Below, piece after piece: positions 1 through 15,934 of a stretch of DNA of 15,934 bases. The DNA is from a virus (lineage: Duplodnaviria; Heunggongvirae; Uroviricota; Caudoviricetes). Positions within the stretch are counted from its first letter, which is position 1. Each line of letters starts with the position of its first letter. The DNA lies in IMG/VR virus record IMGVR_UViG_2724679239_000005; one strand, 5' to 3'. The notes beneath the pieces were generated by a model, which saw nothing but the letters and a program-made list of their open reading frames with translations, did not search any database and was not told where the DNA came from. Made by a program: the position numbers and the translations under genes.

Positions 1-1329
1 ATGAGGTTTGGGTACATTGCTTTGGGTACACCCCCTATTCAAAGTTTGGATATTCGCAAAATGCCAAAACTAACAGACATGCAGATCCGCGCATGGATTA
101 AGAGCGGAGAGCGATTCGAGGGGCGGGCAGACGGTAACGGTTTATACCTACGTTACCGTGAAGCCGACAAAACCCCCACATGGAGATTCCGCTATAAACT
201 CGCAGGGAAGTCCCGCGCCATGCTAATTGGTTCGTATAGCGAGCTATCACTATCAAAGGCCAGAGAGACAGCCAAAGAGCTGTCAGCCAGAGTTGCTCTT
301 GGCTATGACGTAGCAGCAGAGAAACAGGAACGAAAAGCTGAAGCACTGGCAAAAATGGAGGCTGAGAAAAACGCCATGCGTGTTTCAGATCTGGCCTCCG
401 AATACTTCGAGCGCCAGATACTTCCGAGATGGAAACATCCCGATATCCTTCGCCGGAGAATTGATAAGGATATTAACCCCTGCATTGGGCATATGAAGGT
501 AGAGGACGTTAAGCCACGCCACATTGACAACATGTTGAAAGGTATCGTTGACCGAGGAGCACCAACGATAGCAACAGATGTATTACGCTGGACACGCCGT
601 ATCTTTGACTATGGGATAAAACGCCACGCTCTGGAGATAAACCCTTGTTCAGCGTTTGAAGTATCTGATGCTGGTGGTAAAGAGGTTTCCCGCGACCGTT
701 GGCTAACTCGCGATGAGCTTATCAGGCTATTCGAGGCTATGCGCACCGCAAAAGGATTCAGCCGCCAGAACGAACTGACATTTAAGCTATTGCTGGCACT
801 ATGCGTTCGTAAGATGGAGTTATGCGCCGCACGATGGGAAGAGTTTGATTTAGATGGTGCGGTATGGCATTTGCCGGAAGAACGCAGCAAAAACGGAGAC
901 CCTATTGATATACCTCTACCTTCTCCTGCCGTTGAATGGTTGAGAGAGCTACACACCTTTTCATGTAATAGCGCATGGGTGCTTCCAGCCAGGAAGATGC
1001 AAAACAGAATGATCCCACATATTCAGGAAAGCACTTTACCCGTAGCACTGGCTAAGGTTCGCGCCGAAATGCCGGATGTGCCTAATTTCACGATTCACGA
1101 CTTCCGGCGTACCGCACGTACTCATTTAGCAGCATTGGGTGTTGATCCTGTCGTAGCGGAACGATGCCTCAATCATCGCATTAAGGGTGTGGAGGGGATT
1201 TATAACCGCCATCAGTATTTTGATGAGCGTAAAGCTGCGCTGGCACAGTGGGCTGATCTGCTGGTGGCACTGGAAAGCGGGAAAGACTACAACGTAACGC
1301 CATTCGATAAAGCCCGGAGGCAAATGTGA
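1..1329 (+). CDS. int: Tyrosine recombinase / phage integrase, P4/CP4-57 type
   Basis: Frame open from ATG at 1. N-terminal arm-type region (KLTDMQIRAW...GNGLYLRYR...WRFRYK) and C-terminal catalytic motifs HDFRRTART and LNHRIKGVEGIYNRHQY, typical of tyrosine recombinases. The likely true start is ATG at 61 (MPKLTD...), because the first 60 nt carry DNA-level direct repeats and encode no integrase-like residues. Confidence 0.9.
   Translation: MRFGYIALGTPPIQSLDIRKMPKLTDMQIRAWIKSGERFEGRADGNGLYLRYREADKTPTWRFRYKLAGKSRAMLIGSYSELSLSKARETAKELSARVALGYDVAAEKQERKAEALAKMEAEKNAMRVSDLASEYFERQILPRWKHPDILRRRIDKDINPCIGHMKVEDVKPRHIDNMLKGIVDRGAPTIATDVLRWTRRIFDYGIKRHALEINPCSAFEVSDAGGKEVSRDRWLTRDELIRLFEAMRTAKGFSRQNELTFKLLLALCVRKMELCAARWEEFDLDGAVWHLPEERSKNGDPIDIPLPSPAVEWLRELHTFSCNSAWVLPARKMQNRMIPHIQESTLPVALAKVRAEMPDVPNFTIHDFRRTARTHLAALGVDPVVAERCLNHRIKGVEGIYNRHQYFDERKAALAQWADLLVALESGKDYNVTPFDKARRQM
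7..30. repeat. 10-bp perfect direct repeat TTTGGGTACA x2 (7-16, 21-30), 14 bp centre to centre
   Basis: Read directly. The 14-bp offset is not a multiple of 3, so the repeat is DNA-level rather than a peptide repeat. GGTACA resembles the iteron core found downstream of the primase. Confidence 0.3.
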
Positions 1330-1976
1330 ACAACATCTTGAGAAAATCGCCAATCGAACGGCTTTGTTCATCTGTATCGATTACCCCTCATGAAATGGCT
1401 GTGGCCTTGGCTGGCCTAAACCCATCTATGCGCATTAGCGATGTGCCTGAGGAAAATTTCGAATATGTCGATTTTGTCAGAACTCATCTTGCCAGAGCTA
1501 TCAAGGTGTACAGAGGTGAAAAAACTAGTAAAGACGAGCCTTGCCATGCCCTTGATATTTTCTTAGCTTCTTACCCATTTATTGACACAAATACACCAGA
1601 AATAATTGTTCAGAAAATATCAGAAGCGATTGATGATTTGCGTGGCACCAAGGGCTGGGAAGAAAAAGCCCGAAACCTTGGAGGACTCCAGTTAGTAAAC
1701 TACATCAAAGAAACCAACCGCAGCGGACGTGGGCAGCATAGAAAGCAGGATGAGGAAAACGGGACAATGAAAATGATGGGGTTGATAGTACATCTGCTGA
1801 TAAAAAAATCAGGCTCATCTTCCTACATCCAAAATGGGAAACCTAATCGCACAGCTATATACCGTGACATAGAAACCTTAATCAAGGATGAAGGGATATC
1901 CCATAAAGGAATAGCAAAAGCCACATTCCTAGAAAAAATCTCACGGGCTTTATTAGCTGTCCACGATCTCGACTAA
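1326..1976 (+). CDS. Hypothetical protein, 216 aa, GTG start overlapping the int stop (GTGA); alternative ATG start at 1395
   Basis: Six-frame ORF. 4-bp overlap with the int stop suggests translational coupling. Visibly more AT-rich than int. No motif recognised. Confidence 0.5.
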   Translation: MNNILRKSPIERLCSSVSITPHEMAVALAGLNPSMRISDVPEENFEYVDFVRTHLARAIKVYRGEKTSKDEPCHALDIFLASYPFIDTNTPEIIVQKISEAIDDLRGTKGWEEKARNLGGLQLVNYIKETNRSGRGQHRKQDEENGTMKMMGLIVHLLIKKSGSSSYIQNGKPNRTAIYRDIETLIKDEGISHKGIAKATFLEKISRALLAVHDLD

Positions 1977-2333
1977 TCACTTTTCACGCCCCTCCAAAGC
2001 AATGGCGGGGCATTACCTGTTTACCCATCTCCACCAGCATAGATAATTCTAGCCTAGCCATTGCTATATCTGTTCGGCTTAGTTCATCTGTAATCACCCC
2101 ATCTCTAAAAGATACGCCAGCTATCATTAGCCATTTTAAGCCATCATGAGCCATTATAAACCGACTCAACCAATTGAATAATAAAAGATAAAAAGAAATG
2201 TAAAAACATGATGAATGACGATGAAAGATATAACTCTTTGATAAAACAATGATTTTTTAAACTGGTAACTAATTGAAAATAAAGAAAATAATTATCCCAC
2301 CTGCATTTGCAATCTTTCAGTGGATCGGTATTT

Positions 2334-2366
2334 TTTCAATAGATTTATAATTTCTTTCAATAGATT
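2334..2366 (+). promoter_or_regulatory. Candidate operator/promoter upstream of alpA: 12-bp direct repeat TTTCAATAGATT (2334-2345, 2355-2366) flanking a TATAAT hexamer (2346-2351)
   Basis: Read directly in the very AT-rich 470-bp gap. Repeats are 21 bp apart (about two helical turns) with a consensus -10 hexamer between them. No good -35 at 17 bp. Confidence 0.3.
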
Positions 2367-2446
2367 CTAGTCTTAATAGAAATACTGTATGGGCAACCAC
2401 TAAACTTTAAGTAACTTCATGAGCTATCAGAGAGGTTACTAGAGAT

Positions 2447-2665
2447 ATGACAGCACACAAGCCAGCATCATCAGCTATCCCAACAACTGGATACATCCGT
2501 CGCTTTCGCATGCCGGAATTGCTAGGTGTTTCACTGCCTACTATTGATAGATGGGTTAAAAATGGCACTCTTCCACGCCCAGTGAAGCTAACAGATAACG
2601 TGACTGCGTTTGATGCGGTGGAAATTAATAACTGGCTGGCAGAACGCCGCGGGAAGGTGGCCTGA
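2447..2665 (+). CDS. alpA: AlpA/Vis-family phage transcriptional regulator (small HTH, excision activator type)
   Basis: 72 aa. Segment MPELLGVSLPTIDRWVKNGTLPRPVKL matches the AlpA-family helix-turn-helix pattern. RBS AGAGG/GAGAT upstream of ATG 2447. Position after int and before the replication genes is typical. Confidence 0.85.
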   Translation: MTAHKPASSAIPTTGYIRRFRMPELLGVSLPTIDRWVKNGTLPRPVKLTDNVTAFDAVEINNWLAERRGKVA

Positions 2666-3096
2666 TGGAAAAGAAAAACCGCCCATTACAGGCGGCTAAT
2701 TCAGATATTCGCGTATCTGATGTTACGCCCCTTACAAAATCCCTTCAAGCACCAAAGCGCACACCGAAAAAGCATCGTGCCAGAGTCTATATGCTGCGTA
2801 CTGGTATAGAGGGATGGACAGAAAATGACATTCTTCGCTACTGCCGTCTGTCTTCTGGTCGTAACTATGCAACAGAGTTAGAACGCCAGCTTGGAATCAC
2901 TCTGGAGCGTATCGACGAAAAGAATCCTGATGGTATCGGAACACACCTTCGCTACCGTTTCTCCTGCCGTGGTGATGTTCTGAAAGTGATCACTCATGTT
3001 AACCATCTTGCGAACATAAATGATCACAACGGACTTTCTCAGCAGGAAATTGCCGACATTCTGAAACTCTACCCGAACGCGTTTAACGCCGCCTAA
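2665..3096 (+). CDS. Hypothetical protein, 143 aa, basic N-terminus
   Basis: ORF start overlaps the alpA stop by 1 nt (TGATG), indicating coupling. No recognisable motif. Confidence 0.6.
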   Translation: MEKKNRPLQAANSDIRVSDVTPLTKSLQAPKRTPKKHRARVYMLRTGIEGWTENDILRYCRLSSGRNYATELERQLGITLERIDEKNPDGIGTHLRYRFSCRGDVLKVITHVNHLANINDHNGLSQQEIADILKLYPNAFNAA

Positions 3097-3108
3097 CGGA
3101 GACTGAAA

Positions 3109-3942
3109 ATGAACATCGAAAAAAGCAGATTAATTTCTGAGGCCGCCCCTCATCTGAACGCCTCTCTGGGCACAATTAACGGTAATGAATTTGCCGCAAT
3201 TGTCCCGGTTATTCCTGGTCATATCGGTGGGCGTGAAACCAATATTGTTAGCGCAAAAGCGTTACACAAAGCGTTGGGCGTGGGAAAAGACTTCTCTACA
3301 TGGATCACTGATCGCATCTCTGAATATGACTTCACCATTGGGCACGATTACTCAGTCCATAAAACAATTTCCCCAAATTTGGGGAAAAGCCCGAATGGCG
3401 CGGCTTACAGCAAGATTAAGCAGTCTGGCAGACCCGGCAAAGACTATCTGTTAAGTGTCGGAATGGCGAAAGAACTGGCAATGATCGAACGCAATGATCA
3501 GGGTCGCGCTATCCGTCGTTATTTCATCCAGTGCGAGGAAGAATTACAGCGTAGCGTGCCTGAAATCGCCGCCCGCTATCGTCGCCAGCTAAAAGCCCGT
3601 ATCAGTGCCGCAAACAACTTTAAGCCAATGTGCGATGCGCTGAATATGGCCCGTGCCGAGACGGGGAAAACGACGCAGCAACACCACTACACAAACGAGA
3701 GCAATATGATTTCTCGTATCGTTCTTGGTGGGCTAACTGCTAAGCAGTGGGCGCGGATAAATGGCTATTCTGGCGAACCTCGCGACCATATGAACGCAGA
3801 ACAGCTTGAGCACCTCTCATATCTCGAAAGCACCAATATCACGTTAATTGATATGGGCATGGAATATGAGCAGCGCAAAGGAGAACTCACCCGCCTGTCG
3901 CAACGCTGGCTCGCCAAGCGTCTGGAGGCGGTCCATGTTTAA
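3109..3942 (+). CDS. Phage antirepressor-like protein with AntA/AntB-type N-terminal domain
   Basis: 277 aa. Motifs SAKALHKALGVGKDFSTWITDRISEYDF and KDYLLSVGMAKELAMIERNDQGRAIRRYFIQCEEEL match the AntA antirepressor domain signature (V.ARDLH...GKDFSTWI...DY.LT.DMAKELAMVER...R.YFI). SD CGGAG 7 nt before the ATG. Confidence 0.75.
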   Translation: MNIEKSRLISEAAPHLNASLGTINGNEFAAIVPVIPGHIGGRETNIVSAKALHKALGVGKDFSTWITDRISEYDFTIGHDYSVHKTISPNLGKSPNGAAYSKIKQSGRPGKDYLLSVGMAKELAMIERNDQGRAIRRYFIQCEEELQRSVPEIAARYRRQLKARISAANNFKPMCDALNMARAETGKTTQQHHYTNESNMISRIVLGGLTAKQWARINGYSGEPRDHMNAEQLEHLSYLESTNITLIDMGMEYEQRKGELTRLSQRWLAKRLEAVHV

Positions 3943-4117
3943 GCCGACAGGAACACCACAACCCCAAAAACGCTACAAAGATGCCCACGGAGCACTCGTT
4001 ACTGTCGAAAGCGTGTCTCACAACCGAGTGACGTTTTATCGCGACGGGTATCAATCGCCATGCGTACAACCGCTGGCACGTTTCATGAAGGAGTTCGCGG
4101 AGGTTAACAAATGCTAA
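3935..4117 (+). CDS. Small hypothetical protein, 60 aa (MFKPTGTPQPQKRYKDAHGALVTVESVSHNRVTFYRDGYQSPCVQ...), possibly DUF4222-like
   Basis: Strong SD GGAGG (3924-3928) 6 nt before ATG 3935. Start overlaps the end of the upstream gene. Domain assignment is from memory and tentative. Confidence 0.5.
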   Translation: MFKPTGTPQPQKRYKDAHGALVTVESVSHNRVTFYRDGYQSPCVQPLARFMKEFAEVNKC

Positions 4118-5187
4118 CCGCCCAGAAGAAGATGTTTTCACTGGCTGGTATGTCGCCAAAATCCAGCAATATGACAGCAAAGTCAGACATTAATACAGCA
4201 GATACAAGCAAAGTTTATCATTTGCTGGTGGTAGGAGCGGGTGCCTTAACTATGTCAGAAATTACGGTCGATGGTGTTAGCGTTGAGAAGGTCAGCGGCT
4301 GCGCCAGAGAATTTCTGGTCGTAGATGACCTGTTCTGCTCGTGTAGTGACTCCACAAAAACATTCGTCCACGCGCGTGACGTTAACGAAATGAGCGCGAT
4401 GTACTGTGCATCTGGTGCTTCCAATAGCGAGTTTTCGGAGTCCATAAAAAAGAGCTTGCCGTTATGCGGCAACACGGTTTATGGTTATAAGGCACCTCAT
4501 AAAACGGGTGCCGGGATTGGCGTCCTGGTAAATCGAATGGCGACATATGACGCGCCGAGCGTCTTTTTTTATGTCGTAGGTCTGACTCACCCATTTTTTG
4601 GGCGTTGGTGTATAATCCAGCGCCTTTGTCAATCAATGGTGGCTCAGGCAGGGGCTTCTTCGGAAGCGCCGGTATCCATTCGAGCCGGTTACGCCAACCC
4701 TGTCTGGGCTACCACCAGCGAAATTGGCGTTTCCGGTGGTAGCGTTACATGCTATCGAATGGAGGCTGCCACATGCTGGCTACTACCCCTACCCAAAAAC
4801 CGCAATTTATCTGGATTATCGCCGCAGTTCGCCGCGATTGCCCGACAATTACCGCCAAAATTCATCATATTGCTGCCGAGTCTGAACGCGATGCTCGCCG
4901 TTCTCTGGTGCGCGATCACGTCTGCTTTTTTGCTGGTCGTATCCGCATGGAGGTGGCACATGATTAAAACCTACGATGTGCATATGGATCCCCTCGAACG
5001 CACAAGCCAGATCATCACACTGACAGAAGTGATTAACGACATTCTGGTGAGCAACTCTCCCTCACGAGACGAAAGACTGAAGGCGTTACTCGCGATATTG
5101 GATCTCGCCGTTCGTGACGTTCATTTCCTGCTGGAAGGTGGCGAAATGCCAGGAAAAACGGGGGCAACCAATGAAGAACTCAATTAA
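4111..5187 (+). CDS. Ash-family-like open frame (358 codons), true 3' extent uncertain; overlaps the Icd-like gene in another frame
   Basis: Strong SD GGAGG (4099-4103) 7 nt before ATG 4111. Contains a segment resembling the Ash-family signature ([26 protein letters not shown]). The frame stays open to 5187 and there are long shadow ORFs on both strands, so the coding extent is doubtful. Confidence 0.35.
4773..4967 (+). CDS. Host cell division inhibitor Icd-like protein, 64 aa
   Basis: Strong SD GGAGG (4761-4765) 7 nt before ATG 4773. Sequence [14 protein letters not shown]...[11 protein letters not shown]...FAGRI resembles Icd-like proteins of P1/P4-type elements as I recall them. Confidence 0.5.
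   Translation: MLATTPTQKPQFIWIIAAVRRDCPTITAKIHHIAAESERDARRSLVRDHVCFFAGRIRMEVAHD
4960..5187 (+). CDS. Small hypothetical protein, 75 aa; in-frame internal start of the 358-codon frame
   Basis: Strong SD GGAGG (4949-4953) 6 nt before ATG 4960. Overlaps the Icd-like stop (ATGATTAA). Confidence 0.3.
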   Translation: MIKTYDVHMDPLERTSQIITLTEVINDILVSNSPSRDERLKALLAILDLAVRDVHFLLEGGEMPGKTGATNEELN

Positions 5188-5365
5188 TACCCCTCGCCTT
5201 ACGTCCGCACTTCAATTAATCGAGCAAGCAGCGGCTGTCCTGGTTGCTGTCAGTCTTTCGGCTGAAGAAATGGACGCTGCTGATGTCGTGGATGCGATTA
5301 AAGCGTGCTCATCTTTGGTTAACGATGCCCGTGCCGAGCTGGTAATTCTTGGGGGTGAAAAATGA
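5171..5365 (+). CDS. Small hypothetical protein, 64 aa ([24 protein letters not shown]...)
   Basis: ATG 5171 preceded by a G-rich SD-like stretch. Stop overlaps the next start (ATGA at 5362-5365). Confidence 0.45.
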   Translation: MKNSINTPRLTSALQLIEQAAAVLVAVSLSAEEMDAADVVDAIKACSSLVNDARAELVILGGEK

Positions 5366-5625
5366 ATATCAACTTAATTTATCGTCATCCGTGTGAGCTG
5401 GAAATTGAATCATTGCTGGGGCGCGAAGAGCCATATCCAGACACATTCACTCCCGCAGATTGCGCGACTGAACGGCTTACCAGAGCGCGCACAGGTCTGG
5501 TTCATGTGATGAATGAGATTATTCCCTCGGTGGGAGGGGAACAGGCGACAGTAATCAATAGCTGGCTACAAAAAGTTACCTCCCTGATAGATATCAGTTT
5601 AATCGATGTGGAGAGTGCGAAATGA
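5362..5625 (+). CDS. Hypothetical protein, 87 aa
   Basis: ATGA start/stop overlaps at both ends. SD GGGGGTGA upstream. Confidence 0.55.
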   Translation: MNINLIYRHPCELEIESLLGREEPYPDTFTPADCATERLTRARTGLVHVMNEIIPSVGGEQATVINSWLQKVTSLIDISLIDVESAK

Positions 5626-5843
5626 CCAACATCCAGCTCATTGAAGCGCAATGTCGCATCGAACAGGTTCAGACTGTTTTAGGGTTCTGGCTTGAAGGGG
5701 CCAGCCCCAGCAACAGAGACAAGTTAATGATTGGCGCGGTTATGTCACTGCTCAATGGCGTACCAGAAGCTATTCAGGAAGCAGACGAATTGTTGGGCAA
5801 ATATGAGTTACAGAATCATTCAGGCGAGGCGAAACATGAATAA
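5622..5843 (+). CDS. Hypothetical protein, 73 aa
   Basis: ATGA overlap with the upstream ORF. Its stop overlaps the next start. Confidence 0.55.
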   Translation: MTNIQLIEAQCRIEQVQTVLGFWLEGASPSNRDKLMIGAVMSLLNGVPEAIQEADELLGKYELQNHSGEAKHE

Positions 5844-6438
5844 TTTCTTAACCTTCCATGCAGAAGCAACGCCTGACGGCATAAACATCATGCACCGCAG
5901 CAACGATGGCATGACAGAACGCGTTGAGACCGTCTCATATATTGATGCCGTAAATCGTCTGGATGCCGGGGATTATGACGATAAACCAGATGAAGGCATG
6001 TTTATACATCTCGCTATTGCCAGTGGCGGCAACCAGGGATATTTCGATTACACATCACAGCATCACGTGATTATGTGGCGCTGGCTGATAGCAACAGCAT
6101 TCATCAATGAAATGAGAAAGGAAAACGGCACCGTCAGCATTATTGATGACAGTGGCAATCATTCCGTGGTTTCTGTTTATTCCAATGGCATCGTCGCCAT
6201 GCCGCTGTATCCAGTAGCAGAGCGCCTCGCTATGGCAAACAACATTGAGGGCGCAATGATCGAGAAATATGGTGTTGATGTCGGAACAAAGAATGCCATC
6301 ATTTTTTACAGCAACATGTTCGATGTCGAACAGGGAACACTCACTTCGTTTGGGCGAGAAGTGCTTGCCGATCTTCACAACAGCTTTATTGCCGAACTAA
6401 ACGAAAACGGCATCCCAGAAGCACCAGTGACGCACTAA
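5836..6438 (+). CDS. Hypothetical protein, 200 aa, immediately upstream of the primase
   Basis: ATG 5836 lies inside ATGAATAA, overlapping the upstream stop. Same frame as the 5731 ORF in the track. No motif recognised. Confidence 0.6.
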   Translation: MNNFLTFHAEATPDGINIMHRSNDGMTERVETVSYIDAVNRLDAGDYDDKPDEGMFIHLAIASGGNQGYFDYTSQHHVIMWRWLIATAFINEMRKENGTVSIIDDSGNHSVVSVYSNGIVAMPLYPVAERLAMANNIEGAMIEKYGVDVGTKNAIIFYSNMFDVEQGTLTSFGREVLADLHNSFIAELNENGIPEAPVTH

Positions 6439-6450
6439 ACGGGGGCCAGA

Positions 6451-8802
6451 ATGCGAAACATTGATCTTATCCGTCAGGTTATCAGTGCGTCTGAAAACAA
6501 CTGGCCTCATGTGCTGGGCTGCCTGAACATAAATGTCCCTGACTCTCCGCGCCGTCATGCTCCCTGCCCTGCATGTGGGGGCAAAGATCGATTCCGGTTC
6601 GATGACAACGGGCGCGGTAGCTTCATCTGTAATCAGTGCGGCGCTGGTGATGGGCTGGATTTAATTAAACGCGTAAATAACTGCGACACAACAGAGGCGG
6701 CGCTTCTTGCCGCTGATGTTCTGGGTATTGATTACCGGACAACGGAAACACCAGAAGCCACCAGCCAGAAACGGGAACAACTGGAAGCCGAGCGCCAGCG
6801 ACGCGAACAGGAGCGCCTGAAAAGGGCAGAGAAGGACGAACAACAAAGACGGGATACGTTTTCCCGTCAGTTTGATGACATGCGCAGAAAGGCTGTAAAC
6901 GGCAAATCTGATTATCTGGTTGCGAAAGGGGTAGGTGATTTTACATTCCCCGTGTTGCCAGATGGATCTCTATTGCTGGCGCTGGTGGATAAATCCGGCG
7001 CAGTCACCGCAGCACAGACTATTACCTCACATGGTGAAAAAAGACTCCTGACAGGTTCGGCAAAGCGGGGGGCATATCACGCCATAAACGCACAGAAACG
7101 ACCTCACAGCATCATAATTGCTGAGGGGGTGGCTACCGCCCTGTCGTGCCATTTAATTCGCCCTGACGCAATGACAGTGGCAGCAATCGACGCTGGCAAC
7201 CTGTTGCCAGTAGCGGAAGTCATGCGCAGAACATATCCACAGGCACAAATCATCATTGCCGCAGATAACGATCACCAGCAAGGAAACTCCGAAAGTGGAG
7301 GGATCAACACGGGGAAAGATGCCGCAGAGAGGGCCGCTATTTCCGTAGCTGGCTGGGTGTCTCTGCCACCGACTGACTATAAAGCCGACTGGAACGACTA
7401 TCACCAACAACACGGGCTGGCGGCAGCCACAGCAGCATTTAAAGATTCGATGTACCAGCCACGGGGGAAAGGGGCGCAGGTGAAAAATCACAAACAGTCA
7501 GTCGGGGCGCTGAATGAGATCAGTTCTGGCGAGGTGTTAAGCGATGATGAAATTGCTGTCCTCGAAGAAATCAACCGGACGTTTACGCATGTCACCATCG
7601 GCGGGAAACACAAGGTGGTGTCGCTAAAGCCTTCTCAAACCGGCGGTGTATCGCACGTTTTCGAGGATTTATCACAATTTCAGCATTATTTTCATCATAA
7701 ACCGAGAGTCGCCAGAAAGCTGGCGGGATCGGCGTGGCTGTCATGGAGTGGGAAGAACTACAAGCCAGGAGGCGTAGGATTTTATCCAGTACCAGACAAA
7801 TGCCCTGACGATGTTTTTAATCTGTATGAGGGGCTGGCACTGGAACCAATTGAAGGAGATTGCACGGTATACCTTAATCACCTGTTGCAGGTTGTCTGTG
7901 CCGGTAATGAGGAGGCATACCAATATCTTATCCAGTGGATGGCGCACATTATCCAAAAGCCTGATGAAAAACCGTCCGTGGCAATCGTGATGAAATCTGT
8001 CCCGGGCACAGGGAAAGGCACAACGGTTAAACCGCTGCTGCAAATACTGGGGCAGTACGCCGCCCACATTAACGGGGCGGGACATATTTCAGGGCGCTTC
8101 AATTCAATACTTGCTAACAAGCTACTGGTATTTGCTGACGAAGTGACGATCCACAAGCCGTCTGAAGCTGACAGACTTAAAGCGATTATTAGCGAACCGA
8201 CGTTTAACCTTGAGCGCAAGGGAATTGATGCTGAACCAATGCCGAATTTTGCCCGGTTGATATTTGCCAGTAACAGCACACAGGTATTACAGGCAGGGAT
8301 AAGAGAGCGTCGCTATCTCGTGCTTGAGCCATCTCCTGAAAAAGCACAGAGTCGGGAGTATTTTGATCGGCTGTACAGTTGGCTTAATGATGGCGGTGCC
8401 GCAAAGTTGCTTTGGCATCTTAAAGGGGTGGATCTCTCAGGTTTTGACCCTCAACGAGCGCCACAGACCGATGCCTTACGTGAAGAAATCTTGCTGGGGC
8501 TGTCTGGCGTTGAATTGTTTCTTTATGGCGAGCTAATCAATGAACCTCCGTTTAATGGCGAAGTCCGTTTGTTTGCAAAGGATATGGTTAGTCGATTTGT
8601 AGCGTGGTCGCTTGAGCGTGGGGAAAAGCTTAAAGAGCCAGCAGCCAGATCACTACTGGGTAAATCACTTGCACAAATGGGGCTGGTGAAGCATGGAAGA
8701 CCAGACCGAGGGAATGGCGTGTTCTACGAACTACCAGAGGTCGGAGTTCTACAGGCTGCGTTTGCCCGTCTGATCGGTATGGGGGGTTATGATGTTTTTT
8801 AA
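6451..8802 (+). CDS. Phage/plasmid primase-helicase, P4 alpha-like (Zn-ribbon, TOPRIM primase, C-terminal P-loop helicase domain)
   Basis: 783 aa. N-terminal Cys4 motif CPACGGKDRFRF...FICNQCG; TOPRIM-like acidic motifs IIIAEGVATA and IIIAADNDHQ; P-loop-like MKSVPGTGKGTT and Walker-B-like LLVFADEV. SD GGGGG 5 nt before ATG 6451. Confidence 0.92.
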   Translation: MRNIDLIRQVISASENNWPHVLGCLNINVPDSPRRHAPCPACGGKDRFRFDDNGRGSFICNQCGAGDGLDLIKRVNNCDTTEAALLAADVLGIDYRTTETPEATSQKREQLEAERQRREQERLKRAEKDEQQRRDTFSRQFDDMRRKAVNGKSDYLVAKGVGDFTFPVLPDGSLLLALVDKSGAVTAAQTITSHGEKRLLTGSAKRGAYHAINAQKRPHSIIIAEGVATALSCHLIRPDAMTVAAIDAGNLLPVAEVMRRTYPQAQIIIAADNDHQQGNSESGGINTGKDAAERAAISVAGWVSLPPTDYKADWNDYHQQHGLAAATAAFKDSMYQPRGKGAQVKNHKQSVGALNEISSGEVLSDDEIAVLEEINRTFTHVTIGGKHKVVSLKPSQTGGVSHVFEDLSQFQHYFHHKPRVARKLAGSAWLSWSGKNYKPGGVGFYPVPDKCPDDVFNLYEGLALEPIEGDCTVYLNHLLQVVCAGNEEAYQYLIQWMAHIIQKPDEKPSVAIVMKSVPGTGKGTTVKPLLQILGQYAAHINGAGHISGRFNSILANKLLVFADEVTIHKPSEADRLKAIISEPTFNLERKGIDAEPMPNFARLIFASNSTQVLQAGIRERRYLVLEPSPEKAQSREYFDRLYSWLNDGGAAKLLWHLKGVDLSGFDPQRAPQTDALREEILLGLSGVELFLYGELINEPPFNGEVRLFAKDMVSRFVAWSLERGEKLKEPAARSLLGKSLAQMGLVKHGRPDRGNGVFYELPEVGVLQAAFARLIGMGGYDVF

Positions 8803-8830
8803 TATAGTCTTTTTACAAGAAGATCGTTTT

Positions 8831-8936
8831 TACCTGTACCACCTATACCACTTTGCTAATTCAGTATTAAAAACAGTGCGTTATAGTGGTACAGGTCAAT
8901 ATCTTACCTATACCAGACCTGTACCACCTATACCAT
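8831..8936. repeat. Iteron cluster A: 18-bp perfect direct repeat CCTGTACCACCTATACCA (8833-8850, 8918-8935) plus inverted copy GGTACAGG (8888-8895) and CCTATACCAG (8907-8916)
   Basis: Read directly in the 176-bp gap just after the primase stop. Candidate origin or primase-binding repeats by analogy to the P4 ori/crr octamer iterons. Confidence 0.5.
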
Positions 8937-8978
8937 TAACAAACGCATTTCTTCTGGCTGGCTGAGAGGGAACAACCA

Positions 8979-9209
8979 ATGATGAGCACACCATTTTACA
9001 AAGTGCGCCAGTTAGCTTCTTCCTCTGGCTGGCAGCTACGGTTTGAGGGGCGTTCAGACTGGCTACCCATTGCGGCATGGGCGAATGTTGAAATGTGTAT
9101 TGACGGCGATACCGTTGAAATCATTATTCCCTGCGTGGCAAGTCGGGACGGCTGTATAGAGCCAACAGATATGGCAGCAGAAATCAGAGAGGTAAAACAT
9201 GAACAATAA
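8979..9209 (+). CDS. Hypothetical protein, 76 aa
   Basis: SD GAGGG 9 nt before ATG 8979. Stop overlaps the downstream start region. Confidence 0.45.
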   Translation: MMSTPFYKVRQLASSSGWQLRFEGRSDWLPIAAWANVEMCIDGDTVEIIIPCVASRDGCIEPTDMAAEIREVKHEQ

Positions 9210-9936
9210 CTATTGCATACTGCAGGGAATGACCAGAACGGAGCGCGAAGAATTAAAAAGTTTCGCTACACAGTGCGGGAATGCTGGCGACATCCAAAGT
9301 CTGGAACGCACTTTAATTATGATTGCGCACTGGATGCGCCAGGGGCAAAGAGTTTCATTTACTGAATATGCCAGCCAGTGGACAGAGGCACAGCGCGAAC
9401 GGAGCGACGGTAATCACTCAACACCCGAAATGGCGAAGCAATGGCCTTTCAGTGGTAAACGCTGTATCAGTCCCGGTGGTTCAGATTATTACCCTGCTGG
9501 TGTGGGAGATGAGCCATGTTGTGACGAGACTGAAATCCGCCACGCAGTGACAGTAATTACCGCTGAATACCCACAATTTAACCTTGACGGACTGGCGCTC
9601 CACAACCGGAATGCGGACTGGGAAAACCCGCTTGATAACCCGTCATTTATCGTATCGGCGAAAAGCTGCCTGAGATGGATCAGAGACAACGGGATGAGTA
9701 ATGCCCAGATTGAGAGCTTCCCGCAGGATAACCCCACATCTGACACGTTGAAGCATGAAGTGGAGCGATATAACCAGATAAACCACCAGCACAGTGATCA
9801 CCCGCACTATATCCCCAACGGAGCATTTATTGCGGCGATGGTGGCAAGCGGCTACAAGGTTAAGCCAGCGGGAAGAATGAACGCATTTTTCAATATTTCA
9901 AAAAAGGGATTATGTGCTGCTATGGGTAAAAATTAA
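9199..9936 (+). CDS. Hypothetical protein, 245 aa, Cys/His-containing
   Basis: SD AGAGAGG 6 nt before ATG 9199. No motif recognised. Confidence 0.55.
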   Translation: MNNNYCILQGMTRTEREELKSFATQCGNAGDIQSLERTLIMIAHWMRQGQRVSFTEYASQWTEAQRERSDGNHSTPEMAKQWPFSGKRCISPGGSDYYPAGVGDEPCCDETEIRHAVTVITAEYPQFNLDGLALHNRNADWENPLDNPSFIVSAKSCLRWIRDNGMSNAQIESFPQDNPTSDTLKHEVERYNQINHQHSDHPHYIPNGAFIAAMVASGYKVKPAGRMNAFFNISKKGLCAAMGKN

Positions 9937-9940
9937 ATAA

Positions 9941-10046
9941 ATGGTACAGGTCTGTACAGGTGGGGAGAGGTCATTTTTACCCACCTGTACCACCTGCAGG
10001 CCGCGCCACACAAGGGTTTGTGACATGGTGGTACAGGTGGTACAGC
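9941..10046. repeat. Iteron cluster B: GGTACAGG (9943-9950), TGTACAGGTGG (9953-9963), inverted CCACCTGTACC (9981-9991), tandem GGTGGTACAGGTGGTACAG (10027-10045)
   Basis: Read directly. Includes an inverted repeat TACAGGTGG / CCACCTGTA (9955-9963 and 9981-9989) and the same core as cluster A. Confidence 0.5.
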
Positions 10047-10410
10047 AAAAACAGCGATTTTCTTTATAAGGTATGTTTTGCTCATCTGGCAGACGGAGGT
10101 ATTCGCTGCGGTTTGGCACATAGCCCAGAACAGCAAAGAGTTTTACGAGACTTTTGTAAAATCCAGTGTACAAGGGCGTGACGTTTTTGAAGGTGAGCAC
10201 TACGAAATTTTCGTAGTTCAAAAAATAGCCTCTGAGATGTTGTTATGCCTGTTCAGCAAACCATCCGCATAGCTGATCGCGAATCAAATTACCAATGGAG
10301 CCAGAAGCAAGGGCAGAACTGGAAAGCGCCTGCCGTGAAGAGTAATGCGACTCCATAAATATAGTTTTTAGAGTCCATAAAAAAACTGTCAAAACCTGAC
10401 ATACAGAACG

Positions 10411-10443
10411 ATGCCACCAGCTACTGAACGGTGGCATTTTTTT
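10411..10443 (+). terminator. Rho-independent terminator (8-bp stem ATGCCACC/GGTGGCAT, 11-nt loop, 7-T run)
   Basis: Stem 10411-10418 pairs with 10430-10437, followed by a T run to 10443. Only the + strand has the U-tract. Confidence 0.55.
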
Positions 10444-10538
10444 GTGCTATTTGTTTCATATTTTGCAATCACAATGATGAATGTTGCGTTTTATGAAACT
10501 ATAATGACTGTTGTTTTATACAGTTATAAGGGGGCGTT

Positions 10539-10712
10539 ATGGCTATTTCAGTAAAGCCAGTATTGATAAGTGAGAAGCAAATGGAAGCGATAAAGAAAAT
10601 TCAGGAGGAGCAGCGTAAAAAATCAGAGGTAGGAGTTGCGCCAACGATCCACGAAATTGCTCGGGGATTAATGGATAAGGCGCTGGCTTACACTTTAACT
10701 GGACGTGGGTAA
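10539..10712 (+). CDS. Small protein, 57 aa, possible ribbon-helix-helix DNA-binding regulator
   Basis: Not in the supplied ORF track; translated by hand as MAISVKPVLISEKQMEAIKKIQEEQRKKSEVGVAPTIHEIARGLMDKALAYTLTGRG. SD AAGGGGG 4-5 nt before the ATG. Short strand-helix-helix pattern compatible with RHH; the fold is inferred. Confidence 0.4.
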   Translation: MAISVKPVLISEKQMEAIKKIQEEQRKKSEVGVAPTIHEIARGLMDKALAYTLTGRG

Positions 10713-10716
10713 ATTT

Positions 10717-12060
10717 ATGGCTACGTGGCAACAGGGTATTAATTCTGGTGGTTTTCTGGCTGGCATCGGTGCGCAAAATGAGAATGCGCCAAAGGCAAGC
10801 GACATTAACGCAACGCTTGGTCTGATCCGCGAAAACAATGAACTGGCTCGCTCAGGTGCAAATAACGTTGCTCTGACAGGTCTTCGTGGTCTGGCTGGAG
10901 TTGCTGACATTTATAAGCAGCAGCAACAGCAGGAACGTAAAGCGGCATTCCAGAAAGGTTATGCAGATGCTTATGCGTCCGGTGACAGGGAGCAGATGCG
11001 TAATCTTATTACAGCATTCCCAGAAGAGTTTGAGGAAGTCCGTAAAGGGATGAGTTATGTCGATGATGCTCAAAGGGATGATTATGGCAATCTGGCGCTC
11101 AAAGCACAGGTAGCCTCATCGCTTGGTCAGGGCGCATTTGGCAGGTTCATGATGGATAATGAGCAGGAGATGCGTCGTTTAGGTATCCCTCCAGAAACTA
11201 TTGCTGAAATGCAGGTTAATGACCCGCAGGGCTTCCAGCATTTCGCAGGTAATCTGGCGCTGTTTTCTCTCGGTCATGAGAAGTATTTCGATATCAAAGA
11301 TCAAATGGAAGGTCGTCGACTTGAGCAAGGGCGACTGGATGAAAGTATGCGTCAGGCTGACATGGAGAACGCGAGAGGATGGGCAAATATCCAGAACGCT
11401 CAACTAGACAGGGCTCAGCGAGCACAAATTCACTCAGATGAGATGGGATTGAAGCTAATGGAGCTGGGGCAAAAAGGTAAGCCGTCAGCAGACTTAATTA
11501 AGGGATTAAATTCTGACATTACCAATTTTGGCAAAAATTATAACTCTGTCAGAGCGGCGGCAAACTCTCTGCAAGCCCTTAGCAAGGTAAATACTGGCGC
11601 TGCCCAACTTGGGATTATCTTCAACTACATGAAATCTCTTGACCCGCAGTCAGTCGTTCGTGAAGGCGAACAGGTTCAGGTAATGCGGTCTGATGGCATA
11701 TGGGGACAAATCAAAGGATACATAGACCAGCTTAATGCTGGAAACGGCCTGTCGCAGGAGGCAAAGGATAACATTGTTAACGCCGCAAAAATCAACGCCA
11801 ATGCTATGGGGCAGCAGTTTAACCAGCAGGTTGACGAGTATCTCGATACATATGGAGAAACTATTCCTCAGGGGCTAAGAAAAAGCCTTGAAAGAAGGAA
11901 AGCGAAGCTATTTGACGATGTTTCCGGGCAGCCTACATCACAGGCTGGCACTGGACAGGCAAAAGCGGCAACCGGAGGAATATCAGAAGGCGCAACGGCA
12001 ACCAACCCTAAAACTGGTCAGAAAATCATTTACAGGAACGGAAAATGGCAGCAAATGTAA
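10717..12060 (+). CDS. Hypothetical protein, 447 aa, Gly-rich N-terminus, Gln/Ala-rich with long predicted coiled-coil; alternative GTG start at 10705
   Basis: Long ORF with coding-like composition. Checked for Walker A (GxxxxGK[ST]) and common nuclease or protease motifs; none seen. Confidence 0.65.
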   Translation: MATWQQGINSGGFLAGIGAQNENAPKASDINATLGLIRENNELARSGANNVALTGLRGLAGVADIYKQQQQQERKAAFQKGYADAYASGDREQMRNLITAFPEEFEEVRKGMSYVDDAQRDDYGNLALKAQVASSLGQGAFGRFMMDNEQEMRRLGIPPETIAEMQVNDPQGFQHFAGNLALFSLGHEKYFDIKDQMEGRRLEQGRLDESMRQADMENARGWANIQNAQLDRAQRAQIHSDEMGLKLMELGQKGKPSADLIKGLNSDITNFGKNYNSVRAAANSLQALSKVNTGAAQLGIIFNYMKSLDPQSVVREGEQVQVMRSDGIWGQIKGYIDQLNAGNGLSQEAKDNIVNAAKINANAMGQQFNQQVDEYLDTYGETIPQGLRKSLERRKAKLFDDVSGQPTSQAGTGQAKAATGGISEGATATNPKTGQKIIYRNGKWQQM

Positions 12061-13238
12061 TCTTACCGGAAGGTTTTGTGCTCGATGAACAACCTGATAA
12101 CTCACAGTTTCCTGATAGTTCACAGCTTCCTGATGGTTTTGTGCTTGATGCCCAACCAGAACAGCAGCAATCACCTTTGGTTTCACCAGAGGAAAATTCC
12201 AGACAGGAAAATGTTGTTAATAATGCTAACGGTTTCGACCGTTTTATGTATGGCGTTCTCAGTGGATTGATGGATGTTGGTAAAGGTGTTGGCCTGTTTC
12301 AGGATATGACACCAGAAGAGCAAGCCGCAATTCAGTCTCTACAGCAGAAGTTAGCGGCAAAACCATCAACCGCACAAGATGTTGGTGAGTTCGTTGGACA
12401 AGCAGCGCCATTTGTTAGTGGTGGTGGGATTATTTCTCAGGTTCCCAAAGGGGCGGCAAGACTGGCTGCCGCCGCAGGGCTTGGTGCTGGAGAAGGGGCT
12501 ATTGTAGCCAATGGAACAAATAGCGATGTTGCTTCCGGCGCTGCTATTGGCGCTGTGGCTGGCCCTGTAGCCGAACTTGCTGGCCCTGCAATTAATAAAA
12601 TAGCTGGGAAATTAACCAAGAAGAATGTTTCTTCGATTCCAGATATTGAGGGGATTACTCCTGCCGAAGAGAAAATTCGTAAGTTATCTGCACAAGGCAA
12701 CCCAAATCTTGCCTCTTCGCTTGAAGGGCTAGATCTAAAACCTCAGAAAGAAATTGTTGAGGCTGCAAATAGGCTTCATGTTGATTCAGTTCTTCCTTCT
12801 CATTTATCAGGAAATGAGCAATACCAAGCTGTAGAGCAAGCCCTAAAGTCACGGACAGGATCAGCGTTAAAAGCTCAAGAAGATAAAGCAATAAGCGAAT
12901 TAGCCTCTAGTGCTGGCAAGATAATCGATGATGTTGCTGGTGCGCCAGATGCGTTAGCTATGAGCGAAAAATATATTTATCAGATAAATAGTAGAATGGA
13001 AGCACTAAAAAACCGTAGTGATCAGTTATATAAACGTGTTGATTCCGCTCTATCACCAAGAACAAAAGTCGAAGCAAATAACACAAGCACTATGCTGGAA
13101 AAAATCGCTGATGATTTAGGAGGGTGGGATAATCTTGACCCAATAGAAAAGCGAGTTTTTACAGCAATAAACCCCGGCCCAGATAGCATCCTAACGTATG
13201 CAAATTTAAACAGGCAAAGGCGTTTAGTTGGTGATTAG
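12045..13238 (+). pseudogene. N-terminal fragment (397 codons) of a roughly 705-aa gene interrupted by IS2; stop codon TAG supplied by the first bases of IS2
   Basis: ATG 12045 with SD AGGA 7 nt upstream, overlapping the end of the 447-aa gene by 16 nt. The frame runs into the IS2 left end, where TAG at 13236-13238 terminates it. Confidence 0.7.
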
Positions 13239-13326
13239 ACTGGCCCCCTGAATCTCCAGACAACCAGTATCACTTATTTAAGTGATAGTCTTAATACTAG
13301 TTTTTAGACTAGTCATTGGAGAGCAG

Positions 13327-13692
13327 ATGATTGATGTCTTAGGACCGGAGAAACGCAGACGGCGTACTACACAGGAAAAGATCGCTATTGTTCAGCAGAG
13401 TTTTGAACCGGGAATGACGGTCTCCCTTGTTGCCCGGCAACACGGTGTGGCAGCCAGCCAGTTATTTCTCTGGCGCAAGCAATACCAGGAGGGAAGTCTT
13501 ACTGCTGTGGCCGCAGGAGAGCAGGTCGTTCCTGCCTCTGAACTTGCTGCTGCCATGAAGCAGATTAAAGAACTCCAGCGCCTGCTCGGAAAAAAAACGA
13601 TGGAAAATGAACTCCTTAAAGAAGCCGTTGAATATGGGCGTGCAAAAAAGTGGATAGCGCACGCGCCCTTATTGCCCGGGGATGGGGAGTAA
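13327..13692 (+). CDS. insC: IS2 transposase OrfA (InsC), 121 aa
   Basis: [41 protein letters not shown]... is the IS2 InsC sequence. The track ORF starting at 13282 is an upstream in-frame extension. Confidence 0.9.
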
Positions 13693-14555
13693 GCTTAGTC
13701 AGCCGTTGTCTCCGGGTGTCGCGTGCGCAGTTGCACGTAATTCTCAGACGAACCGATGACTGGAAAGATGGTCGCCGCAGCCGTCACTCAGATGATACGG
13801 ATGTGCTTCTCCGTATACACCATGTTATCGGAGAGCTGCCCACGTATGGTTATCGTCGGGTATGGGCGCTGCTTCGCAGACAGGCCGAACTTGATGGTAT
13901 GCCTGCGATCAATGCCAAACGGGTTTACCGGATCATGCGCCAGAATGCGCTGTTGCTTGAGCGAAAAACCGCTGTACCGCCATCGAAACGGGCACATACA
14001 GGCAAAGTGGCCGTGAAAGAAAGCAATCAACGATGGTGCTCTGACGGGTTCGAGTTCCGCTGTGATAACGGAGAAAAACTGCGAGTCACGTTCGCGCTGG
14101 ACTGCTGTGACCGTGAGGCACTGCACTGGGCAGTCACTACGGGCGGCTTCGACAGTGAAACAGTACAGGACGTAATGCTGGGAGCGGTGGAACGCCGCTT
14201 CGGCAACGAGCTTCCGGCGTCTCCAGTAGAGTGGCTGACGGATAATGGTTCATGCTACCGGGCTAATGAAACACTCCAGTTTGCCCGGATGTTGGGGCTT
14301 GAACCGAAGAACACGGCGGTGCGGAGTCCGGAGAGTAACGGCATAGCAGAGAGCTTCGTGAAAACGATAAAGCGTGACTACATCAGTGTCATGCCTAAAC
14401 CAGACGGTTTAACGGCAGCAAAGAACCTTGCAGAGGCGTTCGAGCATTATAACGAATGGCATCCGCATAGTGCACTGGGTTATCGCTCGCCACGGGAATA
14501 TCTACGGCAGCAGGCCAGTAATGGGTTAAGTGATAACAGGTGTCTGGAAATATAG
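13650..14555 (+). CDS. insD: IS2 transposase OrfB (InsD), 301 aa; expressed as an OrfAB fusion by -1 frameshift at AAAAAAG (13644-13650)
   Basis: [23 protein letters not shown]... is IS2 InsD. GTG start at 13650 lies at the slippery heptamer. The sequence shows typical IS3-family integrase-core character. Confidence 0.9.
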
Positions 14556-14566
14556 GGGCAAATCCA

Positions 14567-15498
14567 GTGATGCCCTAAATAAAAAGCAGGGGCCATACAA
14601 AGATGCTGATAAAGAAGCGCTATCAAGACTATATGGAGCTTTAGCTGAAGACCAAAAATCTGTCTTATCCAATACTGGATACTTGCGAGATTTCGAAGTC
14701 GCACAACGCCTTGTAGCTATGAGAAAAAACTTAGAAAGGCAAATGGTAAATCTTCGCGGGAAAACACTTAATGGGGATATAGCGTATAAAGTAACGAATT
14801 CTCTTCAATCTATGGCAAAAGGTGATGCGAGAGGGTTTCGTGAGATTATGCAAAATACTCCATCAAGAACATTGCGAAGGGAGCTAGTAGGAACAGCATT
14901 AAGAGATATGCTTTCCTCTGGGAAGCGTGGGGCCGACTTTAATCCATCTGGCTTTGCAGATTGGTGGCAAAACTTGCAACACAGTGGACAGCTAAAGACT
15001 TTGGCTGAACATTTGCCAAAAGAAACAATGAGCGGACTATATGATGTATACAAAGTTGCCAGAGCAATAAAAAATGCTAAAGCGCATGAAATATCTACTG
15101 GTAAGCTGAATGAGTTTGTAAACAGATTTAATCGGGTAACAGCTCCATACGAACTAGCAGCAAAACACATTCAAAAAATAGGCACGATGGTAGGCGCTCA
15201 TTTTGGATCGCTTGGAGCCATTGCTGGGGCTGATATTGGAGCAAGATTGGCGAGTAAAGCTCGATTAGCTGGTGGAGCAGGGGCGGCTGATGCTGCGGAT
15301 AAATTAATTGCCTCGCCAGCCTTCCAGAGCGCAGTAAAAAATCTACACGGAAAAGCGCCTGGGCACATTGTTGATTCACGTATCAGGCGCTCCCCTCAAT
15401 GGAAGAGTTTTTTTAACTCTCTTCCTGAACAGGAAAAACGGACCATCGCCAGACTGGGCATCATTACTTGGCTATCTAATGATCCAGATAATGACTAG
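14567..15498 (+). pseudogene. C-terminal fragment (about 308 codons) of the IS2-interrupted gene, in frame with the N-terminal fragment once IS2 and one TSD copy are removed
   Basis: Removing 13236-14566 and one GTGAT joins ...RRLVGD to ALNKKQGPYKD... in frame. The track ORF 14530-15498 is this frame extended back into the IS2 right end. Confidence 0.65.
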
Positions 15499-15517
15499 TG
15501 AATGGCCACGGATGGCC

Positions 15518-15934
15518 TCAATCTTTATTCTTTGAAATAGAGTCATTGATCTTTTCGAAACACCAATGAAATCCACAAAAGAGAGCTACACCAATATAAC
15601 AATACAAAACTATCAACCACCTTTCAGTGTCCGAAGGGTAAAAAACATCAATTACATAAGCAACACCAATTGGTATTAATGCTAGTAATAACATCGACAC
15701 AGGACGTACAAACTTCTGAACTATATCAATTTTATAGAACCACAAAGCGGTATGTTTAATGATATAAGTAAAGATGGCTGCGCCAATAATGGCAAAAAAC
15801 ACCATCGATAAAGTCGGGTATAACTTTGCGACAATTAAACCCAACAAAATAATTATAACTGCCTGCCCCCTCACACCAACCCTCCCTTTAGCTTTGTTTA
15901 GAATGGCAATCATCATATATCCAAGACATGGCAT
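15518..15934 (-). CDS. Small integral membrane protein, 138 aa, about 4 predicted TM helices, AT-rich; convergent with the cargo operon
   Basis: Reverse-strand ORF whose ATG is the last 3 nt of the window. Hydrophobic segments AVIIILLGLIVAKLY, MVFFAIIGAAIFTYII, VSMLLLALIPIGVAYVI, WLIVLYCYIGVALFCGF. No similarity recognised. Confidence 0.6.
   Translation of the reverse strand: MPCLGYMMIAILNKAKGRVGVRGQAVIIILLGLIVAKLYPTLSMVFFAIIGAAIFTYIIKHTALWFYKIDIVQKFVRPVSMLLLALIPIGVAYVIDVFYPSDTERWLIVLYCYIGVALFCGFHWCFEKINDSISKNKD

What the first reader, a model, noticed from the sequence alone, without database searches (positions are those of the whole stretch)
1326..1976. AT-rich 216-aa ORF translationally coupled to the integrase, in the position where P4-like elements carry variable anti-phage genes
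The GTG start overlaps the int stop (GTGA). The gene is visibly more AT-rich than int and the primase and is followed by an extremely AT-rich 470-bp gap. In P4-type elements the region next to int is a known hotspot for variable anti-phage genes. No motif is recognisable, so it is a candidate single-gene accessory or defence function.
Basis: partly seen in the sequence, partly recalled or inferred. Interest (0 to 1): 0.5.

Follow-up and report, generated by a model that had tools for sequence, protein, structure and literature searches.

The report
Integrase-coupled candidate regulator of a satellite
The 216-aa gene fused to the end of the integrase gene is real, but it is the conserved gene next to the spot where relatives carry defence genes, and it always travels with a four-repeat DNA array at the promoter of the island's master activator alpA, so it is probably an unrecognised regulator of island induction.

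Summary
ORF 1326-1976 starts at a GTG that overlaps the int stop, has an upstream GGAGG, is lower in G+C than int (0.43 vs 0.50), and is followed by a 470-bp gap of 0.34 G+C.

The protein belongs to a small Enterobacterales family (phrog_30524, "famA" here). It is under strong purifying selection, has a confident all-helical model and matches no known fold or domain. It lies directly after a P4-type integrase in every locus examined that carries the upstream DNA, except one.

In ssrA-type relatives, known defence systems (PD-T7-5, Lamassu, PD-T4-7, PDC-M48B) are inserted just downstream of famA. There famA is the constant flank, and the window's AT-rich gap looks like an empty hotspot. In close yicC-site relatives, the whole cassette of famA plus gap is replaced by unrelated single genes.

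A phased array of four TTTCAATRGA repeats, 65-135 bp upstream of alpA, tracks famA. It does not track the type of AlpA, integrase or primase. A three-repeat search gave 6/6 hits beside famA in IMG/VR. All 13 metagenome hits beside alpA also had famA.

Best explanation (about 0.5): famA is a trans-acting regulator that gates the alpA promoter, a functional analogue of the Stl/Rpr repressor. This is inferred, not shown.

The parts
1..1329 (+). P4-type tyrosine integrase. The annotated start in relatives corresponds to about position 61.
   Evidence: Pfam Arm-DNA-bind_3, Phage_int_M and Phage_integrase. In E. coli it lies next to yicC.
1316..1320 (+). GGAGG Shine-Dalgarno sequence inside the 3' end of int, 5 nt before the GTG start
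   Evidence: Read from the sequence. A purine-rich stretch precedes the start in all relatives.
1326..1976 (+). famA: 216-aa all-helical protein of family phrog_30524, translationally coupled to int. Acidic N-terminal domain (1-131, pI 5.6), conserved loop GRGQHRKQDE (134-143), basic C-terminal part (132-216, pI 9.75).
1988..2011 (+). G+C-rich hairpin just after the famA stop. Probably the 3' end of the int-famA transcript (no U-tract).
   Evidence: Minimum free energy -15.1 kcal/mol, z -2.5. Hairpins of different sequence occupy the same place in L004 and L010.
1977..2446 (.). AT-rich intergenic region. It corresponds to the place where ssrA-type relatives carry defence cargo (empty here), and it contains the alpA regulatory region.
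2119..2158 (+). Four AGCYAT units at 10-bp phase (two 20-nt direct repeats). Iteron-like, function unknown.
   Evidence: Partly conserved in L010, L016 and L004.
2313..2381 (+). Array of four direct repeats: TCTTTCAGTGGAT, TTTTTCAATAGAT, TCTTTCAATAGAT, GTCTTAATAGAAA. They start at 2313, 2332, 2353 and 2369 (spacing 19, 21, 16) and end 65 bp before the alpA ATG. Candidate operator for famA.
2447..2665 (+). alpA, the AlpA-family regulator. It is the master activator in Gram-negative PICIs according to PMC6092414 and PMC11773190.
   Evidence: Pfam Phage_AlpA

Best explanation
famA is a conserved, integrase-coupled, trans-acting regulator of the island. It is made together with Int from the int transcript while the island is quiescent. 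It acts on the phased array of four TTTCAATRGA direct repeats that abuts the -35 region of the alpA promoter, and so gates expression of AlpA, the activator of excision and replication. Repression that a helper phage relieves is the most likely direction, which would make famA a functional analogue of the Stl/Rpr repressors of Gram-positive PICIs. A helper-dependent activator is also possible. The AT-rich gap between famA and the array is the cargo insertion site, empty in this window.

Shown here: the gene is real and under selection, it is coupled to int, cargo inserts downstream of it, and it is associated with the array in both directions.

Inferred, not shown: that famA binds the array, and which way it regulates.
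For: 1. The array has the same motif and the same 19-21/21/16 spacing in all 11 famA loci where famA is followed directly by an AlpA-family gene. These include Yersinia (famA 21-23% identical), the cf-PICI vB_KppS-Ant (28%), Pantoea and Erwinia.

2. The array does not follow AlpA. Seven yicC islands with other slot genes lack it; four of them (L017, L018, L019, L024) have an AlpA 70-79% identical to the window's. Array-bearing islands have AlpA only 57%, 64% or 32% identical, or an AlpA type that BLAST cannot detect; Pfam confirms that type as AlpA.

3. The array does not follow the integrase either. The same yicC-type int occurs with and without it. Primase types also differ among array-bearing islands.

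4. Reverse test. The three-repeat pattern has 6 hits in all of IMG/VR, and all 6 lie 120-470 bp downstream of a famA gene. Among 37 metagenome hits, 13 lie next to alpA and all 13 have famA upstream. The other 24 have no int, alpA or famA and are taken as chance matches.

5. In ssrA-type islands, 3-4 kb of defence cargo separates famA (which stays at int) from alpA. That alpA keeps its own three-repeat array of the same geometry. This points to action in trans at the alpA promoter.

6. In L064, famA-array-alpA persists although no integrase lies upstream.

7. The C-terminal part of the protein is basic (pI 9.75). It carries the most conserved loop, GRGxHRKxDE, and a conserved G-[IL]-x-K-S-T-F-Y-x-K helix start.

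8. The published literature leaves open whether Gram-negative PICIs have a repressor and how helpers turn on alpA (PMC6092414).
Against: - No recognisable DNA-binding domain. Pfam gives only scattered sub-threshold HTH hits in 1-2 of 34 members.
- The C-terminal hairpin also resembles PPR-like repeats (P0045).
- famA and the array are physically linked, so co-inheritance as a cassette could produce the association without binding.
- Close relatives work with unrelated slot genes and no array. According to PMC6092414, EcCICFT073 is induced through AlpA, and alpA appears to be its second ORF, with no slot gene. famA therefore cannot be universally required.
- Each repeat partly resembles the IHF core (TCAA-N4-TT; the consensus is from my own knowledge), so a host protein could bind instead.
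- No expression or binding data exist.
Confidence: 0.5

Rival explanations
1. famA is a single-gene accessory function, either anti-phage (abortive infection or superinfection exclusion) or anti-defence. It would be expressed with int from the quiescent island.
For: - It lies in the interval where PICIs are reported to carry accessory genes (PMC10085698).
- It is lower in G+C than int in most relatives.
- Among yicC islands with near-identical int, the famA cassette is swapped for unrelated genes.
- Known defence genes occupy the same interval in ssrA-type islands.
- A related island, EcCIMP1, gives superinfection immunity by an unknown mechanism (PMC11773190).
Against: - No PADLOC, Pfam or NCBIfam hit.
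- Its genomic context barely varies: it sits directly after int, with one exception among the loci that carry the upstream DNA, plus one remote homologue in a degraded island.
- It co-exists with real defence cargo and stays on the conserved side of it.
- This reading does not explain the two-way link to the alpA-promoter array.
Confidence: 0.2
2. famA is an accessory factor of the integrase, for example an architectural protein or a directionality or stability factor for recombination, made in fixed ratio with Int through translational coupling.
For: - The start overlaps or abuts the int stop in every lineage. The gap is -4, -1 or +1 nt, and +30 nt in one lineage.
- famA and int have diverged together across at least five deep lineages and several att sites, including yicC and ssrA.
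Against: - An int 93-97% identical at the DNA level works in islands without famA.
- L064 keeps famA, the array and alpA without an adjacent int.
- The conserved DNA partner lies about 2.3 kb from attL, at the alpA promoter, not in the att arms.
- AlpA-family proteins already supply the excisionase role in related elements (PMC10111431).
Confidence: 0.1
3. The repeat array is bound by something else, such as a host nucleoid protein (IHF or Fis), AlpA itself, or a helper-phage activator. famA would then be merely linked to it as part of one mobile cassette, with an unrelated and still unknown function.
For: - The repeats contain TCAA-N4-TT, which resembles the IHF core (the consensus is from my own knowledge).
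- AlpA activates its own promoter in EcCICFT073 and EcCIMP1.
- Physical linkage alone can produce co-occurrence.
Against: - The RGA positions, which the IHF consensus leaves free, are conserved.
- Four sites 16-21 bp apart are too close for separate IHF footprints (inference).
- The array is kept with very different AlpA proteins and is absent from islands with similar ones.
- Linkage holds even across 3-4 kb of inserted cargo in the ssrA lineage, where both famA and the repeat sequence have changed.
Confidence: 0.15

Closest known systems
Stl / Rpr master repressors of Gram-positive PICIs (SaPIs)
   Same: - famA has the same map position, between int and the excision-replication module.
- It is expressed in the quiescent state.
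- It is highly divergent between elements and is replaced by unrelated genes in close relatives.
- It is proposed to gate the promoter that starts the island's cycle (PMC6092414).
   Different: - No sequence or fold similarity, and no recognisable HTH.
- famA is co-oriented with the operon it would control, not divergent from it.
- It is translationally coupled to int.
- The target is a phased array of direct repeats at the promoter of an activator (alpA).
- Neither binding nor relief by a helper protein has been shown.
AlpA / Vis regulators of Gram-negative PICIs and P4
   Same: Both are encoded in the 'integration zone' next to int (PMC10111431), and both are implicated in control of the alpA promoter.
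   Different: AlpA is a 70-95-aa protein with the Pfam Phage_AlpA HTH and is the next gene downstream. famA is 216 aa, has no AlpA domain, and the array does not follow the AlpA type.
Cargo of defence hotspots in P4-like satellites and PICIs
   Same: famA lies next to int, in an interval that is variable and carries PD-T7-5, Lamassu, PD-T4-7 or PDC-M48B in relatives.
   Different: famA is the constant flank of that hotspot. It keeps its position and coupling over 21-100% identity and matches no defence model. The published P4 hotspot lies between int and psu-delta-sid, and no psu, delta or sid match was found among the window ORFs scanned.
EcCIMP1 of E. coli MP1 (PMC11773190)
   Same: It is the same kind of island: int, alpA, AntA-type antirepressor, primase, homologues of P22-type DNA-transfer (ejection) proteins, and PerC in relatives. 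It is mobilised by a P22-like helper.
   Different: EcCIMP1 sits at tRNA-Thr. The gene between its int and alpA (EcCIMP1_002) is about one tenth the size of UvrB, so it is not famA.

Membership tests
Known anti-phage defence proteins (PADLOC-DB 2.0) | Significant match to a defence-system model | tested here: not met
   0 families at E <= 1. As positive controls, neighbours of famA homologues hit PD-T7-5, LmuA/B/C, PD-T4-7 and PDC-M48B.
Variable cargo of a satellite hotspot | Differs between elements whose flanking core genes are nearly the same, and turns up in varied contexts | tested here: inconclusive
   Among yicC islands famA is swapped for unrelated genes. Across all lineages, though, it is fixed directly after int, and cargo inserts downstream of it.
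P4-like satellite | The psu-delta-sid capsid-hijack operon, together with int, alpA/vis, ash and the alpha primase | tested here: not met
   int, AlpA, Ash, a Zn-ribbon/Toprim/DUF5906 primase and C4/isrK RNAs are present. None of the ORFs scanned with Pfam or PHROGs matched psu, delta or sid. Small ORFs were not all scanned.
Gram-negative PICI | Unidirectional int - alpA - primase order, size of about 10-20 kb, and no full set of phage structural or lysis genes | tested here: met
   The organisation matches the four-zone scheme of PMC10111431.
Gram-negative PICI | Induction and packaging by a helper phage | not testable with these tools
   This needs induction and transduction experiments of the kind done for EcCIMP1.
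Stl/Rpr-type master repressor | Recognisable HTH DNA-binding domain | tested here: not met
   No Pfam HTH above threshold in any of 34 members. No fold match.
Stl/Rpr-type master repressor | Transcribed divergently from the promoter it controls | tested here: not met
   famA and alpA are on the same strand, separated by a hairpin and 470 bp.
Stl/Rpr-type master repressor | Binds operators at the promoter of the excision-replication module and is released by a helper-phage protein | not testable with these tools
   Only the comparative link between famA and the repeat array is available.
AlpA / excisionase (RDF) family | Pfam Phage_AlpA or HTH_17 domain in a small basic protein | tested here: not met
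   No hit for the window protein. One of 34 members gave a hit at E 0.024.
phrog_30524 (function unknown) | Full-length match to the profile | tested here: met
   E 3e-34, residues 11-209 against profile positions 14-213 of 220.

The most novel reading that the evidence does not exclude
famA is the missing gatekeeper of a large group of Gram-negative PICI, cf-PICI and P4-primase islands. It would be a DNA-binding protein of a previously unseen fold that oligomerises on four phased direct repeats to hold the alpA promoter shut until a helper-phage protein removes it. The unrelated single genes that replace it in sister islands would then be alternative sensors with other helper specificities, as with the diversity of Stl alleles in SaPIs.
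Probability: 0.3. Interest if true: 0.8.

Novelty: new variant of a known kind. Interest (0 to 1): 0.62.

Why it matters
Two questions about Gram-negative phage-inducible islands remain open: how a helper phage switches on alpA, and whether these islands have a repressor at all (PMC6092414; PMC11773190 still names AlpA as the master regulator). This analysis supplies a concrete protein and a concrete DNA site to test. The pair is conserved from E. coli to Yersinia and is present in about 200 of 5,426 complete E. coli genomes, including O157:H7.

It also corrects the map of the hotspot. Defence cargo enters between famA and the alpA promoter. Hotspot-based searches for new defence genes should therefore treat famA as a flank and not as a candidate.

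Tried and rejected
1. Fold assignment.
- The afdb50 library was not available.

2. Homology of the other slot proteins to famA. By eye their N- and C-termini looked like famA. hhalign gives a probability of at most 0.3%, while the true remote homologues P0046, P0050 and P0053 score 96-97%. I rejected the idea. Four of the other slot proteins do form a family of their own. None of them has a Pfam, PADLOC or PHROG hit.

3. C-terminal HTH. Pfam scans of all 34 members gave only scattered sub-threshold HTH hits, and the segment also matches PPR-like repeats. This stays unproven.

4. EcCIMP1_002 as a homologue. Rejected, because that protein is only about 10% of UvrB's length.

5. Repeat-pattern searches.
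- The three-repeat pattern was specific.
- Counting the single motif across the whole window shows no enrichment (7 found, 6.1 expected). The signal lies in the clustering and the conservation across loci.

6. Literature. Searches by accession number and phrog id found nothing.

7. The search for related loci with the most diverse alignment failed because it had no conserved stretch.

Full report
**1. Observation**

The window opens with a P4-type tyrosine integrase (1-1329; Pfam Arm-DNA-bind_3, Phage_int_M and Phage_integrase). ORF 1326-1976 (+) encodes 216 aa. Its GTG overlaps the int TGA as GTGA, and GGAGG lies 5 nt upstream. PGAP annotates the identical CDS as a hypothetical protein (WP_001059729.1) in E. 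coli genomes, where the island lies beside yicC.

G+C is 0.43 for the ORF, 0.50 for int and 0.34 for the following 470-bp gap. The gene is real:
- It matches phrog_30524 over its full length (E 3e-34).
- The N-terminus is conserved from residue 1, and relatives start with ATG in an ATGA or TAATG overlap.
- dN against relatives is 0.12-0.21 while synonymous sites are saturated.

**2. The protein**

There are no hits in Pfam, NCBIfam or PADLOC. The family, called famA here, is small:
- 19 clusters were found by the word-indexed search.
- 35 representatives at 50% identity were found among 1.84 billion proteins.
- Members are 206-241 aa long and come from Escherichia, Salmonella, Klebsiella, Buttiauxella, Yersinia, Serratia, Rouxiella, Pantoea, Erwinia and others.

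The most conserved features are T90-P91, G119-G120 and the loop G-R-G-x-H-R-K-x-D-E (134-143), plus a C-terminal G-[IL]-x-K-S-T-F-Y-x-K segment. The N-terminal domain is acidic (pI 5.6) and residues 132-216 are basic (pI 9.75). DNA binding is plausible from this but is not demonstrated. Pfam shows only scattered sub-threshold HTH hits.

**3. Genomic context: famA is anchored to int**

The 13 distinct famA arrangements among the first 22 loci, plus the window, were examined. In all but the remote homologue in L022 (a 95-nt gap), famA starts 4 nt or 1 nt inside the integrase gene or 1-2 nt after it. This holds even where the integrase is only distantly related to the window's (phmmer E 1e-23 to 1e-37). 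Examples:
- the 16.5-kb induced cf-PICI-like element vB_KppS-Ant (28% identity);
- the O157:H7 yicC island;
- an E. coli ssrA/smpB island (P0054, 23% identity);
- a Yersinia yicC island;
- seven GTDB species representatives.

The 51 further IMG/VR loci give the same picture (gap -4, -1, +1 or +30 nt) wherever upstream DNA is present. There are two exceptions:
- L064 has tail genes upstream, yet keeps famA, the repeat array and alpA.
- The remote homologue P0050 lies in a degraded island.

**4. The real hotspot**

In the ssrA-type lineage, known defence systems lie directly downstream of famA and upstream of alpA:
- PD-T7-5 (E 3e-136) in L005;
- Lamassu LmuA/LmuC/LmuB in L074;
- PDC-M48B in L075;
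- PD-T4-7 in L076.

There famA is the constant left flank of a defence hotspot, and the window's AT-rich gap corresponds to that site in an empty state.

The yicC lineage of E. coli tells a second story. About 555 genomes carry a related int, but only about 203 carry famA, in two alleles (at least 99% and about 70% DNA identity to the window). In the seven sampled islands without famA, exactly one co-oriented gene of 201-316 aa lies between int and alpA. These genes have no detectable homology to famA (hhalign probability at most 0.3%) and no hits in Pfam, PADLOC or PHROGs. Four of them are related to each other.

In strain AH25 the swapped cassette corresponds to window 1306-2474. Its flanks are 93.5% and 95.7% identical to the window.

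The idea that this ORF is the cargo is not supported.

**5. The repeat array**

Four direct repeats (consensus TTTCAATRGAT) start at 2313, 2332, 2353 and 2369, with spacings of 19, 21 and 16 nt. They end 65 bp before the alpA ATG. The same motif and geometry are found in all 11 famA loci where famA is directly followed by an AlpA-family gene. This includes lineages with only 21-38% famA identity.

The array is absent from all seven islands that carry other slot genes, and it does not follow AlpA:
- Four of the array-less islands (L017, L018, L019, L024) have an AlpA 70-79% identical to the window's.
- Array-bearing islands have AlpA proteins 57% (O157), 64% or 32% (Yersinia) identical.
- Some array-bearing islands have a 94-aa AlpA-family protein that BLAST cannot relate to the window's at all (Pfam confirms it as AlpA).

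The array also does not follow the integrase or the primase type.

A reverse test used the pattern TCAATRGA-N12-13-TYRATRGA-N8-9-TYRATRGA:
- In the whole IMG/VR collection it has six hits, and all six lie just downstream of a famA gene.
- In the much larger metagenome collection it has 37 hits. Thirteen lie next to alpA, and all 13 have famA upstream.
- The other 24 have no int, alpA or famA and fit the number expected by chance.

In the ssrA lineage, alpA keeps a three-repeat array of the same spacing but a different sequence (TTTC-N4-CCGGAC). It stays at the alpA promoter whatever cargo separates it from famA.

**6. Mechanism proposed**

famA would be made with Int from the int transcript, which probably ends at the conserved hairpin at 1988-2011. 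It would then act in trans on the array at the alpA promoter. Published work shows that AlpA is the activator needed for excision, replication and transfer of Gram-negative PICIs, and that helper phages induce alpA by an unknown route. The existence of a repressor is described there as unclear (PMC6092414; PMC11773190).

A repressor made together with Int would give an 'establishment module'. This is loosely comparable to the co-expression of Int and CI in lambda (a comparison from my own knowledge). The poor -35 region overlapping repeat 4 would equally suit a helper-dependent activator, so the direction of regulation is open.

Everything beyond the association is inference. Confidence is about 0.5.

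**7. Rival explanations**

- A single-gene defence or accessory function (0.2). It fits the location, the low G+C and the cassette swapping. It does not explain the fixed context or the array.
- An Int accessory factor (0.1). It fits the coupling. It is weakened by near-identical int genes that lack famA and by L064.
- The array is bound by IHF, AlpA or a helper factor, and famA is merely linked to it (0.15). The double dissociation from AlpA and the conserved RGA positions argue against this, but do not exclude it.

**8. Relation to known systems**

The element is a Gram-negative PICI-type island with P4-like parts:
- AlpA, an AntA antirepressor, Ash, and a Zn-ribbon/Toprim/DUF5906 primase;
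- isrK and C4 immunity RNAs inside the ash gene;
- homologues of P22-type ejection proteins.

This resembles EcCIMP1. None of the ORFs scanned matched psu, delta or sid, so it is not a P4-like satellite in the strict sense. The published P4 hotspot, between int and psu-delta-sid, is a different position.

If the model is right, famA works like Stl/Rpr. It is not a member of that family or of any other known family: it has no HTH domain, is co-directional with its target, and has no fold match.

**9. Verdict**

The feature is real and of moderate to high interest. It is a conserved, integrase-coupled protein of unknown fold that marks the edge of a defence hotspot, and it is tied in both directions to a phased operator-like array at the promoter of the island's master activator. 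Its novelty is that of a new variant of a known kind, the satellite induction regulators, and this still needs experiment.

Noticed in passing
window 4492-4569 and 4632-4719 (+), inside the Ash-family ORF 4111-5187: Rfam matches to isrK (67 bits) and to C4 antisense RNA (79.5 bits), both above the gathering score. This is the pair of Rfam profiles that detect P4's CI immunity RNA and its seqA target (PMC10111431). The island therefore probably also has RNA-based immunity acting on the alpA-ash-primase operon.
   Followed up: partly
window 13236-14566: A 1331-bp IS2-type insertion (transposase ORFs 13282-13692 and 13650-14555) splits a phrog_6704 gene into 12045-13238 and 14530-15498. The gene is intact (2118 nt) in E. 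coli EcPF7. The alignment to EcPF7 overlaps by 5 bp at the junction, as expected for a target-site duplication.
   Followed up: partly
window 10705-13238 and 14530-15498: The island carries homologues of P22-type ejection (DNA-transfer) proteins: phrog_917 'released from the phage upon host infection', and phrog_770 'DNA transfer protein'. EcCIMP1, whose helper is a P22-like phage, carries similar genes. These could serve in hijacking the helper or in superinfection exclusion.
   Followed up: no
window 2119-2158; L010 about 6700-6760; L003 7120-7340: The gap also holds iteron-like repeats: four AGCYAT units at 10-bp phase in the window, four GTTCACC repeats in L010, and runs of CATTCAACAG, CACGTAACG and GTTCATC in the cf-PICI vB_KppS-Ant. 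The GTTCAYC units resemble the P4 type I iteron TGTTCACC (from my own knowledge). The AT-rich gap may therefore contain an ori- or crr-like element.
   Followed up: partly
L017, L018, L019, L023, L024, L025, L026 (E. coli yicC islands): Every sampled island without famA has exactly one co-oriented gene of 201-316 aa between int and alpA. These genes have no hit in Pfam, PADLOC or PHROGs. Four of them (316, 307, 281 and 260 aa) form a divergent family that shares an N-terminal motif (LPPxEYFxLDRAAxxLxCExDDLL). Upstream of alpA these islands have about 110 bp with palindromes in place of the direct-repeat array.
   Followed up: partly
window 7472-10289 compared with L001 (E. coli EcPF7): The window and the otherwise 97-99% identical EcPF7 island differ over the 3' part of the primase gene and the genes after it. 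The primase is 783 aa here and 918 aa (TOPRIM + DUF927) in EcPF7. This is a second mosaic replacement within the island.
   Followed up: no
L064 (IMGVR_UViG_2870897478_000005) 2114-6328: A famA-array-alpA unit lies next to phage tail genes (Dit-like, Pam3_gp18 plug) and a PAAR/DUF4225 protein, with no adjacent integrase. It may be an island embedded in, or fused to, a prophage.
   Followed up: partly
window 2665-3096: The gene after alpA (143 aa) is named 'PM1773 family protein' in one RefSeq annotation and 'hypothetical protein' in others. It is conserved in all sampled yicC islands whatever the slot gene.
   Followed up: no

What the first reader, a model, noticed from the sequence alone, without database searches (positions are those of the whole stretch)
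8831..8936. Iteron cluster immediately downstream of the primase: 18-bp perfect direct repeat plus inverted copies of a GGTACAGG core
CCTGTACCACCTATACCA occurs twice, 85 bp apart, with an inverted GGTACAGG between them. This is not CRISPR-like: the copies are in both orientations and irregularly spaced. By analogy to the short iterons bound by P4 alpha protein at ori and crr, this is a candidate origin or cis-replication region.
Basis: partly seen in the sequence, partly recalled or inferred. Interest (0 to 1): 0.5.

Follow-up and report, generated by a model that had tools for sequence, protein, structure and literature searches.

The report
Satellite replication origin beside its primase
The repeats are real and are almost certainly half of the replication origin of a phage-satellite island in E. 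coli, built like the origins of phage P4 and of known chromosomal islands, so it is a well-supported but ordinary kind of feature.

Summary
The 18/19-nt repeat occurs twice, 85 bp apart, with an inverted copy between. The real unit is an 8-bp iteron, CTRTACCA. Six copies lie in 8834-8935 (module A), starting 32 nt after the primase stop codon.

The same iterons, in the same order, with the same spacing and a 34-37 bp AT-rich spacer of free sequence, follow the primase stop in most of 43 related loci from several gammaproteobacterial orders. They are 39 times denser there than elsewhere in those loci.

The iteron word follows the C-terminal half of the primase (helicase plus a predicted winged-helix domain), not its primase domain. 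Sister E. coli islands with the same backbone but a swapped C-half carry a different word, and the swapped cassette ends about 90 bp after module B.

Start-to-start spacing in module A (9, 44, 21, 11, 9) matches the annotated P4 ori (10, 44, 21, 11, 10). The layout also matches the experimentally tested EcCICFT073 origin.

Verdict: this is the cognate origin of a P4/PICI-type primase-helicase, a new member of a known kind. Binding and replication remain untested. The one mildly unusual feature is that the two halves are separated by genes, as P4's ori and crr are.

The parts
6451..8802 (+). Primase-helicase (Pri-Rep / P4-alpha-like initiator), 783 aa
   Evidence: Pfam finds Zn_Ribbon_Prim, Toprim_3 and DUF5906. 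PHROGs calls it DNA primase. Residues 475-654 match the NrS-1 SF3 helicase domain. The N-terminal 330 aa are 33% identical to P4 alpha.
8413..8799 (+). C-terminal domain of the primase, predicted winged helix; the candidate origin-binding domain
7473..10136 (+). Exchangeable replication cassette: primase residues about 341-783, module A, ORF76, ORF245 and module B
   Evidence: blastn against sister islands L050/L051 gives 94-96% identity up to 7472 and 98% from 10137 (L051) or 10289 (L050), with no homology in between.
8834..8850 (+). Module A, iterons 1-2 (CTGTACCA, CTATACCA), tandem with 9-bp period
   Evidence: These columns are invariant or nearly invariant in 17 loci.
8851..8886 (.). AT-rich spacer (31% GC), the presumed DNA-melting site
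   Evidence: Its length is 34-37 bp in all 17 aligned loci and its sequence is not conserved. P4 ori has a 35-bp AT-rich spacer at the same place. Melting is an inference.
8887..8894 (-). Module A, iteron 3 (inverted; TGGTACAG on the + strand)
   Evidence: Seven of its eight columns are invariant in alignment A3.
8908..8935 (+). Module A, iterons 4-6 (CTATACCA, CTGTACCA, CTATACCA), with start-to-start spacing of 11 and 9 bp
8979..9209 (+). ORF76, a small conserved protein of unknown function that lies between the two iteron modules
   Evidence: tblastn finds homologues in the same position in L002, L007 and six Xenorhabdus loci, and in L055-L057. No family match.
9199..9936 (+). ORF245, a protein of unknown function with a winged-helix-like C-terminal part, lying between the modules
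9942..10045 (-). Module B: TGGTACAG 9942-9949 (-), degenerate CTGTACAG 9952-9959 (-), CTGTACCA 9985-9992 (+), conserved GC box CAGGCCGCGCCA 9997-10008, TGGTACAG 10029-10036 (-) and 10038-10045 (-)
   Evidence: The outer ends of A and B form a 24-nt inverted repeat, 88% complementary (I1). The homologous module directly abuts module A in L017-L021 and L058.

Best explanation
The finding is module A of a bipartite, iteron-type replication origin of an integrated phage-satellite island. The island has the layout int, alpA-like HTH, ..., primase-helicase, ori, and sits at the yicC-dinD site of E. coli.

Proposed mechanism:
1. After the island is induced and excised, the 783-aa primase-helicase recognises the 8-bp iterons CTRTACCA through its C-terminal winged-helix domain.
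2. Iterons spaced 9-11 bp apart put bound protomers on one face of the DNA helix.
3. Two tandem sites and one inverted site bracket a 36-bp AT-rich spacer, where the SF3 helicase ring is assembled and the duplex is melted.
4. The N-terminal Zn-ribbon/Toprim primase lays down primers and the host polymerase takes over.
5. Module B (9942-10045), an inverted copy of the same kind of module, is the second half of the origin. Here ORF76 and ORF245 separate it from module A, so it would act at a distance, as P4's crr does with ori.

What is shown: the repeats, their statistics, their conservation in position and spacing, their co-inheritance with the primase C-half, and their architectural identity with the P4 and EcCICFT073 origins.

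What is inferred: protein binding, which domain binds, melting at the spacer, and the need for module B.
For: 1. Enrichment. 6 + 4 strict cores lie in two stretches of 176 bp and 124 bp, against 2 in the remaining 15.6 kb. 0 of 200 shuffles reach the observed count.

2. Conservation. In 43 loci that encode homologues of the primase (34-76% identical in the best matching segment), CTRTACC occurs at 8.6 per kb in the 600 bp after the stop codon and at 0.22 per kb elsewhere, a 39-fold difference. 32 of 43 loci have at least 3 copies there. Most of the rest have degenerate ACCTRTnCC arrays with a 9-bp period directly after the stop.

3. Footprint. In a 17-locus alignment, iteron columns carry 1.74 bits and other columns 0.62 bits (P = 2e-17). 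The spacer keeps its length (34-37 bp) but not its sequence.

4. Natural swap experiment. E. coli islands L050/L051 share the backbone at 94-98% identity, and their primase N-terminus is 85% identical. Their C-half is of the DUF927 type, they contain no CTRTACC, and they carry GTTGGTTCA/TGAACCAAC iterons instead. The non-homologous cassette runs from primase residue ~341 to ~90 bp past module B.

5. Calibration with known systems. EcCIRM13514 Pri-Rep has a C-half 49% identical to P4 alpha residues 301-771 and uses the P4 word CTGTTCACC. The EcCICFT073 and Klebsiella L052 C-halves are 55% identical and both use related words ending in TCTACC (CTGTCTACC; CCTCTACC/CGTCTAC).

6. Architecture. Module A start-to-start distances are 9, 44, 21, 11, 9. 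The annotated P4 ori type-1 repeats give 10, 44, 21, 11, 10, with a 35-bp AT-rich spacer. EcCICFT073, whose pri-rep-ori segment drives plasmid replication and fails when ori is deleted, has a similar set of direct and inverted iterons in two mirror-image halves (PMC6092414).

7. The C-terminal 129 aa are predicted to form a winged helix.
Against: - There is no experimental evidence for binding or replication in this family.
- Module B's internal spacers are not AT-rich in the window, and it contains a conserved GC box of unknown role.
- ORF245, inside the origin, also has a winged-helix-like domain and could be a second binder.
- A few loci (L042, L024) show little or nothing of the motif.
- Three viral contigs carry modules with no primase of this family in the DNA fetched.
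Confidence: 0.85

Rival explanations
1. The repeats are operator sites for a transcription factor that controls the downstream genes or primase read-through, not an origin. Candidates are ORF245, the AlpA-like HTH protein, or the primase acting as an autoregulator.
For: The cluster lies in the gap between the primase and ORF76. No terminator follows the primase, so transcription probably reads through. ORF245 has a winged-helix-like domain. Initiator-binding sites often double as regulatory sites (general knowledge).
Against: The iterons persist where ORF76 and ORF245 are absent and the downstream genes differ (L017-L030, L039, L058). Sister islands with the same upstream genes (AntA, DUF4222, Ash and four small ORFs within the 3 kb fetched) but a different primase C-half have a different word. 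No promoter-like site lies in or next to the cluster. The layout equals that of functionally defined origins.
Confidence: 0.07
2. Modules A and B are the terminal inverted repeats, with sub-terminal binding sites, of a small mobile or invertible cassette that carries ORF76 and ORF245.
For: The outer ends form a 24-nt inverted repeat, 88% complementary, flanking exactly two ORFs (I1). Several repeated sites at each end recall Tn7- or Mu-type transposon ends (general knowledge).
Against: A and B are directly adjacent, with no gene between them, in many loci (L017-L021, L058). In Xenorhabdus only ORF76 lies between them and ORF245 lies outside. Neither ORF has a recombinase or transposase signature. 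Module A is always fixed 20-30 nt after the primase stop.
Confidence: 0.03
3. The repeats are a structural DNA or RNA element formed by the inverted copies, such as a hairpin, a terminator or a packaging site.
For: As single-stranded DNA, 8826-8945 folds better than its shuffles (z = -3.8), because of the 12-nt perfect inverted pair 8886-8897/8916-8927.
Against: The pairing is a by-product of using one word in both orientations. No T-run follows it, no terminator was called on it, and there is no Rfam match. Conservation falls on the 8-bp words and their spacing, not on compensatory pairing.
Confidence: 0.03

Closest known systems
Bacteriophage (satellite) P4 ori and crr with the alpha primase-helicase
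   Same: Short iterons in both orientations are recognised by a multifunctional primase/SF3-helicase/origin-binding protein. One iteron region lies directly 3' of the initiator gene (P4 crr at 4291-4590, after alpha at 4636-6969). There are two separated iteron regions. The six-iteron module has the same geometry: 2 tandem, a 35-bp AT-rich spacer, 1 inverted, then 3 tandem, with spacings of 10, 44, 21, 11, 10 against 9, 44, 21, 11, 9 here. The N-terminal primase domains are homologous (33% identity, E = 1e-40). A 49%-identical relative of this primase sits in a P4-like satellite of Citrobacter (L058).
   Different: The iteron word is CTRTACCA, not (C)TGTTCACC. The helicase and C-terminal halves show no BLASTP similarity to alpha. 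The ori-type six-iteron module, not a crr-type repeat, is the one next to the gene. The modules are 1.1 kb apart rather than 4.5-5 kb. The island lacks sid, psu and delta and has the int-alpA layout of PICIs.
Replication origins of Gram-negative phage-inducible chromosomal islands (EcCICFT073, EcCIRM13514; Fillol-Salom et al. 2018, PMC6092414)
   Same: The gene order is int, alpA..., pri-rep, ori. The integration locus is the same as EcCIRM13514 (yicC-dinD). [quoted passage not shown] EcCICFT073 shows a similar arrangement of direct and inverted iterons in two mirror-image halves. Close relatives (L055-L057) carry SSB, PerC and ProQ genes after the origin, as those PICIs do.
   Different: The Pri-Rep allele is different: Zn-ribbon/Toprim plus DUF5906, 783 aa, against 584-607 aa proteins annotated 'DNA primase family protein'. 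The iteron word is different (CTGTCTACC and CTGTTCACC in those islands). In the window the two halves are split by two genes, whereas in the two published islands read here (EcCICFT073, EcCIRM13514) they are contiguous.
SaPI / Gram-positive PICI origins
   Same: The ori lies 3' of pri/rep, and iterons flank an AT-rich melting region (as summarised in PMC6092414).
   Different: The Rep proteins, iteron words and hosts are unrelated. No sequence comparison was made here.
Iteron origins of theta plasmids (RepA/pi/RepE type)
   Same: Repeated initiator-binding sites lie next to an AT-rich region, and the initiator has a winged-helix DNA-binding domain (general knowledge).
   Different: Plasmid iterons are 17-22 bp, mostly direct and tandem, and work with DnaA boxes and host DnaB/DnaG. 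Here the sites are 8-9 bp in both orientations, the window has no DnaA box, the initiator brings its own helicase and primase, and nothing matches in the plasmid collection.

Membership tests
P4/PICI-type iteron origin (ori 3' of a primase-helicase initiator) | Lies immediately 3' of the initiator (pri-rep / alpha) gene | tested here: met
   The first iteron starts 32 nt after the stop codon. The same holds in most of 43 related loci.
P4/PICI-type iteron origin (ori 3' of a primase-helicase initiator) | Sets of short iterons, in both orientations, flanking an AT-rich region | tested here: met
   Two direct and one inverted iteron bracket a 36-bp spacer of 31% GC, and three more direct copies follow.
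P4/PICI-type iteron origin (ori 3' of a primase-helicase initiator) | Module geometry as in P4 ori and EcCICFT073 ori | tested here: met
   Start-to-start distances are 9, 44, 21, 11, 9, against 10, 44, 21, 11, 10 for the annotated P4 type-1 repeats. EcCICFT073 shows the same order of direct and inverted iterons.
P4/PICI-type iteron origin (ori 3' of a primase-helicase initiator) | Iteron word specific to the cognate initiator | tested here: met
   Four types of C-terminal half go with four words, whatever the N-terminal primase type. This is co-inheritance, not a binding test.
P4/PICI-type iteron origin (ori 3' of a primase-helicase initiator) | Initiator binds the iterons; the fragment supports initiator-dependent replication | not testable with these tools
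   This needs EMSA or footprinting and a plasmid replication assay.
P4 alpha protein family | N-terminal Zn-ribbon plus Toprim primase domain homologous to alpha | tested here: met
   BLASTP gives 33% identity over residues 7-337, E = 1e-40. Pfam finds Zn_Ribbon_Prim and Toprim_3.
P4 alpha protein family | Helicase and origin-binding halves homologous to alpha residues ~300-777 | tested here: not met
   There is no BLASTP similarity beyond residue 337. By contrast, EcCIRM13514 Pri-Rep is 49% identical to that part of alpha. The window protein has a different SF3-type module (DUF5906; NrS-1-like).
P4 alpha protein family | C-terminal winged-helix origin-binding domain like PDB 1KA8 | tested here: inconclusive
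   [not shown]
P4 alpha protein family | Recognises the type-1 octamer TGTTCACC | tested here: not met
   The word here is CTRTACCA, against P4.
Gram-negative PICI (element level) | Unidirectional int, alpA, ..., pri-rep, ori layout at a PICI attachment site | tested here: met
   Integrase at 1-1329, AlpA-like HTH at 2447-2665, then the primase and ori. In strain ACN001 the island lies between yicC and dinD, the site listed for EcCIRM13514.
Gram-negative PICI (element level) | Helper-phage induction and packaging | not testable with these tools
Theta-plasmid iteron origin | 17-22 bp direct tandem iterons, DnaA boxes and a Rep_3-type initiator | tested here: not met
   The units are 8-9 bp in both orientations. 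The window has no DnaA box, there is no plasmid match, and no Rep_3 gene was found.
CRISPR array | Regularly spaced direct repeats of 24-48 bp with unique spacers | tested here: not met
   The units are 8-9 bp, in both orientations, at spacings of 9-44 bp.

The most novel reading that the evidence does not exclude
This origin family may truly work in two parts. The two iteron modules are separable: adjacent in many elements, about 0.3 kb apart in Xenorhabdus, 1.1 kb apart here, and 4.9 kb apart with the primase between them in X. ehlersii. They would cooperate by initiator-mediated looping, as P4 ori and crr do. The genes caught between them, ORF76 and the winged-helix-like ORF245, would be origin-associated accessory or copy-control factors. 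The whole unit of helicase/DNA-binding half, module A, genes and module B would be exchanged between satellites as one specificity cassette. That would define replication-compatibility groups among co-resident satellites.
Probability: 0.25. Interest if true: 0.45.

Novelty: new member of a known kind. Interest (0 to 1): 0.3.

Why it matters
The result assigns a cognate origin, an iteron word (CTRTACCA) and a likely specificity domain to a widespread but uncharacterised primase-helicase family (Zn-ribbon/Toprim/DUF5906). Both PICI-like and P4-like satellites use this family, across Enterobacterales, Methylococcales and Alteromonadales.

It also shows, from sequence alone, that the six-iteron geometry of P4 ori is shared by PICI origins served by unrelated helicase and DNA-binding halves, and that the iteron word travels with the C-terminal half as an exchangeable cassette. 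This is useful for annotating satellites, for predicting replication compatibility between co-resident islands, and for building minimal satellite replicons. It does not reveal a new kind of mechanism.

Tried and rejected
- Megablast of the primase-ori region against the phage collection gave no match. tblastn there found only distant primases, at most 34% identity.
- phmmer of the primase against PDB sequences hit only the NrS-1 helicase domain, not P4 1KA8. ORF245 gave no hit.
- A full-text search for the P4 octamer returned only unrelated primer sequences. One literature query failed on a term that was too short.
- Rfam has no family at the repeats. There is no DnaA box, no plasmid match, and no promoter or terminator in the cluster.
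- ORF58 (8789-8965), which overlaps the repeats, was rejected as a gene. It is not annotated in RefSeq genomes. Its tblastn 'hits' only mirror the iterons. The alignment has indels of 1-3 nt that break the frame.
- The transposon-end, operator and hairpin readings were considered and rejected, as set out under the rival explanations.
- The metagenome scan, the 1.84-billion-protein representative search and covariance models were not used, because the question was settled without them.

Full report
**1. The observation**

The sequence and the repeat finder confirm the finding. ACCTGTACCACCTATACCA occurs at 8832-8850 and again at 8917-8935, 85 bp start to start, and an inverted GGTACAGG lies at 8888-8895. 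The stop codon of a 783-aa ORF (6451-8802) lies 32 nt upstream of the first iteron core (8834). Pfam finds a primase zinc ribbon, a Toprim domain and DUF5906 in that ORF, and PHROGs calls it DNA primase.

The 18-mer is really two adjacent copies of a shorter unit. Comparison with relatives (below) fixes the conserved core as the 8-mer CTRTACCA. It occurs six times: 8834-8841 (+), 8843-8850 (+), 8887-8894 (-), 8908-8915 (+), 8919-8926 (+) and 8928-8935 (+). I call this module A.

This is far more than chance. The 9-mer ACCTRTACC with up to one mismatch gives 13 hits in the window against 3.3 expected, and none of 200 shuffles reaches 13. The strict 7-mer CTRTACC occurs 6 times in the 176-bp intergenic gap but only twice in 15.6 kb outside the two clusters (Poisson P = 2e-13).

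**2.

The same search found a second cluster just after the ORF at 9199-9936:
- TGGTACAG at 9942-9949 (-);
- a degenerate copy at 9952-9959 (-);
- CTGTACCA at 9985-9992 (+);
- TGGTACAG at 10029-10036 and 10038-10045 (both -).

This module B is roughly an inverted copy of module A. The outer ends of the two modules form a 24-nt inverted repeat, 88% complementary (I1). Two ORFs lie between the modules: ORF76 (8979-9209) and ORF245 (9199-9936).

**3. Context**

The window is an integrative island of E. coli. The region is present at 95% identity or more in 130 of 5,426 complete genomes, always on the chromosome. In strain ACN001 it lies between yicC and dinD.

The genes run in one direction:
- integrase, 1-1329;
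- an AlpA-like HTH protein, 2447-2665;
- AntA and Ash-family proteins;
- the primase-helicase;
- the repeats;
- P22-type ejection proteins.

This is the int, alpA, pri-rep, ori layout described for Gram-negative phage-inducible chromosomal islands (PICIs). Table S1 of that paper lists yicC-dinD as the site of EcCIRM13514 (PMC6092414).

**4. Conservation in elements with a homologous primase**

- *Data set.* A database search gave a graded series of full-length homologues, from 91% down to about 40% identity. An alignment of 20 of them was used to fetch 46 loci from one-genome-per-species contigs. They include Buttiauxella, Xenorhabdus, Pantoea, Hafnia, Rahnella, Erwinia, Proteus, Providencia, Methylobacter/Methylomonas, Colwellia and Alishewanella.
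- *Motif position.* In most of these loci the most repeated 8-mer downstream of the primase is CTGTACCA, in both orientations.
- *Layout.* Relative to the stop codon the layout is nearly fixed: two direct copies at about +20 to +40, an inverted copy at about +72 to +87, and three direct copies at about +95 to +126.
- *Enrichment.* Pooled over 43 loci, CTRTACC occurs at 8.6 per kb in the 600 bp after the stop and at 0.22 per kb elsewhere, a 39-fold difference. 32 of 43 loci have three or more copies there.
- *Apparent exceptions.* Most still show degenerate ACCTRTnCC arrays with a 9-bp period directly after the stop, often as a compact palindrome in the marine Alteromonadales. One locus, L027, whose primase is 34% identical, uses CTGTTCC throughout.
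- *Footprint.* A 17-locus alignment shows a textbook phylogenetic footprint. Iteron columns are invariant or nearly so (1.74 bits) and the rest is free (0.62 bits; P = 2e-17). The spacer between the tandem pair and the inverted copy keeps its length (34-37 bp) but not its sequence, and is AT-rich in most loci (GC 14-51%, 0.35 or below in 12 of 17).

**5. Which gene do the repeats belong to?**

A natural swap experiment answers this. E. coli islands L050 and L051 share the window's backbone: 94-96% DNA identity over 3451-7472, and 98% from 10137 (L051) or 10289 (L050) onward. Their primase is 85% identical over the first 350 residues, but its C-terminal half is of a different type (DUF927).

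Those loci contain no CTRTACC at all. Instead they carry GTTGGTTCA x3 and TGAACCAAC x3 at a 9-bp period right after the gene.

The non-homologous cassette in the window runs from 7473 (primase residue ~341, the linker after the Toprim domain) to 10136, about 90 bp past module B. So four things are inherited as one unit: the helicase plus C-terminal half, module A, the two ORFs, and module B.

ORF76 and ORF245 cannot be the primary partners of the repeats. Many loci keep the iterons but have no homologue of either ORF (L017-L030, L039, L058).

The rule holds in known systems too:
- EcCIRM13514 Pri-Rep has a C-half 49% identical to P4 alpha residues 301-771. It uses CTGTTCACC, the P4 type-1 repeat.
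- EcCICFT073 Pri-Rep and a Klebsiella protein share a 55%-identical C-half. The Klebsiella protein's N-terminus is 75% identical to the window's. Both use related words ending in TCTACC (CTGTCTACC in EcCICFT073; CCTCTACC/CGTCTAC in Klebsiella).

That makes four C-half types and four words, whatever the primase domain.

**6. Architecture compared with defined origins**

The GenBank record of P4 annotates the alpha gene (4636-6969, minus strand), crr directly 3' of it (4291-4590) and ori (type-1 repeats at 9310-9413).

Read on the minus strand, P4 ori is: two tandem CTGTTCACC, a 35-bp AT-rich spacer, one inverted copy, about 12 nt, then three tandem copies. Its start-to-start distances are 10, 44, 21, 11, 10. 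Module A gives 9, 44, 21, 11, 9.

EcCICFT073 has a similar arrangement: two tandem iterons, an inverted copy and three more direct copies, followed by a mirror-image half. Its pri-rep-ori segment was shown to drive plasmid replication, and the plasmid fails when ori is deleted (PMC6092414).

In many relatives of the window's primase, modules A and B abut within about 215 bp (L017-L021, L058). Other arrangements also occur:
- In Xenorhabdus, only the ORF76 homologue lies between the modules, and the ORF245 homologue follows module B.
- In the window, Buttiauxella L002, E. coli L055 and Salmonella L056, both ORFs lie between them. Enterobacter L057 has the same gene order, but no module B was detected there.
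- In X. ehlersii L003, a module A copy lies 2.2 kb upstream of the primase, so A and B are 4.9 kb apart.

The two halves are therefore separable, which recalls P4's ori and crr.

**7. The protein**

Residues 475-654 match the SF3 helicase domain of the NrS-1 primase-polymerase.

BLASTP against P4 alpha aligns only the N-terminal primase domain (33% identity, E = 1e-40).

**8. Mechanism**

This part is inferred.

- The protein binds the iterons through its C-terminal domain.
- Sites 9-11 bp apart lie on one face of the DNA helix.
- The helicase assembles at the AT-rich 8851-8886 spacer and melts it.
- The protein's own primase primes synthesis.

The window contains no DnaA box, which fits a self-sufficient initiator.

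Module B would be the second half of the origin, acting at a distance. Its conserved GC box (CAGGCCGCGCCA, 9997-10008) is shared with L018, L020, L021, L055 and L058 and is unexplained.

**9. Rivals**

- *Operator sites.* These are unlikely because the motif follows the primase C-half, not the flanking genes, and no promoter lies there.
- *Transposon ends.* These are unlikely because A and B are adjacent without cargo in many loci, and the ORFs have no recombinase features.
- *A hairpin.* The single-strand fold (z = -3.8) is a by-product of one word used in both orientations. There is no T-run and no Rfam hit.
- *A gene.* ORF58, which overlaps the repeats, is not a gene.

**10. Comparison and novelty**

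The feature works like, and is built like, the P4 ori and the Gram-negative PICI ori. It passes the sequence-level criteria of that origin class. It fails membership of the P4 alpha protein family for the helicase/origin-binding half and for the iteron word.

It is thus a new member of a known kind of origin: a new Pri-Rep allele with a new iteron word. The family is widespread. A 49%-identical relative serves a P4-like satellite of Citrobacter that carries Phage_cap_P2, epsilon-like and Ogr/Delta genes.

Two mildly new points emerge:
- P4 ori shares the PICI ori geometry exactly, although the 2018 paper described that organisation as found in no other known bacterial replicon.
- The origin halves are separable and travel with the helicase/DNA-binding half as one cassette.

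**11. Verdict**

Confidence that this is the cognate origin of the adjacent primase-helicase is about 0.85. Interest is modest (0.3), because the mechanism is of a known kind. Experiments are still needed for binding, for the melting site and for the role of module B.

Noticed in passing
window 4492-4569 and 4632-4719 (+): Rfam finds an isrK Hfq-binding RNA (67 bits) and a C4 antisense RNA (79.5 bits), both above their gathering scores. They lie inside the stretch of ORF 4111-5187 that gives the Pfam 'Phage_ASH' match (residues 124-232, nt ~4480-4806). This looks like a P1 c4-type RNA immunity region next to an AntA antirepressor. It also raises the question of whether the Ash 'protein family' signal here is partly a translated RNA gene.
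   Followed up: no
window 13282-14555 (+), flanked by 12045-13238 and 14530-15498: An IS3-family insertion sequence (HTH_Tnp_1 ORF plus rve integrase-core ORF) interrupts the gene that follows the ejection-protein gene. In strain ACN001 the same gene is intact (705 aa, locus 15346-17463). In sister island L050 it matches Pfam Phage_P22_gp16.
   Followed up: partly
window 10705-13238 (+): The island carries P22-type DNA-ejection proteins (Inj_translocase, E = 2.5e-73, and a gp16-like protein) but no other virion gene in the window. This is unusual cargo for a PICI-like satellite. It could be a superinfection or helper-interference function.
   Followed up: no
window 9997-10008; also L018, L020, L021, L055, L058: A GC-rich box, CAGGCCGCGCCA, lies between the direct iteron and the terminal inverted pair of module B. 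It is conserved in distant Enterobacterales elements but replaced by AT-rich sequence in Xenorhabdus. Its role is unknown.
   Followed up: partly
L003 (Xenorhabdus ehlersii) 2686-2790 and 7624-7725: A complete module A lies 2.2 kb upstream of the primase start rather than after its stop. Module B is in its usual place after the ORF76 homologue. The two halves are therefore 4.9 kb apart with the primase between them, an arrangement like P4's ori/crr.
   Followed up: partly
[not shown]
   Followed up: partly
L060 8280-8520; L062 1940-2040; L067 1547-1607 (IMG/VR contigs): Iteron modules of the same type (ATCTGTACCA word) occur in viral contigs with no detectable primase of this family in the DNA fetched (tblastn E < 1e-5). 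They could be orphan or remnant origins, or the primase may lie beyond the fetched stretch.
   Followed up: partly
L058 (Citrobacter freundii) 1-8325: A 49%-identical primase of this family, with modules A and B adjacent after a rho-independent terminator, sits in a P4-like satellite that has Phage_cap_P2, an epsilon-like 'Derepression' gene and an Ogr/Delta gene. The same replication module therefore serves both PICI-like and P4-like satellites.
   Followed up: partly
window 8949-8962 and 9020-9033; L002; L006 7388-7420: A TTCYTCTGGCTGGC / GCCAGCCAGAAAG motif recurs just upstream of and inside the start of ORF76 and its homologues. GGCTGGCA occurs six times in L002. It may be a regulatory or recombination site. 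In L003 it lies at the apparent rearrangement junction.
   Followed up: no

What the first reader, a model, noticed from the sequence alone, without database searches (positions are those of the whole stretch)
9941..10046. Second iteron cluster with a palindromic arrangement of the same core, about 1 kb from the first
The same core recurs as GGTACAGG, TGTACAGGTGG, CCACCTGTACC and GGTGGTACAGGTGGTACAG. One pair forms an inverted repeat TACAGGTGG / CCACCTGTA around an A/T-rich centre, which looks like an unwinding element. Two clusters about 1 kb apart bracketing a two-gene module mirror the bipartite ori/crr organisation of P4.
Basis: partly seen in the sequence, partly recalled or inferred. Interest (0 to 1): 0.5.

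Follow-up and report, generated by a model that had tools for sequence, protein, structure and literature searches.

The report
Second mirror lobe of satellite origin
The repeats are real: they form the second, mirror-image half of a two-part replication origin in a P4-related island of E. coli, a layout that recurs in related elements but whose role has not been tested.

Summary
Window 9942-10047 holds six copies (three exact, three degenerate) of a 9-10 bp iteron, TGGTAYAGGT. The core GGTACAGG occurs six times in the window, all in the two clusters (0.2 expected). Cluster B is an inverted copy of cluster A (8832-8935), which lies 30 bp after the stop codon of a primase-helicase gene (6451-8802). 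Both have the layout two tandem iterons, ~35-nt spacer, one inverted iteron, two or three tandem iterons. P4 ori has this layout, and the relative orientation matches P4 ori versus crr. The same two mirror lobes follow homologous rep genes in Salmonella, Buttiauxella, Xenorhabdus, Sodalis and Citrobacter, with gaps from about 15 bp to about 1 kb. Other helicase types on the same island backbone carry different iterons in the same layout; one has its second lobe 6.1 kb away. Iteron columns are conserved (83%) and spacers are not (43%). The "A/T-rich unwinding centre" is wrong: the interior of lobe B is the most stable DNA in the region (spacer 64% GC) and carries a conserved GC-rich motif that I cannot explain. 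One intact Enterobacter island lacks lobe B, so it may be auxiliary. Best reading: a Rep-bound second arm of a bipartite origin, analogous to crr. This is a new variant of a known kind; function is untested.

The parts
6451..8802 (+). Primase-helicase (Rep), 783 aa: Zn-ribbon + Toprim primase, DUF5906 SF3 helicase, and a predicted C-terminal winged-helix domain (aa 645-783)
7504..10137 (+). Exchangeable replicon cassette: helicase/WH half of rep + lobe A + ORF76 + ORF245 + lobe B
   Evidence: Syntenic E. coli islands (W60, TOK-001) share the backbone and Rep aa 1-351 (85% identity). They then switch to a DUF927 helicase with different iterons. Backbone homology resumes at window 10137-10140.
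8786..8831 (.). A/T-rich outer flank of lobe A, the least stable duplex near the origin
   Evidence: The 40-mer 8786-8825 has deltaG -42.0 kcal/mol against a window mean of -54.2 +/- 4.0, and ranks 7th least stable in the window.
8832..8935 (.).
8979..9209 (+). ORF76, a small protein of unknown function that is conserved between the two lobes
   Evidence: Homologues lie between lobes A and B in Salmonella, Buttiauxella and five Xenorhabdus loci, and just after lobe A in Pantoea and Enterobacter, which lack lobe B. No Pfam, PHROG or NCBIfam hit. Only 12 database homologues.
9199..9936 (+). ORF245, unknown function. It lies between the lobes here but after lobe B in Xenorhabdus
   Evidence: A 66%-identical homologue follows a RepA-type helicase in another E. 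coli island.
9942..10047 (.). Lobe B (the finding): iterons B1-B3 (+) at a 10-bp period, B4 (-), a 36-nt GC-rich spacer, then B5-B6 (+). It is an inverted copy of lobe A
9993..10019 (+). Conserved GC-rich element in the lobe B spacer, CCTGCAGGCCGCGCCACACAAGGGTTT, abutting the lone inverted iteron
   Evidence: GGCGCGGCCTGYAG is exact in the window, Buttiauxella L016/L019 and Methylobacter L017/L018. It is also present in Citrobacter L156, and in diverged form (GCCTGAAAGCCGCGCCACATATGGGTTT) in E. coli L148, whose iterons are unrelated.
9981..10040 (.). Perfect 14-bp inverted repeat (9981-9994 / 10027-10040) formed by iterons B4 and B5 plus flanking bases. It could form a hairpin or cruciform
   Evidence: I6. 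ssDNA fold -23.8 / -24.8 kcal/mol, z -3.2 / -4.0.
10048..10080 (.). A/T-rich outer flank of lobe B (CAAAAACAGCGATTTTCTTTATAAGG), which mirrors the outer flank of lobe A
   Evidence: I1; z +1.8; conserved in Salmonella and plasmid-borne copies

Best explanation
Cluster B is the second, mirror-image lobe of a two-lobed iteron origin. The origin belongs to the island's primase-helicase (Rep), and rep half, lobes and the intervening ORFs travel together as one cassette. SHOWN: lobe B has the same iteron and the same internal layout as lobe A, in inverted orientation. Both lobes are inherited together with the helicase/C-terminal half of rep. The two-lobe layout recurs across genera and across different iteron specificities. 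The iterons are conserved while the spacers diverge. INFERRED: Rep binds both lobes through its predicted C-terminal winged-helix domain. Rep-Rep contacts pair the lobes and loop out ORF76-ORF245. Melting and helicase self-loading start in the A/T-rich DNA of lobe A (its spacer 8850-8886 and outer flank 8786-8831). Lobe B, with its GC-rich interior, acts as a cis-acting auxiliary site comparable to P4 crr. It would raise the local Rep concentration and/or position the second, oppositely oriented hexamer. It is probably stimulatory or regulatory rather than strictly essential.
For: The motif is confined to the two clusters. Lobe A and the reverse complement of lobe B align colinearly, within the window and with six other taxa. 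Pairwise identity is 83% in iteron columns against 43% in non-iteron columns for lobe B, and 89% against 43% for lobe A.

Cassette swap: islands with the same backbone and an 85%-identical N-terminal primase carry a DUF927 helicase. They have GTTGGTTCA iterons instead, and homology resumes about 90 bp beyond lobe B. The window's own island keeps an orphan GTTGGTTCA lobe farther downstream, so the incoming cassette brought both of its own lobes.

The TGGTAYAG iterons track the Rep family and not ORF76 or ORF245. They follow homologous rep genes in Buttiauxella, Xenorhabdus, Sodalis, Citrobacter, Salmonella, Methylobacter, Methylomonas and Alishewanella, including loci that lack both ORFs. Both lobes change together where specificity changes: Endozoicomonas has GGTTGGCG, E. 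coli L148 has GTAGGGAT and L150 has GGGTTAGAT.

The layout equals that of P4 ori, and the relative orientation equals P4 crr versus ori. The Rep C-terminus is predicted to be a winged helix. P4 alpha and SaPI Reps bind their iterons through C-terminal winged-helix domains (PMC4234260; PMC9371898). E. coli PICI origins are iteron sets located 3' of pri-rep, and the EcCICFT073 rep-ori segment drives replication (PMC6092414). In plasmid-borne remnants without rep, the lobe B iterons are decaying.
Against: There is no experimental evidence for this element. An Enterobacter ludwigii island at the same yicC site has an intact 752-aa rep, lobe A and both ORFs, but no lobe B within 10 kb on either side. 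Lobe B is therefore not needed for the island to persist. Three marine relatives have only a compact 2+2 palindrome. Lobe B's spacer is GC-rich, so it cannot be a second melting site of the same kind as lobe A. The winged-helix assignment is generic: Foldseek gives no match at E<=0.001 and shows no specific match to the P4 origin-binding domain.
Confidence: 0.6

Rival explanations
1. Lobe B is a negative copy-control or incompatibility locus. Extra Rep-binding iterons outside the minimal origin would titrate Rep or handcuff lobe A, as incA does in P1 or incC in F, limiting replication of the excised island.
For: Lobe B has the same iterons as the origin and is separated from it by genes. It is naturally absent from an otherwise intact Enterobacter island, as expected for a dispensable control locus. 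It lacks an A/T-rich melting spacer. In W60-type islands the second lobe lies 6.1 kb away, too far to be part of a compact origin.
Against: Lobe B copies the whole origin layout, spacer length included, rather than being a plain iteron array. In many relatives the two lobes abut and form one ~220-250 bp palindromic unit directly after rep. The best-studied relative of this kind of element, P4, uses its second cluster positively (established knowledge: Flensburg & Calendar 1987; crr is annotated as the 'cis required region' in NC_001609).
Confidence: 0.22
2. The repeats are operators. Binding at lobes A and B, by Rep or by another island protein, regulates transcription of ORF76-ORF245 or of the downstream cargo, with no role in replication.
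For: The lobes bracket a two-gene module, and lobe A sits 44 bp upstream of the ORF76 start. ORF76 is conserved between the lobes in Enterobacterales.
Against: The same iterons and layout occur with the same Rep family where ORF76 and ORF245 are absent and the lobes abut (L019, L016, L156, L157). ORF245 lies outside the lobes in Xenorhabdus. No sigma-70-like promoter was found in 9900-10140. The iterons co-vary with the helicase/WH half of rep and with no other gene.
Confidence: 0.08
3. Lobe B is a non-functional relic of an inverted duplication, or of recombination between two elements.
For: The orphan DUF927-type lobe in this very island shows that unused lobes can persist. L010 shows rearranged lobes. 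Lobe B is absent in L158 and L006.
Against: Lobe B is present, with conserved iterons and diverged spacers, in at least six genera with Rep identities down to ~50%. It carries its own conserved GC-rich element, which lobe A lacks. The iterons decay where rep is missing.
Confidence: 0.07

Closest known systems
Bacteriophage P4 ori / crr bipartite origin with alpha protein
   Same: Both use a multifunctional primase-helicase with a homologous Zn-ribbon/Toprim primase domain (33% identity). Both have short iterons at a period of about one helical turn, in two separate clusters. The lobe layout is 3 iterons, 1 inverted, ~35-nt spacer, 2 iterons. The clusters are inverted relative to each other with the 2-iteron ends outward, and one cluster lies immediately 3' of the rep gene. 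The island also has P4-type immunity RNA (C4/isrK) and Ash and AlpA-like genes.
   Different: The iteron is TGGTAYAG, not TGTTCACC. The helicase is DUF5906-type, and the C-terminal domain shows no detectable sequence similarity to the P4 alpha origin-binding domain. Both lobes lie downstream of rep, 1 kb apart, rather than flanking the alpha operon 4.7 kb apart. P4 crr is a tandem duplicate of 120 bp, whereas lobe B is single. Lobe B's spacer is GC-rich, while both P4 spacers are AT-rich (17% and 31% GC). No sid/delta/psu genes and no P4 cos homology were found.
PICI / SaPI replication origins (iterons 3' of pri-rep)
   Same: The origin lies directly after the rep stop codon. Iterons in opposite orientations flank an AT-rich region. 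Rep is a self-loading helicase with a C-terminal winged-helix domain. The element has integrase-AlpA-primase island organisation (PMC6092414; PMC9371898). Lobe A alone fits this description.
   Different: Here there is a second full copy of the array, inverted, about 1 kb away, with genes in between and a GC-rich spacer. That arrangement does not appear in the passages I read of those two papers (term searches only; the figure showing the E. coli PICI origins is not held).
Iteron-plasmid control loci (P1 incA, F incC)
   Same: A second array of origin-type iterons is separated from the origin by coding DNA, and it could pair with the origin through the initiator (my own knowledge of those systems).
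   Different: Those initiators are RepA/RepE-type proteins, not primase-helicases. Their control arrays do not reproduce the origin's internal layout. Their role is negative and they are dispensable, which is untested here.
Palindromic origins of SF3-helicase viruses (SV40 / polyoma large T, papillomavirus E1)
   Same: An SF3 helicase-initiator, inverted recognition elements, and A/T-rich DNA on the outer flanks. Two hexamers are loaded in opposite orientation (my own knowledge).
   Different: Those origins are compact (about 64 bp). There is no sequence relationship, and here the two halves can be separated by kilobases.

Membership tests
P4 ori/crr bipartite origin | Initiator is a P4 alpha-type primase-helicase with a C-terminal origin-binding domain | tested here: inconclusive
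   The primase domain is homologous (33% identity over 335 aa). The helicase and C-terminus show no BLASTP similarity to alpha. The C-terminus is predicted to be a winged helix, but only generically.
P4 ori/crr bipartite origin | Type I iteron TGTTCACC | tested here: not met
   The iteron here is TGGTAYAGGT. The P4 iterons are listed.
P4 ori/crr bipartite origin | Two separate clusters of the same iteron on one replicon, inverted relative to each other | tested here: met
   Lobes at 8832-8935 and 9942-10047. P4 orientation.
P4 ori/crr bipartite origin | Lobe layout 3 iterons, 1 inverted, ~35-nt spacer, 2 iterons | tested here: met
   Start offsets are 0, 10, 20, 41(inverted), 87, 96 in lobe B. 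In P4 ori they are 0, 10, 21, 43(inverted), 86, 96.
P4 ori/crr bipartite origin | Both clusters required in cis for replication | not testable with these tools
   This needs deletion analysis. A natural island without lobe B exists, but its replication competence is unknown.
P4 ori/crr bipartite origin | Clusters flank the alpha operon (about 4.7 kb apart) | tested here: not met
   Both lobes lie downstream of rep, 1006 bp apart.
PICI/SaPI-type origin | Iterons immediately 3' of rep | tested here: not met
   Lobe A starts 30 bp after the stop codon and meets this feature. Lobe B, the finding, starts 1140 bp after it.
PICI/SaPI-type origin | At least two iterons on each side of an AT-rich region, pointing in opposite directions | tested here: not met
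   Lobe B has the opposed iterons, but its spacer is 64% GC. Lobe A's spacer is 30% GC.
PICI/SaPI-type origin | Rep helicase with a C-terminal winged-helix iteron-binding domain | tested here: inconclusive
PICI/SaPI-type origin | The rep-ori segment drives autonomous replication | not testable with these tools
   This has been done for EcCICFT073 (PMC6092414) but not for this element.
Iteron copy-control locus (P1 incA / F incC type) | Origin-type iterons outside the minimal origin | tested here: met
Iteron copy-control locus (P1 incA / F incC type) | Dispensable, and its deletion raises copy number | not testable with these tools
   The only hint is its natural absence in L158.
Iteron copy-control locus (P1 incA / F incC type) | RepA/RepE-family initiator | tested here: not met
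   Rep is a primase plus SF3 helicase.

The most novel reading that the evidence does not exclude
Origins of P4/PICI-type satellites with primase-SF3-helicase initiators are in general 'split palindromes'. They consist of two mirror-image iteron lobes that work as a pair and tolerate anything from 0 to about 6 kb of inserted DNA between them. As a result, small genes (ORF76) and even whole cargo regions come to sit inside the origin. The two lobes are functionally different: lobe A melts, while lobe B carries a conserved GC-rich element (GGCGCGGCCTGYAG...) that is independent of iteron specificity. That element would be read by a still unknown partner, either the DUF5906 helicase core or a host factor. 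Replicon cassettes carrying both lobes are exchanged between islands by recombination inside the rep gene, leaving orphan lobes behind.
Probability: 0.3. Interest if true: 0.6.

Novelty: new variant of a known kind. Interest (0 to 1): 0.42.

Why it matters
P4's need for a second, distant cis element (crr) has remained a peculiarity of one satellite. This window and its relatives suggest that a paired, mirror-image iteron layout is common among enterobacterial satellites with primase-helicase initiators. The distance between the halves is free to vary, and the whole replicon (helicase/DNA-binding half of rep plus both lobes) is swapped as a unit. That offers natural spacing and deletion variants for studying how SF3-type self-loading helicases assemble at origins. 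It also gives a practical rule for annotating origins and replicon types in satellite islands. Finally, it flags a conserved GC-rich origin element that has no known reader.

Tried and rejected
- A/T-rich unwinding centre inside lobe B: rejected by base composition and nearest-neighbour duplex stability.
- Structured RNA: Rfam found nothing in 8800-10500, only C4 and isrK at 4492-4719.
- Promoter in lobe B: none found by the consensus scan.
- Lobe B as part of a second tandem element or an att site: rejected. The backbone junction is at 10137, and the candidate att repeats lie at the island ends.
- ORF76 or ORF245 as the repeat-binding protein: rejected, because the iterons occur with the Rep family where both ORFs are absent. 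Neither ORF matches any family, and ORF76 has only 12 homologues.
- Scan of viral contigs for two tandem iterons: more than 120 hits. None of the 120 stretches returned had a Rep homologue, so they are mostly chance or coding repeats.
- Looking for this replicon in phage or plasmid records: phage proteins are at most about 32% identical. The plasmid hits are IS-flanked remnants carrying a decaying lobe B.
- Specific fold match to the P4 origin-binding domain: not obtained, only generic winged-helix matches.
- Locating EcCICFT073 in CFT073 to compare its tested ori: two regions were fetched and the island was not found, so I abandoned this.
- Pantoea stewartii L006 as a lobe-B-less counterexample: discounted, because its rep is N-terminally truncated.

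Full report
**What is there**

The window is an E. coli chromosomal island inserted between yicC and dinD. It is present nearly unchanged in 128 of 5426 complete E. coli genomes. Reading the + strand, the island encodes:
- an integrase;
- an AlpA-like HTH protein;
- AntA;
- an Ash-family ORF that overlaps P4-type immunity RNAs (isrK 4492-4569, C4 4632-4719);
- a 783-aa primase-helicase (6451-8802) with Zn-ribbon, Toprim and DUF5906 domains.

Two ORFs of unknown function follow: ORF76 at 8979-9209 and ORF245 at 9199-9936. The finding itself, lobe B, is at 9942-10047. GGTACAGG occurs six times in 15.9 kb, only in these two clusters, against 0.2 expected.

**Anatomy**

The unit is a 9-10 bp iteron, TGGTAYAGGT.
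- Lobe A reads, on the + strand: two tandem iterons (-), a 37-nt spacer, one iteron (+), then three iterons (-).
- Lobe B reads: three iterons (+) at an exact 10-bp period (the second and third degenerate), one iteron (-), a 36-nt spacer, then two iterons (+).

Lobe B is thus the reverse complement of lobe A in layout. The 2-iteron ends and their A-tract flanks point outward. This is also the layout of P4 ori. Iteron start offsets in P4 ori are 0, 10, 21, 43(inverted), 86, 96, against 0, 10, 20, 41(inverted), 87, 96 in lobe B. P4 crr, which lies immediately 3' of the alpha gene, is inverted relative to P4 ori in the same outward-facing way.

The two lobes differ in one respect. The spacer of lobe A is 30% GC, and the DNA from 8786 to 8940 is unstable. 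The spacer of lobe B is 64% GC, and 9980-10019 is the most stable 40-mer in the region. It is not an unwinding element.

**To which gene do the repeats belong?**

Three lines of evidence point to Rep.

1. A natural cassette swap. About 390 further E. coli genomes match only window 10137-10500. Two of them that I inspected, W60 and TOK-001, have the same island backbone. Their Rep N-terminal 351 aa are 85% identical to the window's, but these are followed by a DUF927 helicase and by GTTGGTTCA iterons. The exchanged unit is therefore window 7504-10137: the helicase and C-terminal half of rep, lobe A, the two ORFs and lobe B.

2. Distribution across relatives. A scan of one genome per species with the helicase half, plus look-ups of individual homologues, found TGGTAYAG iterons directly after homologous rep genes. 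The hosts were Salmonella, Buttiauxella, Xenorhabdus, Sodalis, Citrobacter, Methylobacter, Methylomonas and Alishewanella. ORF76 and ORF245 are absent from many of these loci, so the iterons track Rep and not those ORFs.

3. Joint change of both lobes. Where the iteron changes, it changes in both lobes together. Endozoicomonas has GGTTGGCG. E. coli L148, with a D5_N/Pox_D5-type helicase on the same backbone, has GTAGGGAT. E. coli L150 has GGGTTAGAT.

**Is the second lobe a conserved feature?**

Mostly yes. The distance between the mirror lobes varies widely:
- about 15-40 bp in Buttiauxella L019/L016/L015, Citrobacter L156, and E. coli L148 and L150;
- about 115 bp in Sodalis L157;
- about 280 bp in five Xenorhabdus species, where the gap holds only the ORF76 homologue and ORF245 lies after lobe B;
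- about 1.0-1.05 kb in the window, Buttiauxella L007 and Salmonella L154, where the gap holds ORF76 and ORF245.

In the DUF927-type island of W60, an inverted copy of the proximal lobe lies 6.1 kb downstream, beyond the cargo genes.

The window's own island (PA45B) still carries that distal GTTGGTTCA lobe as an orphan, about 1 kb beyond the window's end. It looks like a relic of a replaced DUF927 replicon. It also shows that the incoming DUF5906 cassette arrived with both of its lobes.

Across orthologous lobe B copies, iteron columns are 83% identical and the other columns 43%. For lobe A the figures are 89% and 43%. There is a caveat: the alignment is anchored on the iterons. In IS-flanked remnants on large plasmids that lack rep, the lobe B iterons are decaying.

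**Counter-evidence**

An Enterobacter ludwigii island at the same yicC site has an intact rep (65% identity), lobe A and both ORFs. It has no lobe B within 10 kb on either side. Pantoea stewartii also lacks lobe B, but its rep is truncated. Three marine relatives have only a compact 2+2 palindrome. Lobe B is therefore not indispensable for an island to persist in a chromosome. That argues against a strict crr-like requirement and leaves room for a dispensable regulatory role.

**Mechanism**

My best reading, at about 0.6 confidence, is that lobe B is the Rep-bound second arm of a bipartite origin. Rep bound at both lobes would pair them and loop out ORF76-ORF245. Melting and self-loading would start in the A/T-rich DNA of lobe A. 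Lobe B would act as an auxiliary cis site comparable to crr.

The main rival, at about 0.22, is a negative copy-control or handcuffing locus of the P1 incA type. That reading fits the natural deletion and the missing melting spacer. It fits less well with the fact that lobe B reproduces the whole origin layout and abuts lobe A in many relatives. Pure operator and relic readings are less likely, for the reasons given in the rival entries. None of these can be settled without experiments.

**Unexplained**

The lobe B spacer carries a conserved GC-rich element, CCTGCAGGCCGCGCCACACAAGGGTTT (window 9993-10019). It abuts the lone inverted iteron. Its core is exact in Buttiauxella and Methylobacter and present in Citrobacter. 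It recurs in diverged form in lobe B of E. coli L148, whose iterons are unrelated. It is absent from lobe A everywhere and from Xenorhabdus lobe B. It therefore does not follow iteron specificity, and its reader is unknown.

**Novelty**

Iteron origins 3' of pri-rep in E. coli PICIs (PMC6092414) and the P4 ori/crr pair are both known. What I did not find in the passages I read of the satellite papers is the following combination:
- a full mirror-image second lobe at variable distance;
- genes sitting between the lobes;
- an AT-rich versus GC-rich asymmetry between the lobes;
- exchange of the replicon cassette with both lobes, leaving orphan lobes behind.

I rate this a new variant of a known kind, of moderate interest.

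Noticed in passing
L001 22217-22337 (about window coordinate 16916-17036, just beyond the window end): Orphan iteron lobe with six GTTGGTTCA repeats, upstream of a PerC-family gene. It is nearly identical to the distal lobe of DUF927-type islands (W60, L003 14971-15092). The resident Rep is of a different type, so this looks like a relic of a replaced replicon.
   Followed up: yes
window 9993-10019: Conserved GC-rich element in the lobe B spacer (GGCGCGGCCTGYAG plus CACAAGGGTTT). It is shared with Buttiauxella, Citrobacter and Methylobacter, and with an E. coli cassette that has unrelated iterons. Its function is unknown.
   Followed up: partly
window 6451-7504 versus L003 6059-7090: The rep gene is mosaic. 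Its N-terminal primase (aa 1-351) is 85% identical to that of DUF927-type proteins, and 75-77% identical to D5_N/Pox_D5-type proteins on the same backbone. The recombination breakpoint therefore lies inside the gene, between the primase and the helicase.
   Followed up: partly
window 4492-4719: isrK (67 bits) and C4 antisense RNA (79.5 bits) lie inside the Ash-family ORF. This is P4-type immunity, and P4 DNA homology is limited to this region (P4 8347-8646).
   Followed up: partly
window 10705-13238 and beyond: The cargo includes homologues of P22-type DNA ejection proteins (Inj_translocase, E 2.5e-73; PHROG 917 and 6704). This is unusual content for an island with no capsid or tail genes. No sid, psu or delta genes and no P4 cos homology were found.
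   Followed up: no
window 10137-10500: A backbone segment conserved in about 390 additional E. coli genomes, whatever the rep type. It is unannotated and contains inverted repeats (TACGAGACTTTTGTA / TACGAAATTTTCGTA), a possible 35-codon ORF (10245-10352) and an intrinsic terminator at about 10408-10440. It could be a small RNA or a small protein gene.
   Followed up: no
window 8979-9209: ORF76 is a narrow family (12 database homologues, no domain). In Enterobacterales it always sits right after lobe A, between the lobes wherever lobe B is present. It is a candidate origin-associated regulator.
   Followed up: partly
L158 12259-13500 (Enterobacter ludwigii): An island at the same yicC site has an intact rep, lobe A, ORF76 and ORF245, but no lobe B within 10 kb. 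This is a natural lobe B deletion that could be tested for replication.
   Followed up: yes
L010 2675-2775 and 7305-7325 (Xenorhabdus ehlersii): Lobe A next to rep is reduced to about 1.5 iterons, while a complete lobe A copy lies 4.6 kb upstream between AntA- and Ash-like genes. This is either a rearrangement or a P4-like placement of the two lobes on either side of rep.
   Followed up: partly
L001 5280-5303 and 23047-23070: A 24-bp direct repeat (22 of 24 identical) at the yicC-proximal and dinD-proximal ends. These are candidate attL/attR sites and would delimit an island of about 17.8 kb.
   Followed up: no
L007 8679-9113, L154 7690-8127, L148 6959-7393, L161 6574-7017: An SSB gene lies shortly after the second lobe in several related islands and plasmid remnants (directly after it in some, after one small ORF in L148), often with ProQ/FinO and PerC genes.
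   Followed up: no

Follow-up and report, generated by a model that had tools for sequence, protein, structure and literature searches.

P22-like phages (Lederbergvirus) include P22, Kapi1, HK620, Sf6 and Sf101. Once ejected, P22 gp20 forms the section of the DNA-translocation channel that lies in the periplasm, and gp16 the section in the inner membrane. Satellites can also encode homologs of helper virion proteins, as the capsid-forming PICIs do. P22 hybrids that carry only the gp16 or only the gp20 of Sf6 are dead, but hybrids with the two together are viable; virions of P22 take up foreign ejection (E) proteins, and a mismatched gp16 likewise enters virions, the resulting particles being non-infectious (PMC10883804). 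Mutations enabling evasion of SieA map to the C-terminal regions of gp16 and gp20 (PMC10883804). Among satellite proteins, Ccm of SaPIbov5 is a capsid-protein homolog (PMC8569155).

EcCIMP1 is a PICI of Escherichia coli MP1 (Pick, Stadel & Raivio, ISME J 2025; PMC11773190). Its excision occurs only with Kapi1, which also transduces it, although very inefficiently (~4.8e3 per ml); within the family, EcCIMP1 with Kapi1 is the one pairing for which helper-dependent excision, replication and transduction have been demonstrated (PMC11773190). EcCIMP1 does not reduce Kapi1 titres after induction; it contributes to immunity against superinfection by Kapi1, and none of the known defence systems was detected in it (PMC11773190). 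The island was stated to be without phage structural genes, and the genes of the module that we discuss here were classed as hypothetical, with a possible part in packaging or morphogenesis (PMC11773190).

We analyzed a window of 15,934 nt, by which we mean the whole stretch of DNA considered here, from the Caudoviricetes virus record IMGVR_UViG_2724679239_000005. A first-pass annotation had placed its cargo genes in a satellite-like island, and the backbone int-AlpA-AntA-Ash-primase...PerC bears this out. The fuller order int-AlpA-143aa-AntA-DUF4222-Ash-primase ... PerC is common to this island and EcCIMP1, and the non-coding leaders of the two islands share >97% identity. On these sequence grounds, the island is a member of the EcCIMP1 PICI family. 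The cargo can thus no longer be called uncharacterised, since the island type has been published as EcCIMP1 (PMC11773190) and RefSeq names the 447-aa product 'phage DNA ejection protein'.

The cargo consists of three co-directional genes for proteins of 57, 447 and 705 aa, arranged as an operon with a 4-nt gap between the first two and a 16-nt overlap between the second and third, just as the first-pass annotation had described. In the list of ORFs, the 57-aa ORF (10539-10712) is followed by ORF 10705/10717-12060, whose start is the ATG at 10717 with the conserved N-terminus MATWQQ, and then by ORF 12045-13238, the last gene being split by IS2. The inserted element spans 1331 bp (13236-14566, plus strand) in the alignment to an IS-free copy of the island (L001), encodes IS2 TnpA and TnpB (NCBIfam, 3e-83 and 7.7e-212), and lies between two copies of GTGAT (13231-13235 and 14567-14571), its 5-bp target-site duplication. 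The IS-free homologous locus that the first-pass annotation had proposed to look for is available in L001, where the third gene encodes 705 aa; the window aligns to it as 2570-13235 and 14567-15934, with 5 bp in common, and the segment after IS2 (from 14567) is 99.9% identical to L001 16833-18200. Because they are intact in other genomes and under purifying selection, the genes are real. At least 80% of the region 10400-13235 is covered in 86 complete E. coli genomes.

Directly after the primase-associated genes lies an iteron cluster with GGTACAG / CCTGTACC repeats (9943-10046, unstranded, read from the sequence), while islands with the other primase type carry different iterons (GGTTCAG / TGAACCAAC) in the same place; the cluster is probably the replication origin of the island. 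It is followed by a highly conserved non-coding leader of the operon (10140-10538, plus strand), recognized by sequence comparison. The leader contains a 17-bp palindrome, CTACGAAATTTTCGTAG, at 10200-10216, the intrinsic terminator already noticed upstream of the operon (stem TGCCACC/GGTGGCA at 10412-10436, followed by T7 at 10437-10443), a perfect -10 element, TATAAT, at 10500-10505, and a Shine-Dalgarno sequence, AAGGGGG, at 10528-10534. No -35 element was recognisable upstream of the TATAAT, and a promoter consensus scan of the leader called no promoter. The leader is >97% identical across four islands that differ in their origins, primases and E-protein alleles, and a promoter-proximal motif, TTTCAT..TGCAAT..TGAAACTATAATnACTGT, is kept in Serratia, Erwinia, Klebsiella and Raoultella. 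It matched nothing in Rfam, has an RNA fold z-score of only -1.64, and shows no similarity to Kapi1 DNA.

The first gene of the operon encodes the island-specific 57-aa leader protein (10539-10712, plus strand), identified as an ORF with homologs in islands. The protein is identical in L001, L005, L016, L018 and L019, has a 53-aa variant that is 87% identical, and has homologs in Serratia, Klebsiella, Erwinia and Raoultella; the dN/dS of its gene is 0.07-0.13. No match was found in Pfam or NCBIfam, nor any phage homolog. An AlphaFold2 monomer model (pLDDT 74.6) has an extended N-terminus and two helices and gave no Foldseek match in the PDB, so that the ribbon-helix-helix (RHH) fold suggested in the first-pass annotation is plausible but unproven.

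The 447-aa protein (10717-12060, plus strand) can be placed by Pfam, PHROGs and BLAST-level identity to Kapi1. It matches Inj_translocase (PF16928) over residues 12-219 with 246.8 bits (E 2.5e-73), against a gathering cut-off of 29.7 bits, and phrog_917 at 4e-132; it is 74.7% identical to Kapi1 gp20 over its full length and 54% identical to P22 gp20 over residues 1-212. Its gene lies directly 5' of the third gene, in the order and with the 16-nt overlap found for gp20 and gp16 in Kapi1 and EC.P3. By this homology the protein is a P22 gp20 homolog, and it is predicted to be the periplasmic-channel component of a P22-type ejectosome. Residues 1-200 are 99.5% identical to L005 and residues 201-447 are 92% identical to Kapi1, marking the protein, as judged from these identities, as a chimera whose N-terminal half is of the island type and whose C-terminal half is of the Kapi1 type.

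The 705-aa protein is encoded in two parts on the plus strand, codons 1-397 at 12045-13235 (N-terminal part, with a Gly/Ala-rich hydrophobic segment) and codons 398-705 with the stop at 14567-15498 (C-terminal part, with a second such Gly/Ala-rich segment); the translations have both Gly/Ala-rich stretches where they had been reported. It matches phrog_6704 (1.4e-174) and phrog_770, 'DNA transfer protein' (1.2e-50), shares 41-44% identity across its full length with gp16 of Kapi1, EC.P3 and E212, and shares 63% identity with Sf101 gp16 over residues 204-701. The protein did not match Phage_P22_gp16 (PF26808) of Pfam at E <= 1, but Kapi1 gp16 is also without a Pfam match, and therefore the PF26808 model misses this allele class. 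P22 gp16 itself gave nothing against the 705-aa protein in BLASTP; in hhalign, the window's allele class and the P22-type class align with a probability of 86% (E 4.7e-6, 378 collinear columns). We thus identify the protein by sequence comparison as a gp16 homolog of P22-like phages, its tie to P22 gp16 itself being suggested by PHROGs, position and the profile-profile probability. As gp16 is cut by IS2, the window's copy of the module should be non-functional.

The likeness of the large proteins to phage ejection or pilot proteins, which the first-pass annotation had read from their composition, thus turns out to be homology to P22-type gp20 and gp16. The same annotation saw in them the best candidate for an undescribed anti-phage system. 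Profile searches instead match the large proteins to known virion proteins (PF16928, phrog_917, phrog_770), and the anti-phage proposal falls because their clear homologs are virion proteins of intact phages (Kapi1, EC.P3, E212, Sf101 and P22), whose genes occupy the syntenic place between gp7 and the sieA/immI region. Exchange with phages is indicated by the 89% DNA identity between window 11299-12565 and Kapi1, a block covering the C-terminal half of gp20 and the N-terminus of gp16.

The gene that follows gp16 resembles the P22 arrangement as well. In P22, sieA lies on the minus strand 22 bp after gene 16; in the window, a convergent gene for a 131-aa protein with four TM segments predicted from hydropathy (15518-15913, minus strand) lies 19 bp after gp16, in the same slot and orientation. 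This position makes it a candidate superinfection-exclusion gene. However, unlike P22 SieA, the protein has no detectable SieA similarity (BLASTP E 1.5) and no FxRYPxEAxxFNK motif, and no phage homolog of it was found. Across islands the slot downstream of gp16 holds variable envelope proteins, among them a true SieA homolog of 204 aa in sister islands (E 8e-8, with the motif RYPGEA), a lipoprotein, and signal-peptide proteins. Being convergent, the slot gene is not part of the operon.

Of 5426 complete E. coli genomes, 455-521 (~9%, about one in eleven) have the leader and small gene. In 11 other islands that we inspected (nine from E. coli and one each from Serratia and Leclercia), gp20 and gp16 occur together without exception, and five of the 11 also carry gp14 and gp7. 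The leader gene also stands first in operons of Erwinia, Klebsiella and Raoultella, where the genes after it encode a tape-measure protein, an SLT protein plus a Dit-like protein, or a 605-aa protein. The module genes have dN/dS of 0.07-0.31, gp20 and gp16 are constrained along their whole length, and the alleles of the module genes are mosaic with phages. The gp20/gp16 module is thus not variable cargo but is conserved in the island family and maintained by selection, although its alleles are mosaic. These alleles can differ from those of the helper, as found in two strains only: EcCIMP1 and its helper Kapi1 share 26% identity in gp20 and 24% in gp16, and in an O20:H12 strain the island and a Kapi1-like prophage carry different types of the gp20 C-terminal region and gp16.

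We suggest, as a reading that we hold to be somewhat more probable than not, that the operon is an ejectosome module of the EcCIMP1-family PICI, which places the island's own gp20 and gp16 into helper-built virions for DNA delivery. Lytic growth of a P22-like helper phage would induce the island (in an AlpA-dependent way in EcCIMP1), and the operon would then be transcribed from its conserved activator-type promoter. Island gp20 and gp16 would co-assemble into procapsids built by the helper; in particles with island DNA, at least part of the channel that delivers this DNA would then consist of proteins that the island encodes. The helper could supply gp7 and gp14; because gp16 and gp20 function only as a matched pair and gp7 is interchangeable, the minimal island module would be gp20 plus gp16. 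A likely benefit would be a delivery channel of a type different from that of the helper, which could, for instance, get past SieA-like blocks to injection in helper lysogens; mixed helper particles may, as a by-product, be less infective.

Lowering helper yield by interference is a usual satellite tactic, and is compatible with the ejectosome-module reading. In this reading, the island E-proteins would be poison subunits that join the gp20 and gp16 of the helper, forming mismatched channels that render helper progeny non-infectious. This would fit the non-infectious particles obtained with mismatched gp16 (PMC10883804) and the different types of island and helper alleles, but one mismatched gene would be enough for it, yet all 11 other islands pair gp20 with gp16 and selection maintains both along their whole length; moreover, Kapi1 titres after induction are not reduced by EcCIMP1 (PMC11773190). 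We therefore regard it as unlikely. The superinfection immunity that EcCIMP1 adds against Kapi1, in an island where no known defence system was found (PMC11773190), together with the envelope proteins encoded downstream of gp16, which in some islands include a true SieA homolog, might instead hint at defence of the resident cell, in which gp20 and gp16, with or without the downstream membrane protein, are made without induction and block the incoming channel of P22-like phages. However, exclusion is more simply put down to the slot gene (SieA-like, lipoprotein or four-TM), which is convergent and outside the operon, whereas the E genes resemble working virion proteins over their full length and swap segments with phages. 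None of the three operon proteins matched a model in PADLOC-DB 2.0, nor did the membrane protein or six further proteins of the island, and such a defence seems to us quite improbable.

It would be least convincing to see in the module an inert piece of a P22-like prophage that recombination brought in and that is passively carried along. The window copy is disrupted by IS2, gp16 is truncated in L006, and gene segments are mosaic with phages; but most copies are intact, with a dedicated conserved leader gene and promoter, the module is found in ~9% of E. coli genomes as well as in Serratia and Leclercia, and its dN/dS is well below 1, so that we give this idea hardly any credence.

The finding is thus mostly explained, as an IS2-broken cassette of P22-type ejection proteins in a published PICI family. 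The puzzle is why a matched DNA-delivery pair is kept, under its own putative promoter, by a satellite that has no genes for capsid, packaging or tail. If helper particles are indeed re-equipped in this way, it would be a new mechanism in satellite biology, adding ejectosome re-equipping as a category of satellite piracy beside capsid-size redirection, packaging redirection and capsid formation. The satellite would enter cells protected by injection blocks, including helper lysogens, the hosts that it most needs, while the adjacent slot would encode the island's own exclusion protein; the EcCIMP1 superinfection immunity could then be explained, most plausibly by the gene in the slot after gp16. 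Such a system would also open a direct way to study how gp16 and gp20 are read by SieA-type exclusion. We speculate, with considerable reservation, that carrying their own delivery proteins is a general strategy of EcCIMP1-type satellites, in which a channel of a different type serves entry past SieA-like exclusion. Leavitt et al. (mBio 2024) showed that two very different SieA types excluded phages with most E-protein types (PMC10883804), and escape by a change of E-protein type is therefore not guaranteed.

The module shares with the E-proteins of P22-like phages homologous sequence (PF16928, PHROGs 917 and 770), gene order, the 16-nt overlap, intragenic mosaicism, Gly/Ala-rich membrane-type segments in gp16, and an opposite-strand gene for an envelope protein after gp16. 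In contrast to these phages, the island is without coat, portal, terminase and tail genes, gp14 and gp7 are missing from it, and its module has its own putative promoter and a small leader gene absent from the phages. With EcCIMP1 it has in common the backbone (int, AlpA, 143-aa, AntA/B, DUF4222, Ash, small ORFs, primase, PerC), a conserved leader with its small gene, and a module of E-protein genes that follows the origin. The two differ in their site (thrW for EcCIMP1, yicC/yicG here), in their primase (TOPRIM-DUF927 versus DUF5906), in two extra genes that the island has here, and in their module, which is gp14-gp7-gp20-gp16(SLT) with a lipoprotein in EcCIMP1 and two genes with a four-TM protein here; the SLT domain occurs in the gp16 alleles of EcCIMP1, Serratia and Sf101, but not in that of the window. 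As with SaPIbov5 Ccm and the capsid-forming PICIs, a satellite-encoded counterpart of a helper structural protein would be incorporated into particles made by the helper. No capsid or packaging genes were recognised in the island, and whereas those systems act on capsid size or capsid building, here it would be the internal DNA-delivery proteins that the satellite provides.

The arrangement proposed by the first-pass annotation holds: three co-directional open reading frames are present, comprising a 57-aa gene (10539-10712), a 447-aa frame running from a conserved ATG at 10717 to 12060, and a third gene that begins at 12045, overlaps its predecessor by 16 nt and extends to 15498. The third gene is interrupted, as had been noted, by a 1331-bp insert that encodes IS2 TnpA and TnpB and is flanked on both sides by a GTGAT duplication. 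Alignment with the IS-free chromosomal copy of the island in E. coli KE26 (L001) yields two blocks, 2570-13235 and 14567-15934, with 5 bp common to both, and the product of the uninterrupted gene is 705 aa. The window copy of the module is inactivated by IS2. The upstream terminator was likewise recovered (stem 10412-10436, followed by seven T to 10443), and between it and the 57-aa gene lies a perfect TATAAT (10500-10505) without a -35 element.

The two large genes encode ejection proteins of P22-like phages (E-proteins). Profile searches against Pfam and PHROGs, recommended at the outset, found families for both and none for the 57-aa protein. The 447-aa protein, gp20, matches PF16928 'DNA/protein translocase of phage P22 injectosome' (E 2.5e-73) as well as phrog_917 (4e-132), and its full-length identity to gp20 of Kapi1, a P22-like Lederbergvirus, is 74.7%; P22 gp20 aligns over residues 1-212 at 54% identity, the first ~70 residues being nearly the same, and RefSeq already names the protein 'phage DNA ejection protein'. 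The 705-aa protein, gp16, is matched end to end by phrog_6704 (1.4e-174) and also by phrog_770 'DNA transfer protein' (1.2e-50). It shares 41-44% identity, over the full length, with gp16 of Kapi1, EC.P3 and E212, and 63%, over residues 204-701, with gp16 of Sf101. P22 gp16 itself gave no BLASTP match, which fits the 22-26% identity reported between gp16 types (Leavitt et al., PMC10883804), and a profile-profile comparison of the two gp16 allele classes, that of the window and that of P22, was collinear (probability 86%, E 4.7e-6). The Gly/Ala-rich helices remarked on earlier belong to gp16, the membrane-associated component of the channel. A PDB sequence search with gp20 and gp16 returned 0 matches. 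The results do not support the suggestion that the operon is an anti-phage cargo system of an undescribed kind: PADLOC gave 0 matches to known defence systems and the large proteins are clearly homologous to virion proteins of intact phages, the finding named beforehand as speaking against it.

Kapi1 and EC.P3 carry the order gp14-gp7-gp20-gp16 with an identical 16-nt gp20/gp16 overlap. At the DNA level the window resembles Kapi1 only in gp20 and at the beginning of gp16. One block of 89% identity runs through the C-terminal half of gp20 and on over the first ~170 gp16 codons. The window gp20 is itself a mosaic, with residues 1-200 being 99.5% identical to the allele of another island (L005) and residues 201-447 being 92% identical to Kapi1. 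Island E-protein alleles show the same degree of mosaicism as phage alleles. Remnants of gp7 or gp14 in the window island were ruled out, since tblastn with both proteins from Kapi1 and EC.P3 gave nothing, and the idea that the 57-aa protein is a gp7 fragment was rejected.

Of 5426 complete E. coli genomes, 455-521 carry the leader and small gene, and gp20 and gp16 are found together in all 11 other islands inspected (the window's IS2-disrupted copy not counted). The pair stands by itself after the 57-aa gene in L001, L005, L016, L018 and L019, and after a 53-aa gene in Serratia L011, while gp14-gp7-gp20-gp16 is found in L006, EcCIMP1 (L007, the PICI of E. coli MP1 mobilised by Kapi1), L008, L020, L021 and Leclercia L010; the 53-aa gene heads this four-gene module in the five of these checked for a leader gene (all but Leclercia L010). 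Ratios of dN/dS are 0.086 for the C-terminal half of gp20 against Kapi1, 0.16 for gp16 and 0.31 for gp20 between islands, and 0.07-0.13 for the leader gene. Despite the IS2 copy in the window and a truncated gp16 in L006, the module genes are working genes rather than debris.

It has been shown that P22 virions incorporate foreign E-proteins, that gp16 and gp20 must match each other to work while gp7 tolerates replacement by itself, that mismatched gp16 results in non-infectious particles, and that the determinants of escape from the injection block imposed by SieA lie in the C-terminal parts of gp20 and gp16 (Leavitt et al., PMC10883804). According to a 2026 preprint, gp7*, gp20 and gp16 assemble in sequence into a trans-envelope channel. 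Because the minimal island module is exactly gp20 plus gp16, matching the functional pair, we infer a role in delivery: island E-proteins would be made during lytic growth of the helper, would then enter helper-built procapsids, and would build the channel through which island DNA is delivered. EcCIMP1 gp20 and gp16 are only 26% and 24% identical to their Kapi1 counterparts. Furthermore, an O20:H12 strain (NZ_CP062855.1) carries both a Kapi1-like prophage (L015, 98-99%) and an EcCIMP1-like island at yicC (L016), whose gp16 has no BLASTP similarity to that of the prophage and whose gp20 matches the prophage gp20 only over the N-terminal 212 residues (53% identity). The two are a candidate natural helper-satellite pair with mismatched ejection proteins. 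The difference in allele type between islands and their co-resident helpers suggests selection for a channel type unlike the helper's, for example one that evades injection-blocking exclusion in lysogens, or else helper interference. We regard this as tentative and rather doubtful, because there are only two cases and because SieA excludes most E-protein types (Leavitt et al., PMC10883804).

In P22, sieA is convergent to gene 16 and lies 22 bp after it. The corresponding slot in the window holds a convergent gene 19 bp after gp16 (15518-15913, minus strand) for a 131-aa protein with four predicted TM segments. This protein was ruled out as a SieA homolog, having no BLASTP similarity and lacking the motif, and no phage homolog of it was found. 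In another island the slot encodes a different four-TM protein with only the first 33 residues in common, in others signal-peptide proteins, and in EcCIMP1 (L007:12632-13330, minus strand) a 232-aa lipoprotein with lipobox LAGC and a faint TraT-like match (E 0.09). In two EcCIMP1-like islands (L019:11169-11783 and L020:12255-12869, both minus strand) it encodes the 204-aa four-TM protein WP_000087355.1, a SieA homolog (BLASTP against P22 SieA E 8e-8; RYPGEA motif). As sieA had been reported only within P22-like prophages (Leavitt et al., PMC10883804), satellites carry it too. Given the position of sieA in P22 and the varied envelope proteins found here, one of them a SieA homolog, the slot is a putative site for superinfection-exclusion cassettes, and any defence phenotype more probably stems from this slot than from the ejection genes. 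That would hold also for the unexplained superinfection immunity of EcCIMP1, for which the 232-aa lipoprotein is a candidate. Beyond their first 15-33 residues (MIAILNKAKGRVGV...), which are shared, the slot proteins of 15518-15913 (minus strand), L006:13995-14384, L016:11168-11557 and L018:11092-11532 are completely divergent. This pattern points to an exchange of cassettes downstream of a constant 5' end and promoter.

The 400 bp upstream of the small gene are >97% identical in four islands with differing origins, primases and E-protein alleles. This leader had no Rfam family, and its RNA fold z-score (-1.64) was not convincing. Mimicry of a helper promoter or pac site was ruled out, as only chance 9-12-mers are shared with the 36.4 kb of Kapi1. 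About 300 bp of non-coding DNA (10140-10443), ending in the terminator, hold a perfect 17-bp palindrome, CTACGAAATTTTCGTAG (10200-10216), and may encode an sRNA or act as an operator region or packaging signal. A promoter core, TTTCAT..TGCAAT..TGAAACTATAATnACTGT, is conserved across Serratia, Erwinia, Klebsiella and Raoultella. The 57-aa gene is island-specific and conserved across Enterobacterales, with no homologs found in phages; its proposed RHH-like nature is compatible with a beta-alpha-alpha pattern in the sequence but gained no family match and no Foldseek fold match. Searching genome contigs across species for gp20 peptide patterns gave only 2 loci, and the neighbourhoods of 57-aa homologs were used instead. 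In each genus the homolog stands first in an operon, and the virion proteins encoded behind it vary: gp20 and gp16 in Serratia, a 108-aa gene and a 1050-aa tape-measure protein in Erwinia (L013:9001-12665), an SLT protein and a Dit-like protein in Klebsiella (L014:9001-11602), and a 605-aa unknown protein in Raoultella (L012:9001-11064). The presence of different proteins behind the same leader gene and promoter core suggests that island modules may be matched to different helper morphotypes.

The IS-free island lies between yicC and yicG and consists of int, a hypothetical gene, an AlpA-type HTH gene, a 143-aa gene, AntA/B, DUF4222, Ash, four small genes, a DUF5906 primase-helicase, two genes, the 57-aa gene, gp20, gp16, the convergent membrane-protein gene, accessory genes and PerC; it contains no coat, portal, terminase or tail genes. 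A second variable slot adjoins int: window 1302-2570, with a 216-aa ORF of unknown function (phrog_30524), has no aligning counterpart in the KE26 island, where a 321-aa gene follows the integrase instead. Two genes without a family (76 and 245 aa; 8979-9936), flanked by the DUF5906 primase on one side and the probable origin on the other, occur only in islands with that primase. Directly 3' of them is an iteron cluster, GGTACAG/CCTGTACC (9943-10046), while TOPRIM-DUF927-primase islands have GGTTCAG/TGAACCAAC instead; the cluster is probably the origin, co-varying with primase type.

The operon has no relation to the Tai tail-interference systems of PICIs, and no paper describing satellite-encoded P22 E-proteins as such was found in the literature. 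The window island shares its backbone with EcCIMP1, which excises only when Kapi1 is present, is transduced by that phage with low efficiency, requires alpA and raises superinfection immunity (PMC11773190). In the MP1 genome EcCIMP1 carries the 53-aa gene followed by gp14 (DUF2824), gp7, gp20 and an SLT-containing gp16, which its authors described as hypothetical proteins, possibly for packaging or morphogenesis, in an island without phage structural genes (PMC11773190). The operon belongs to a known kind, P22-type ejection genes in an EcCIMP1-like island, here as a disrupted copy, and its remaining interest lies in the putative role of satellite-encoded ejection proteins.
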